NCBI GenBank assembly: GCA_032718475.1
Contig: JAUCBJ010004510.1
Location: 1-64,000, forward strand
Direction: 5' to 3'
Origin: Nemertoderma westbladi
Lineage: Eukaryota > Animalia > Xenacoelomorpha
Length of the DNA: 64,000 bases
Shown here: positions 1-64,000 of the stretch, piece after piece
How the letters are laid out: the number at the start of each line of letters is the position of its first letter
Numbering within the stretch: position 1 is the stretch's first letter
The notes under the pieces: model-generated
Seen by the model: only the letters and a program-made list of their open reading frames with translations
Database searches by the model: none
What the model was told of the DNA's origin: nothing
Translations under genes and position numbers: made by a program

Positions 1-2214
1 GAAGACGGAGGAAGAACAGTGGAGTTCATCCGGGAGGTCGAAATGAGATCTCATGAGCGAGGACATTACGCTGAAGTCAAAGGAAGCGAGGGGGGACGAG
101 GAAGTGTTGCTACGGGCAACCAAAGAGGAAGGATGGACAGTGAACCATCGATAGTCGAGGTGGAGAAAGAGAGCCGGTGGGTTCGTACTCTGGGAGATTG
201 CCGTTGCCCCGGAGAAACATAACTTGGTGAAATATACCACACACAGGGGGATAGTCTGGGGTTGATGTTATTATATTGGGGCCCATACACCCATCTGCAA
301 TACCCCCCCTTCCCCGGGGTATATATTGTATCCCTGCATGTTATAGTCATACTGGTGTGCAGGTACCGGTATAGGCCTATCGGGTTCTTGCCTACTAACT
401 GGTATATATGCTGCGACCTCCGGGTCCAATCCCATCATTCGCGCTACCATATCGCCTACACTATCTCTCCCAGCATGGGCTATAGAATGTGCAGTAAGGC
501 CTACAGTATGTCCTTTAGTCTGCCTGTATCCCTCCAGATCGAAGTTTAATCTTCTAGAGTATTCCGAGAACTCCTCCCCATGACTACCATATTCTCGATC
601 GCAGCTACGTTCCGATGGGAAGTTTCCCTCCAATCCCCTCTCCTGTCTTCTTCCTCGTACCGGTACACTTGTCTTCCTTCCGTCTTCCGAGTGGGCTCGA
701 CATTTTTTCTTGTTTGGCCGCTTATGGCACCAATGTCCCTCCCTCTGCCTGGTTGTACCGTCCGATCACACCAGTTCTGGGTCTGTCGTCCGGTACCTGT
801 AAGTGGGGTGTTAACAAAGGTTTCCATCATCTCTGGTTCCTCATAAATACTTCCTGCACCAGCCTCGCTCTCTGATAAACCCATTTTTTCCAGTTCTAAT
901 CGGCGTTTTGCTTCGCCTGATATTGCATTAATCCCCTCAATCGGGTATGCATATCATCCCGCATTCATTTACCCCCCCCCCCCCCCCCCCCTCTCTCTCT
1001 ATTCTCTAATACTCTGATCAGCTATTTCTGCCTCTCTCGCAATCCTCTCAGCTTTCCTCACCTCCTGCTCTCTGCGCTCGTTCGTTTCTCTCTCAACCCT
1101 CACTGCCTCTCTCGCTTCTCGCTCTTTGCGCTTGTTCTCTTCTCTCTCAACCTGTACTCTACGATCATTTATTTCCTTATCAGCCCATTCAACCTCCCTT
1201 GCCTCCCGCTCTCTATAATCTCTCGCCACCTTCTCGGCCCTCTCTTTGCACTCTCTCGCTAGTTGCCTTTCCCTTTCTAGTAATACGGTCCCCTCATCCA
1301 GCTGTCTCTCTAGTTCCTTTTGATCCAGCGCGACTATGTCTAGCTGACATGCCAGATCTATCTCTAACACCCTTCTTGCTTTCGCGGAGGATGTAGCGGA
1401 CTATTAGATTGCGACGAACTCCCGTCGCCTGTTCGTCCTACTAATTTTGCTATGCTTACTAGCATTCCTACTAACTGACGACACTGAATCTTCGGGGTTA
1501 ACCTCAGGTTTGGCGTCATGCGGATCCGCCCATCCTACTAACTTAATCCCCCTTGCATCTACTAGATAGGGCCCTACGTACACTACACTAGCCGCCACCA
1601 CCTCGGATTGCCACAATTCGAACAGTTCTGTGGCGACCCTCCTCGCCCTCTCACTTGCCAGTTCCCCCTGCCCAAATCGGATTAAGTAGCGAAAATGTTT
1701 GTTGCACTCACCTAGCCTCTGGTACAACTTGGGCTGGTCTACCTTTCCTCCCTATCTAGCGTCCTTTAACAACTTCCTGGTGGCATTGTACCCTCGTCGT
1801 AGGCGATCGCTCATCCCGACATCTTCCTCCTGGACTTGAACTTCCCTCCTCATCCGGCGCCATACCATCAGCCCCACCTTTGCCGTTCCGGTGGGCTGTT
1901 GGCCACCCTCGGCCACTGGTTGTCCGGCGACTTCGGTACCTCGTTTGCCGCTGTGATCTCGCGTCGACTCACTCCCCTCTCCTCCTCGTACTCGACCGCT
2001 CTCCTCCTCAACGACCGGAGCATCCCTCGCTGGCGAATCCGGTGTGGCGCGCTGGTACCTTCTCATCGCTGCCGAATCGTCTGGTCTCTGTCGCTTGGGG
2101 TTCGCGGCAGGCTCGCTTCTCCCTCTGGACCTTGGGGCTGTTGTTTACTCTTTGTTGGCGCTGGCTGTGGTCACAGTTTATTTAAATGGGTGTTGACTCT
2201 CTCTGGTTTTTAAC
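1..2214 (-). mobile_element. Degraded gag-like internal region of a probable LTR retrotransposon (runs off the window edge)
   Basis: GC-richer, broken minus-strand ORFs (1752-2066, 1404-1727, 999-1370, 546-884) with E/R-rich coiled-coil and low-complexity character, directly downstream of an LTR-like segment. No pol domain is visible in the window. Confidence 0.45.
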
Positions 2215-2728
2215 TGTGACGGGATCCAGGAGTTGGTTTCTAAACCCCGACCAGTGTGTTGTTTGGTACTATACGCGTCGCGGCGTCTGTAGGCTGCTGA
2301 AAGGCTGTAGTCTGAATATTGAGGCCGAAGGCCGTTGGAATAACTGAGTTTTTAGTGTCAGTAGTTATAATGTCAGAACATATAATGGCACAGTCAGAAT
2401 ATAATAGCATAGTAATGACGACGGTTAAAAACTGTTCCGGTCTCACAACTCTACAGATACCAACTGAATCATAATCAACAAGTACAACGGTTATATTGCT
2501 AACACATATTAGTTACTCCTACTGTACTGAGCGGCCTGGCTAATAGATGCGTTCCAATCACCTGTTTTCCCCTCCCATCATTGGCTAACCTAATTAATTT
2601 CCATCTCGCCACCCCCTGTTGCCACTTTCCCCAATTGCTAGTCCCTTTGTCCCCTGAGATGGCTTATAGCCTCTCAACTCTATACGTGGCCGGCAGTGTG
2701 TGTTGCCTGAGTTGGTTATTATGTGACA
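2215..2728 (-). mobile_element. Putative 5' LTR (about 514 bp)
   Basis: The minus strand begins TGTCACA (2728) and ends CCCGTCACA (2215), giving TG...CA termini. A partner LTR is not in the window. Confidence 0.4.
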
Positions 2729-2823
2729 TTATATTTGTAATGTCACCTTCCAAACTGTAATTGGTAAAAAGCAATTTCGCCCATTTTCCGCTGGGTAGTG
2801 CAAGGAATTGAATCCGCTTACAG

Positions 2824-3336
2824 CTCTGTCATATCAAAAAATAATTTATGGTCGACTAAAATCAATTCCTGGTAGTTTGAATTTCCCGGTAACTTGTAGG
2901 TCGAGATTTTGACTGGCCATTCATTGGTTAGGGTAGTGGGAAACCATCCAATTGCACGTTTTTTGAATATAATTACTTAAAGTAAGGCGTGGTAGCTCAG
3001 TTGGCCTGCAATCTATTGGTTGTAGGTTCAGCCCCGCCAGGGTCCACTCAACCTTTCATCCACTGGGGTCGATAAAATGAGTACCAGTTAAATAACTGGG
3101 AGCAAAATCTTGGGATAGGAGTAGAGCCCACCCCTACCCTCGGGTAGCAGCTATCGAAAGAGGAGCCTTCGGGTCGCCTCCGGCTTCGGCCGACTGTTTG
3201 CTTTTTGCTACTTAAAGTAACCAATGAATGGCCTGTCCAAATCTCGCCTTACAAGGTACTGGGAAATTCAAACTTCCAAAAATTAATTTATGGTCGACCA
3301 TAAATTAATTTATGGTTAACCATAAAATATGACGAG
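2824..3336. mobile_element. MITE-like inverted-repeat element interrupted by a SINE
   Basis: Arm about 2840-2930 (TAATTTATGGTCGAC...GTTTGAATTTCCC...TGGCCATTCATTGGTTA) is the imperfect reverse complement of about 3218-3310 (TAACCAATGAATGGCC...GGGAAATTCAAAC...GTCGACCATAAATTA). Confidence 0.6.
2986..3208 (+). mobile_element. tRNA-derived SINE with 12-bp TSD
   Basis: A-box-like TGGTAGCTCAGTTGG and B-box-like GGTTCAGCCCC. Central CACTCAACCTTTCATCC...GGGGTCGATAAAATGAGTACCAG resembles a conserved metazoan SINE core (recalled). TSD TACTTAAAGTAA at 2974-2985 and 3209-3220. A second copy of the 3' half is at 6129-6289. Confidence 0.85.
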
Positions 3337-3813
3337 ATGGTGAACTTCTGAAAAAAAATTAATTGGCAAAGATCAGCCACCGTAAATACAATATCATTAA
3401 GTTTGGGGGAGGGGCAAGTCACTGAATTACGTCAATCAATACATGGATAGGTGCAGTTGTGCGTCTAACTTTAATTAATAATAGTTTTGGTGGGCAATTT
3501 GAATAATATGAATAAAGTTGCTAAGCTGCATTTCATCATTACACACATTATATCGGTACAATGACAAGTCCCCAAAAGGTGCCACCCTGCTCCATAGTGC
3601 GTGAAATTCAAATGATTGAAAGACCTGTAATTTGTACTGGAAAGGGTGGCAGATCAGATCTGCCACCTATATTTTGGCGGTAAATTCAAATCTGTTTTAA
3701 CATTGTATACATGAATAGAGTAAGACTAATAATGTAATTCATTGAATCAGAATAAATTATTTCTTATCGGTTTAACTCACTCATTCGTTACTGTTGTTGT
3801 TTTATCTATCTTG

Positions 3814-4167
3814 GGACTTCGAGCAGCACGTGAACAACTAAGCTGAATGGTTAACTAGTCTTGGACTTCGAGCAGCACGTGAACAACTAAGCTGACTGGT
3901 TAATTAGTCTGGGACTTCGAGCAGCACGTGAACAACTAAGCTGACTGGTTAACTAGTCTTGGACTTCGAGCAGCACGTGAACAACTAAGCTGAATGGTTA
4001 ACTAGTCTTGGACTTCGAGCAGCACGTGAACAACTAAGCTGAATGGTTAACTAGTCTTGGACTTCGAGCAGCACGTGAACAACTAAGCTGAATGGTTAAC
4101 TAGTCTTGGACTTCGAGCAGCACGTGAACAACTAAGCATACTGGTTAACTAGTCTGGGACTTCGAGC
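3814..4167 (+). repeat. 49-bp tandem repeat (about 7 copies; 2 inverted copies at about 4450-4550)
   Basis: Unit GGACTTCGAGCAGCACGTGAACAACTAAGCTGAATGGTTAACTAGTCTT, each containing CACGTG. Confidence 0.9.
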
Positions 4168-4655
4168 AAAATTGAAAATTGAGGAGGGTGGGGGCGGGGG
4201 GGGGGGGGGGTCGGGTGATTTGGCTTAACTTCTATTTCAGTAAAATCTAAAGAACATTTATTATTTGCTTGTATCAGTTATAATTACATCAGAACATTAT
4301 AATTATAACAATTATACACTTATACCTAGTATATTAATAGTAGATTTCAAGTAGATAGATGATAGAAAGGCACAGTGAATTGATATATTTTTGGCGGTTG
4401 ATTCAAATTACAGAATTATCATATTTCCATTACAAACTGTACACAGTCCCAAACTAGTTAACCAGACAGCTTAGTTGTTCACGTGCTGCTCGAAGTCCCA
4501 GACTAGTTAACCAGTCAGCTTAGTTGATCACGTGCTGCTCGAAGTCCCAGAATAGATAAAACAACAACAATAACGGATGAGTGAGTTAAACCGATAAGAA
4601 ATAATTTATTCTGATTCAATGAATTACATTTAGTCTTACTCTATTCATGTATTCA

Positions 4656-7600
4656 TGAATAAAACTCACAGGTCTGGTAATACATTAGACTTGGTATTGA
4701 CAAATTGTGATAACATTTCATTAATTAGAAATGTAGCCATCCATGATATTGGATTATCTGACCATTTTGCTATACATTTTAATTTAAACATTTCGAAACC
4801 AAAGTTTTCTGTAATTAACAATAAATTTCGTAAACTTCGATCAATTGACATGGACAAATTTGTATGTGATGTAAAAGACAGTGAATTGTTTAATTCGAAT
4901 TTTACTGATGTGAATGAACTAGTCGCATTTTATGACAACAGTCTTCGTAAAATTCTAGTCCAACATGCGCCTCTGCAAAATAAAAAATCTTCCACTCGTG
5001 TCAATGTTCCTTATAATAATGATATTGCTAAAGAAAAACAAATAAGACGAAAAATTGAAAGGAAATCAAGAAAATATATTCTCAAAACAGATAAGGATGC
5101 CTATAGAGATCAATGTCTCAAAGTTTCCGATTCCATCAAATTGGCAAAAGAAACGTATTTTAGAAAGTCATGGAAGAGAACAGTGGAAATCAGAAAAAGT
5201 TATTTTCTGTAGTCAGTGAATTAATTTCAGGCAACGAGAGGAAAAAGTTACCACAGTTTGATACTGAATCCGAAATGGAGTTTGCTGATTTCTTTGATGG
5301 TAAAGTATCAGGAATTCGTGAGGTTTTAGAAACTAATACAGATTTTACTGTTAACGATTGTGATCAATATCCGGTATATTCAGGTGAAAAGTTCAATGAA
5401 TTTACATCTGTTTCTCATGATGATGTTAAAGAATTATTGAATGATTCGAAACTTAAAACTAGTTGCAATACCCCTTTGCCATCATCAATGTTGAAATGCT
5501 GCATGGGAGTTTTGTTACCAATCTTTGTGTTAATAATTAATTTGTCTTTCACAATGCCAACAGTACCTACACTTTTAAAAAACGCCATTCTTAATCCACT
5601 TCTCAAAGAAAGGTTGCTGAATGTAGAGATTCTTAATAACTTCCGTCCGGTATCCAATCTTGTATTCTTATCCAAAATTGTAGAAAAAGTAGCAGCAAAT
5701 CAGCTAATACACCACATGAACTTGAATTCTCTTTACGAACCGTATCAGAGTGCATATAGAAAATATTACAGCGCCGAAACAGCAAGGCTACGCGTATCAA
5801 ATGATGCCTTGCGAAGCATCGATGATGGATCGGCAGTCTTATTAATAACATTAGATTTAAGTGCCGCATTCGATACTGTTGGCCATCATAAGTTATTGTC
5901 GATTTTAGAAAACGAAATAGGAGTTACTGGTCCAGCGTTACAGTGGTTCGAATCTTATCTAACCGATCGATCACAGCAAGTACGAATAGGAAATTAATTT
6001 TCTGAACAAAAAAGATTACGATTCGGAGTTCCGCAAAGATCAGTGTTGGGACCACTGCTCTTTAACATTTACACAAGATCTTTCTTTGTCGACCGTAATT
6101 AAGAGACACAACCTATCATATCACCTATCAAAAGCAAAAGCAAACAGTCGGCCGAAGCCGGAGGCGACCCGAAGGCTCCTCTTTCGATAGCTGCTACCCG
6201 AGGGTAGGGGTGGGCGCTACTCCTATCCCAAGATTTGCTCCCAGTTATTGACTGGTTATTGACTGGTTATTACCAGTTATTACCAGTCAATATCACCTAT
6301 ACGCAGACGATACTCAGATTTACATCGCGTTTAAGCCATCTACAGTAACTTTGATGAAACAGTTCGAGTCTCACAATGTTGCCTTAACGATATACAGTGC
6401 TGGATGAATAAGAACCTATTAAAAATGAACACTGATAAAACTAAGATACTAATTCTTAAATCTCGGTTTGGCCGCCTTATTGAGAGTCCAGGTATGCAAG
6501 TCTGTGACGATCTCCTCAAATTCTGTCCATTTGCTAGAGACATCGGTGTTTTAATTGGCGAGCATCTTACTCTCGAGAAACAAATCAGTGAAGTTGTGCA
6601 GACTTCTTTTTATCACTTGAGAAATATATCTAAGGTTAAACGTTTTTTTCCCAGACGTGATCTTGAAATCTTAGTTCATGCGTTTATTTCCTACAAGTTA
6701 GATTACAACAATGCACTATATTATGGTCTACCACAACGGAGTATTAGGAAACTACAGTACGTACAAAACAGTACTGCTCGATTACTCTGCAATGTTAATA
6801 AAATAGATCATATTACCCCTGTGTTGAAAAAACAACACTGGTTGCCAGTTCCTTGCAGAATCAACTTTAAGATTGCTGTACTGGTATTTAAATGTCTTAA
6901 TGTAATGGCGCCTACATATCTTAGTGAATTAATATCTTTGTACGGTCCAACCCGTGAATTACGTTCTAGTAATACAATGTTATTGTCTACACAAAGTTAC
7001 AATATTGAAAATTACGGTAGACGTGCATTCTCTGTAGCCGCCCCTTTGGTATGGAATTCGTTACCGAATGACATCAGAAACACTTCCAGTTTATTGTCCT
7101 TCAAACATTTGTTAAAAACTCATTATTTTATTGGAGGTTTTATTTAATATTTTATTGCCTCTGATTTTATTTATTTTATTTTATTTCATTTCATTTCGTT
7201 TTATTTCTATTTTTATTGGTTTTGTATTTTGGTAAATTATTTTTAAAATTAATCTTTAAGAAAAAATTAAAAGTGCCGTTTGAATTGTTATATTTATGTA
7301 TCATATATATATATAATATTTTTATTTACTTGATATTGGTATTGTTTTTCTCGTATTATTGATTTTTAACCATGGAATGATTGTTGTTTTATTTATATGT
7401 TATTTTTATGTTCTCATGTATGTTTTTAATACCCATAGGATGGAATATTTACTAAAATCTCAATTTCGTAACGATTTTTATTTTATTATGAACTACATAT
7501 TTTTACTGCAAATCTAGTGCAATCTATTAAATATTTTATATTATAGTCAGTTTTTATGCAATTCATGTTACATTAATCTGTATGTATGGTGTATTCTACG

Positions 7601-7669
7601 TATATTGATGTTCATATTTTCTTTGTAGCAAAGCGCCTAGAACATCGCGTATAGGCGCATTATATATAT
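4656..7669 (+). mobile_element. 5'-truncated, disrupted L2/CR1-group LINE (ORF2 endonuclease C-terminus + RT)
   Basis: THRSGNTLDLVLT and SDHFAI (APE end), NFRPVSNL, LDLSAAFDTV, YADDTQ (about 6299-6316) and HWLPV...FKI across frameshifted ORFs. The 3' end has AAGCGCCTAG...ATAGGCGC and an AT tail. TSD TATTCA at 4650-4655 and 7670-7675. Confidence 0.9.
6129..6289 (-). mobile_element. 5'-truncated copy of the SINE at 2986, inserted in the LINE RT
   Basis: Reverse complement of about 3085-3208. TSD ATATCACCTAT at 6118-6128 and 6290-6300, right at the YADD motif. Confidence 0.85.
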
Positions 7670-8219
7670 TATTCAATGTTAAAACGGATTTGAATTTACC
7701 GCCAAAATATCTGATCTGCCACCCTTTCTAGTACAAATTACATGTCTTTCTATCATTTGAATTTCCCGCGCTATGGAGCACCTTTTAGGGACTTGTGGTA
7801 CCGGTACCATGTACAGTACAGCAGTACTGCTGTATTGCTGTGCTACAGTAGTTGACAGTTTGATGGTATCTTTTGTAGTTCACAGCTGCACCGTACTGCC
7901 GTACCCGTAAGTGATAGCAATAAGCAATAAGTTTAATAAATTTCAGGACCTGGCAGCCTGGTTCCTGCCTCCTGACCTGATAAGTTGATTCTAGTTTTAT
8001 CCAATATCTGAATATTATTGACCTATAGCGATGTACAATGTAGCGGCTGTAATGTTTTTATACCCGTAGTTGATGCCCTCAGTTGATGCGACGATACTTG
8101 TATTTGCGCGGGCTCAGCCGGTTACCGGTGGCATGGTCAGATGGTAGATTGCTCGACGACGACCTCCCCACCCTCATGTATCACTGTATCCTGTCGTCTC
8201 GTGGTACACGGATGAGAAA

Positions 8220-8440
8220 ATGACATATTCTTACAAAGATTATTTTGATTCTTCCAAATTTGTCATTTTGGCAACTGGCGCTCTGTTCTTTTACATAATA
8301 TATGGATACGTTCAAGAGTTAATATTCCAACAGGATGAATTCCACTTACATGGATGGTATTTAACACTGGTGCAGTTTTGTTTCTATAGTTGTTTTGCAC
8401 TTTCGTTAAAGTTTAGCGGCTTTTCAAAAGGAGAACGCAG
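8220..8440 (+). CDS. SLC35B3: PAPS transporter 2, coding exon 1
   Basis: FFYIIYGYVQELIF...GWYLTLVQF matches PAPST2; donor CGCAG|GTAGGT (phase 2). The start codon could lie in an unseen upstream exon. Confidence 0.85.
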
Positions 8441-9091
8441 GTAGGTAACTCAGTAACTTTAATACCTGAATACCAAATACCGGTACCTATCGGTATGTAG
8501 GGCGTAGGGCCGTAGGGGTAGCGGTGACTACCGGCAACTGGAATAATCTTCATTATTATTATACGTACCCCCGTATCGTTACATATGTGCTTATGTAGAG
8601 TTTTATGGGAACATGCCATGTGATATTTTGTCCTGCGAATGGTCGTTAGCTACTGCGTCATATTAGGTCAGGTTTAGATATGAACCCAGTTTAAATGATG
8701 GATGCCGTTCGCGTCGAATAAATATTAACACTTTGTTAGGTTTTTAGGGTCTACAGTCAGACAGTAAGCCACGATTCTAAATATAATAATTTTCTTTATC
8801 ACATGGCCATTTCTTGTATGAACATACGTCATCAGTGATATAAATACAAGGGCCTATACGAGTACAAATTAACATTTTTTTTTAGAAAATTAATTTACTA
8901 TAATAGATAATAGAATTACCGGTAGTAGGCCTTCCTAGATACACAGTTATCATAAAGTGGAACTTAATAAATATACTGTAGAAGATACTAATTTGTCTGT
9001 TAATGTTGAAAAAAAAAGGAAATAAAAGATAGATATACATCCACGTAAACTATATAGAAGCTGAAACCAACATATATTATTATTGTAACAG

Positions 9092-9246
9092 GATTCCTCT
9101 ATCCGATTACATAATCCTAGCCGGTTTCACTCTCACAACAATGGGGTGCAGCAACACGTCAGTGGGGTACCTTAATTATCCAACCCAGGTTATATTCAAG
9201 TCGTGTAAACTCATTCCGGTAATGATCGGAGGTGCACTCATTCAAG
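9092..9246 (+). CDS. SLC35B3: PAPS transporter 2, exon 2 (155 bp)
   Basis: AG|G ATT CCT; translates RIPLSDY...TMGCSNTSVGYLNYPTQVIFKSCKLIPVMIGGALIQG; donor GTTCGT. Confidence 0.92.
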
Positions 9247-9757
9247 GTTCGTTTTTATTGACTTTGTTATTTAATTATTTTATCATTAAACATTATTTTA
9301 ATTTAATTTAATTTAATTTCGTGCATATAGTTATATAACTAAGCGTATAGCACAGTATACATAAAACCGGTAAATGTTAGAGCATTAGCACAAAATATTA
9401 AGTTGTTATAGTCTATAAATATAAATATAAATGAGATAGTAAAAACATAATATCCTAGCTTAGCTTAGCCCTTGAACTCGACGTGGAGGGGGCTCCATTG
9501 ACGCTAATCACATCACTTTAATCTCATGGCGCATTAACAGTAATAATTATCAAGGTTATTCTATTCTAATGAAAGTCAATAACACATGATAATATTTCAT
9601 AATCAGCAATTTTTTATTTATTATTTGGATTGCATCAATAGACACCCCCCCCCCCCAAAGTTATCTTTACTTTTTTTAATGGTTATTAAAATACACTAAA
9701 ATTCACTTTATGCTAGATTTATTTAAATATACAAATTTATTGCGTGTGTCTTCGTAG

Positions 9758-9865
9758 GAAAGCGTTACACTCCGGTTGATGTAGCCGCCGTACTCTCGAT
9801 GACTATAGGAATTATATTTTTCATTCTCGCTGACAATTCTGTTCAATCGGAATTTAATCCAAAGG
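9758..9865 (+). CDS. SLC35B3: PAPS transporter 2, exon 3 (108 bp)
   Basis: GKRYTPVDVAAVLSMTIGIIFFILADNSVQSEFNPKG; TAG acceptor, GTTAGT donor, frame-consistent. Confidence 0.9.
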
Positions 9866-10263
9866 GTTAGTTTGTAACACCAGTAATGACACCTGTAAAA
9901 CAATACTTTATATTAAGCTACGTACAAAAAAATGGGTTAAATATCCATTAGATGCAATCCAGACTATATGAATGCAATCGGCTGACATTAGTCAGCTGTT
10001 TAATATAGAGATTCCCAAACCACGAGCCTTTCTCAGAAAATTAAGCTAACAAATGATAGTCATAACAATGTATAACAGAACAGAATTCGTGGTACCGATT
10101 TTCTCACTATCAAAATATTTAACGGCGACGTTCATAAATTTGTAAGTGAGCTATTTAATAGGCCTATCTATTTTATTGAGATTGTAATAACAATTTCGTA
10201 CCAAAAATCTGCGTTCAGCCTTTTGTGGGTCGCATTTCGTCACATGTGTTTTTGATTATTCAG

Positions 10264-10361
10264 GTGTTATTTTGATATCAACGGCCTTAGCAAGTGATGC
10301 ACTTATCGGAAATTTTCAAGAAAAGTCAATGAAAAGATATGTGGCTCAAAATACTGAAGTT
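10264..10361 (+). CDS. SLC35B3: PAPS transporter 2, exon 4 (98 bp)
   Basis: GVILISTALASDALIGNFQEKSMKRYVAQNTEV; CAG acceptor, GTTAGT donor (phase 0). Confidence 0.9.
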
Positions 10362-10735
10362 GTTAGTTTTATAGTTTAATATATAATTATAATTTATTAT
10401 TTTATAATTAAATTATTAAGAATAATGGAAATTTCCCGGTATCACATTTAGGTTAGGCAATCACTTTTGGTTTGTAATACAAGTGTAATAAGTATAATAA
10501 TATAAGAAGTTAAAATTGAATGACATCTGAATATGAAAGCTGGACATTTGTGTCGTTGCGTCATTACATTGTCAATATGACAGAGCAGACAGTTGGCGGT
10601 TGTAGCAAATAATTCAATGCGGATTAACTATTTAATGGCTTAATATACATTTGCAAATAACAGCTGTTTACTCGCAAAAATAAAACTGTAACCTGTTGTA
10701 TTGACTTTATTTATTATTTTGGTTCAAATAACCTA

Positions 10736-13700
10736 CCTTATTAACTCTTACCTTTTCTAATGCAGGTACTCTACAGCCCTTATTAACTCTTACCTTTTCT
10801 AACGCAGGTACTCTACAGCCCTTATTAACTCTTACCTTTTCTAACGCAGGTACTCTACAGCCCTTATTAACTCTTACCTTTTCTAACGCAGGTACTCCAC
10901 AGCCCGTATTAACTCTTACCTTTTCTAACGCAGGTACTCTACAGCCCTTATTAACTCTTACCTTTTCTAACGCAGGTACTCTACAGCCCTTATTAACTCT
11001 TACCTTTTCTAACGCAGGTACTCTACAGCCCTTATTAACTCTTACCTTTTCTAACGCAGGTACTCCACAACCCTTATTAACTCTTACCTTTTCTAACGCA
11101 GGTACTCTACAGCCCTTATTAACTCTTACCTTTTCTAACGCAGGTACTCTACAGCCCTTATTAACTCTTACCTTTTCTATCGCAGGTACTCTACAGCCCT
11201 TATTAACTCTTACCTTTTCTAACGCAGGTACTCTACAGTCCTTATTAACTCTTACCTTTTCTAACGCAGGTACTCTACAGCCCTTATTAACTCTTACCTT
11301 TTCTAACGCAGGTACTCTGCAGCCCTTATTAACTCTTACCTTTTCTATCGCAGGTACTCTACAGCCCTTATTAACTCTTACCTTTTCTAACGCAGGTACT
11401 CTACAGCCCTTATTAACTCTTACCTTTTCTAACGCAGGTACTCTACAGCCCTTATTAACTCTTACCTTTTCTAACGCAGGTAGGTACTCCACAGCCCTTA
11501 TTAACTCTTGCCTTTTCTAACGCAGGTACTCTACAGCCCTTATTAACTCTTGCCTTTTCTAACGCAGGTACTCCACAGCCCTTATTAACTCTTACCTTTT
11601 CTAACGCAGGTACTCTACAGCCCTTATTAACTCTTGCCTTTTCTAACGCAGGTACTCCACAGCCCTTATTAACTCTTACCTTTTCTAACGCAGGTACTCT
11701 ACAGCCCTTATTAACTCTTACCTTTTCTAACGCAGGTACTCTACAGCCCTTATTAACTCTTACCTTTTCTAACGCAGGTACTCTACAGCCCTTATTAACT
11801 CTTACCTTTTCTAACGCAGGTACTCTACAGCCCTTATTAACTCTTACCTTTTCTAACGCAGGTACTCTACAGCCCTTATTAACTCTTACCTTTTCTAACA
11901 CAGGTACTCTACAGCCCTTATTAACTCTTGCCTTTTCTAACGCAGGTACTCTACAGCCCTTATTAACTCCTACCTTTTCTAACGCAGGTACTCCACAGCC
12001 CTTATTAACTCTTGCCTTTTCTAACGCAGGTACTCTACAGCCCTTATTAACTCTTACCTTTTCTAACACAGGTACTCTACAGCCCTTATTAACTCTTGCC
12101 TTTTCTAACGCAGGTACTCTACAGCCCTTATTAACTCCTACCTTTTCTAACGCAGGTACTCCACAGCCCTTATTAACTCTTACCTTTTCTAACGCAGGTA
12201 CTCTACAGCCCTTATTAACTCTTACCTTTTCTAACACAGGTACTCTACAGCCCTTATTAACTCTTGCCTTTTCTAACGCAGGTACTCTACAGCCCTTATT
12301 AACTCCTACCTTTTCTAACGCAGGTACTCCACAGCCCTTATTAACTCTTGCCTTTTCTAACGCAGGTACTCTACAGCCCTTATTAACTCTTACCTTTTCT
12401 AACGCAGGTACTCCACAACCCTTATTAACTCTTACCTTTTCTAACGCAGGTACTCTACAGCCCTTATTAACTCTTACCTTTTCTAACGCAGGTACTCTAC
12501 AGCCCTTATTAACTCTTACCTTTTCTATCGCAGGTACTCTACAGCCCTTATTAACTCTTACCTTTTCTAACGCAGGTACTCTACAGCCCTTATTAACTCT
12601 TACCTTTTCTAACGCAGGTACTCTACAGCCCTTATTAACTCTTACCTTTTCTAACGCAGGTAGGTACTCTACAGCCCTTATTAACTCTTGCCTTTTCTAA
12701 CGCAGGTACTCTACAGCCCTTATTAACTCTTACCTTTTCTAACGCAGGTACTCCACAGCCCTTATTAACTCTTACCTTTTCTAACGCAGGTACTCTACAG
12801 CCCTTATTAACTCTTACCTTTTCTAACGCAGGTACTCTACAGCCCTTATTAACTCTTACCTTTTCTAACGCAGGTACTCTACAGCCCTTATTAACTCTTA
12901 CCTTTTCTAACGCAGGTACTCTACAGCCCTTATTAACTCTTACCTTTTCTAACGCAGGTACTCTACAGCCCTTATTAACTCTTACCTTTTCTAACGCAGG
13001 TACTCCACAGCCCTTATTAACTCTTACCTTTTCTAACGCAGGTACTCTACAGCCCTTATTAACTCTTACCTTTTCTATCGCAGGTACTCTACAGCCCTTA
13101 TTAACTCTTACCTTTTCTAACGCAGGTACTCTACAGTAGTGTTGAGAACTGAATCAATTTTGACTAATTTCAGTTACAGTTACAGTTTCAGTATTCAAAG
13201 TTTTGCATTTCAGTTACAGTTGCAGTTTCAGTATTCAAAGTTTTGCATTTCAGTTACAGTTACAGTTTCAGTATTACAAAGTGTAACATTTCAGTAACAG
13301 TTACAGTTTCAGTTTTACAAAATTGAGCATGTCAGTTTCAGTTATAGATTCAATATATATGATCTCACGTAGTAAGCAGTCATCTGAAACTAAAAATGAG
13401 GCACTTTAATATATTACTGTAATATACGCTAATAATAATGTTCATTACGAAACGTCCTCTTTCTAGAGCTAATAGGTAGTTGTTGTAGGAAAGTTGGACC
13501 CACTCTATGGTAATATTTTGTAACCAATATACTGATAGTATGTAATGAAAGTGGCACGTCACAAGATCACACTAAGGCACCCACATTTTACTGTACATCT
13601 TGTTTCAGTGCTTGTACACTTATTGTTATCATTTATTGTTTTGGTTATAAAGCCATGGTACTGAATCCTGCTCATTTTCCTTAATTCGTAATTTGTTTTA

Positions 13701-16700
13701 GTAATCATATATTTATTGTTTTGGTTAGACCCACCTCGATAAGCTGCTCCTTTCACTTTTAAGTTTAATTTTGTAATTTATAATGGTAAACTTGATCAAA
13801 ATTTAATTTCCAGTGTGCCTCTAGTGTGATTGTGATATTAATAGTACCGGTAAAAACATTAATAATTAATAATGTAAAATCCGTTAATATCCCTCTACCA
13901 TTAGGCCTAACTTTTCTTTGTTTATCTAAAACATTTACATTTAATATGAAGCCAAAGTGGTGATAAGGCTGATAGGTGATAGTCTAATAGTTGAGACAGA
14001 TAAACATAGACTTTATGCTACTGTAGATCTTCGTTCACTACTTGACTCGCCAAATAAATCACATTTGAGCTAAGTGGACAATGGGTCTTTGATTTTATAT
14101 TGTGTAATATTATGGTTTTGTTCAGAAGTGGAAAAAACGAGATTGTTTTTTTTATAACAATGTTTTAAAAATGATACCTATGGTAACCACTGTTATTCAT
14201 TTATTAAACTATACTCTATACTTTATTACAATACTGTTTTAAATGCTCATTCATGTTAATTGTGTGATTGAGAACTGAATCGGATTTTGTTAATTTCAGT
14301 TTCAGTTTCAGTTACAGTATTCAAAATACGTAATTACAGTTTCAGTTACAGTTACAGTATTCAAAGTTCGCAATTACAGTTACAGTTATAGTTACAGTAT
14401 CAAAAAAATCATCAAAACCATTCAGTTACAGTTGCAGTTACAGTATAATTACAGTTACAGTTCTCAACACTACTCTACAGCCCTTATTAACTCTTACCTT
14501 TTCTAACGCAGGTACTCTACAGCCCTTATTAACTCTTACCTTTTCTAACGCAGGTAGGTACTCTACAGCCCTTATTAACTCTTGCCTTTTCTAACGCAGG
14601 TACTCTACAGCCCTTATTAACTCTTACCTTTTCTAACGCAGGTACTCCACAGCCCTTATTAACTCTTACCTTTTCTAACGCAGGTACTCTACAGCCCTTA
14701 TTAACTCTTACCTTTTCTAACGCAGGTACTCTACAGCCCTTATTAACTCTTACCTTTTCTAACGCAGGTACTCTACAGCCCTTATTAACTCTTACCTTTT
14801 CTATCGCAGGTACTCTACAGCCCTTATTAACTCTTACCTTTTCTAACGCAGGTACTCTACAGCCCTTATTAACTCTTACCTTTTCTAACGCAGGTACTCT
14901 ACAGCCCTTATTAACTCTTACCTTTTCTAACGCAGGTAGGTACTCTACAGCCCTTATTAACTCTTGCCTTTTCTAACGCAGGTACTCTACAGCCCTTATT
15001 AACTCTTACCTTTTCTAACGCAGGTACTCCACAGCCCTTATTAACTCTTACCTTTTCTAACGCAGGTACTCTACAGCCCTTATTAACTCTTACCTTTTCT
15101 AACGCAGGTACTCTACAGCCCTTATTAACTCTTACCTTTTCTAACGCAGGTACTCTACAGCCCTTATTAACTCTTACCTTTTCTAACGCAGGTACTCTAC
15201 AGCCCTTATTAACTCTTACCTTTTCTAACGCAGGTACTCTACAGCCCTTATTAACTCTTACCTTTTCTAACGCAGGTACTCCACAGCCCTTATTAACTCT
15301 TACCTTTTCTAACGCAGGTACTCTACAGCCCTTATTAACTCTTACCTTTTCTAACGCAGGTACTCTACAGCCCTTATTAACTCTTACCTTTTCTAACGCA
15401 GGTACTCTACAGCCCTTATTAACTCTTGCCTTTTCTAACGCAGGTACTCTACAGCCCTTATTAACTCTTACCTTTTCTAACGCAGGTACTCTACAGCCCT
15501 TATTAACTATTGCCTTTTCTAACGCAGGTACTCTACAGCCCTTATTAACTCTTACCTTTTCTAACGCAGGTACTCTACAGCCCTTATTAACTCTTACCTT
15601 TTCTACGCAGGTACTCTACAGCCCTTATTAACTCTTACCTTTTCTAACGCAGGTACTCTACAGCCCTTATTAACTCTTACCTTTTCTAACGCAGGTACTC
15701 TACAGCCCTTATTAACTCTTACCTTTTCTAACGCAGGTACTCTACAGCCCTTATTAACTCTTACCTTTTCTAACGCAGGTACTCTACAGCCCTTATTAAC
15801 TCTTACCTTTTCTAACGCAGGTACTCTACAGCCCTTATTAACTCTTACCTTTTCTAACGCAGGTACTCTACAGCCCTTATTAACTCTTACCTTTTCTAAC
15901 GCAGGTACTCTACAGCCCTTATTAACTCTTACCTTTTCTAACGCAGGTACTCTACAGCCCTTATTAACTCTTACCTTTTCTAACGCAGGTACTCTACAGC
16001 CCTTATTAACTCTTACCTTTTCTAACGCAGGTACTCTACAGCCCTTATTAACTCTTACCTTTTCTAACGCAGGTACTCTACAGCCCTTATTAACTCTTAC
16101 CTTTTCTAACGCAGGTACTCTACAGCCCTTATTAACTCTTACCTTTTCTAACGCAGGTACTCTACAGCCCTTATTAACTCTTACCTTTTCTAACGCAGGT
16201 ACTCTACAGCCCTTATTAACTCTTACCTTTTCTAACGCAGGTACTCTACAGCCCTTATTAACTCTTACCTTTCTAACGCAGGTACTCTACAGCCCTTATT
16301 AACTCTTGCCTTTTCTAACGCAGGTACTCTATAGCCCTTATTAACTCTTGCCTTTTCTAACGCAGGTACTCTACAGCCCTTATTAACTCTTACCTTTTCT
16401 AACGCAGGTACTCTACAGCCCTTATTAACTCTTACCTTTTCTAACGCAGGTACTCTACAGCCCTTATTAACTCTTACCTTTTCTAACGCAGGTACTCTAC
16501 AGCCCTTATTAACTCTTACCTTTTCTAACGCAGGTACGCTACAGCCCTTATTAACTCTTACCTTTTCTAATGCAGGTACTCTACAGCCCTTATTAACTCT
16601 TACCTTTTCTAACGCAGGTACTCTACAGCCCTTATTAACTCTTACCTTTTCTAACGCAGGTACTCTACAGCCCTTATTAACTCTTACCTTTTCTAACGCA

Positions 16701-16965
16701 GGTACTCTACAGCCCTTATTAACTCTTACCTTTTCTAACGCAGGTACTCTACAGCCCTTATTAACTCTTACCTTTTCTAACGCAGGTACTCTACAGCCCT
16801 TATTAACTCTTACCTTTTCTAACGCAGGTACTCTACAGCCCTTATTAACTCTTACCTTTTCTAACGCAGGTACTCTACAGCCCTTATTAACTCTTACCTT
16901 TTCTAACGCAGGTACTCTACAGCCCTTATTAACTCTTACCTTTTCTAATGCAGGTACTCTACAGC
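10736..16965 (+). repeat. 42-bp minisatellite made of the exon-5 splice acceptor (about 116 copies), interrupted by a hAT element
   Basis: Unit CCCTTATTAACTCTTACCTTTTCTAACGCAG|GTACTCTACAG. First AG at 10764-10765; last AG at 16952-16953, which leads into exon 5. The copy number comes from span arithmetic after removing the insertion and small indels. Confidence 0.95.
13137..14472. mobile_element. Non-autonomous hAT-type DNA transposon (1336 bp)
   Basis: 15-bp TIR TAGTGTTGAGAACTG / CAGTTCTCAACACTA; 8-bp TSD CTCTACAG (13129-13136, 14473-14480); subterminal CAGTTA/CAGTTT repeats; no transposase ORF. Confidence 0.88.
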
Positions 16966-17046
16966 TACGGAATAGCTTTTCTATATTTATTGGTTATTCT
17001 TATACTTAATGGGGAACTATTGGAGTCATTCTCCTATTTTGGAAAG
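16954..17046 (+). CDS. SLC35B3: PAPS transporter 2, exon 5 (93 bp)
   Basis: VLYSYGIAFLYLLVILILNGELLESFSYFGK continues exon 4 in frame; donor AAG|GTAATT. Confidence 0.9.
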
Positions 17047-17271
17047 GTAATTTTGTATAATTATATATTTGAAATAATTATTAATAAAATTATTTGTTAT
17101 TAATAATTATGAAACGTCACAGTTGTAAATATTCTCTGAGTAAAAAACCGGCTTGGGTCCGCCGGCTTCAATCAATTAGAATTATTTATAATACGGTTAA
17201 AACTTCCTTCGATAAAATTGATTTCTAGATTTCTCAAACCCGTATCAATGATATCTGGTGCCGCCGACATA

Positions 17272-18441
17272 ACCTTTATCTATTACAGCGACCCTTTAGG
17301 AACTACGGTCTCACCTTTATCTATTACAACGACCCTTTAGGAACTACGGTCTCACATTTATCTATTACAGCGACCCTTTAGGAACTACAGTCTCACCTTT
17401 ATCTATTACACCGACCCTTTAGGAACTACAGTGTCACCTTTATCTATTACAGCGACCCTTTAGGAACTACGGTCTCACCTTTATCTATTACAGCGACCCT
17501 TTAGGAACTACGGTCTCACCTTTATCTATTACAGCGACCGACCCTTTAGGAACTACGGTCTCACCTTTATCTATTACAGCGACCCTTTAGGAACTACGGT
17601 CTCACCTTTATCTATTACAGCGACCGACCCTTTAGGAACTACGGTCTCACCTTTATCTATTACAGCGACCCTTTAGGAACTACGGTCTCACCTATATCTA
17701 TTACAGCGACCCTTTAGGAACTACGGTCTCACCTTTATCTATTACAGCGACCCTTTAGGAACTACGGTCTCACCTTTATCTATTACAGCGACCCTTTAGG
17801 AACTACGGTCTCACCTTTATCTAATACAGCGACCCTTTAGGAACTACGGTCTCACCTTTATCTATTACAGCGACCCTTTAGGAACTACGGTCTCACCTTT
17901 ATCTATTACAGCGACCCTTTAGGAACTACGGGTCTCACCTTTATCTATTACAGCGACCCTTTAGGAACTACTGTCTCACCTTTATCTATTACAGCGACCC
18001 TTTAGGAACTACGGTATCACCTTTATCTATTACAGCGACCCTTTAGGAACTACGGTCTCACCTTTATCTATTACAGCGACCCTTTAGGAACTACGGTCTC
18101 ACCTTTATCTATTACAGCGACCGACCCTTTAGGAACTACGGTCTCACCTTTATCTATTACAGCGACCCTTTAGGAACTACGGTCTCACCTATATCTATTA
18201 CAGCGACCCTTTAGGAACTACGGTCTCACCTTTATCTATTACAGCGACCCTTTAGGAACTACGGTCTCACCTTTATCTATTACAGCGACCCTTTAGGAAC
18301 TACGGTCTCACCTTTATCTAATACAGCGACCCTTTAGGAACTACGGTCTCACCTTTATCTATTACAGCGACCCTTTAGGAACTACGGTCTCACATTTATC
18401 TATTACAGCGACCCTTTAGGAACTACGGTCTCACCTTTATC
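17272..18441 (+). repeat. 41-bp minisatellite made of the exon-6 splice acceptor (about 28 copies)
   Basis: Unit ACCTTTATCTATTACAG|CGACCCTTTAGGAACTACGGTCTC. First AG at 17287-17288, last at 18407-18408. Confidence 0.95.
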
Positions 18442-18590
18442 TTCAGTATTACCGGCTACATTGGTGTTAACTTCGTTCTCAGTATTGTCAGCAACTACGG
18501 CGCGCTATTGGCTGTATCCGTGACGACAATAAGGAAGGTGGTTACCATTCTCTTATCGTTTATTATGTTTACAAAACCATTCACCTTACA
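18409..18590 (+). CDS. SLC35B3: PAPS transporter 2, exon 6 (182 bp)
   Basis: RPFRNYGLTFIFSITGYIGVNFVLSIVSNYGALLAVSVTTIRKVVTILLSFIMFTKPFTLQ; donor GTGAGT. Confidence 0.9.
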
Positions 18591-19321
18591 GTGAGTATAA
18601 ATTATAATTATATTTAGTATTAATTAATCACCTTGGGAGGGGGGGTAGCCCCCCCCCCCCCCCCCCAACGGTTTTTTCTTATTTTGTACATTGTCTCCAA
18701 TGTGGTTGAAAATGATATAAAATAGAAAACGATATACCATCGAAAAGATAATCATCAAAAGTACATAAAAATTAAATAAAACTAAATTTTGGCGCCCGCT
18801 AGCGGTCCGCGTGAGATTTAAAAAATTTCACTAAAAGACTATGTTCCCTCGTTATATTCCATTTTTATTTTCCGATGCCACATTTTTTGGTACCAGCATT
18901 TTCATCATATTTTTTACGAACTTTTTTTATTTTCCTTTTCTATTTCTGATAATTGGCGATTTTGTAAAAAAAATTGAAAATTTTTTAAAACTTAAAAAAC
19001 CATGTTTTTTGTAATTAAAAATTTGTTTTTCATTAAAAAAATAGGGATGTAAAAGAGATCTCTCTAAGCTGTTTTCTGATTTGAAATTACTATATTATTA
19101 TTATTCGATAAAAATATAGTAATCCGAACACATATTTTTTCATTCATTCTCACATTCAACGAAATCCAACTTTTACTCGTTGGCATTCTAGCACTCGCTT
19201 TTCTCGTGCTAAAAACTTTCCAACTTGGGCAAAATCATAATATTAGGGATATGATTATGCAACTTATGGCTGCCTGTTCAATATAAGTGGCTTAGATGAG
19301 AGAATAAGGTTTCAGGGGCAA

Positions 19322-19612
19322 GTGGCTGAGCTGGAACGGAACCGCCTCCGCTTTGCAGGACATTGCTTTCGCCGTGAAGACCAGCCAGTGCATAATCTTG
19401 TACTTTGGCAGCCTCATGGAGTGAATAAGCATGGTGGACAGCCCATGACTTTCTTGAGACGCATCTTAAAGGACACTGGCCTTGAAGATACGGATGATCT
19501 AGCAAATGTCATGGGTGATAGGGAGTTGTGGCGGCGCAATTTTGTCGACAAGCCGGCACAGCATTCTTAATATATATGTAATATATATAATGCAGCTGCA
19601 ATGCAGCATGCC
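19322..19612 (+). mobile_element. 3' fragment of an RTE-like LINE
   Basis: RLRFAGHCFRRE...LVLWQP is a typical RTE ORF2 C-terminus; near-identical sequence at 60194-60363 (+) and 63865-64000 (-). Confidence 0.8.
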
Positions 19613-20115
19613 GTTACTGTTTACAAACACCGTAAAGACGGTTTATTAACATCTATCTAAGTACCGGTGTCACAGGCGAAAATGCTCCCCCCCCCCCCCC
19701 CCCCCCCCCCCAGAGCATTTTCACCTCAGATTTCGATAGTGGTGGAAACTATATGAAGTCATTCTCGTAACTACGTCGCGATTTCTCTTTCTCGGTTTTC
19801 TCCAAGTACTCGAGTGGAATGCCGGTCCTTCCGGGAATCCCTCCGCTCAGTACGAAACGTCCTATAAGCCTCGATGACCTCCAGTTTAAAAATACCTGGT
19901 GACTTAGAAAGGATATCGGGGGTTATTGTCCTCTCCCCGACAAGATTTAGGGCGAGTGTTGAGGATGATGAAAGATCTAATCCCAGCATTCTTTTAATAA
20001 AAGTCGTCTTATCCCATATAATAATTTAATTTCATTATACACCTTATAATGACGACACCAACAATCTCACAAACTCGGTTGTTTACTTTATATAAAGTTT
20101 TTAATTAATTTGTAG

Positions 20116-20362
20116 ATATATATGGTCCGGCAGCATTGTTATGTTTGGAATACTTCTCAGTGTTTATTCGAAGAATAGATTGGCATTCAGTCGCTTCCTT
20201 AATCGCTGCTATACAACTTCAATACGCACTAATTGCTGCATTCTATCTGTAATGGCGATTAATTTACGAGGAATTTGTGTTCGGTTAACTTCACAATTAC
20301 AACAGGAATTTACTTTAAGATATAAACAGTCTCCTATTGGCGGCACTGAATTCGTGGTATAA
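20116..20362 (+). CDS. SLC35B3: PAPS transporter 2, last exon (total CDS 1104 nt, 367 aa)
   Basis: TGTAG|A TAT ATA TGG gives QYIWSGSIVMFGILLSVYSKN..., stop TAA at 20360-20362. Confidence 0.88.
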
Positions 20363-20954
20363 TATTTTATTTTTAATTATATCTAAATACATTAATATTA
20401 TTTTATTAAATTTCCCTATAGGCCTAAATGCGACCAGACTGGAGAGCTAAGTTAATATTATTGTAACCGCAGTGTATTTGAACCGTCCCAATAATATTTA
20501 AGTGCAAATTATGTGTCCGCTAACTGTGTGCAATATTTTACCAATGCTAAAAGGGGTTTTTTTTAATTAGCACTTGACCTCAACGCAAATTAGCCTTTTA
20601 TGAAGCCGAATATACTTATAGTCCCAAGTGCAAAATTCATCCCTCTCCAGGGGAAAATGAAAATCGACCCAAATAACAGATGTTTACTCTCAAAAATAAA
20701 ACTGTAACCTGTTATATTGACTTTGGTTTATTGTTTTGGTTGGAATAACGTGTCGTTGCTGATTTGCTTGGCCACCCTCCCCGTGTTACCTAGAGCAGTA
20801 AAGTGTACAATTACTTCTCTATAGAATATACAGTGTTGTACATTAATTGATTTATACAGTGCAGTCCATATTCAATGTGATATGTTTCATCTAGAGTTAC
20901 AATCAAGTAAATGTTATTAATATTTCGGAATATAACATTATAAATTTCACCATC

Positions 20955-22250
20955 TCCTTCAATACAACAACCGTTTTTACAAAGTCGGACCCCCCTCCAC
21001 CCCCCCCCCCCCCCCCCCACTGTGTTTTTCAAATTTCAATCATCTGTTACGAAATTTTGTATTTAGTTCGACTATTTTTCTTACTGCTGGTAAAGCCGGA
21101 TTTTTAAATTTTAAAGTCATTTCGATACAACAAGCCGTTAAAGAATGCCTATTGACCAAGATGTAACAATCTAGGTATCAGTGGAACTGCATTCATCTGC
21201 AGATTCAGAATATGGAAACCGTTTTAAATTTCACTAAATGACTTCCGGAGATATTATAAGAATTCAATATATGTAAATCGATATAATTCTAATGTTTTTT
21301 ACTCAATTCTAGAATATCAATTCGTAATGAAGAATATTAGATTAGATTTTCTTAATGTAGAATTATACGCTGTACGAAAATGTAGAATGTGCGAAAAATC
21401 AAGATGGACAGTTTTAAACTCTCAGCTAAATAATAATTAATATTCTAGAATAAAGATAAATTATATCGATTTATGACGCAAAATATACACCGTAGAATTG
21501 TGATATTTCTTTATTTGTTGTAAGTCACTTTTTTTGTCAAAGTCGTTAACAAGTTTGACAAAAAAGAACACTTTTTTTTCAACAAAAAAGTAATGTTTCC
21601 TTGACATTAGTATTAACATTGCATTTAAAGGGATAATAGATTAAATAGATAATATATAATACTAGTTTTTTTTATAAATGTTAGTTATAGAATGCGTGTT
21701 AGCTATCAATTTTGATTTTTGTTCTAGAACACATTTTATATTTTTTATACTACTGTAGCTAGTTTTTACTACTTTTTTTTTATAAATGTTATAGAACAAG
21801 TGTTGGTTATCAATTTTGATAAATATTTCTGTTCTAGAACACATTTTTTTCTAGAACATTTTTTGGAAAAAAATACCATACTACTGTCAGAAGGTTAAAC
21901 ATTTGTTCTAGAAAAAAAAACCTCATGATAAAAGCCTTTTTATATGAAAAAAATTGGTCTAACAATGTGTAACCAAGGTATAGTAATGCCCTTAATTCAC
22001 CACTTAAATAGTTATTGGCGGTTCTAATGATAAATGGATTACATTACAATGACGAGAAATATAAAGTCAACAGAGATGGTTAATTAAACATTGCGAAATA
22101 GGAATTTTATTTATAGCGGCATTTTAACTAAGTAATTTGAAAATTAAAAAATAAATCCAGCCAGGCCAGTAGTAAGAAAAGTGTCGAACTAAATACTAAA
22201 TGATGTAGCATTTAATTGAACTTTGAAAAAATAAGGGGGGCACTAATAGG
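20955..22250. mobile_element. Diverged member of the MITE family seen at 38466-39362
   Basis: Shares AATACAACAACC...poly(C)...TTTCTTACTG and CCAGTAGTAAGAAAAGTGTC arms with the 38.5-39.4 kb element; boundaries approximate. Confidence 0.55.
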
Positions 22251-22963
22251 GCACTGAGCTTGATTGGAAATTCTTTGTAGTATATTGCGCTGGGAGATAT
22301 CACGTCACCAGCCCTCCCCCAAATGCTAATATTATAAAAATGTGCAAATATATTATCCATTCTCTCTGCATTCAGTTTTTAAGTCATTGACACCATGCTA
22401 GTGGTATCTCATTAACAGAGACCTAGAGATCCGAATGTGGTCTTTTGGTCACCCATATTTTACTGCTTCTATTACAGTTTGTTATAAGGTAATAAAAAAT
22501 ATAACTTTTAACCATCTGTAATACGTGATTAAATAAGTTTAATTATTTATAAAAGTATAAAAACTATAATAAGACTGTACAGGTTATTGGTGTTCTTGTC
22601 AAAACTGTTCACTTGTCGTACAATATTTGCCAAACAATAATAATTCCTTATGTAATAGTGATTGATTGGCCCGTTTATATTGACAAACAAAATATAATTT
22701 TACCAATAAATTATTGTAAATCTTATCTTTTATACATAAATCCATTTTCCAAAATGTATTCTTACGAATTTGTCAAATTAACGTTTTATCAAGAAATCGC
22801 AGTTCATGAGACGAGACTTGAGTTTGAGTAAGGGTAGTTTTATTTATAATTTATGGCATTAATAATAATTATTAATAAGTCAAGTTAGATTATTTCTTCT
22901 TTGTAGCGCAAATATATATTTTTAATTGAAGTGAATAATTTTGACTCATCTCAAACATTTAGT

Positions 22964-25900
22964 CTAGTCATCCAGTTGGCATAGTAACGCAACACCTCGT
23001 TTTATCCAATGTTCCACGGGTCGATCGGTTTTTAGAAGCATTTGTAAGACAAAGTTTGTTGAATGTCCCGTTGTACTCAATGTCCCCTTACGTTCGCTGG
23101 TTTTATAACAGGGACAGGCGTACTCATTCGCTGTGACTAGTTCGTCTTTCTTTACCGGTTTGATCCAGATAATGGGTACGGGATCGAATAGAACCTTGGG
23201 ATGGGACTCAGCAAGCAGTCCGACCTTCCGATCCCATCGACAACCGTCGAGGAATAATCCGTTCACATAGACACCGTCCTCGGGGAAGTGGTCCGATGTC
23301 TCTTGGGGCAGCACCTTGAAGGAGTAGGTGAGTTTATCGATAGGAATCACGTATTTCCTCGCGTAGTTCTGAAGGGCGCCTGTGAGGAAAGCTTGGGTGA
23401 AGAAGAACCCGCTGATCCAGAATACTTTAGGTTTATTTTCCTCGAACCACCGCTGGAGAAAAGCGAGTCTTACCAACAAGTCCGATATGAAACTCCCCAA
23501 TGGTTTCAGTGATGGGTAAGATCTTTTCGCCCACAACGCTGGCAGTTTTCCCACCATGAGGCTGTAAGACAATTGCTCCAATTCCGCATTCATAACGACC
23601 AAACCTTTGATTGCTTTCAGGAGGTTCTGCAAACTCGATCGTATACTCGTCAATAGATTATTGAATCGTTCCATTTCTTGTACCAGAACAGTATTCATGC
23701 TCTCGTTGTATCGCACCGGGTACTTATTCTGCGCGATCTCGAGGTTGTAGTTATCGGGTAGTTTCGCGAGGATGTCGTTGGCGATGTTTGTGAGAAGTTG
23801 ATCTGTTTCACTCTGCTTGCCACCGCCCCCACTTTGCCCTTGAGTCACCAAAATGTTATCCAGAAGTTGTTTTGTTTCTTGCAACTCTCGTGAGATACTG
23901 ACGTTGTCATGCATACCGAACACTTCCGGTTCCTGATTAGTTGGCAGCTCTTTTATAAACTCGACATATTCTTCGTAGGTCTCTCGCTTCGGGGCATAGT
24001 ACAGACCGCTGGGAGAGAATTTATACTTGGGGTCGGTGACCAGTGAGGGGTTGTAAAAGTCCGCCAGTATTGTGGTGAGTGTCCTTCTGTCCCAGTCGTC
24101 TGTCACCCTACCACCGTAGTTACATTCTCCGGTGAGGTAGGTTATCGCTTCGTAAGGCAACTCTTCGTAATTGTTAATAAACAACTGAAGTTGCCTCACT
24201 GAAATTCGCAAATCGCTTTCATTGAATCCGTATGCGATATTCCAACCCAAAGGACCGAATTTTCGTCTTTCCTGCACTAAGGCGTGGAAGAAACAAAGGC
24301 CGTACATTAATTTCTCAAACTCAAATTCTTTCCCGACGCATCCAGTAAAAAACGACTCATCAGATAAAGGATCACTCAGGTAGGACTGCAGGAGATTTTG
24401 ACGTAGACCAGTGGGCGGTTCATTTGTCATTTTCACGCTATTTTGTAGAACTGTAACAGGGAACTTGGGACTTGGATAGCTGGTCAACCACAAACGAAAC
24501 TCTGAGTTCACCTCGTCGGGGTTGAAAGCTGCGCATATTCGTTCCAGACTAGTCATCCACGATGTTGCTAGATGGCAGTTTTGCAAGCAAACCCAGGATC
24601 CATCTTGTTTAGCCTTTTCTATAAGTTTCGAAGCAACCGGACCTTGACCTTGGCCTAAAGATATTGCGTTGAATTTATCGCCGGAAAATCCTTTATCCCC
24701 CGCAAACTTAAGAAGAGCAGCCATGGGGTCAGCTCCCGGACTGAGGACGAAAACCAAAGGAATAACAGCACTGGAATCGACATAACTTTTAGCCAAATCG
24801 AATGGAGGTGGTCGAACAAATTTACTCCCTAACTTTTCCATGACGAAGTTAATTACTCTTGGAAGGATTTTATCGGGCCTTATAACCCTCAATACAACCA
24901 GTTTCTGGAATTCCTGCAACTTTCCGGCCCATGGATTTGGTAATTGCGCTTTGTGCGGCTCTTTCTGCTCATAGAAATGTTTCCACGGTGGGATATCGTC
25001 ACATAAGCTGTCCCGAATACCTTTAAAGCTTGGCAAATCATCTAGTCGACACAATTCATCCCAACTCTTATCTGACAACCACGAATTATCAGGATTAGCT
25101 AGTTTATTCTCCAAACCTACCCCACCTGTGAGGAAAAATTTCAATTCAGCAGGGTCCATTTCTTTTTTATGGAGGAGTAGATTGGAACACAAAACGAATG
25201 AAAAAATTAACTTATCCTTTTCAAATAATGACCTGCATACATTGCTATAAAGATTGTAGGTAAAATGATCCGACAGATAGCGCAGCCTCTTATCCAGAAT
25301 TTTACTTTTGTTACTGTCATGGATGCTGTTGATGAAGAGATTAATGAACCAGGTTAACGCGTATTGGTACATAGGATCAATGTTTCCAAGATCGGCAATT
25401 GAGAAGAATAGGATGCTCGAATGAATAGCTACAGGTTTATAACCCTGTCGAGCAATCTCAATCTTTTTCTGAGTTTCCTCAGCGACCTTCTGTTTTTTTG
25501 AGATATCATCACTAAGAATCTTAGAGGAGTCAAGAATTTCGATTGCAGATTCGTCCTCTAATATATTTCCTTCCTTACTCAATGTTTCAAGGATTTTATC
25601 TTCAATCTCTTTCAATGTTTTCTTGTTCGTAGCTGATTGGATAATAAGACTCTGTCTGTCATCTTCAAGCTCAGGACGTTCTTTTGCAACAACTATCCCC
25701 AAAAGCTGATCTTGCAAGCCTTCTGGCGTTATCATAAAATTAAGTAAAGTAACTTTCACTGCCGTTTCAGGTAAGTAGTGGGGGTTTCTTAATTTTGTTG
25801 TGATATAAAACCTGAAATCTTGACTGTATTCTATAATGTTTTCTCCAAGTCGAATACACTCTACACCGCTTTGCTTAAACGTCTGTTTTAGAAGAAGTGG

Positions 25901-28900
25901 CTCCAATGAGGGATCGAGATCTTCTCCAATATTTTCCAATAACAGGGGGTTTCCAAATTGTATGCAGTTCTCCAAATTCCTCATATAATCAGGGTCAGTA
26001 AACTTTATAACCGATAATTGCTTGTCCTTCTCCATATTTTTGACCCATTTGTTTGCCTGGCCTTGGGGGTCAATCATCAATGGCCATCTTCTGGTGTTAT
26101 CCACAATAACGCCATTGTCTATTGAGAAGTTGTCTGTGGGCAAACCGGCAATATTCCAAGCGCGAATTTTAATAGGTTCTCCCAGAGTGTTACTCAGAGA
26201 ATATCCTTCTGAACAAGGTATCTTCCTTTTGACGCATTCCTTAGCCCAAGTTTCAGAACAATCATTCCTATAACTTGCTGTAAAGGCACCAAGATAAGCA
26301 ATAACTGCCGATGATATTAAAACATCACCCGGTAGATTATCATATGTTCTTTGCAGGTTTGCTGCCGCTGTGGTCCATCTATCCTTTTCACCTCCCAAAC
26401 CTCCAATCAATTTCTCAGCACGAATCAACTTTTTACCACACAAATCCACTTGAAATTCCAATTCTTCCTTTTTCTTCGTTGTCTCGGCAAGGTCTCTGTG
26501 TAATGCGGCCAATCTCTCCTTGATGGCTGCTAGTTCAGCACGTTTTGCATTGAGTTGTGACGTGGCCTGCGATAGCATCAGTTCCGCCTCAGCCAATTTT
26601 AATTTCTTAGGAGCCACAACTTTTGCAACACGATCGTAGATCTCCATAGCTCTGACCCATCTACAAAGACCTTCTGCAGCACTGCTAGCCTTAGCCACCT
26701 TTTCAGGCACGAATTCTGTGTTTGATATGTATTCGGTTCGAATCTTCTTCATAACAGGAATGGGAATGTTATCCTTATCATATGTTCTTAACGAAGCTAA
26801 AAAATTCATGTCACCAAGTAACTTCTTACTTGGGCCCCAGTAATCTTCAATCTTTTTGCCTGAACCAGAGGGGTCAGGAATACGGTCTGGCTTTATCTCT
26901 TGCATCACACATACGGATTCCATGACCAGTTTCACACCATGAGGGGGATTTTTCATGGATTTCACTATCGATATATCAGCTGGTTTGAGAGTATCCAAGG
27001 CAGCCAGAGCAGCTTCTAGTGCCGGTATTGCTTCTGCAAGATCTGCTTCACATTCACTCTTCAGTGCCTGGGCTTCGGCTGCCTGTTCATTTACAATTGC
27101 TTCCTCTTTAGCAACAAGTTGACTCTTTGCTTCCACTTCAACTGACTCAGTTTCTATCACAACAAACATTTTGGCGTTTTCATCTGCTGTAATAACTAAC
27201 TGTGGTTTTAATTCTTCTAATTCAACCTGCATTTCAGCAACTTGAGTTGATGCAAACGCCAATTTTTCCAATCCAACAATGTACCTTCGTTTCGCTTTCA
27301 TCACTTCCTCCTGTTTCAGATGAAGTAGCTTTTTAAACGATCCAATTAGTTCGAGGTAGGATGTTGGAGTGACATAGTTGTGGCGCCCAAGTTCGTTCAG
27401 AAACTTTTCCGAGAGATCAGAGGCGCTGGTGTGGAAATATTTACACAATGTGACAATCTCCCCCCTTTCTTCATCTTCAATTTCGACATTTTCCAAAAAC
27501 TTATTAGCTACACGTTCCAAAGCATCCACAGGCCATGCTTGAAACCAGTCAATTGTGCAACAATTAATTAATGATGGAAATTGTCGCATTCTATTGCGAA
27601 ATGCATCACCAATAGGCGAGAAAGCAATTACAATATGCAACTTTTCCTTAACTTGATTGACAAAGAAATTAAATAATGCTAAAGGGGAGAATTCAGCATT
27701 TTTGTCGCCAGCTGCTAAGAGTGCAGCTGGGCGGACAGTTTCTAAAACATCCTGTTTTTCATCTGGGGCATAAAGATTAGGAACTTCACCAGTATTCAGA
27801 AGATTGTCAATGTCTTCGAGAAAACTCTCGTATTTTATTTGTGTGTCAGTTACCAATAAAATTGTCGGTTTCCCAACCGCGCCAGCCTGCTTCAAGACGA
27901 CTTTCAGATCTTCCCTCCACTCCACTGGACCATACTGTTTGGTTATCTCTGGTTGAAAAATGTTGAAACCCGACATAAACCCAGCCAATCGTGTCAGGGA
28001 TTGGCGCCCGCTGCCTCCAACCCCAACCAATAATGCATTTCCTCCAGGTTGCTTCAAAATTCGACTAATTCGTGACAAATGTTCCAGAACATACCTAAAA
28101 ATAACTAAATTCATTTTAGCTTTGTTCACTTGGTTGTATTCATCCAATTGATGTTCTGAAATTTTGTTGAATTCTTCGATCTCTACAATCTCTTCATAAA
28201 CACGCTCGTCAATATCACCATCTGGATTCATATAATCTCCAAACATCAATGACCTCATGTCATCTTCAACCACTGACCGTCGTTCACCTCTTAAATTTTC
28301 AAAAACAGCATCGAATGATTCTTTGAAGTGGTCCTTGACGAGACTTTTTACCAGGTTGAAGAGCCAAGTTCTATCATTATCATCAATAAGCCTATCATAA
28401 AACACTCGGTAGACCTCATGAACCCAAAGTTTTGTGTAGGTCCGTTTATTTTCTACAGACTGCTTCTTAATTAGAGTCACTCCATTGATTACCCTAGAAA
28501 AGTCTCTGAGATTGAAAACGTAATGAGATTTTGCAGGTGTTGGAAGGAGGTTACTCGTGGCTGCCTTGTAAACATCCATTGTGGCTGCAACTATAATTTG
28601 GCCAACCAAGTAAAAATCTGGGCTAAATTCTTCTTTTTTGAAATATAGTGTGCAAATATTTGTGAATATTTTAACCATGGCGTCATCACTGAATGGATTC
28701 ATGGCGATTATATTAAAATGGCGCATAAATCTAGGTGTGACAGCATTTTTCCCACCTGCTGGAGGTCCCATTGCCGCAACGAAAAGTAAATCAACGAGAG
28801 ATAATTTTGATGTTTCTTTAAGATCATACCAATTTTTGTGGTCGAAATATTGGCGCAACAACTCAATAGGTGGTTGAGCACCATAGATTTCTTTAGCTGG

Positions 28901-31900
28901 CATATTCATATCGTCCACAAATATAATGGACTTCTTACCAACTGGTGGTCCATAAATTCCCTTACGTCTTTTATCCAACTTGGACATAATTAAGTTCTGA
29001 ACTTGATTAGCGCTTGTTTGTGCGGAAAAGTTAACAAATAGAGGAACAAAAGTGTCTTTGTCGAGATGATTCATAAGTTTGTCTTTAACATAGACACTCT
29101 TGCCAGTTCCCGTTGGGCCTACAAATAACGCAGCCCTATTGTTTTCCACACACTGACTCAAGAGATATGTGTACCGTGCTGTATCAACAGTTGGCACAAT
29201 TATTTCATTTAGTTTCATTTTTGGGCTGGCCACCTCAATTTTTTTGATTGTCTCATTCCAATGCACCCACCGTCCTCTGTTCTTAGCCTCAAACATGTAA
29301 TGGTAAACTTGCCCAGTATCGGGGAATGGTACATCAATTTTACCAACCTCAGAAGGAATTTGAGGTAAATCTTTATTTTTGCCTTCAAAAATTTCACGAA
29401 GATATGCATCGAACTTTTCCATTCCATCACTGTCTGTTGTTGCGCCTACTGACCATGTTAAAGAGAAGAAAAATATTGACACCATCCAATTCTTAAGATA
29501 TTTGCTGCTACGATTGTCTTCATTAGCATGCTTGGACATTAGAATGTCGTAAAAGTACATGAGGGACCTCACAAGGTTGATAGAGCTTGTCTTAACAAGT
29601 TCTTTACATGTGGTTTTAATGAATCTAATACATGGATCCACAAGCCATTCAAACATCGCTCTTATCAATTTCTCATAATCCTTATTCATCACCTCAGGAA
29701 GTTCATGTAGCCAGGACTCAAATATCGGTCTCCATCCGAGGCTTTCTGGTTCCATGTAAATCATACCGCATCGACTTACAGTAGCCGGAGATGCCTGAGA
29801 AAGATCATCTGTCTCAAACATTAGCGACATGGCATTGGACATCTGAATAATCTCACCGGACATCAAACACAACTTCTTGTTATCATCCAACACTGTGTTC
29901 ATCGATTCAATCCACAGTGTATCTATGGGACCATCGAATACGACCCACTTTCTATCAGGCGTGTCGGTGGATGCAAACTCTCGGAATGTGTTCGCTACAA
30001 CTCCATCTGTCCACTCATGGGAGACCGGATCGAACTGACCAAACAGTTGGCCCATAGTGACTGCCTTGGGATTGACAATCCGATAAATGGCCTTATTTTC
30101 TTCCATTTGACCACGTTCATTTAGCTTTGCTAACATATTAGCTAGACATTGGATGACACATGTTTTTCCAGCAAACGGTTCACCAACCAACATGAAGCCA
30201 TGCCGTACAACCATCATTTCGTATGTTTGTATAAGTTGCTCCATAAAACTTGGAACAGGTTGCAGCTTCATCTCCGCACATGCTTCGCGGGCAGCTGTTA
30301 AAAATTCTCCATAATCAGGTTCAGGCATTACAACTCCGGGAAACAAATCAGAAATAATACCATTGAACAATGGAATATCGTGTGATAAAAATTTTGGCAG
30401 GTTGACGTCAGTTATAGACCTCAGTAAAAGTATATCTTCATTTTGTTCAGGAAATGTTAATTTCAGATTTCCAGCAGCTATTAAAACAGCTTTGACCGCT
30501 CGCATTCCATAATCATAATGAAATTGGCTAGAAAGTTGCTCGGAGCATAGCCTATATGTCATGACAATTTTAACAGCCAAATTTCTAGCATCAAGAAAAC
30601 CGCATGAATATAGAGATATCTCAGCAATCAAAGCATAGTCTGGAACCATCATCGCTACTGTGCGAAACAGGACTTTAAGATTGTCTGGCAGTTCAGAACG
30701 TCCTGCATATCCTGGATTCATTGTAATAGCAACAAAACAATTAGGATTCAAATCAATTTCCGTTCCCTCAAACATGAAACGATCGAGACCATCTTGAACA
30801 GCCCTCTGAATTGCCAAAATTTGCTGGGCAACAACAGACAATACCTCCAGTTCAATGCGATTGAATTCATCAAAGCAAGCCCAGGCGCCGGCTGAAGCCA
30901 AACCTTTAAAAAATTTACTCATGGCCAAATAGTCCAAACCGTCACTACAGTTGAACACCACACATTGGACAGCTAATGCTTTGGCTAAATCTTTAGTTGT
31001 TTCAGTTTTCCCTGTGCCCGCTGGTCCTTCTGGAGCACCTCCTAAATTAAGGTTAAATGCACCAATCAAAGTGCGATAACATCTATCAGTGAGCGGTGTG
31101 ATAACTAGCCTAGGTGAATTCCCAAGGTATTCGTAAGCATACTTACAATTGGCATTGATAATTTTAACTCGGCAATTATCATTCTCCCAATAGTATCGCA
31201 ACTGTGACAACCACTTGAAATCATTTTCAGAAGTCACCCCAGCTTTAGTAATAGATTCAACTACATCCCTAGCATGAACATCAATAGTTACCAACGCCCC
31301 TAATGTTATTCGAGTCTGTTTCTCCAATTTACCTCTTACCATTTCAACAATATCTCCCAGTTGTTTCATCAACGCATCATAAAAGGGACCCAAGGCGTTG
31401 TCATTGATAGCTTGATGGACGTCCTGTGTCCAGAAAATTTGAGATACACACAAGACAACCTGACCTGGCCATTCTCTGGTCCACTGCGGTCTACTAGGAG
31501 TTAATAGATATGCATCTATCGATTTCTCAATAACATCACGGACTGACTGGAGCATGACGTCTTGAACTTGTAGCAGCCACTTTTCAACAGCACCCCGAGC
31601 TTCGGATGTGGAAATTACAGTTGACAACTTCACCTTTTCGCCTTCACTGCTAAACATTGCAGTGATATCTAAGCTTGGTGTAAATTCGAGCTTGGCTACA
31701 CCCTCAAAACATTTCTTCAGATGGGGCTGAACTCTTGTGGGATCTTTAGTTTCAGACAGAATTTCTAACATTTCATCGTTTGAGAGAAAGAAAAACCGAG
31801 GAAAGAATAGTCGTTTCTTCTCAAGGTAAGCATTAAGCCCCTTAAGAATTTTCTCAAGAAGTTCGTTCGCATCTTGTAGTCTTTCCAATAATCCAGCGAG

Positions 31901-34891
31901 ACCAGCAGCGACCAAGACATGCGGATCCTTCACGGTATTCCTCATAACTTCCTTGAATTGTTTGTCAACCATTGTAAATAAACGGCCTTCCTCTGGCATT
32001 TGTTGCATGATGTCAGGACTTGAGAATATTGGCTCCAAATAGAGCCACTGTGACTGGACTTTGAGCCATTCATCGATAGTCTCCTGAGTTCGCATCAGCT
32101 TATCCTCCCAGTCCTTGATTTCCACGCGAAATGGTTTGATAAAGGGGGAGCCCCTCATAGTTTGGGTCTTAACAATGTGATCATCGAGTATTGTTTGTAT
32201 TTCATCCACCGAAGATAATATCTTTATGCCAGTGTCTCTGTACTCAGTAAGAATAAACAAAATTGATTCCCATTCTTCAGACATCTTATGCATGGCTTTC
32301 TCTAGAGAGTACTCCTTACTCGCTGAACCACTTATAGTTTCAAACTGCTCCATGTATGGTTCTAATTCCAATTTCAAGACTTTTCGAAGAGTTGTCCCTG
32401 AATCCGGAGTAATATCTCGCTCAACTATATCATTCATTAACTTCCAATGTCTTTGTCTTATACCAGGATTGCAAAGTATACTAACTGTTGGAATATATTC
32501 TTTGAAGTCTCTGATCCCATTCATTACCATTTCTGTAACTCGAATACTTTCCCACTCCTCTTCAACTTCAGCATCTGCCTCTTCGTCATCATCCTTTCTC
32601 TTTCTACGAACGACTTCCTCTTTGCCAGACTTTTCTAACATATCCTTCTTTTTCAAGTTCAAAAAATACTTATTCAATTTATAAATTTCCCGCCAGTAAT
32701 CGTCAACTTCACCTTCAATTGTCTCTGAATCTAGTTCTAAGAAGGCCCCATCCATCCATTTCTTTTCAGCCCTCTGCCAACGCACCACCAAACCAAAGAG
32801 TTTCTGGAACGGCTCCAACCCTGACTGGATTTCATCCGGTTCAGTGAATTCAGTTAGTTCTAATTTAAACAATTCTTCCTCCTTGTTTACAAATTCAATA
32901 TCAACCCGGGCGTCCACAAGTCGTTTCTGTAACACTCGAACATCGTTCACGTACTGAAGCATCTGTTCCATTTCTCCACATTGTCGTAATTCCACTACTC
33001 TTTTCAATAACTTCTGAAGCTCAAGTATGACGGCTTCTTTGCGTTGTATGAGGATACTCTCACGCTCTTTCCTTGCAGCTTCAACTAAATCATCATTGTC
33101 ATCAAACACGGGATTAATTTCCTTAGGCCACATGAGTACAGTGTTATTGAGAATCATATCCTCCCTACTGAACATATACACGTCGAGGAGGTATTTCAAC
33201 CTGGTTTGAACTTGTTGAATGCGTTCATTGAGTTGAAGAGCGCCTATTGTTCTGGCGTGTTCAACAAATTTAGTCATCGCCGTGAGCTCCTCTGTATTCT
33301 CGGGCACTTTGAGGGCAACCTCCTTTACATGTTCATAAACGGCGCAGATGCTGAGATTCTCTACGCGATGGTCATCTGCAAGTCGATCCAACAACATATC
33401 GGACATTTGTTTGGCCTTGTCAACTAGTCCAGTCTTGAGATCCTCACAGTTAAGCATAACCATGTCGAAATAGACTAATGAATCCAGACTCCTGATATCC
33501 GCTGACACTTCTGCAAACATTTTGATATAGTCAGTGTACTCTTGGAAGGTGTGTTCTTCATTCAGAAATGTTTGAACACGATCCATTTCTTCACCGTTAC
33601 ACAAATAATTGTATTTATCTATATAGGCTTGAAGATAGGCATGTGGTTCCTCAAAATTCCGTTTAATCGACTCTTTTAAGGCTTTGTGGGAAACCCCAAT
33701 GATGTAATCGGAACAAGTAACGTCCACTGTTTCTGTTGTTTCCCCTGACAACCAGGAAGATACCGTAGACACGTTTTGCATGGCTTTACTGATCTGAGTG
33801 ACCACAGAGATGCAGGTTACATCAAGGTCACCTGGTGGTGGATAGAACTCCATAGTATCATCGTCTAGAGTTAATTCCATTTTAAACATTGGCAGTTGGT
33901 CAGAGTTATCTATATGGAATAGACTCACCCAAGCTTCTATCGTCCGGTGTAAAAATGATTTTAGTTGGTTGGAAAGCAAAGTCGACACACTTTGATAAAA
34001 CGACTCAATACGAGGAGCGGGAATATCTGTGAATTTCGACTTGTCGATAAAAATATTGATAACTTCAGGAAACCATCTACTGACTAGACGTTCTTCGGCT
34101 TTTTCAATATCTAAAATGACGTTATTTTTCAAACTTTCCAGGTTAATTGGTCCCTGTCTCCTTAAATTTGACATATCAACAAGCAGCATGTGCCCTAGAT
34201 TTCTTTGACACATGTCCAACACCTGCTGCATGGACGGGTGCAGAATATGTAGGACTTCTTTAATTTTGTTTCTGGACCTGATGTAGTTTTTGCGCCATGG
34301 GCTGGAGAAATCGAGGCCAGTGGGTTCGCGAGCCGGTGGTCTGGTATCATCGCCCTCCAGACCTTTGACGGGGGGTTTTATTAAAGTCTGGCCGACAGTG
34401 GCTTTGTGAATGTTCCTCACGTATTCCCCACGAACCTCTTCAAAAAGACGTTCTATGCTCAACTTCAAATATTTTTTTTTCTGCAACCTTGGCGGGATCA
34501 TTCTTAATATTGATTTTTCACAGTCTTTCGACATGGGTACAACCGGGCAAGCTTCCACACATTTTTTCATGAAGATGTAATTCAACCGCATTCGTCTTTC
34601 TTTGCTCATCATTGAGGGTGGGTAATCTGGCTCTTCCTCGGCAGTTGGAGAACGTTCCACTTTCTCCACCATTTCCTCCATGGACTGACAGGCCCTTTGG
34701 AAGACAATATCAGCGAGTAGACCCTCGATCTGCTTGGAGCGTCGGTAGTTCATCAGCATGGCAGTTTGTGACCCCGGGGTGCCCGGAGTGCGACGGGTCA
34801 CTGTGGGTATCGGAGGCAGGGGAGGTAACTCGTTGGGCCTCGAACCGTCCCGGTTGTCGCGATGCACCCCAGCCGAGGGCCGTTGCTCCAT
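22964..34891 (-). CDS. DNAH12: Axonemal inner-arm dynein heavy chain, DNAH12-like, 3975 aa, single exon
   Basis: Uninterrupted ORF with four P-loops (GPAGTGKT, GEPFAGKT, GPTGTGKS, GVGGSGRQS), stalk/MTBD and C-terminus HWIKRGVALLCQLDD. The N-terminal LPP...YRRSK and the C-terminus fit DNAH12 better than DNAH3/7 (recalled). Confidence 0.9.
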   Translation of the reverse strand: MEQRPSAGVHRDNRDGSRPNELPPLPPIPTVTRRTPGTPGSQTAMLMNYRRSKQIEGLLADIVFQRACQSMEEMVEKVERSPTAEEEPDYPPSMMSKERRMRLNYIFMKKCVEACPVVPMSKDCEKSILRMIPPRLQKKKYLKLSIERLFEEVRGEYVRNIHKATVGQTLIKPPVKGLEGDDTRPPAREPTGLDFSSPWRKNYIRSRNKIKEVLHILHPSMQQVLDMCQRNLGHMLLVDMSNLRRQGPINLESLKNNVILDIEKAEERLVSRWFPEVINIFIDKSKFTDIPAPRIESFYQSVSTLLSNQLKSFLHRTIEAWVSLFHIDNSDQLPMFKMELTLDDDTMEFYPPPGDLDVTCISVVTQISKAMQNVSTVSSWLSGETTETVDVTCSDYIIGVSHKALKESIKRNFEEPHAYLQAYIDKYNYLCNGEEMDRVQTFLNEEHTFQEYTDYIKMFAEVSADIRSLDSLVYFDMVMLNCEDLKTGLVDKAKQMSDMLLDRLADDHRVENLSICAVYEHVKEVALKVPENTEELTAMTKFVEHARTIGALQLNERIQQVQTRLKYLLDVYMFSREDMILNNTVLMWPKEINPVFDDNDDLVEAARKERESILIQRKEAVILELQKLLKRVVELRQCGEMEQMLQYVNDVRVLQKRLVDARVDIEFVNKEEELFKLELTEFTEPDEIQSGLEPFQKLFGLVVRWQRAEKKWMDGAFLELDSETIEGEVDDYWREIYKLNKYFLNLKKKDMLEKSGKEEVVRRKRKDDDEEADAEVEEEWESIRVTEMVMNGIRDFKEYIPTVSILCNPGIRQRHWKLMNDIVERDITPDSGTTLRKVLKLELEPYMEQFETISGSASKEYSLEKAMHKMSEEWESILFILTEYRDTGIKILSSVDEIQTILDDHIVKTQTMRGSPFIKPFRVEIKDWEDKLMRTQETIDEWLKVQSQWLYLEPIFSSPDIMQQMPEEGRLFTMVDKQFKEVMRNTVKDPHVLVAAGLAGLLERLQDANELLEKILKGLNAYLEKKRLFFPRFFFLSNDEMLEILSETKDPTRVQPHLKKCFEGVAKLEFTPSLDITAMFSSEGEKVKLSTVISTSEARGAVEKWLLQVQDVMLQSVRDVIEKSIDAYLLTPSRPQWTREWPGQVVLCVSQIFWTQDVHQAINDNALGPFYDALMKQLGDIVEMVRGKLEKQTRITLGALVTIDVHARDVVESITKAGVTSENDFKWLSQLRYYWENDNCRVKIINANCKYAYEYLGNSPRLVITPLTDRCYRTLIGAFNLNLGGAPEGPAGTGKTETTKDLAKALAVQCVVFNCSDGLDYLAMSKFFKGLASAGAWACFDEFNRIELEVLSVVAQQILAIQRAVQDGLDRFMFEGTEIDLNPNCFVAITMNPGYAGRSELPDNLKVLFRTVAMMVPDYALIAEISLYSCGFLDARNLAVKIVMTYRLCSEQLSSQFHYDYGMRAVKAVLIAAGNLKLTFPEQNEDILLLRSITDVNLPKFLSHDIPLFNGIISDLFPGVVMPEPDYGEFLTAAREACAEMKLQPVPSFMEQLIQTYEMMVVRHGFMLVGEPFAGKTCVIQCLANMLAKLNERGQMEENKAIYRIVNPKAVTMGQLFGQFDPVSHEWTDGVVANTFREFASTDTPDRKWVVFDGPIDTLWIESMNTVLDDNKKLCLMSGEIIQMSNAMSLMFETDDLSQASPATVSRCGMIYMEPESLGWRPIFESWLHELPEVMNKDYEKLIRAMFEWLVDPCIRFIKTTCKELVKTSSINLVRSLMYFYDILMSKHANEDNRSSKYLKNWMVSIFFFSLTWSVGATTDSDGMEKFDAYLREIFEGKNKDLPQIPSEVGKIDVPFPDTGQVYHYMFEAKNRGRWVHWNETIKKIEVASPKMKLNEIIVPTVDTARYTYLLSQCVENNRAALFVGPTGTGKSVYVKDKLMNHLDKDTFVPLFVNFSAQTSANQVQNLIMSKLDKRRKGIYGPPVGKKSIIFVDDMNMPAKEIYGAQPPIELLRQYFDHKNWYDLKETSKLSLVDLLFVAAMGPPAGGKNAVTPRFMRHFNIIAMNPFSDDAMVKIFTNICTLYFKKEEFSPDFYLVGQIIVAATMDVYKAATSNLLPTPAKSHYVFNLRDFSRVINGVTLIKKQSVENKRTYTKLWVHEVYRVFYDRLIDDNDRTWLFNLVKSLVKDHFKESFDAVFENLRGERRSVVEDDMRSLMFGDYMNPDGDIDERVYEEIVEIEEFNKISEHQLDEYNQVNKAKMNLVIFRYVLEHLSRISRILKQPGGNALLVGVGGSGRQSLTRLAGFMSGFNIFQPEITKQYGPVEWREDLKVVLKQAGAVGKPTILLVTDTQIKYESFLEDIDNLLNTGEVPNLYAPDEKQDVLETVRPAALLAAGDKNAEFSPLALFNFFVNQVKEKLHIVIAFSPIGDAFRNRMRQFPSLINCCTIDWFQAWPVDALERVANKFLENVEIEDEERGEIVTLCKYFHTSASDLSEKFLNELGRHNYVTPTSYLELIGSFKKLLHLKQEEVMKAKRRYIVGLEKLAFASTQVAEMQVELEELKPQLVITADENAKMFVVIETESVEVEAKSQLVAKEEAIVNEQAAEAQALKSECEADLAEAIPALEAALAALDTLKPADISIVKSMKNPPHGVKLVMESVCVMQEIKPDRIPDPSGSGKKIEDYWGPSKKLLGDMNFLASLRTYDKDNIPIPVMKKIRTEYISNTEFVPEKVAKASSAAEGLCRWVRAMEIYDRVAKVVAPKKLKLAEAELMLSQATSQLNAKRAELAAIKERLAALHRDLAETTKKKEELEFQVDLCGKKLIRAEKLIGGLGGEKDRWTTAAANLQRTYDNLPGDVLISSAVIAYLGAFTASYRNDCSETWAKECVKRKIPCSEGYSLSNTLGEPIKIRAWNIAGLPTDNFSIDNGVIVDNTRRWPLMIDPQGQANKWVKNMEKDKQLSVIKFTDPDYMRNLENCIQFGNPLLLENIGEDLDPSLEPLLLKQTFKQSGVECIRLGENIIEYSQDFRFYITTKLRNPHYLPETAVKVTLLNFMITPEGLQDQLLGIVVAKERPELEDDRQSLIIQSATNKKTLKEIEDKILETLSKEGNILEDESAIEILDSSKILSDDISKKQKVAEETQKKIEIARQGYKPVAIHSSILFFSIADLGNIDPMYQYALTWFINLFINSIHDSNKSKILDKRLRYLSDHFTYNLYSNVCRSLFEKDKLIFSFVLCSNLLLHKKEMDPAELKFFLTGGVGLENKLANPDNSWLSDKSWDELCRLDDLPSFKGIRDSLCDDIPPWKHFYEQKEPHKAQLPNPWAGKLQEFQKLVVLRVIRPDKILPRVINFVMEKLGSKFVRPPPFDLAKSYVDSSAVIPLVFVLSPGADPMAALLKFAGDKGFSGDKFNAISLGQGQGPVASKLIEKAKQDGSWVCLQNCHLATSWMTSLERICAAFNPDEVNSEFRLWLTSYPSPKFPVTVLQNSVKMTNEPPTGLRQNLLQSYLSDPLSDESFFTGCVGKEFEFEKLMYGLCFFHALVQERRKFGPLGWNIAYGFNESDLRISVRQLQLFINNYEELPYEAITYLTGECNYGGRVTDDWDRRTLTTILADFYNPSLVTDPKYKFSPSGLYYAPKRETYEEYVEFIKELPTNQEPEVFGMHDNVSISRELQETKQLLDNILVTQGQSGGGGKQSETDQLLTNIANDILAKLPDNYNLEIAQNKYPVRYNESMNTVLVQEMERFNNLLTSIRSSLQNLLKAIKGLVVMNAELEQLSYSLMVGKLPALWAKRSYPSLKPLGSFISDLLVRLAFLQRWFEENKPKVFWISGFFFTQAFLTGALQNYARKYVIPIDKLTYSFKVLPQETSDHFPEDGVYVNGLFLDGCRWDRKVGLLAESHPKVLFDPVPIIWIKPVKKDELVTANEYACPCYKTSERKGTLSTTGHSTNFVLQMLLKTDRPVEHWIKRGVALLCQLDD

Positions 34892-35252
34892 TATAATTAT
34901 TTTACACTCAAAGTATAAAAATATAATGAGTTTTTAGTTTAAAGAATTTATAGGTGGATATATTCGTTGTATGCAATAACAATTAAGTTTTAAACCAATA
35001 CAATTTGTAAATAATTCCAGCGCAATTTTAATAAAATTATTCAAATAAATTTAAAATAAAACCACATTATTCTATTTCGTAAGGTCATCAAAAGGTTATT
35101 TTTAATTAGCAAAATACAACTTAGTGATCTAAACACAAAATTCGATAATAAATATGTTAATTCTCTTAGCTATAGTATGGCGATTTATATTAAACACCAT
35201 GTTAATTGTTAACAATTGCTAATTTTTTAGCTAGTGTATTGTATTTGTCGTA

Positions 35253-35281
35253 GTTACCCCAACAACGGTTGCCATAACCAC
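35253..35281. promoter_or_regulatory. Two adjacent RFX X-box-like motifs upstream of the dynein gene
   Basis: GTTACCCCAACAAC (35253-35266) and GTTGCCATAACCAC (35268-35281), about 370 bp upstream of the ATG; ATTGG (CCAAT) near 35332. Confidence 0.55.
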
Positions 35282-36645
35282 AACTTAATAAAACACTGGC
35301 AGGAGGTGTGATGGAGAACGCGGGCGCTGTGATTGGTTACATCAGTGGAACTGAATGATAGGTGCCAAGTTCAAATACAGTAAACTAATAATCAATCTAT
35401 TTCACTGAATGTGCAGTAAATTTGACTTTCCACTTTTATTAATAGTAATTTGTGATATACAATACATATTATATTTCATGCAAACAATATAATCACTAAT
35501 TTTTTATACATCAGATGATAACGATATTTCTAAATTGAGACGTTATAAAGTGGTAAATGTATGAAGGGGTAGATTATTCCATGAAGTACATAATTTTATT
35601 GTTAAATTATTTCAATATTGGTTCCAAGCATTCGAAATAGAGCAATATAGTTTGGTTTCAAAAAACTTTTTGTACTAAAAGTATATTCGGTGCAGAGTGA
35701 GCCATAAAGTCAACTGAATGTGATGAAAACGAGCCAGGTACAGAATTCTAGTTTTGAGCTATATATTTCATTCATTATATTTTTTTCACATCTGTTTTTT
35801 AAGGCTTTTAAGAAATTGCTTCAATCGTATTCAATCAGTCTATTCAATTTCATTAGATATAATCATAATTAGAAAGCTGGATTAGCAAACGGACTTTAAA
35901 TCTGTGAAGAACATCATGATTCCGTTGAGAAATAGCTGAGATAAATTGCTTGTTTGATTTTGGGCACGTGAAGTGGTATTCTGGAACAGTTTTTATAATA
36001 ATTATTACTGATAGTGAGGCTCTACAATATTTACTAAAAAAGAATAGCCTCGTCTCACGCAGCCGCAAAAACATGTAGATTTCGAACTATCATATCTCTA
36101 CTATTCTCGAGTCAGGGTGGGGGGGAACTGGACGCGAATCCCCTCTCGGCGAATTTTTGCGTCCAATTTCCCCTGGAGAGGGATGAATTGAGGGAAGAAT
36201 TTATTGTGTCCAGTCCCCCCCCCCCCCCCCCCCCCCCCCCCTTTATCAGCTATTCTCTATGAAATGCTGAAGTTTTTAGTTTTAACAGATTTAGAATCAT
36301 TGTCAAGCCAGCATTACAACTATATCGAATACTAGCGGCTAATGTGAATGATTATTATTGTTAGTGACGTGCAAACTTCACTTGAGAAAATCAGTTTAAT
36401 TAGATCACACATCGTTCGAAAAATAACGGAAAATCAGCCTAGTATATGGACAGCGAGGGTAACGTTGAACTGGTTGTGTTTCAAATTGCAAGCAATTTTT
36501 ATGACGTTGTTTGTAGAAAAATATAGGGGGGAGGGGGGGGGGGGGGGGGGGGGGATCTGGTCATCATCTTACACTGCATCACCTAGAGGTATTAACTGCT
36601 ATGCTTAAAAAAATTAACGTTGTGTCTTAAAGGAAAGTCTGTAAT

Positions 36646-37420
36646 TTGCTGCATTGTCTGCCAACCCTGCTGCATTTCAGCCAACCCTGCTGCATTTCAG
36701 CCAACCCTGCTGCATTGTCTGCCAACCCTGCAGCATTGTCTGCCAACCCTGCTGCATTGTCTACCAACCCTCTAGCATTGTCTGCCAACCCTGCTGCATT
36801 GTCTGCCAACCCTGCAGCATTGTCAACCAACCCTGCTGCATTGTCTGCCAACCCTGTTGCATTGTCAACCAACCCTGCTGCATTGTCTGCCAACCCTGTT
36901 GCATTGTCAACCAACCCTGCTGCATTGTCTGCCAACCCTGCTGCATTGTATGTCAACCCTGATACATTGTCTGTCAACCCTGCTGCATTTTCAACCAACC
37001 CTGCTGCATTGTATGCCAACCCTGCTGCATTGTCAACTAACCCTGCTGCATTGTCTGCCAACCCTGCTGCATTGTCTGCCAACCCTGTGGCATTGTCTGC
37101 CAACCATGCTGCATTGTCTGCTTACCCGGCTGCATTGTCTACCAACCCTGCTGCATTGTCACCCAACCCTGCTGCATTGTCTGGCAACCCTGAGTCATTG
37201 TCTGTCAACCCTGCTGCATTGTCAACCAACCCTGCTGCATTGTATGCCAACCCTGCTGCATTGTCAACTAACCCTGCTGCATTGTCTGCCAACCCTGCTG
37301 CATTGTCTGCCAACCCTGTGGCATTGTCTGCCAACCATGCTGCATTGTCTGCCAACCCGGCTGCATTGTCTACCAACCCTGCTGCATTGTCAACCAACCC
37401 TGCTGCATTGTCAGCCAATC
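36646..37420. repeat. 21-bp minisatellite (about 37 copies)
   Basis: Unit CCAACCCTGCTGCATTGTCTG with variants; it generates the repetitive ORFs on both strands. Confidence 0.92.
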
Positions 37421-37581
37421 CATCATCGGGCTCTCATCGCTTAGAAAATTTTCGTTTGGCAAATGGACTCGGTGAAAACTGAAAAGGGAGGCTATAATGT
37501 GAAACGTACCCTTTAATTTGTAAAAAACAAGTAGTTAAAATATATATGTTTCAGTGTTGTTAGTGACAATTAATTATTGGC

Positions 37582-38235
37582 TCAAGGAATATTTAACAAG
37601 TTTGACTGTTCATACATATTCTGAGTTAGGATGTGGACTCTACTCATAGCGTCAACAATGTTGTCAAGTTGCTCCATAACATCACGCCTCTCACGATCGC
37701 CAAACAGATTATGGAACAACGTGGTGCGAGTCGGCAATGTCTTCAGAGCTAAGTAGACTGTCTGTCGCAGCATCCAAGAATGGTGTTTAGCCAACGATGA
37801 ATCGTAAGCATTTCTTACTATTTTTTGAGTGGAATCCCCCTCTGAGCTCGTGTTCAGCCCTTCAAATACCAAGGTAACGAAGTTGAGAGCTCGGTGTAAT
37901 ATGAGAAGTTGCCGAGATCCTGAGATTTTATCAGGCACATCGAAATCGATTAAATGTTCTTTTAACTCAAATTGTAACATCGCCCCAATAAACAGATAAT
38001 GTTCAGAGATATTCTTGTCATATAATTTCGCTTGTAAAGTTCCCATTTTACTTTTCAAGTCCGACGTAAGAAACGTAAAAACTGAACCCATGACATTGAA
38101 AAAGAGTAATATTTCATCCCAAATGTTTAGATACAAGGGGATTCTTACATCGTTATCGGGATTGCGGATGGATTCTTTGCAGTGCTCCAAGAGACGAATG
38201 ACACTAAAACAATCGTCATGATTCCCCATAGCCAT
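37582..38235 (-). CDS. GLTP-fold lipid transfer protein (CPTP/GLTPD-like), single coding exon
   Basis: MGSVFTFLTSDLKSK, SGSRQLLILHRALNF and AYDSSLAKHHSWMLRQ are GLTP/CPTP motifs. The first ATG is at 38235; the ORF track starts at a non-ATG codon. Confidence 0.82.
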   Translation of the reverse strand: MAMGNHDDCFSVIRLLEHCKESIRNPDNDVRIPLYLNIWDEILLFFNVMGSVFTFLTSDLKSKMGTLQAKLYDKNISEHYLFIGAMLQFELKEHLIDFDVPDKISGSRQLLILHRALNFVTLVFEGLNTSSEGDSTQKIVRNAYDSSLAKHHSWMLRQTVYLALKTLPTRTTLFHNLFGDRERRDVMEQLDNIVDAMSRVHILTQNMYEQSNLLNIP

Positions 38236-38465
38236 TGTGTAACACGAGTTCAGTTGTAGCAGCAGAACCAAAGGCTACCTGAAAGGCTACAGGGCGCGAC
38301 AACAAGGTAGCCTTGCGCAGACACAATTAATTACTGTAGATAAGGAGTAGGTAGTTGCACATGTAAGTTATTTTGAATGGTTTCGTCTCAGTAAGATGTT
38401 CTAGAATATCTGTTCAACTAATGGAAACCATGCCCGTCCTTAATTACTAATCAATCCAATCTAAA

Positions 38466-39362
38466 TACACCATAACCTTTAATACAACAACCATTTTTAG
38501 GGGGTCGGAGCCCCCCCTCCCCCCCCCCCTAATTTTTTTCAAATTTCAATAAAATGCTACGAAATTTGGTATGATGATAGATCGACACCTTTTCTTACTG
38601 GTGGCCTGGTCGGATTTTTTAATTTATGAGCCATTTCGATACAACAAGCTGTTGAAAATCGTCTATTTCGCAATATTTATCCACCTCCGTCGGCTTTATT
38701 TTTCGTCTTTGGAATGAAATCTAGATATCATTAGATCCGCCTTCATCTGCAGATTCCGAATATGAAACCCGTTGTAAATTTCACCAAGAACTTCCGGAAA
38801 TATTATCAAAATACTAAGGTGTAAATTTATGTGACGTAAATCGCTATAATTCTAATGTTTTATTTACTCCATTCTAGAATATTAATTATGGATAATGAAA
38901 AAACAAGATGGAGAGTTTTAAACGCTCAGCTAAATAATAATTAATATTCTAGAATAAAGACAACAAAACATCAGAATTATAGCGATTTACGTCTCTAAAT
39001 TTACACATTAGTATTTTGATAATATCTTTACCAATTTTTGGTTAATTTTAAAACGGTTTTCAGATTCTGAATCTACAGACGAAGGCACTTCGAATGATAT
39101 CTAGATTACATTTCAAAGACGAAAAATAAAGTCTACGGAGGTGGTTAAACATTGCTAAATAAACATTTTTTAAGGGATTGTTGTATGGAAATAACTGAGA
39201 AATAAAAAAAATCCGGCCAGGCCACCAGTAAGAAAAGGTGTCAATCCATCATCATACCGAATTTCGTAGCATTTTATTTAAATTTGAAAAAAATTAGGGG
39301 GGGGGGGGGGGGGGGTGCTCCGACCCCCTAAAAATGGTTGTTGTATTAAGGGTTATGGTGTA
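38466..39362. mobile_element. MITE with long terminal inverted repeats (about 900 bp)
   Basis: TACACCATAACC...TAATACAACAACCATTTTTAGGGGGTCGGAGC is mirrored by GCTCCGACCCCCTAAAAATGGTTGTTGTATTAAGGGTTATGGTGTA; the arms pair for several hundred bp. Confidence 0.85.
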
Positions 39363-40497
39363 CCCGAATGTGGTTGTCTTCACCTAAATGCTAATTTTGA
39401 GTGTGAAAAGTAAATATTGCGCTTTAGTTTTAATTGTTTCATTAATAAAAAATATTTATTTTTACCACCGCCAAGCACAATTTCGCGTTATGATAAAAAA
39501 CTTATACAAACCACAATTATGGGTGATTCTCGTAAAATCTGTTCCGCATCGCGGACGGGAGAAGGTGAAAAAAATGTTTTGTTAAAGTTAAATATTCCAG
39601 TACTAAAATATGTTTTATAATCATAGTTTGGTGTTTTAAAGTATTAAAATATCCAAGCATTTGTGTGTTTTAAATCTGGCTGCCTATCATTGTTGCGGAT
39701 GAGACATAACCCATGTCATTGTGCTTATAAAGATTGTGTTTGCACATAAGATACACTGATATTTTGAGTTACAAACTAAGACCAATGTTTTGGCAAAAAT
39801 TACAAACTTTACTGCTATAAAAATACGCAAATAACTCATATTTGATTAAAAACGCAAACAAATTCAGCGGCATATCTGATGTGTAACCATCTCTAGGGAA
39901 ATATGAAGCTAATTTATAATACGAATTGGAGAGAAACATGGCAACGAGTCACAAAAGGCTATATTGACTCTATGTTCATAACACAAACATGATTTTGAAA
40001 TTTTATATTTATTCAATTAATGTCCCGTCCGCAACGTTCATGTACTAAGTTTAGAAACCATCAGTATAGTCAGTGGAACAGCTGTTCCATATCAATGTCC
40101 CCTATGTCCTCTCCTTTAAATCCTCCAAACCACTGACTTCTAGAATATTAATTTATATCAGGACTGGAAACTGAATTTAATCGTAATGTGTCGAGGCCTA
40201 CACTCGGAATATTTCTAGCAGTAATTTATTTTAGGATTCATCATATCTAATCGCTAGGGCCATCCTGTTGAACTTTTCTGAACGGACTTTAATAACTTTT
40301 GTTGCATTCGATTCCCAGGTTTCTCAGCTTTACTTAGAATATAAAATAACCCAAATGTTTGTTAAGGAGATATATTTACCCGATCGCTAAAGGATCCGTA
40401 GTGAACGCTGCGAGCTGTGGCTTTGTGATACTGCAGTATTTTGCTCCTACTGTGTTCCGTTTAATATTTCTTATTGAGAATGGAGTTCCAAATTTAT

Positions 40498-40528
<31 letters not shown>

Positions 40529-41073
40529 CTACCTTATAATATTATCTGACATGCCAGTCGTATGTAAATTTATATTGGAGTAAATCAACCTGGTTCGAGA
40601 TGAAAATTATATGAGTTGAAACGCATTGTATTATCGATTAAACTGCGTTTTTATTTATTAAATTTCCTTAATTTATTATCCTGCACTGTTTTTTACGGAT
40701 CTACGTTTCGGTACAATCTGTATTTGCGCAGATCTGTCCAGTTCTCTAGTGGCAAGATGCTCTCCATTATATTAATTAGTAAACAGTAACTTGGAATTGG
40801 CAGCTGAGCGATTATGAGAGTCTAGTAATAGTAATTTCAAATGGAAATTGTTATAACTTGAAAACTAAAAGAGCTATTAAATAGCTGTTTTCAGATTTGG
40901 GAACACCATTTAATCGCGCATTATAATAGATCATAAAAATAATTTCGACATAATAGTCCCCCCATGATATGGGGGGACTATTATGCGTTTATATATTATG
41001 CTATTATACTACATAGTATACTACTATGCTACTATACTATTATGCTATTATTGGGACTATTATCACTATTATG

Positions 41074-41692
41074 CGTTGCGGATGGGACATCCGTTGTTGG
41101 CGGGACATTGGCATTTAGAAAAGGACAGGTTGCTTGTAATTTCAAACACACGGTAGAAGTTTGAGATATTTTTCAAGAATAGTTGGAAGATATTGCGCTT
41201 AATAATTGCTACAACAAACTGTATTGTGTGTACTGTATGTAATAATTGACGAACTTTTGGCACAAGAATACACATTCTAACCACCAAACGTGAACCACGA
41301 AATCAAAAATGATGCGGATGGGTCATTTAGCATGACAACGATTTTTGCACAAATAATGCTAAAATCCACGCCTAAAAATAGATCAATCTACATTAATTCA
41401 CTTTAAAACGTACTCTGGACAGGTCATATACCACCTAATATTGAAGAGCTAATCTTTTAGCACAATGTTCGGAAATTATTATAGGACTAATCGCAGTTTA
41501 TTTTTCACAAATGTTGCGGATGGGACACTTTTTTGTATTATTTTGACTCAAAACAGAGATTAGCAAATTTTTGCAGTGGTACGTATAGATTGGAATATTA
41601 TTGTCGGAAAAAATGAGCCATTAATCTCATATCTAGGATGGTTTAAAGGGAGATAAACGGCCATGAAATGTGCTAATCTCCCATCCGCAACG
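41074..41692. mobile_element. Probable non-autonomous DNA transposon remnant
   Basis: CGTTGCGGATGGGA at 41074 and TCCCATCCGCAACG at about 41679-41692; the motif recurs at about 39692, 40021, 41313 and 41513. Confidence 0.45.
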
Positions 41693-41940
41693 TGGTAGAG
41701 ATTTAATGATAATTACAGTTTCTCAGTATTTATTAATTGGTATGTTATCTTAATAGGTTTACATTCTCAAAACACTCTCAAGACGTTTATAATATTGTTA
41801 CTAATAATGGCAATGTTCGATTTATACCGAGTGAGCGGGTATAGTGCAAGAACAAACAACATTGTCAAAAAACAGTCCTAATCAGTGACTCAGGCAATAA
41901 GTTTGTTTACAATTAATTATAAAATTGTCTCCCAGTTCGG

Positions 41941-43053
41941 ATGGGTGGCCTGGGGATCAGTTCAGCATGCGTGCTCGCTCCTTCCGCTTTCATTGCCTCA
42001 GCGGCTGCATGCTCCGATCTCTCAGGCCGCCTATTTAGAACGGACGGGAGCCACCCCGATCCTGCAATTGCCCTCGCTACCAACGCGCGGGACGCACAAC
42101 TTCCAACTTTTACAGACACTCACGTTCCCACTGCCACCGCACCTACACCATCACTCACTTCTCCCACTGACACCACATCCACAGTTACTTCCCACACTGG
42201 CACCACACCACCTGCCACTTCCTCCACTGACGCCATACAACGTGTCCTGATACAGCCGGTCCACGAGGCGTCCCTTGCTTCCATCCGCGAGGGGGCACTG
42301 CCACTCGATACTGCGCGCCTAAATTGTATCAAGAACGATGTGTCGGGTTGCTGGCTTGAGGCCATTCCGGTCAGCTCGCTGGGCCTGAAACTTACGGGCG
42401 CGCAGTTGCAAGTAGCAGTCGCAATACGCCTTGGTAGCCCGGTCACCGAGCCTCACAAATGCGCCCGCTGTGACGACCCAGTCGCACCCAACGGTCTCCA
42501 TGGCCTCTCCTGTAAGAGGAGCGCCGGGCGACACGCACGCCACGCCATGGTCAATGACCTGGTTAAGCGTGCGTTGACCAGCTGCAGGATCCCAGCTATG
42601 CTGGAACCTCCAGGCCTCTGCAGGAGTGGCGGGAAGCGAGTCGACGGAGTAACCATGGTTCCATGGAAACATGGTAAATCCGTCACTTGGGATGCGACTG
42701 TGGTAGATCCCCTTTGTCCCAGCCACATACACCTTGCCCTGACTGCTGGGGGTCGCGTTGCGGAGGTGGCTGAGGAGAAGAAAACAGCCAAATACCGGGA
42801 GCTAGTCGACCGGGGCTACATCTTCTCCCCGGTTGCCTTTGAGACCTACGGCTGTCCGGGCTCTTCCACTCGCAGTTTCCTGAAGGAGATCGGCGACCGT
42901 ATACGTAGTGTCACCAACGAGCCGCGGTCGCACCGATTCCTCCTACAGAGGCTCCTCATTGCCATTCAGATCGGCAATGCCGCTTCGATCTTAAGTAGCT
43001 ATTACAAATTTAATTTTAGGAATAAAATGTTAGAATACATCTTTACCAAATAA
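41941..43053 (+). mobile_element. 3' portion of a CRE-like (RLE-type) non-LTR retrotransposon
   Basis: GGLGISSA (RT thumb end), CCHC-like knuckle CARC...HGLSC, RHAMVND and EPPGL...KRVDG...WDAT...E..K..KY (restriction-like endonuclease, with PD changed to VD); the RT core is missing. Confidence 0.8.
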
Positions 43054-43138
43054 AATGTTATGGTGTTGTGTTGTTTTTGCACTCTGATCAAGCTATTATT
43101 CCTAATTCACCCGATTCATAATTGCCAGTGAAACCCTG

Positions 43139-44024
43139 TCACCTCGTATAAACAACTTGTTTCAACCGCTTCTGCGTATCTCCCCGTCGCAGTTCGTTGT
43201 ACGTCAACAGCGAGACACCCAACTGGTCCTCTCGACTCAAGGGCTGGGCCATGAGCTTAAGGAACCGCTTACACACCGACACCGCCTCGTCGGTACTCAA
43301 GGACGAGTTCGACTCCTCGATGTGTTCCTGTATCCATCGCGGTAGCCTCCCGCGTTTATCGGCCCGCGAGAACCGCTGATCCGCGAACACCATGATCCCG
43401 TAGTCGGTCTTATTGCGGAGCGCCCGCCCCACGCACTGGGCCGCGTGTCGCATCGCGTCGAACGTGAGGAAGTCGTTCTCCTTGATGTTGTACTGCTCGC
43501 GAAGGTACTCGAGTCTGGCCTTCAGTATGCGACTCTGCGTGTACACGTAAGGGATGCCGAACATAACGACCGCGCGACCCAGATGGTGAGCGAAATCGAT
43601 TCCTTCCGAGACTTTTCCGCGAGCAACGCTAAGGAAGATTGCTCCTCTACCGGTGTCGCAGGCACGATGATAGTTGAGCAGAGCGATGCTCGTCTCCACC
43701 GCATCTTGAGTCTCTATAAAGAGTAGTTTGTACTTGAGTAGTTGGTCTATAATTCCCTGCTCGTACCAGGTAGCCATTACCGTCTCCATGTAGATGTAGC
43801 TCACGAAGAAACAGACGACCCCGTCCGGGACCGTGCGCGCGAGTTCCAGCAACAGGTTGCCGTAGTTACGGGTCACCGAGGGGTCCTCGCGCGCCTCGAA
43901 CTTGGAGGTCATGGCGACCTGGTCGTTGCCCTTGGCAACTATTATCGGGCACAGACAGTTGCGCGCCAATGACATAGTTAGTGACGTCATTAGTACTGGA
44001 CGGAAGTCCAGAATCTTTGGGTAC
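43139..44024 (-). CDS. ERCC2: XPD helicase, exon 3
   Basis: YPKILDF...VPDGVVCFF...[13 protein letters not shown]...[16 protein letters not shown]; acceptor TTCCTTTCCAG|G; stop TGA. Confidence 0.95.
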
Positions 44025-44139
44025 CTGGAAAGGAAACAATGAGACAATTGTTTGCTACTTTCCGTACTTTTATCAAGGCCAGATAAATAACCAAGATATA
44101 CCAGACAAAAAAATTAACACAACTAATGCCCCTAAAAAC

Positions 44140-44300
44140 GGCGCAGTCGTTAGATCCATTTCCTTGAATTCACATCTCTCAGGAGGTCGGGGGTTCGATC
44201 CCCACATGAGGACCATATACGGGGTTTTCCACGCCGGTGATTTCATTTTCAATGTCAGTTTTTACGTTTGACGGCTTCTTGACTGTTTGTCACTATGTAT
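44140..44300 (+). mobile_element. Possible tRNA-derived SINE fragment in ERCC2 intron 2
   Basis: GGCGCAGTCGTTAG (A-box-like) and GGGTTCGATCCCC (B-box); no full cloverleaf. Confidence 0.35.
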
Positions 44301-44489
44301 GGCTGGGCTGTAGGTCAGTCAGTCCGTTACATAGATAGACAGACAAACATAAATACCGTGTTGATTCCAAACATTAATACTGGCATCAGAAATACAATTC
44401 CCGACCACAAAATCTTGACTCGATTGGGAACTTGCTTTACTTTTTAACAGAGAAACCTTGAAAATATGCCTTATATCGATACCGGTATG

Positions 44490-44712
44490 CAAACAGACAA
44501 ACATACACACATACAGACAAACAAACATACAGACAGACAAACAAACAGACAGATAGGCAGACAAACATACATACAGACAAACAGACAGACAAAGATACAG
44601 ACGGACAGACAAACATACAGATAAACATACAGACAGACAGACAAACAAACATACAGGCAGACAGACCTACAGGCAGACAGACATACAGGCAGACAGACAG
44701 ACAGACAAACAT

Positions 44713-44751
<39 letters not shown>

Positions 44752-44756
44752 AACAT

Positions 44757-44791
<35 letters not shown>

Positions 44792-44965
44792 AACAAACAT
44801 ATAGACAAATATACACACAAACAAACATACAGGAAGACAAACATACATACAGACAGACTGACAAACAAACAAACATACAGACAGAAAAACATACAGATAT
44901 ACAGACAGACCGACAAACAAACATAAAGACAGACAAACAAACATACAGACAAACAAACATACACG
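44490..44965. repeat. Compound (AGAC/AAAC/ATAC)n microsatellite in ERCC2 intron 2
   Basis: Direct inspection; it is the source of the CLSV-rich spurious ORFs. Confidence 0.95.
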
Positions 44966-45651
44966 AACGAACGACGAAATAAACTAAATAACTGAATAAG
45001 AAAACCTCCATATTGGTAACTATAATTATGTTGGTTATTGAATATCCATTCAGAAACCTCCAAATATGAGATGTTTAAAAATCCCTCCACTTATTGAAAA
45101 TGGCGGGAAGGTTTGTAAATTTTAAATCAAATTTTCTTTAAATCAAATTTTCTTAGTCCTTTGTTCTGTAATCATCTCCGACCTTATCTTACTAAATTGA
45201 CAATAACTTAAAAACGAAGAGAGCAGGCAATAATAACAAGCGGTTCTCAATGTGAAATTGTTCGTTAAAATTATAGATATGAAACAAACAAAAAGTTCAG
45301 AACCATTTTTTTGTCAATTGACCCAGGGCTTTCTTTCTATTATCACTATTTTATAAGTCTTATGTGTGCATACTAATGACGTTATGTGATTATATTTAGA
45401 ATGACGAGGTGACATAGTCAATATACATAGTAAATGTATGGCATAGGGACATACTAGAGAAATAATGTCGCGCTGAGATATAAAGCTGGAAAATAAGGAG
45501 ATTTGGTACATTAGTGTGAAATTAATTCCATACTAATAAATAAATAATTAAATACTTAATGGAGTTCAATGTATTTTTCCGGCGTTAAATAAATTTAGTG
45601 GAATACAACAAACTGTGACTTTCCATTATAGTAAACGCCAGTCCAACTTAC

Positions 45652-46112
45652 ATATCGAGTGGAGAGAGAGTCCCTGAGGTGATTACCACGCTCTGGAACT
45701 GTCGGAAGACGGGTTTAATGGCGATGGATGCGTCGGCGCAGGCGAGACGCAAAGTAGGGTTGGAGACGGTCGGGGCGTGCGGCTCCCAGGGTTCTATGAT
45801 TACGGTGAACCCCTTGGAGTAGGTGGACACGAGAGTAGCGAAGTTACACAGGAGCGCGACGGGGTAGAAGTTGTCGATATCGGTGAGTTGGAGCGTTCGG
45901 ACCATCCGATGGAGTCGTTCCGCGCAGAATCGCAACGGTTTGCGCTCGATGCAGACACGACTCAGGGTGTCTGCGAGGAACGCCGGTGGGCTTTCGGATA
46001 CAACGTGGCGCGCTTTCAGTCGCGACTTCATGTATTCGAGGAATCGTTTAACGAAGGATATAAAGTGAGTCGCGTTGCGAATATTACCGGGTACTGCCTC
46101 GTCTAAAACAGC
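45652..46112 (-). CDS. ERCC2: XPD helicase, exon 2 (461 bp)
   Basis: [12 protein letters not shown]...[12 protein letters not shown]...[12 protein letters not shown]; acceptor CTCCCGCAG|, donor AT|GTAAGT. Confidence 0.95.
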
Positions 46113-46157
46113 CTGCGGGAGATAAAGCATTAATTACGAATTAATCACGAATTATCA

Positions 46158-49100
46158 TTTGTTCCCATAATTTATTTCGTTGTTCCCATAACTTATCATT
46201 TGTTCCCATAATTTATTTCTTTGTTCCCATAACTTAGCATTTGTTCCCATAACTTATTTCCTTGTACCCATAACTTAGCATTTGTTCCAATAACGTATTT
46301 CCTTGTTCCCATAACTTAGCATTTGTTCCCATAACTTAGCACATGTTCCCATAACTTAGCATTTGTTCCCATAACTTATTTTCTTGTTCCCAAAACGTAT
46401 TTCCTTGTTCCCATAACTTAGCATTTGTTCCTAAAACTTATTTCCTTGTTCCCATAACTTAGCATCTGTTCCCATAACTTAGCATCTGTTCCCATAACGT
46501 ATTTCCTTGTTCCCAAAACTTATTTCCTTGTTCCCATAACTTAGCATCTGTTCCCATAACTTATTTTCTTGTTCCCAAAACTTATTTCCTTGTTCCCATA
46601 ACTTAGCATTTGTTCCTAAAACTTATTTTCTTGTTCCCAAAACTTATTTCCTTGTTCCCATAACTTAGCATTTGTTCCTAAAACTTATTTCCTTGTTCCC
46701 ATAACTTAGCATCTGTTCCCATAACTTAGCATCTGTTCCCAAAACTTATTTTCTTGTTCCCAAAACTTATTTCCTTGTTCCCATAACTTAGCATTTGTTC
46801 CTAAAACTTATTTCCTTGTTCCCATAACTTAGCATCTGTTCCCATAACTTAGCATCTGTTCCCATAACGTATTTCCTTGTTCCCAAAACTTATTTCCTTG
46901 TTCCCATAACTTAGCATCTCTTCCCATAACATATTTTCTTGTTCCCAAAACTTATTTCCTTGTTCCCATAACTTAGCATTTGTTCCTAAAACTTATTTCC
47001 TTGTTCCCATAACTTAGCATCTGTTCCCATAACTTAGCATCTGTTCCCATAACGTATTTCCTTGTTCCCAAAACTTATTTCCTTGTTCCCATAACTTAGC
47101 ATCTGTTCCCATAACTTAGCATCTGTTCCCATAACGTATTTCCTTGTTCCCAAAACTTATTTCCTTGTTCCCATAACTTAGCATCTGTTCCCATAACTTA
47201 GCATCTGTTCCCATAAAGTATTTCCTTGTCCCCAAAACTTATTTCCTTGTTCCCATAACTTATTATTTGTTCCTAAAACTTATTTCCTTGTTCCCATAAC
47301 GTATTTCCTTGTTCCCAAAACGTATTTCCTTGTTCCCATGACTTAGCATTTGTTCCTAAAACTTATTTCCTTGTTCCCATAACTTAGCATCTGTTCCCAT
47401 AACTTAGCATCTGTTCCCATAACTTAGCATTTGTTACCATAACTTAATTCCTTGTTCCCATAACTTAGCATTTGTTCCCAAAACTTATTTTCTTGTTCCC
47501 ATAACTTAGCATCTGTTCCCATAACTTAGAATCTGTTCCCATAACTTAGCATTTGTTCCCATAACTTATTTCCTTGTTCCCATAACTTAGCATTTGTTCC
47601 CAAAACTTATTTTCTTGTTCCCATAACTTAGCATCTGTTCCCTTAACTTAGCATTTGTTCCCATAACTAATTTCCTTGTTCCCATAACTTAGCATTTGTT
47701 CCCATAACTTATTTCCTTGTTCCCATATCTTAGCACTTGTTCCCATAACTTAGCATTTGTTACCAAAACTTATTTTCTTGTTCCCATAACTTAGCCTCTG
47801 TTCCCATAACGTATTTCCTTGTTTCCAAAACTTATTTCCTTGTTCCCATAACTTAGCATTTGTTCCTAAAACTTATTTCCTTGTTCCCATAACTTAGCAT
47901 CTGTTCCCATATCTTAGCATCTGTTCCCATAACTTAGCATCTGTTCCCCTAACATATTTCCTTGTTCCCAAAACTTATTTCCTTGTTCCCATAACTTAGC
48001 ATATGTTCCCATAACTTAGCATCTGTTCCTATAACGTATTTCCTTGTTCCCAAAACTTATTTCCTTGTTCCCATAACTTAGCATCTGTTCCCATAACTTA
48101 GCATCTGTTCCCATAAAGTATTTCCTTGTCCCCAAAACTTATTTCCTTGTTCCCATAACTTAGCATCTGTTCCCTTAACGTATTTTCTTGTTCCCAAAAC
48201 GTATTTCCTTGTTCCCATAACTTAGTATTTGTTCCTATAACTTATTTCCTTGTTCCCATAACTTAGCATCTGTTCCCTTAACGTATTTCCTTGTTCCCAA
48301 AACGTATTTCCTTGTTCCCATAACTTAGCATTTGTTCCTAAAACTTATTTCCTTGTTCCCAGTATTTCCTTGTCCCCAAAACTTATTTCCTTGTCCCCAA
48401 AACTTATTTCCTTGTTCCCATAACTTAGCATCTGTTCCCTTAACGTATTTTCTTGTTCCCAAAACGTATTTCCTTGTTCCCATAACTTAGCATTTGTTCC
48501 TAAAACTTATTTCCTTGTTCCCATAACTTAGCATCTGTTCCCTTAACGTATTTTCTTGTTCCCAAAACGTATTTCCTTGTTCCCATAACTTAGCATTTGT
48601 TCCTAAAACTTATTTCCTTGTTCCCATAACTTAGCATATGTTCCCATAACGTATTTCCTTGCTACCAAAACTTATTTCCTTGTTCCCATAACTTTGCACT
48701 TGTTCCCATAACTTAGCATTTGTTCCCAAAACTTATTTTCTTGTTCCCAAAACTTAGCATATGTTCCCATAACTTAGCATCTGTTCCCATGACTTAGCAT
48801 CTGTTCCCATAACTTAGCATTTGTTCCTAAAACTTCTTTCCTTGTTCCCATAACTTATTTACTTGTTCCCATAACTTAGCATTTGTTCCCATAACTTATT
48901 TCTCGTTCCCATAACTTAGCATCTGTTCCCATAACTTATTTCCTTGTTTCCATAACTTATTTCCTTGTTCACATAACTTAGTATTTGTTCCCATAACTTA
49001 TTTCCTTGTTTCCATAACTTAGTATTTGTTCCCATAACGTATTTCCTTGTTCCCAAAACTTATTTCCTTGTTCCCATAACTTAGCATCTGTTCCCATAAC

Positions 49101-51728
49101 TTAGCATCTGTTCCCATAAAGTATTTCCTTGTCCCCAAAACTTATTTCCTTGTTCCCATAACATAGCATCTGTTCCCTTAACGTATTTTCTTGTTCCCAA
49201 AACGTATTTCCTTGTTCCCATAACTTAGTATTTGTTCCTAAAACTTATTTCCTTGTTCCCATAACTTAGCATCTGTTCCCTTAACGTATTTCCTTGTTCC
49301 CAAAACGTATTTCCTTGTTCCCATAACTTAGCATTTGTTCCTAAAACTTATTTCCTTGTTCCCAGTATTTCCTTGTCCCCAAAACTTATTTCCTTGTCCC
49401 CAAAACTTATTTCCTTGTTCCCATAACTTAGCATCTGTTCCCTTAACGTATTTTCTTGTTCCCAAAACGTATTTCCTTGTTCCCATAACTTAGCATTTGT
49501 TCCTAAAACTTATTTCCTTGTTCCCATAACTTAGCATATGTTCCCATAACGTATTTCCTTGCTACCAAAACTTATTTCCTTGTTCCCATAACTTTGCACT
49601 TGTTCCCATAACTTAGCAGTTGTTCCCAAAACTTATTTTCTTGTTCCCAAAACTTAGCATCTGTTCCCATAACTTAGCATCTGTTCCCATAACTTAGCAT
49701 TTGTTCCTAAAACTTCTTTCCTTGTTCCCATAACTTATTTACTTGTTCCCATAACTTAGCATTTGTTCCCATAACTTATTTCTCGTTCCCATAACTTAGC
49801 ATTTGTTCCCATAACTTATTTCCTTGTTCCCATAACTTATTTCCTTGTTTCCATAACTTATTTCCTTGTTCACATAACTTAGTATTTGTTCCCATAACTT
49901 ATTTCCTTGTTTCCATAACTTAGTATTTGTTCCCATAACTTATTTCCTTGTTCCCATAACTTAGCATCTGTTCCCATAACTTAGCATCTGTTCCCATAAC
50001 TTAGCATCTGTTCCCATAACGTATTTCCTTGTTCCCAAAACTTATTTCCTTGTTCCCATAACTTAGCATCTGTTCCCATAACTTAGCATCTGTTCCCATA
50101 AAGTATTTCCTTGTCCCCAAAACTTATTTCCTTGTTCCCATAACTTATCATTTGTTCCTAAAACTTATTTCCTTGTTCCCATAACGTATTTCCTTGTTCC
50201 CAAAACGTATTTCCTTGTTCCCATGACTTGCATTTGTTCCTAAAACTTATTTCCTTGTTCCCATAACTTAGCATCTGTTCCCATAACGTATTTCCTTGTT
50301 ACCAAAACTTATTTCCTTGTTCCCATAACTTAGCATTTGTTCCTAAAACTTATTTCCTTGTTCCCATAACTTTGCACTTGTTCCCATAACTTAGCATTTG
50401 TTCCCAAAACTTATTTTCTTGTTCCCAAAACTTAGCATCTGTTCGCATAACTTAGCATCTGTTCCCATAACTTAGCATCTGTTCCCATAACTTAGCATTT
50501 GTTCCTAAAACTTATTTCCTTGTTCCCATAACTCAGCACCTGTTCCCATAACTTAGCATTTGTTCCCAAAACTTATTTTCTTGTTTCCATAACTTAGCTT
50601 CTGTTCCCATAACTTAGCATCTGTTCCCATAACGTATTTCCTTGTTTCCAAAACTTATTTCCTTGTTCCCATAACTTAGCATTTGTTCCTAAAACTTATT
50701 TCCTTGTTCCCATATCTTAACATCTGTTCCCATAACTTAGCATCTGTTCCCATAACTTAGCATCTGTTCCCATAACGTATTTCCTTGTTCCGAAAACGTA
50801 TTTCCTTGTTCCCATAACTTAGCATTTGTTCCTAAAACTTATTTCCTTGTTCCCATAACTTAGCATTTGTTCCTAAAACTTATTTCCTTGTTCCCATAAC
50901 TTAGCATCTGTTCCCATAACTTAGCATCTGTTCCCATAACTTAGCATCTGTTCCCATAACGTATTTCCTTGTTCCCAAAACTTATTTCCTTGGTCCCATA
51001 ACCTAGCATTTGTTCCTAAAACTTATTTCCTTGTTCCCATAACTTAGCATCTGTTCCCATAACTTAGCACCTGTTCCCATAACTTAGCATCTGTTCCCAT
51101 AACGTATTTCCTTGTTCCCAAAACTTATTTCCTTGTTCCCATAACTTAGCATTTGTTCCTAAAACTTATTTCCTTGTTCCCATAACTTAGCATCTGTTCC
51201 CATAACGTAGCACCTGTTCCCATAACTTAGCATCTGTTCCCATAACGTATTTCCTTGTTCCCAAAACTTATTTCCGTGTTCCCATAACTTACCATTTGTT
51301 CCTAAAACTTATTTCCTTGTTCCCATAACTTAGCATATGTTCCCATAACGTATTTCCTTGTTCCCAAAACTTATTTCCTTGTTCCCATAACTTAGCGTTT
51401 GTTCCTAAAACATATTTCCTTGTTCCCATAACTTAGCATCTGTTCCCATAAAGTATTTCCTTGTTCCCAAAACTTATTTCCTTGTTCCCATAACTTAGCA
51501 TTTGTTCCTAAAACTTATTTCCTTGTTCCCATAACTTAGCATATGTTCCTATAACGTATTTCCTTGTTCCCAAAACTTATTTCCTTGTTCCCATAACTTA
51601 GCGTTTGTTCCTAAAACATATTTCCTTGTTCCCATAACTTAGCGTTTGTTCCTAAAACATATTTCCTTGTTCCCATAACTTAGCGTTTGTTCCTAAAACA
51701 TATTTCCTTGTTCCCATAACTTAGCACT
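46158..51728. repeat. 20/21-bp two-monomer satellite (about 5.6 kb) filling ERCC2 intron 1
   Basis: Interleaved monomers TTGTTCCCATAACTTAGCAT and TTGTTCCCAAAACTTATTTCC with variants. Confidence 0.95.
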
Positions 51729-51742
51729 TGTGCTGTGTGTAC

Positions 51743-52678
51743 CTGTGGGAGCGCGGGATTAGCCAGGGTCGCCTCGTTATCTCTACCCTCCGCAGCCTCC
51801 CGCAACCCCTCCACCAGCTCCCTGTACTCCTCCTCCAGTCTCCCGCTGTCCGACTCCTTTATCCGCTCCAACTCCCCGGACAGACTCGCTATGTTCCCGT
51901 CGCAACGCTCCAACGTGCGACGCGTTATAGTAACGCTCATACTCTCTATACACACGTTGTCAATGTTATGCGCCTCGTCGAATACAACTACCGAGTTCCT
52001 GGGGAACTTGGCCGAGACTATCTGGGCGATCTTCGGATCTAAAAGGTAATGGTAACTGAACACAACGATATTGGCTTCCTCTAGGGCTCTTCTACCTAGG
52101 AAGTAAGGGCAGTAGGATTTATAGAGACCGTGTTCCTTCAAGTCGTCTAGTCCGTAGACTCCCGTGGGGAGTGGGTCCTCGCGGCCGGAGGAGTCCCACG
52201 TCGCGTAGTAACTGCAAACCGACACGGATCGGTCGAGTTTTCTGCGTTCTAGAACGTGGGAGGCGGTGAGTCCGTAGCAACGCGCGTCCACCGAGCGTCC
52301 ATCGCGGATCGCGCTAACCTCGGGGTGGACGCAGAGATTCCGACGGGAACTCATGGCCAGACACAGGAGCCCCAGACCGCTGCCGGTCTCTGCTTTGTAG
52401 AAGGAGTCCAATTGTTTGAGTTCCTCGACGACTTTCTCTATCTCCGGGACAGTTCGCGAACAATATATGAGTTTGGATAGAGTCTCGGGGAAGGCGCGGA
52501 GGTAGGCGACGATAAGGGATAGCAGGGAGACCGTCTTACCGGTACCGGACGGCATCTCGAGAACGCAGTGGCCTTTGGCGTCGAGAGCCGATTTGAGTTC
52601 CCGCATATAGGCGAACTGTTCCGGGTAGATGTACTCGTAGGGGAATAAAACTTCCAATCCGTCAAAATCCAACTTCAT
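51743..52678 (-). CDS. ERCC2: XPD helicase, exon 1 (936 bp); the three exons total 760 aa
   Basis: [19 protein letters not shown] (Walker A), Fe-S cysteines (LCVHP, CPYF), DEAHNID; donor CAG|GTACAC. 936+461+886 = 2283 nt. Confidence 0.95.
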
Positions 52679-52826
52679 TGTTAATAACTTGTCGTGTGGT
52701 ACGGTAGTTCGAAAAGACAGGAAGAGTTACTGTAACTGCTTAAAACCGCCCACGTTAAACCAGTAAACGGCAATTAAATATATATTATATTATTACCGTA
52801 CAGCGCTACTCAGGTAGTTGAGTGAG

Positions 52827-53273
52827 TTAATCGCATACGAATTTCATCATAAAATCGAAATCTCTGTAACTGACACGGCCATCCCCATCTCTGTCCACTT
52901 CGTCGAATACTTTACGAAGAGTCAACTCGGGGATATTCGGAGCGAATAAATTAATCGCGCGTTTCAAATCCGCCAACGTTATAAATCCTTTGCAATCCAC
53001 GTCGAAAGCATTAAATATTTGTCGTATGTTTACGTTATTGTCCTCGCTTTTGGCCCTAACATTTACTGCCGTAACGAATTGATTGGAGTTCAGCGTGTCT
53101 CTCGCCCCAACTTTTCGGAATGTTTCGTTCACTTCGTATTTAGAAGGTTTGTACCCGAATATTCGTAGCACGGCTACTTTAAAATCTTCGCGCGATAAAT
53201 ACGATTTATTCCCGCTATCCGCTTCATTGAATACTTTTAGTAACTCCTTCGTGGTAAATCGTAATGTTACCAT
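52827..53273 (-). CDS. EFCAB11: EF-hand calcium-binding domain protein 11-like, single exon, 148 aa
   Basis: YLSREDFKVAV..FGYKPSK, IFNAFDVDCKGFIT and EVDRDGDGRVSYRDF match EFCAB11 (recalled); first ATG at 53273. Confidence 0.8.
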   Translation of the reverse strand: MVTLRFTTKELLKVFNEADSGNKSYLSREDFKVAVLRIFGYKPSKYEVNETFRKVGARDTLNSNQFVTAVNVRAKSEDNNVNIRQIFNAFDVDCKGFITLADLKRAINLFAPNIPELTLRKVFDEVDRDGDGRVSYRDFDFMMKFVCD

Positions 53274-54511
53274 TGTAAAACACCGGTACACAGTACTGCA
53301 GTACTGCAGTGTGGACACACAAGCGGGTCATTGCAGCATTGCCAGAATGTCAGAGCAGTAGAATGAGGTGGAATGGGCTGCACTGCGAAAAAATTTAATT
53401 ATGTTCACTACTGACTGACTGACTGCACTATTATTCCAAATGGCAACAATTCCGGTTTCAAGTTATAAAGCTTGCTTATCGAAGTGATAATGAGGTTTAG
53501 TGCAGTTAAATTACTTTTACATATTCATTCAACATATTGTACCATTGATCAACATTAATCAATCTTAGATTCGTGGTGGTATTATTATTATTTAGTATTA
53601 TTTATTTAGTAACACCTCATATGATCATAATATGGAGGGAGAAAATCACCAGGTAACACGCAACAGTAAGGTGACGACACAAAGAGACAAGACACATATT
53701 ATAATAATCTAATAATAGTACAAAGCATATCTAAAAATAGTACGAAAATTTGATGGAAAATCTATCGATAATAACAAGTAAATTAAATATGGTAAAATAG
53801 TACGGGACATTATACAGTAGAATAAAATAAAATCATATAAAATAAATATAAAATATTTACATCAATATATTAAATTTACAGTACCAAGTTGACCATCTTA
53901 AGTTTCGAACTAAAGATGTCTAAAGATATTTAACGTAGGCCTACTGCATGTTAATATATTTAAAAAAAACCATCCCACTATTGGAATTGGTGTACTAAAA
54001 TCAACTTCCAGTCACATACTACTGTACATTTAATAACTAACTACAGTATAACTATACATAATCGTGTCTCCAGCAGAAACATGTGAGGTGTGACCTTTAC
54101 AAAAAAAACGTTACTAAACGTTAGTAAAGGTCGCCTTGGGTGTGGCAGTGACTGAAATGACAATTGTTTTAAAAGTGCGCCATAAGAATAGGATTCCGGT
54201 GATGTAAGTTTAATTGTATTGGAAACTTGTACCATTTGTTAATTTCCAACAGTAAATTTATTACTAAAATATATGGAAGCAATCGGATCGGTCGGATCGT
54301 TGGTCAAACTCAGAACAAATAATTTATAATTATATGTGGCGAATTGACTGCCATATGTCCCTAAAATCTGGGGCGAATAGACTATGGGGCGAATATGTCA
54401 AGGGGCGAATCGACTCGCACCCTAGTATTAGTAGCATAAATTATTAACTTTATAAGCGGCGTACAGTGGCGTTACAAAGAACCCTACAGCGTTTGCGTTT
54501 CAGTTTTCACA

Positions 54512-55456
54512 ATGAATAATATTTTAAGATCAGTGATTTGTAACGGAAGTACCAAATCTTACATTTTTAATACTATATTATCGGCGGGTATAAACAGTAC
54601 CGGTAGTAGGTTCCCTGTGATCTCGCGTAAATTATTATCCCCGAATCGGAAACTAAATAATATGCAGGATTCAGAGCGTAGACATGGAGACGAAGATACC
54701 TCGACGGGAGAATCTGCGACTCGGATAACCCGACGGAAGGGACTGGAAGCGGGAATGGAGTACCACCGGTCGCTGTCTCTCGAACAACGTCGGGAACTCT
54801 ATCGGTGCGGGGATTCCTACCTACCGTTGGGGGAGCTGGATAGTTGGCCGAAATACAGCGAGTATATCGAGATCAAACGGAAGCTAAGTAAACCCGTGGA
54901 TAATCCCGATCTCTCTGCGGCAAAACGACCTTGTTCACCCGAGATAAACGATAAAATCCGCGTGTTTATCGGAGATTTAACTCGTCTCGAGATCGACTGT
55001 GTAGTGAACGCGGCTAAGAACAGTCTGCTAGGTGGGGGCGGCGTAGACGGAGCTATTCACCGCGCCGCCGGCGCCACTCTGCTCCAGGAATGCCGCACGT
55101 TGAACGGGTGCGAGACCGGATCCTCCGTAATCACCCTGGGTTACAACCTGCCGGCCCGTCACGTTATCCATACAGTTGGCCCGGTTGGGGAGCAACCCGA
55201 TCTCCTGGCTTCGTGTTACGAATCGAGTTTAAATCTCGCAGTTTCTAATTCTCTTCGCAGCATCGCCTTTCCTTGTATATCCACTGGTGTCTATGGTTAC
55301 CCGAACGGTAACGCTGCTAGGGTTGTACTCTCCACCGTTCGGGATTGGCTGGATCGTAACTATGACAATATTGACGCTGTTATATTTTGTTTATTTCTCG
55401 AAGTAGATATAGATTTTTACGGTGATTTATTGCCGGTTTATTTCCCCTTGGTGTGA
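54512..55456 (+). CDS. MacroD-type mono-ADP-ribosylhydrolase (MACROD1/2-like), single exon, 314 aa
   Basis: GDLTRLEIDCVVNAAKNSLLGGGGVDGAIHRAAG, VIHTVGP and AFPCISTGVYGYP. The basic, acid-free N-terminus may be a mitochondrial presequence. Confidence 0.9.
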   Translation: MNNILRSVICNGSTKSYIFNTILSAGINSTGSRFPVISRKLLSPNRKLNNMQDSERRHGDEDTSTGESATRITRRKGLEAGMEYHRSLSLEQRRELYRCGDSYLPLGELDSWPKYSEYIEIKRKLSKPVDNPDLSAAKRPCSPEINDKIRVFIGDLTRLEIDCVVNAAKNSLLGGGGVDGAIHRAAGATLLQECRTLNGCETGSSVITLGYNLPARHVIHTVGPVGEQPDLLASCYESSLNLAVSNSLRSIAFPCISTGVYGYPNGNAARVVLSTVRDWLDRNYDNIDAVIFCLFLEVDIDFYGDLLPVYFPLV

Positions 55457-56732
55457 AGAGAATGATTGCAATAACTACAAATAATAATAACGAACCTGTC
55501 TTTAGACTGGGTAGTTTTTGTCTAAAGCTGAGGCCGGCAAAAACACGATGGATATATTTACCTATATATTTACCTATATCACTATATATGTCACTATATC
55601 ACTCACTATGTATGTTCACCAAATGGCTTGAAACCACTTGCATGCATTGTAAAATTGTAAACGCAAGTATTTATCAATTGTTGTCTAGTTGTTGAATAAA
55701 AAAGTTGGGAACGATTCGAAGTGCGATATTCGAAATATTTGCATATTTTCAACATTATTGAACGCGAAATTAAATACCCACAACTCCCTTGCTTGAAATG
55801 TTTTTCAGGTGATTGATATTTAGCAATTATTATGAGGTTACTTACTACTGAAATCTGACAGAATGCCAAACGTATTATTATAGTTCTATCTCTATTCAGC
55901 CAGTTAGTAGTGTAAGTACATCATTTATATATCGTATGTATCTATAGGGCCTAATTGTCATCGTTATAATACTGTCATCAACTTAGGCTAAGCTCAATTA
56001 TAATGTAAAGGCTTAGTAGGTTTTGTATATCTGGGACGTTTACAACAGCTGTCGATTAAACTAACAAAACCATAAAACTGAACCAGGGTGGCTGCCAGCC
56101 GGGTACCAACGGCTGTTGGGTAGACTTAAGGGAACATTTCACAAACTTTCATAGGATGCTTGTACATGTACATTATATTGGTTGCTCCGATGTTTTTATT
56201 AGGCTAACTGAGAATGTATCAGGTATAAATACTGTAATTATAGTGTTCTTAATTTTATTTATCTAATACAGAAAAGACCCCTCCGCAGAATAAACTGCTC
56301 TTTTGGGCCGTTTCTCAGGTTGCGGATATGGATACCATTTCACACATCATCGTAGTAATTGTGATTATGATTTGTTTGCCTAGGCGAATGTGTATTACAT
56401 TAGATGGGAGGCAGTTTTTTGGTTGATGCAACTCATTCTTGGTTTGCATCTTCCAATCCCATCTGTTTCTTGGAGTCTGTGTAAGACAGGTTCGTTTAAA
56501 GCCATCTTGATGGCGTTCTAGTAATATATTTGAGATACGTTGTAATAGAATTTAAGAATACATTTATTATATATACTATAATAATATATTTATTCTCAAA
56601 TTGTTACTTTTTCGCTCGAATTTAAAAATCGGGTGAAAATGAAGTAGGTTTGTTTTTCCCTAGGGAAAAAAGTAATCCATAGGATACCAGTGGTAAATAT
56701 GACCCATTGATTTTACATATTTTCCACAGTTA

Positions 56733-56975
56733 AGGGGGGGGGGGGGGGGACTGGACGCAATAAAAATTCATCCTTCTCCAGGGGAAATTCGACGCAAATA
56801 ACAGCTGAATACTCTCAAAAATAAAACTGTAACCTGTTATATTGTATTTAGCTTATTGTTTTGGTTAAAATAACGTGCCACTTTAACCTGCTCCTTTCCC
56901 TAAATCGAGAATTTAACATTGAGGCGGGATATTAATTCGCCAAGGCGGGTTTTGCTTCCAGTTTCCTCCCCTGTC
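56733..56975. repeat. Dispersed repeat family (other copies or fragments at about 10660-10731, 20625-20790, 36117-36242)
   Basis: Shared AAAAATAAAACTGTAACCTGTT...TTTTGGTT block and CTGGACGC / TCTCCAGGGGAAA blocks. Confidence 0.6.
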
Positions 56976-59900
56976 TCATTTTCCCACAGAAAAAAGTAAA
57001 TAGAATATTTTTGGTGGAATTTCTAAAATTTTCTTACATGTGTTGAAAGAGCATCGAAGTAGAAAAGGTTGGCGAGTAATTTGAGCCAAATCCATTCACA
57101 CACCCAAAAGTTATTGCAACTTTAGTGTCTGCAAGGCGAACTCCAAAACGGAACTCAATATCCAATATTGGTTTAAGCGGCTCTCTAGTTACATAATAAA
57201 TATTCGAGAACACTAAATTATTTAACTGAGTAATAAGGCAGCATCAGTAGTGGGGTCGCTTAAGGCTGAAATATAGCAAAATCGTTAATTGCTGGACAAA
57301 AGCATGAAAATGTGACTATATATGTAAAAAAATGTGTAGATTAATCTGAGCCTGTGTACCAAAAAAATTGACTACTTCCCTAGCAACAGGGTGACTTTTT
57401 ATAGCAACCGGATACTTTTGGTCGTATCTGTTATTGAAACTCGCCATATAGTGAAATTACGATTATATTACTGGGTTGGTTTAAAAATAGAAGTCGAGTA
57501 CACGTTTCCATAGCAACAAGGTGACCTTTCCCTAGCAACCGTTGTATATTTAATGTAATTATGATTGAAACTTGGGATAAATAACCTGGCTGCAATAGAA
57601 GATGGTTAATAGTGTATTCGGGGCTGATACTCGTTTCCTTAGCAACAATATGACCTTTCTCTAGCAACTGCCTGCAATTCTGATTGAAATTTGGGATCAT
57701 GTTGGGATAATCAACCTGTATAGCAATATAAGGCACATGTGAAGAATACCAGACTTTCTGCTGTTATATTTCACTTTGCAGTTACTCCCTTGTGAAGAAT
57801 ACCAGGTTTTCACCAAAACCACATTTTACAGAAGGGCTGAATCTAACCAAAACAATAAACGAATTAGTATATGTACAGGTTATAAGAGAGAAATAAGCGC
57901 TATAAAACACTTAATAAAGATAAATTAAAAAAAATAAAAATCTCATATATAAAATTCCAATAAAAATTCGACCGAAAAGTGAAATCCTGGTATTCTTCAC
58001 GTGCGGCATGGGCGAATATAAGATTATTAGTAGTTATATTAGAGCTGATTGATACACGTTTCCATAAAAATATTTAAATTTATGGGAATAATGTGTGTTT
58101 ATAAAACTACAGTGTAAAAGTACAGTTAAAAATCCAAAAATGTAGCCACGGGCGGAGCTGATCCCGTAATAATAATAATATAATAGTACAATATGGATAT
58201 ATTTCTCTAAAAAATCTGTAAGAAGTACTGTACTTCCAATTTCAACAATTTTTTTACTATTTCACTTGCCAGGCCCAGATGCAATACGGTTTTAGAACAT
58301 CGTCATGCACTGAAAGGAGGCCAGAGGAACAAGATATCCTTGGCAATAACTTAAATCGTTCTAGAATGTTTCGCATATAATGAAAACAAACACAGATAAA
58401 TATAATACCAATACTACCGGTAGCTGTTGTTGTATTTTATTCGTGTAGGAAAATGGTCAATAATCAGAGTGTAATATAATAGTCATTTTGCGATTTTAGA
58501 ATTAGAATTATGATACAGAATAGTACATCATGGTACTAGTGAGCTGGTTATTGCTTATTCCCTCGAAATTAACATTATGTAACTTTTGTTTTGGTTTGTG
58601 GTTTGTATATATTTATTGGCACTACTTCGCCCTGTCGACAGCCTCTGTCAATTTTTTTAACCATAAATTTTTTTGTGTTTTTCAATGTTTTGTTTGGTAA
58701 TGGTGAATGTTCTAGAACCTTAAGTAGATATTTTTTTTAATAGCAGCTGCGTTTTTTTACTAGCTAGCATTTTTTGAAAATAAAAAAAATTTTTTGTTAA
58801 TATTATTAATTAGCTAGCGTTTTTATGAAGGTAGTGTTTTTTTTACTACAGTAGATAGTAATAGTAAGTATTTAAAATGTTTAAAACTGATTTTTTTAAT
58901 ATTTCGTTATTTATAGGTGTGGTTGGTTGGTAAACAAGCCTATATTTTTTATGGGTTTTATTTTATTATTCTTTCCAGCGACACTTTGCTGAATTTAGAC
59001 TCAGAAAACATACATATTGAGAAGGCTTTGTGGGGGTGTCATGGGGATACGTTGGATTGCTCTGGATGGGTTGAGTTGCTTGCAGAAGCAAATATTGCTA
59101 CTCATGGTGTAGCTGATTCTTTCCATAAAGTAGCACATATTACAAGGACTCGAAAAGCTCATCAAACAACATGACATTATTGCATTGACATTATTATTAT
59201 TGCATTATTATCATTGACATTATTGCATTACTGCATTGACATTATTGCAGATTGAATCCTTTTCAGAATTCGAGAATACAAATCACATTGATAATTATTC
59301 ATTTTCAGACTGGAGAGACTTAATGGCAACAGAACATCCAACCTTTCAGTTCTACGACTTCATTTTGAGAATTCAGAGGCTAATTCTAGTATTTATTCGA
59401 GCTCATAGAGAGAAAAATTTCCAACTATTCATAAGTTGTTTAGAGACTCTAGTTTTTTAGTTTAGACCATTACCACTACAGTCGATGGGTAAGTGTATTT
59501 CTGTTAGATATGAAGTCTCTCCCACAAACCATAATCGAAGTGTTTAATAAAGGAAATTGGGTTGCATCGAAGTCAAGTCAACGTTTCTCAGCTATACCTC
59601 TCGACCAAGCTCATGAACAGGAAAATGAAAAAGTTAAAGGTAGTGGTGGTGTGATTGGTCTTACTGAGAATGAAGCAGGATTTCGAAGGTGGCTCTTAGC
59701 CGGACCGGAACTTGCTAGATTGATTGGCAAATTCGAGACAACAATAGACTCAAGAACAAATCTGTCACTCACAGATAAAAAAAACACCATGAAGAAACGA
59801 TAGCTTTCCAAAAGTCATTTCAAAATGATGTCAATAATCTGGTAATTACCATTAAGGAACACGGTAACCCATTTATTCCAAAATCTGACAAACTCATATT

Positions 59901-60193
59901 GATACCAAGTCAAGCATATGCTCCTGACTCTGTAGTTAATACCAAACGTAAGATTGAAGAATGTGGCGCAAGATACAATATACTAATTTTGTAACTGATG
60001 TTTTGGTTAATAATGTAAGGCCGTTCAAAGATGTCATTAAATCCAACTCGTTTCAAACTTTTAAATCGCCTAGAATATCTAATGTAAAGAACAAACGCAT
60101 GTCTGAGGTTCGATCCGACGCATCATTGTTTGGAAAACTCTTTATTGCGAATCAAACCCGAAAAGGAGATCCGTCTGTCTTCTTTGCTCATGA

Positions 60194-60363
60194 CTTTCTT
60201 GAGACGCATCTTAAAGGACACTGGCCTTAAAGATGCGGATGATCTAGCAAATGTCATGGGTGATAGGGAGTTGTGGCGGTGCAATTTTGTTGACAAGCCG
60301 GCACAGCATTCTTAAAAATGTAGCTGCAATGCACCATGCCGATCCTAGTAGTAGTAGTAGTAG
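60194..60363 (+). mobile_element. RTE 3'-end insertion with (TAG)n tail
   Basis: TSD TGCTCATGA at 60185-60193 and 60364-60372; it splits the host FFAH-ENHPYPP motif and matches about 19448-19612. Confidence 0.88.
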
Positions 60364-60786
60364 TGCTCATGAGAACCACCCTTATCCACCTTCACTTTCA
60401 CAGTATGGTGACATCAATTATAAGACTAAATCTGACATATTAAAGGTTTTTGATACAACATATAGTGTTGATGTCCCTGAGTATTTTCATGCTAAAGTCT
60501 TTGATGCACCTTTCATAGTTCATTGCCTTCGACCTATAGGATGTTCCACCATACAAGACTATTTAACTAATAAAATAATACCTCATATAAAGCACAATTG
60601 AACAATTCTGACAGGGTTGACTTTGTTTTTGACAGATACTGCCATGAAAGCTTGAAAATGGGTATCAGAAACTTACGTGGTAGTGGAAACCAAGTTAACA
60701 TTAAGGATAAAACCAAAATTCCAGCAAATTCGATGGATTTCTTAAGGAACTCTAATAATAAAAACGAGTTGTTCAACTCGTTTCGA

Positions 60787-61881
60787 TTATCCCAAAATGG
60801 GCTCCATGGTCCCACGACCTTTACGGAACCCATTCTGATTTCCACAGAGCAGTCTCTCAATGGGATCCCTGATGCGATTTAATAGAATCCTATTGTATAG
60901 CTTTGCAGCAATCGAGATCAACGAGATTCCCCGAAAAGAACCATAGAGTGTTAGGTTGCCCTTCTTGGGAACTGGCACCAACTTATTTGTTTTCATTTCT
61001 TGTGGGACTCTTGTTGTTCGGTACATGTCTACTATGATGGGATAGATGAGCTTTAAACACTCAGGTATTTTAAAGACCTCAGGGGGAACACCATCTACTC
61101 CACTGGCACGATTGGTCTTAATGCTCTTTGCAGCAGCCTTCACTTCTGCAAAGGAGATATCGCCAATGGGAATATCCGGGAGTACAGACTCAGACAATTT
61201 TACTTCTATAAAGTTATCAGGCGATACCCTGTCATTATTGAGGAGCTTTTCAAAGTGGGCTTTCCAACCATTGAGGCGATCGGCTGGTGATTCAGCCTTA
61301 ACCTTGGTGGTTGGTTGGCTTTTCCGCCCAGTAAGCAGATTGATCGATTTCCATGCCTGGGATGATTGCCTGCTGTCGTCAGCATCATTGATGGCATCAA
61401 CCTGTTGGTTTATTAGCTCCTGTATATTAACAGAGTACTGCCTGTTCAGGGACCTAAATGCAGCCTTAACTGCATTCTTGGCCGCTGTAGTCTGTTTGAG
61501 TCGGGACTCTTTCTGCGCCTTATGAAGGTCATTTCGGCACTTCTGAATTTTGTTGTCAGTCCAGGGGGCCCTTTTCCTGTTTCGAGGGTATACAGGAACT
61601 GTTTCTGCAGCTGCTAACTTAACTGCTTCTGTAAAGGCAGTATAGCCCTCACAGTGATCTGCCGCCTCAGATGCAAGAGCCTCATACCTGTTGCTCAGCT
61701 GTAGTGTGAAGCTGGATCTCACACTTGGCTGTTGCAACAGAGAGGACCAGTCATGCCGCGGCAAGGCAGATTTCGTTGTTCTGCTAGCACGCAGACCAAG
61801 TCTTACCTTGGCCACAATAAGGCGGTGATCACTGGAGAAGGGTCGAAGTGTAAATGCATTACAGTCTTGTATAGAGCTCAT
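60787..61881 (-). mobile_element. Internal fragment of an RTE-like LINE ORF2 (end of endonuclease to start of RT)
   Basis: SSDHRLIVAKVRL, RASGVDGVPPE, VPKKGNL...FRGISLISIAAKLYNRILLNRI and QNGFRKGRGT; 364 codons open. Confidence 0.88.
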
Positions 61882-63864
61882 GTATTTCCTACGAAACAGA
61901 AATCAATTATTCTAAACGAGTTAATTATTGATGTATCGAAATCAATTATTCTATAAAAATACCCAAAAGGGAAATATATTTACTCAACATTGGAAGAAAA
62001 TGTGCTCTGTCAGGATAGTCGAGGCACCATTATGGGAAATTGCTCACACGAAGAAACTGTACATTATAGTACACATCCAGCATGCATTGTCAATGGGGGC
62101 TACAAATATCATTGTGCGCACGGGTGAAACAGACGTTTTAGTAATACTGATCGGAGTTCACTTTTATTTATTATCCAATCATCCCAGACTGAACATATGG
62201 TTAGCATTCGGTTCTGGAAAACATTTTAAATATTTCAATGTGAATAATATATCCCAAAAGTTAGGTGAGGACAAATCAAAGGGTTTATTGATGTTCCATG
62301 CCCTTAGTGGCTGTGACACCGTGTCCCACTTCAGAAATATTGGCAAAATAACTGCTTGGAAAACTTGGTTGGTACAATTCAATGCGAATTCAAAGCGTTG
62401 GAAAAATTTGTCATACGTATGGATGACAGAAAATCAAACAGAACGAGTATAAATAATACAAGACGGGATCTATTCACCAAACGCAACTGCGTGATTGATC
62501 GCTTGCCACCAACTCAACACGCCCTTTACCAACATGTGATGCGGGCTAGTTTGGGCAGTCTGCACACAGGACAAACCGATACTCCCTTCACCAGCGGATT
62601 TCGGTTGGGTATTTAATACTCAATGGAATCCCGTCTGGAGTTCACTTCCAGACGCTGCAACGATGTGCTACAAAGTCATTAAATGTGCATGCAAAAAGCG
62701 CAATTACACAAACTGCAAGTGTGGGAAGGCTGGGTTTAAATGCACTGAATTATGCACTTGCACTTGCTCTTGTTATTGATCACATATGATTCGTATAATT
62801 AAAAGAATTGGAATAACTATAATACTAAATAATTTTAATTTACAGTTTTCTGGCTGTGTATTTGATGTATAAACACGTTATCCTCATAAAGCCAAAAGTG
62901 CAATATTTTTTAAATATGGATATCACATTTTGTTACTATGGAGAAGTGCATTGCAGCTCCAATACAACTAACAACTAACCATCTTAATCTTATATTGCTA
63001 CACAACGCTGTTTATCCCCACTTTCAGTCTTAATTATACTAAATTTCAGGCAGTTCCTAGGAATAGGTCACCTTTGTTGCTATGGACACGTGTATCAGCG
63101 CCAATGTTATTACTAACAATCTTCTATTGCTAGACAGGTTGATTATCCCAAGTTTCAATCATAATTTCATTAAATATACAGCGGTTGCTAGGGAAAGGTC
63201 TCCTTGTTGCTATGGAAACGTGTACAGACTTATATTATAAACTAACCCAGTTAAATAATCATAATTTTTGTTTATGGCGAGTTTCAATAACAGAAATGAC
63301 CAATTTTACCCGGTTGCTATGAAAAAGTCACCCTGTTGCTAGGGAAGTAGTCAATTTTTTTGGTACACAGGCTCAGATTAATCTACACATTTTTTTACAT
63401 ATATAGTCACATTTTCATGCTTTTGTCCGGCAATTAACGATTTTCACCTTAAGCGACCCCACTACAGGAGTTGAAGAGTACAATAATTGTAATCGCAGTA
63501 ACTATACTGTATATTGTAAAATACTACACAGGTCAATTATTTTTGTAACACTCATTCTGTCATTTATTAAAAATTAAGCAATAAAAAAGTACCAATTTAA
63601 TATATATTTTTTTAATATTAACTCGACCCTTTATTAACATCGAAAATAATGGAAAAAGTATTTTTATTTCTGAGAATTATTATTCATATTTCTATATTTT
63701 CTTTATGCTCGTCACCAAAGCAATGAATGGGCAGTTTATTTGAGTATTATGAAGGACGAATTCTAGAATTATATTTATTGTAATGGGAAATTTTTAAAAT
63801 TATATTCTAGAACTCGGTTTTAATATTTTATTTAAAATAAAACATAGCAAAGGAGAAGGTTACA

Positions 63865-64000
63865 ACTACTACTACCACTATCGGGATGCTGCATTGTAAT
63901 TACATATATTAAGAATGCTGTGCCGGTTTATCGACAAAATTGCGCCGCCACAACTCCATATCACCCATGACATTTGCTAGATCATCCGCATCTTCAAGGA
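63865..64000 (-). mobile_element. RTE 3' end (continues beyond the window)
   Basis: Reverse complement of the 19.5-kb and 60.3-kb copies, with a (TAG)n-like tail. Confidence 0.85.

Follow-up and report, generated by a model that had tools for sequence, protein, structure and literature searches.

The stretch of Nemertoderma westbladi DNA analysed here (64,000 nucleotides, called the window below) carries on its forward strand a gene of seven exons, with introns that run from GT to AG throughout and a joined open reading frame of 367 amino acids. The coding part of exon 1, from the ATG, occupies positions 8220–8440 and is followed by exon 2 (9092–9246), exon 3 (9758–9865), exon 4 (10264–10361), exon 5 (16954–17046; 93 nt), exon 6 (18409–18590; 182 nt) and the coding part of exon 7 up to its TAA stop codon (20116–20362). 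The junctions of exons 1 to 4 with one another were placed from the sequence, not from reads. Five of the seven exons match the Pfam UAA domain (PF08449), three of them beyond the curated cut-off; the E-values are 3e-9 for exon 1, 6e-17 for exon 2 and 3e-14 for exon 6, exon 3 taken alone (3e-4) stays below the cut-off, exon 4 also has a Pfam match, and exon 5 by itself gives none in the profile search, although it aligns ungapped with its homologues. The best matches to exon 6 are named PAPST2 (three of its four homology matches bear the name PAPS transporter 2, and the fourth is without a name). The joined protein is 54% identical to Hydra PAPST2 in an ungapped alignment of residues 11–307, which takes in both of the junctions discussed below, and 51–56% identical to its homologues over about 297 amino acids. 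By its UAA domain and these best matches, the gene is most probably SLC35B3, encoding PAPST2, a transporter of the sulfate donor PAPS, and the initial annotation, which had named it so and had joined seven exons into a clean protein of 367 residues, is borne out, with every intron GT..AG. Intron 4 measures 6,592 nt and intron 5 measures 1,362 nt; the three array-free introns upstream are short, at 398–651 nt. The host genome appears to be intron-poor, the window containing an open frame of 3,989 codons whose product resembles a dynein heavy chain. The neighbouring XPD gene is 62% identical to that of Branchiostoma, and in a tree of XPD exon 1 built from 39 of 120 listed matches, with the unnamed top match omitted, the host lies on a long branch in an unsupported position.

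The 3′ splice site of intron 4 is embedded in a tandem array (array 1) of 116 acceptor units of 42 bp each at 10736–16965, every unit combining 30 bases of intron with the 12 that open exon 5. Its left part (10736–13136, forward strand) comprises 57 acceptor copies, each with a branch-point-like TTAAC, a pyrimidine tract, an AG, the 12 exon bases and an in-frame TAA; the right part (14473–16965, forward strand) comprises 59, the last of which, with its AG ending at 16953, is the one used. The TTAAC motif stands at position −22 in each unit, 72 of 114 units, counted from acceptor to acceptor, are one identical 42-mer, and the AG is kept in all 116 (the search pattern demanded an AG, and the spacing of the units indicates that none was skipped). 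The AG is directly followed by GT in this array only. In a few variant units a 4-bp slip has generated the 9-mer CAG|GTAGGT, which is also that of the real intron-1 donor; one lies at 11477–11485 on the forward strand and the others at 12660, 14554 and 14936. A coding role for the open reading frames within the repeats was considered and rejected: they do not follow the exon frame, and the exon frame meets a TAA in each array-1 unit. An 80-bp dispersed repeat without assigned strand (10654–10732) ends 3 bases 5′ of the array and has two further copies in the window, 88–90% identical; DNA cover is very deep over the one at 20670.

Array 1 is divided into its 57 and 59 acceptors by an element of 1,336 bp (13137–14472, no strand assigned) inserted into one of the units. 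The element has perfect terminal inverted repeats of 15 bp (2 matches against 0.16 expected), is flanked by an 8-bp target-site duplication (CTCTACAG) and occurs in one copy within the window. A target duplication of 8 bp we take to indicate the hAT superfamily, and by its termini and its duplication the insertion reads as a putative hAT-like MITE. A block of 14 variant units recurs on either side of it, a length that none of 1000 shuffles reached (maximum 8). A T variant is confined to units 1, 107 and 116, that is, to the first and last units and to 1 of the 114 inner ones. The history of array 1 appears to be one of ordinary minisatellite turnover, with a homogenisation that spares the edges.

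A second array (array 2; 17272–18442, forward strand) spans the 3′ splice site of intron 5 and consists of 28 units of 41 bp, each made of 7–17 intron bases and 24–34 exon bases and without sequence relation to the array-1 unit. A single 10-bp word marks both of its ends, serving as pyrimidine tract in the intron and as coding sequence in exon 6. Its units have a branch-point-like CTCAC at −17 and, in 26 of the 28 cases, an AG, one of the remaining two ending in AA and the other in AC. The junction here reads AG|CG, so that no unit (0 of 28) has a GT after its AG, and the only GT in array 2 scores 3/9 as a donor. The counts of 116 and 28 units in adjacent introns of one gene, reported in the initial annotation, are confirmed, the insertion in the larger array having been overlooked there; a further correction is that two units of array 2 have lost the AG.

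How these introns are spliced can be seen in assembled sequencing data. Six runs were consulted, none of them recorded as RNA; four contain this stretch, and two (X5 and X6) have almost none of its words. One of the four, X4, a single run from a single study with the label "DNA?", is read as RNA because the fraction of the stretch's words that it contains is 0.24, about 26% of the stretch being exon, and because no spliced joint occurs in the three DNA runs; its contigs lose rare forms. Over the compared region, 16912–17340, X4 has a single contig (475 nt, depth 2,330), which passes from the last 30 bases of exon 4 directly to 16954, includes the whole of exon 5 and continues across a GT..AG joint into the start of exon 6 and unique exon-6 sequence. 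Spare units are absent from it, and intron 5 is uncovered, with the reservation that rare forms can be lost from contigs. Further downstream, 18590 is joined to 20116 in an X4 contig, again GT..AG, and the sequence runs through the stop codon into the 3′ UTR, where RNA-like X4 contigs (20153–20900) extend the cover past exon 7 to at least 20900. Skipping of exon 5, which would stay in frame and leave 336 amino acids, is not seen in the X4 contigs. The main SLC35B3 mRNA is spliced normally, as this one contig displays; an untranscribed locus had been envisaged as an objection, and the contig, from a run inferred to be RNA, reads as a spliced transcript. Nonsense-mediated decay (NMD) would in any case hide mis-spliced forms.

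When the products of all acceptors are computed, the native protein of 367 amino acids arises only from the last acceptor of each array, as had been claimed beforehand, and the transcript contig agrees. None of the 115 acceptors further upstream in array 1 leads to the native product, and with 110 of them translation stops after codon 200; each of the 25 earlier AGs in array 2 likewise yields a non-native product, with a stop codon 67–1209 nt ahead of the last junction. Under the 50-nt rule, premature stops far enough before the last exon junction mark a transcript as a candidate target of NMD, and the products of the upstream array-2 acceptors are such candidates. Two AGs inside the exons were considered as well: use of the one that lies 11 nt into exon 5 would yield 208 amino acids, and use of the one 10 nt into exon 6 would yield 259.

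The use of the last AG had been presented as a paradox, since the first suitable AG after a branch point is normally favoured. The paradox is only apparent: every unit has its own branch-point-like motif, so that the AG in use, although last in the array, is the first to follow the motif of its own unit, and the real question is which acceptor module is recognised. The last module alone has a true donor at a normal exon length downstream (93 and 182 nt), which makes exon definition the simplest candidate mechanism. Each unit would be a complete 3′ site, pairing across the exon would pick the acceptor nearest to the next donor, and any earlier acceptor would give rise to a premature stop that is likely to be cleared by NMD. 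Among the three mechanisms raised in the initial annotation (exon definition from the downstream donor, recursive removal, and NMD control tuned by copy number) the first appears to be the best. Recursive removal is impossible in array 2, where no GT follows the AG. The AG|GT that it needs is there in array 1, but the donor re-formed behind exon 4 by the typical units is weak: in a simple match count it reaches 3/9, against 5/9 for the four variant units and 5/9 for the native donor, the six real SLC35B3 donors scoring 5–8/9. Compared with recursive splice sites and RS-exons, as far as they are described in the accessible part of PMC6224609, array 1 likewise has its AG directly followed by GT, yet 112 of its 116 units re-form no more than a weak donor, and array 2 re-forms none. 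Tandem duplication across an AG|GT had also been named as a route to intron gain. Array 1 has the AG|GT, but no intron has been gained: ahead of each array lies intron sequence outside the repeats, opened by a donor of its own, 374 bases before the array in intron 4 and 225 in intron 5, and it is these donors that X4 uses. Intron gain was rejected as an origin, and so was recursive splicing as a general account. The intron-gain model of Rogers, as outlined in PMC3087553, likewise involves tandem duplication across a splice signal, but it yields a new intron, and SLC35B3 has none.

Arrangements of this type have been described before, and the comparisons that follow rest on the accessible portions of the cited papers. 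The mirage minisatellites of amphioxus leave splicing undisturbed, vary in length and keep their boundary units outside homogenisation; their hosts include Adh3, the globins BflGb6 and BflGb9, troponin C and PGBD5 (PMC3087553, PMC3902484). The SLC35B3 arrays resemble them in that the units bridge exon and intron and include splice signals while the main mRNA is normal, and the unit length of 41–42 bp lies inside the 10–160 bp reported for mirages. As in BflGb6, the inner units of array 1 are homogenised and the edge units excluded (PMC3087553). What sets mirages apart is found here as well: boundary-spanning units, spare copies that are intronic and mostly retain the splice signal, and, in array 1, concerted evolution with exclusion of the edges. 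The copy numbers far exceed the 3–6 of BflGb6 (PMC3087553), and, unlike the amphioxus cases, the present ones comprise two acceptor-side arrays in adjacent introns, one of them with a TIR element inside, in an intron-poor host that is not an amphioxus. Human genes offer partial parallels. In CBS c.844_845ins68, a duplication of 52 intron and 16 exon bases has given the gene an additional 3′ splice site, and splicing removes the copy that lies upstream (PMC7490669); the end of the intron and the start of the exon are doubled as in SLC35B3, but there are two copies instead of 28–116 and no minisatellite. The 37-bp VNTR of F7 intron 7 and the minisatellites of 6-16, CBS intron 13, LMNB2 and PDGF lie on the donor side, with the nearest one to three sites in use (PMC1557585). 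These human junction VNTRs are polymorphic, and their identical pseudo-sites are mostly silent, the site nearest to the exon being used, as in SLC35B3, although they lie at donors and have about 5–26 copies (PMC1557585). A novel system of decoys, for which the initial annotation saw a candidate here, is not supported; the arrangement was on record already, both under the name of mirages (PMC3087553, PMC3902484) and in the form of human junction repeats (PMC1557585, PMC7490669). Searches of the open-licence literature turned up neither a mirage of comparable size nor any publication about this gene.

The reading that we favour, with a probability of roughly three in four, is that both arrays are neutral minisatellite expansions of the mirage type, tolerated since the acceptor nearest to the next donor wins. 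Each would have been born by a slippage or repair duplication of 41–42 bp across an acceptor; in array 2, the 10-bp word common to the pyrimidine tract and the exon interior may have seeded the slippage or may have been left by a later deletion. The arrays would then have grown by multi-unit slippage or unequal exchange, with homogenisation, and the TIR element would have been inserted afterwards. Arrays seeded inside exons would have been purged, leaving those that span junctions among the survivors. Points that weigh against the favoured reading are the shortness of the three array-free introns, the scarcity of introns in the genome and the four units whose donor, identical to that of intron 1, might be put to use. 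With either origin of array 2, the present acceptor of exon 6 would be a chimera whose branch-point-like motif derives from copied exon sequence.

The strongest competitor concerns the position of the arrays, and it is compatible with the favoured reading as regards splicing: this lineage may be prone to short tandem duplications at its splice acceptors, which would be mutational hot spots, the arrays being neutral and their position targeted, by microhomology of pyrimidine tracts, by insertion of repeats near intron ends or by a repair step coupled to splicing. Among the five large arrays of the window (period of at least 20 and TRF score of at least 400, picked among 40 rows), two span acceptors, none spans a donor and three span no known junction. 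Under a crude uniform null at the level of the window, the probability that two or more of five lie across a junction is 0.0005–0.002, a figure that is post hoc and ignores the purging of arrays seeded in exons. The excess over that null may reflect a bias towards acceptors, and the 10-bp microhomology at array 2 and the dispersed repeat that abuts array 1 speak for such targeting. Against it, the window was chosen after the fact, a survival filter could yield the same pattern, and the two arrays have no sequence or signature of birth in common. Moreover, an array of 5.6 kb that fills an intron of the neighbouring XPD gene stops 19 and 39 nt short of the splice sites and spares both, so that arrays here are not confined to junctions. 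On balance we consider targeting unlikely.

Two further readings assign a role to the repeats. In the more elaborate one, which we judge quite improbable, the array would have evolved a splicing switch of its own, in a lineage where acceptors are hot spots, the four slips producing 42-nt poison exons or recursive landing points and the length and variants of the array setting PAPST2 dosage in different individuals. The more general form, that inner acceptors or the four donor-bearing units act as poison micro-exons or recursive steps and that copy number tunes PAPST2 through NMD, appears very improbable. In its favour, CAG|GTAGGT, present in 4 of 116 units, is identical to the intron-1 donor and matches the U1 consensus at 8 of 9 positions; each variant unit could close an exon of 42 nt, with the protein stopping at 200 amino acids, and when placed after exon 4 it would re-form a donor equal in score to the native one. 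There are also precedents, within the accessible text of the reports: the length of the ABCA7 VNTR correlates with exon skipping and expression (PMC6660495), and nearby pseudo-donors find minor use in 6-16 and CBS intron 13 (PMC1557585). However, no X4 contig bears a unit (although rare forms can drop out), array 2 offers no GT after AG and no donor above 3/9, and typical array-1 units do no better than 3/9. The donor variants themselves are simple 4-bp slips, at least two of them copied along with a duplicated block, and both the insertion of a transposable element and apparently unequal array depths between samples have been tolerated.

These depths come from the DNA runs, of which X2 and X3 represent one sample and X1 another. 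Units of both arrays occur in the contigs of both samples at depths far above those of the flanks. In X1, the array-1 unit contig has a depth of 644 against 6.2 for the flank (about 100-fold) and the array-2 unit one of 75 (about 12–20-fold); in X3, the array-1 unit exceeds the flank about 20–30-fold. As evidence we took only the covered parts, X3 lacking cover on exon 5 and X1 on part of exon 6. A joint that goes back 41 bases is found in X2 and X3 contigs, and the unique left junction of array 1 in an X2 contig. Several differences at intron sites make X2 likely to represent another individual than the window; the window itself may derive from sample X1, in which case X1 gives no independent support. 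The ratio of array-1 to array-2 unit depth, which is roughly 8:1 for X1 and roughly 1:1 for X3 compared with 4:1 in the window, hints at length polymorphism of the arrays between samples, contig depth not being the same as copy number. An origin of the arrays in faulty assembly, or a great inflation of their length by it, is hardly credible: no listed contig spans either array and the lower of the unit depths would fit such inflation, but units, tandem joints and the left junction recur in DNA of two samples, the array-1 depth in X1 is about 100 times that of the flank, and structured blocks of variants, together with a TIR insertion bounded by a perfect target duplication, are unlikely products of an assembler. 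The repeats, whose artefactual nature had been named as a possibility at the outset, are genuine in kind, their lengths being those of the assembly.

The arrays of SLC35B3 represent a real, expressed and unusually large case of a known type, the mirage minisatellite, and are likely to be tolerated repeat expansions, not a control system. In this natural experiment, the spliceosome of an intron-poor animal is offered 116 complete and nearly identical 3′ splice sites and picks a single one, a choice that points to the donor downstream as the selecting element. The acceptor of exon 6, apparently built in part from copied exon sequence, illustrates how repeats at junctions can remodel splice signals. 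If it were true that copy number or the four donor-bearing units tune the expression of the gene, or that acceptors are hot spots of duplication throughout the genome, the import of the finding would be far greater.

Within the first array of SLC35B3, whose 42-bp units span the intron-4/exon-5 acceptor, the inserted TIR element (13137-14472) carries 14 TTTCAG and 17 TTACAG words on the strand of the gene, and therefore adds further acceptor-like motifs to the array region. The array is directly adjoined by one copy (10654-10732) of an 80-bp dispersed repeat that is present three times in the window; the other copies lie at 20670-20749, where cover in the DNA runs is very deep, and at 56794-56874. 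Intron 6 of the same gene contains an extremely high-copy dispersed element (19340-19613), as judged from depth in the DNA runs, which sums to more than one million, and two further copies occur in the window. At the C-terminus, the final ~60 residues of the 367-aa SLC35B3 protein, encoded at 20180-20362, do not align to the three homologues compared. This coding stretch is nevertheless unspliced in contigs of X4, a run taken to be RNA by inference, and its frame is open in the variants seen.

Tandem repetition is also found elsewhere in the window. Two 49-bp tandem arrays (3802-4168 and 4445-4559) appear to be inverted copies of one another, which suggests a putative foldback-type element. 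On the minus strand, subunits of 20-21 bp, organised into a higher-order structure, form a 5.6-kb array (46152-51723) that occupies nearly all of an XPD/ERCC2 intron. The array leaves 19 nt at the donor and 39 nt at the acceptor free of repeat, and the exons on either side follow each other without a gap when numbered against homologues. A small EF-hand-like open frame (52830-53327, minus strand) ends ~150 bases ahead of the XPD start codon (52678) on the same strand.

A single-exon GLTP-domain gene (37585-38235, minus strand; PF08718 match) is followed by 37 copies of a 21-bp tandem unit (36647-37418). Finally, one frame on the minus strand stays free of stops for 3,989 codons (22967-34933) and, judged by eye, presumably encodes an axonemal dynein heavy chain, a family that is intron-rich as a rule, and the locus reads like an intronless gene of this type.

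Follow-up and report, generated by a model that had tools for sequence, protein, structure and literature searches.

The acceptor of coding exon 5 in an SLC35B3/PAPST2 gene, found in the window of 64,000 nucleotides that we analysed, is the last of 116 CAG|GTA acceptor copies arranged head to tail between positions 10736 and 16965. Judging from the sequence, this array is probably an intronic minisatellite of which the spliceosome uses only the final copy, the other 115 being silent decoys removed with intron 4. Its 42-bp unit (TRF period 42, score 6912) joins 30 nt of intron end, made up of TTAAC (with its A at -22), a pyrimidine tract and CAG, to the first 12 nt of exon 5. The AG is intact in every unit and AG|GT is found in 116/116, while GGG is absent from the unit. 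The majority sequence is matched exactly by 68 of the 116 units (mean 0.6 differences), and the units fall into 19 types whose order forms a pattern, part of it duplicated as a block; two units carry a single-base deletion, and four, at 11480, 12660, 14554 and 14936, read CAG|GTAGGT through a 4-nt AGGT duplication, a strong donor motif coming straight after the full acceptor; the first of these lies at 11477..11485 (forward strand). A transposon-like insert divides the array into 57 copies on the left (10736..13136) and 59 on the right (14473..16965), both on the forward strand. The last of these is the genuine exon-5 acceptor (AG at 16952-16953, exon start at 16954) and the sole copy reading VLYSYGIAFLY. 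Intron 4 (10362-16953) thus measures 6,592 nt, and would measure 404 nt if reduced to one unit. These counts bear out what a sequence-only reading of this DNA had reported, namely about 116 copies of the exon-5 acceptor, a unit of TTAAC, pyrimidine tract, CAG and exon-5 head, a copy at 16953 that alone continues into YGIAFLY, and the expansion of an intron of about 400 bp to 6.6 kb. Weighing against last-copy use, transcription would reach the first decoy acceptor 404 nt past exon 4 and would need another 6.2 kb to reach the genuine one. Open frames of up to 413 aa, found across the array by an ORF scan, were rejected as genes and are a by-product of the 42-bp period.

The host gene, which would encode a transporter of the sulfate donor PAPS, is assigned to SLC35B3/PAPST2 of the UAA family by PF08449 (UAA) and by its best named matches, without a tree against SLC35B2. 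PF08449 was found in five of the seven exons (1-4 and 6), the named matches obtained with exon 2 were PAPS transporter 2 or hypothetical/UAA proteins, and identity to the top 25 PAPST2 matches is 55-59%. The reading frame is intact, with seven GT-AG exons and all 12 splice sites preserved, giving a 367-aa ORF without a stop. All on the forward strand, these are exon 1 (8220..8440), exon 2 (9092..9246, also placed by named homologs), exon 3 (9758..9865, also by homolog alignment), exon 4 (10264..10361, ending in phase 0 with donor GTT|GTTAGT), exon 5 (16954..17046, 93 nt, phase 0-0, donor AAG|GTAATT), exon 6 (18409..18590, 182 nt) and exon 7, which runs to the stop codon (20116..20362) and was placed by homolog alignment, its final C-terminal ~50 aa being without homolog support. 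The numbering counts coding exons seen in the window, and a non-coding exon further upstream is possible. Introns 1-3, which are free of arrays, measure 398-651 nt. Among 91 full-length homologs, 87 align with no indel at the exon 4/5 junction and 79 at the exon 5/6 junction. The possibility that a new intron is being born was rejected, since alignments to homologs cross the junction with no repeat in it and array 1 sits within a GT-AG intron that already exists.

The intron following that of array 1 holds a second array, absent from the earlier reading. Array 2 (17272..18441, forward strand) consists of 28 copies of a 41-bp unit that includes the exon-6 acceptor and extends 33 nt into exon 6, and is flanked by a 10-nt direct repeat, ACCTTTATCT. 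The AG is intact in 26 of its 28 units, 25 of these intact AGs lying upstream of the true one, and GT follows the AG in 0/28; each of the 27 upstream starts runs into an early stop. Because of these stops and the lack of GT after the AGs, a working gene would need last-copy choice at array 2 without any AG|GT route.

Array 1 shows typical minisatellite turnover, homogenised in blocks. Position -5 is C in 113 of 116 units and T in both end units and one other, and a 15-unit block with five variant units is present on both sides of the insert, an arrangement that 0/300 permutations reached. Distinct changes among units number 16 in array 1 and 11 in array 2; none of the former (P=0.46) and two of the latter (P=0.10) hit the AG, giving no sign in either array of selection against decoy AGs. 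The insert itself, a non-autonomous DNA transposon-like element of 1,336 bp (13137..14472), has perfect 15-bp terminal inverted repeats (TAGTGTTGAGAACTG) and an 8-bp target duplication (CTCTACAG). Short inverted repeats with an 8-bp duplication are what we take to be the hallmark of non-autonomous hAT elements, and the label of hAT insert given to it earlier is supported to that extent. It contains no ORF of 100 aa, and no second copy was found within the window. The structure appears to be young, since the first unit of array 1 matches the last at all 42 nt and the inverted repeats and target duplication of the insert are perfect, and because the array looks young, the intact ORF is not proof of present function.

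An 80-bp dispersed-repeat fragment (10654..10732, forward strand) ends 3 nt before array 1, and other copies, 88-90% identical, lie at 20670-20749 and 56794-56874. The window is prone to minisatellites: in an XPD intron of 5,630 nt, only 58 nt lie outside an array, and that array contains no junction copy. The repeated occurrence of arrays at acceptors hints that pyrimidine tracts may seed minisatellites. Positions 27001-34799 and 47201-51199 of the window were covered by the tandem-repeat and ORF scans only.

Taken as exon starts, all 115 upstream acceptors of array 1 lead to a premature stop before exon 5, as the sequence-only reading had claimed, although the stop falls at its codon 7 in only 110 of them. 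The remaining five stop later, the copy cut by the insert at codon 9 and the four AGGT-duplication copies, which shift into the open frame of the unit, at codons 141-407. The stop is the TAA inside the branch motif, and two of the three frames of the unit hold one. Since 57% of local intronic 30-mers (1213/2128) also hold a stop in a given frame, the stops in array-1 units need no special explanation, and we rejected the stop codon as a designed feature. The earlier statement that any upstream choice makes a poison exon is accordingly accepted in part: premature stop on inclusion, the mark of a poison exon (AS-NMD), is found in 115/115 cases, yet it is expected by chance, and AG|GT units could still give a normal mRNA by recursive or nested splicing.

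The array would have originated in one tandem duplication across the acceptor, followed by unequal exchange or slippage. If only the last copy is used, the adjacent acceptor would be favoured by pairing across exon 5 with its strong donor, 93 nt away, and by enhancers in the body of the true exon, and occasional upstream use would yield stop-containing transcripts cleared by NMD. The choice of the last copy in array 2, with its 28 copies before exon 6, would be explained in the same way. Exon size alone would not exclude the four copies nearest exon 5, because they would give exons of 135-261 nt, and their acceptor motif is identical. Masking by RNA structure is unsupported: three array-1 units are less stably folded than their shuffled versions (z +1.77), and neither the last unit with exon 5 (z -0.78) nor array 2 (z 0.04) departs in favour of such a structure. 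The exact exon-5 pattern gave 0 matches in metagenome contigs, and the exon-6 protein pattern gave 595 pattern matches with 0 confirmed. We propose no function.

The presence of AG|GT in every unit raises the possibility, rather improbable in our view, that array 1 deletes itself from the pre-mRNA by stochastic nested or recursive splicing through dual sites, rebuilding the ancestral 404-nt intron. A splice that uses the GT in unit i as donor and the AG in unit j as acceptor would remove j-i units and rebuild an intact one; if it joined the first unit to the last, the 404-nt intron would be recovered with only one acceptor. In a variant of this scheme, recursive splicing would ratchet exon 4 along the four CAG|GTAGGT units. 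The computed collapse product is exact, the unit donor CAG|GTACTC is almost the same as the donor CAG|GTACAC that a gap-free 740-aa alignment suggests for XPD intron 1, and the four variant units share 14 nt with the exon-1 donor region (AACGCAG|GTAGGTA). By a crude count of matches to the nine positions of the U1 consensus, the variants joined to exon 4 would rebuild GTT|GTAGGT with 5/9, the same as the native exon-4 donor, but the donor rebuilt from the standard unit would reach only 3/9. In human UBC, stochastic splicing is described at dual-specific AGGT sites within tandem repeats (PMC10809524), and recursive splicing is reported from introns of widely differing size (PMC10156609). However, the GT of the unit is simply the first codon (Val) of exon 5, use of an internal donor after an internal acceptor would create stop-containing pseudo-exons of 42n nt, and, because array 2 has no GT after any AG, this route is not the general solution.

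It is also possible, although unlikely, that the young expansions damage the allele, causing frequent mis-splicing or exon skipping and a lower PAPST2 output, and that this is tolerated as the allele is rare or the gene partly redundant. The identical end units and perfect inverted repeats and target duplication would then mark a structure too young for the ORF to have decayed; intact decoys number 115 and 25 in the two arrays, four internal donors are strong, and exon 5 (phase 0-0) can be skipped in frame. Against this, two independent arrays and a transposon insertion have built up, with many rounds of turnover, yet the ORF and 12 splice sites remain intact, and comparable lancelet arrays are reported to be harmless (PMC3087553, PMC3902484). 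That the array is a selected regulatory device, in which copy number or splicing-factor levels set the use of poison acceptors and tune transporter level via NMD, is very improbable. It would agree with the premature stop after 115/115 upstream choices and with the arrays at two consecutive acceptors (rough geometric chance 0.09 x 0.14, ~0.013, post hoc), but stops are what chance predicts (57%), the turnover of this young array looks neutral, and a poison exon is usually one conserved cassette. Mis-assembly is common in long near-perfect repeats, and the single-base deletion in two units could be a read error; nevertheless it is barely credible that the assembly process turned a shorter array into this copy number, as 19 ordered unit types, a block duplication, distinct edge units and a clean insert with its target duplication are unlike a collapsed or over-extended repeat.

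Silent copies of a splice site beside the used one have precedents. By their sequence arrays 1 and 2 fit 'mirage' minisatellites, a class already described in lancelets, where they are reported in Adh3, the globins BflGb6 and BflGb9, troponin C and PGBD5 and are said to leave splicing undisturbed (PMC3087553, PMC3902484). As described there, a mirage repeats in tandem the 3' end of an intron with the 5' part of the next exon, and many copies keep their splice signals. Both arrays have head-to-tail units spanning an exon-intron boundary, of 42 and 41 bp, within the minisatellite range of 10-160 bp (PMC3087553) and the 10-72 bp given for lancelet Adh3. Concerted evolution that excludes the border units, which PMC3087553 reports for mirages, is seen in array 1. 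Copy numbers are 116 and 28 here, compared with 3-6 in lancelet BflGb6. Unlike the lancelet mirages, array 1 has every AG intact and a transposon-like insert inside it, and is known from the DNA of one haplotype; judged by its XPD, 62% identical to that of Branchiostoma, the host does not seem to be a lancelet. Among the matches listed for XPD exon 1, identity reaches 65% at most, and all those with a name are from animals.

Human genes offer further parallels. In CBS 844ins68, also a duplicated intron end and exon start, splicing prefers the distal site and the mRNA comes out normal (PMC1802585, PMC2630376); there, however, the copies are two, and G-runs lying between them, absent from the array-1 unit, promote use of the distal one. 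The 37-bp VNTR of F7 intron 7 is likewise a minisatellite across an exon-intron boundary, and PMC1557585 describes its identical pseudo-donors as functional yet silent, the exon-adjacent site winning. In that account the F7 repeat lies on the donor side and is scanned 5' to 3', and such scanning, applied to a row of acceptors, would favour the first one, which is the wrong copy. The dual-specific AGGT repeats of UBC and VCX3A (PMC10809524) and intron birth by tandem duplication (PMC3265369) share with array 1 a unit with AG|GT, from which whole units could be excised seamlessly. In those cases the repeats form part of coding or exonic sequence and give rise to new introns or variable proteins, whereas array 1 lies inside an existing intron and its units carry stops.

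The value of array 1 is as a test substrate, with 115 near-identical intact acceptors before the true one, the most among the examples compared here, which are not a survey. The classic experiments with duplicated splice sites are reportedly those of Reed and Maniatis. Since an AG|GT array and a GT-less array occupy adjacent introns, one assay could separate first-come scanning, exon-adjacent choice and recursive rescue. If array 1 does delete itself from the pre-mRNA, one gene would hold two solutions to massive acceptor redundancy, with array 2 as a built-in control, and the locus would be a natural ruler for how exon definition discriminates among identical acceptors 42 nt apart.

Our model of the PAPS transporter 2 gene (SLC35B3/PAPST2) joins seven GT-AG coding exons on the + strand (8220-8440, 9092-9246, 9758-9865, 10264-10361, 16954-17046, 18409-18590 and 20116-20362) into a stop-free frame of 367 aa. 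Searched singly against Pfam, exons 1-4 and 6 each match UAA (PF08449) and exons 5 and 7 do not; most exon-2 homologs that carry a name are called 'adenosine 3'-phospho 5'-phosphosulfate transporter 2', and the model shares 55-59% identity with its best 25 matches. Of the 120 homologs fetched, 91 reach 320 aa or more; the exon 4/5 junction is indel-free in 87 of these and the exon 5/6 junction in 79. The stretch from LYSY to KPF is 85 aa long in our model, a length shared by 58 of 64 measurable homologs. Because homologs align across the junctions without indel and the span is kept, a normal protein needs 16954 as the first base of exon 5 and 18409 as that of exon 6. The predicted C-terminus (20180-20362) extends about 50 aa past the homolog-matched region, and an alternative end is possible.

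Intron 4 measures 6,592 nt and carries 116 copies of a 42-bp unit (array 1, 10736-16965), composed of the final 30 intron bases and the initial 12 exon bases; with one unit it would measure 404 nt. These figures bear out the sequence-only reading, which had described about 116 exon-5 acceptors, a unit of branch-like motif, pyrimidine tract, CAG and 11-12 nt of exon, and an intron expanded from some 400 bp to 6.6 kb. The 1,336-bp insert that divides the array into 57 and 59 copies had been called a hAT element; it ends in 15-bp terminal inverted repeats with an 8-bp target duplication, hallmarks from which we presume it to be hAT-like. The further claim that every upstream copy leads to an in-frame stop at codon 7 holds for 110 of the 115 upstream acceptors read as exon starts, the exceptions being one with its stop at codon 9 and four, the AGGT-duplication units, at codons 141-407. 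Such stops need no adaptive explanation, since the codon-7 stop is the TAA within the branch-like TTAAC and stops also occur in two of the three frames of the unit and, in a given frame, in 1213 of 2128 intronic 30-mers of PAPST2. The array has no clear microhomology, and its 5' end adjoins a dispersed-repeat fragment. An 80-bp dispersed-repeat end lies at 10654-10732, 20670-20749 and 56794-56874, the first copy ending 3 nt before the array. The original observation is real, and its description correct save for the five exceptions and a second array that it did not mention.

This second array (17272-18441, +) consists of 28 copies of a 41-bp unit in intron 5; the unit carries the exon-6 acceptor together with 33 bases of that exon. 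The AG is kept in 26 of 28 units, is directly followed by GT in none of the 28, and all 27 upstream starts meet an early stop. A 10-nt direct repeat, common to pyrimidine tract and exon, flanks the array and is a plausible seed for slippage. The rough geometric chance of two consecutive acceptor-spanning arrays is about 0.013, a post hoc figure for a window picked for them.

At its two ends array 1 has units of the same sequence; position -5 is T in these and one other unit and C in 113, and a 15-unit block with five variant units is present on both sides of the insert (0/300 permutations). Such a pattern is usual for a minisatellite that turns over with its borders excluded, and it points to a young array. 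Mutation targeting of the decoy AGs, those of the upstream copies, was not significant in either array (array 1: none of the 16 distinct changes, P 0.46; array 2: 2 of the 11, P 0.10). In both arrays, every insertion of more than one base duplicates 4 nt exactly at the acceptor, AGGT for array 1 (11480, 12660, 14554 and 14936, +) and CGAC for array 2 (17535, 17621 and 18118, +). The AGGT duplication and the change from T to C at -5, which are the two derived changes of array 1, both bring the unit closer to the exon-1 donor.

If PAPST2 works, array 2, which offers no AG|GT escape, needs its exon-adjacent acceptor to be chosen over 25 intact decoys. Most simply, one rule would hold for both arrays, and the exon-adjacent acceptor is likely chosen in each. 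Exon pairing, exon enhancers and clearance of leaky transcripts by NMD are well established: pairing of the true acceptor with the strong donor at the other end of exon 5 (AAG|GTAATT, 7/9 matches to the donor consensus) would favour the last copy, enhancers in the true exon body could help, and leaks from upstream acceptors would be removed by NMD. Against this choice, four upstream copies would yield ordinary exons of 135-261 nt, and the polymerase reaches the true site 6.2 kb after the first decoy. In addition, human CBS 844ins68, a two-copy acceptor duplication with normal mRNA, has G-runs between its sites that help the distal one (PMC1802585, PMC2630376), whereas the array 1 unit contains none.

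Because exon 5 starts with GT, all 116 units of array 1 read AG|GT, and splicing through these sites could contribute materially to removal of the array, as framed by work on dual-specific AGGT repeats (PMC10809524), recursive splicing (PMC10156609) and intron birth through duplication (PMC3265369). We consider this improbable. The in-place unit donor CAG|GTACTC does resemble the inferred donor of XPD (CAG|GTACAC), supported by a gap-free 740-aa alignment, and a splice from the first-unit GT to the last-unit AG would restore the exact 404-nt intron. By a crude count of matches out of nine to the donor consensus, recursive use at the four units reading CAG|GTAGGT rebuilds a 5/9 donor, equalling the native exon-4 donor, but standard units rebuild only 3/9, and internal donors might instead define stop-containing pseudo-exons. 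The same four units match the exon-1 donor (8434-8447) exactly over 14 nt (at 11473, 12653, 14547 and 14929; none in 100 window shuffles); this counts as a single event for which the donor consensus accounts in part, with chance or a short conversion besides.

The window is prone to minisatellite arrays. XPD/ERCC2 (- strand; exons 52678-51743, 46112-45652 and 44024 onward) has a first intron of 5,630 nt (46113-51742), all but 58 nt of it a 20/21-bp-based minisatellite, in which no copies of either intron junction were found. Its exon 1 is at most 65% identical to any match among the matches listed, with no close relative among them. A 21-bp minisatellite of about 37 copies (36647-37418) lies upstream of no recognised exon, and inverted blocks with a 49-bp array, seen by eye at 3700-4630 and 7680-7800, flank a decayed RT-like element (4634-7147) with probable nested insertions. 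An uninterrupted ORF of 3,989 aa (22964-34933, -), a putative dynein heavy chain by its motifs, is unusual as an intronless gene of this size next to intron-bearing ones; the GLTP (37582-38274, -) and Macro-domain (54440-55456, +) genes are also apparently intronless.

In lancelet mirages, the end of an intron and the start of the following exon are duplicated in tandem, over 10-160 bp. Ebner et al. describe their concerted evolution, from which the borders are excluded, and RT-PCR results that suggest normal splicing (PMC3087553); the same account is given for Adh and troponin C mirages (PMC3902484), and the human F7 intron-7 37-bp VNTR is described as a multi-copy donor case with normal mRNA (PMC1557585). 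Array 1 is likewise a tandem repeat of intron end and exon start, its 42 bp within the lancelet range, and likewise shows turnover with excluded borders. By its structure it belongs to the mirage class, in which it is unusual in copy number and not in kind.
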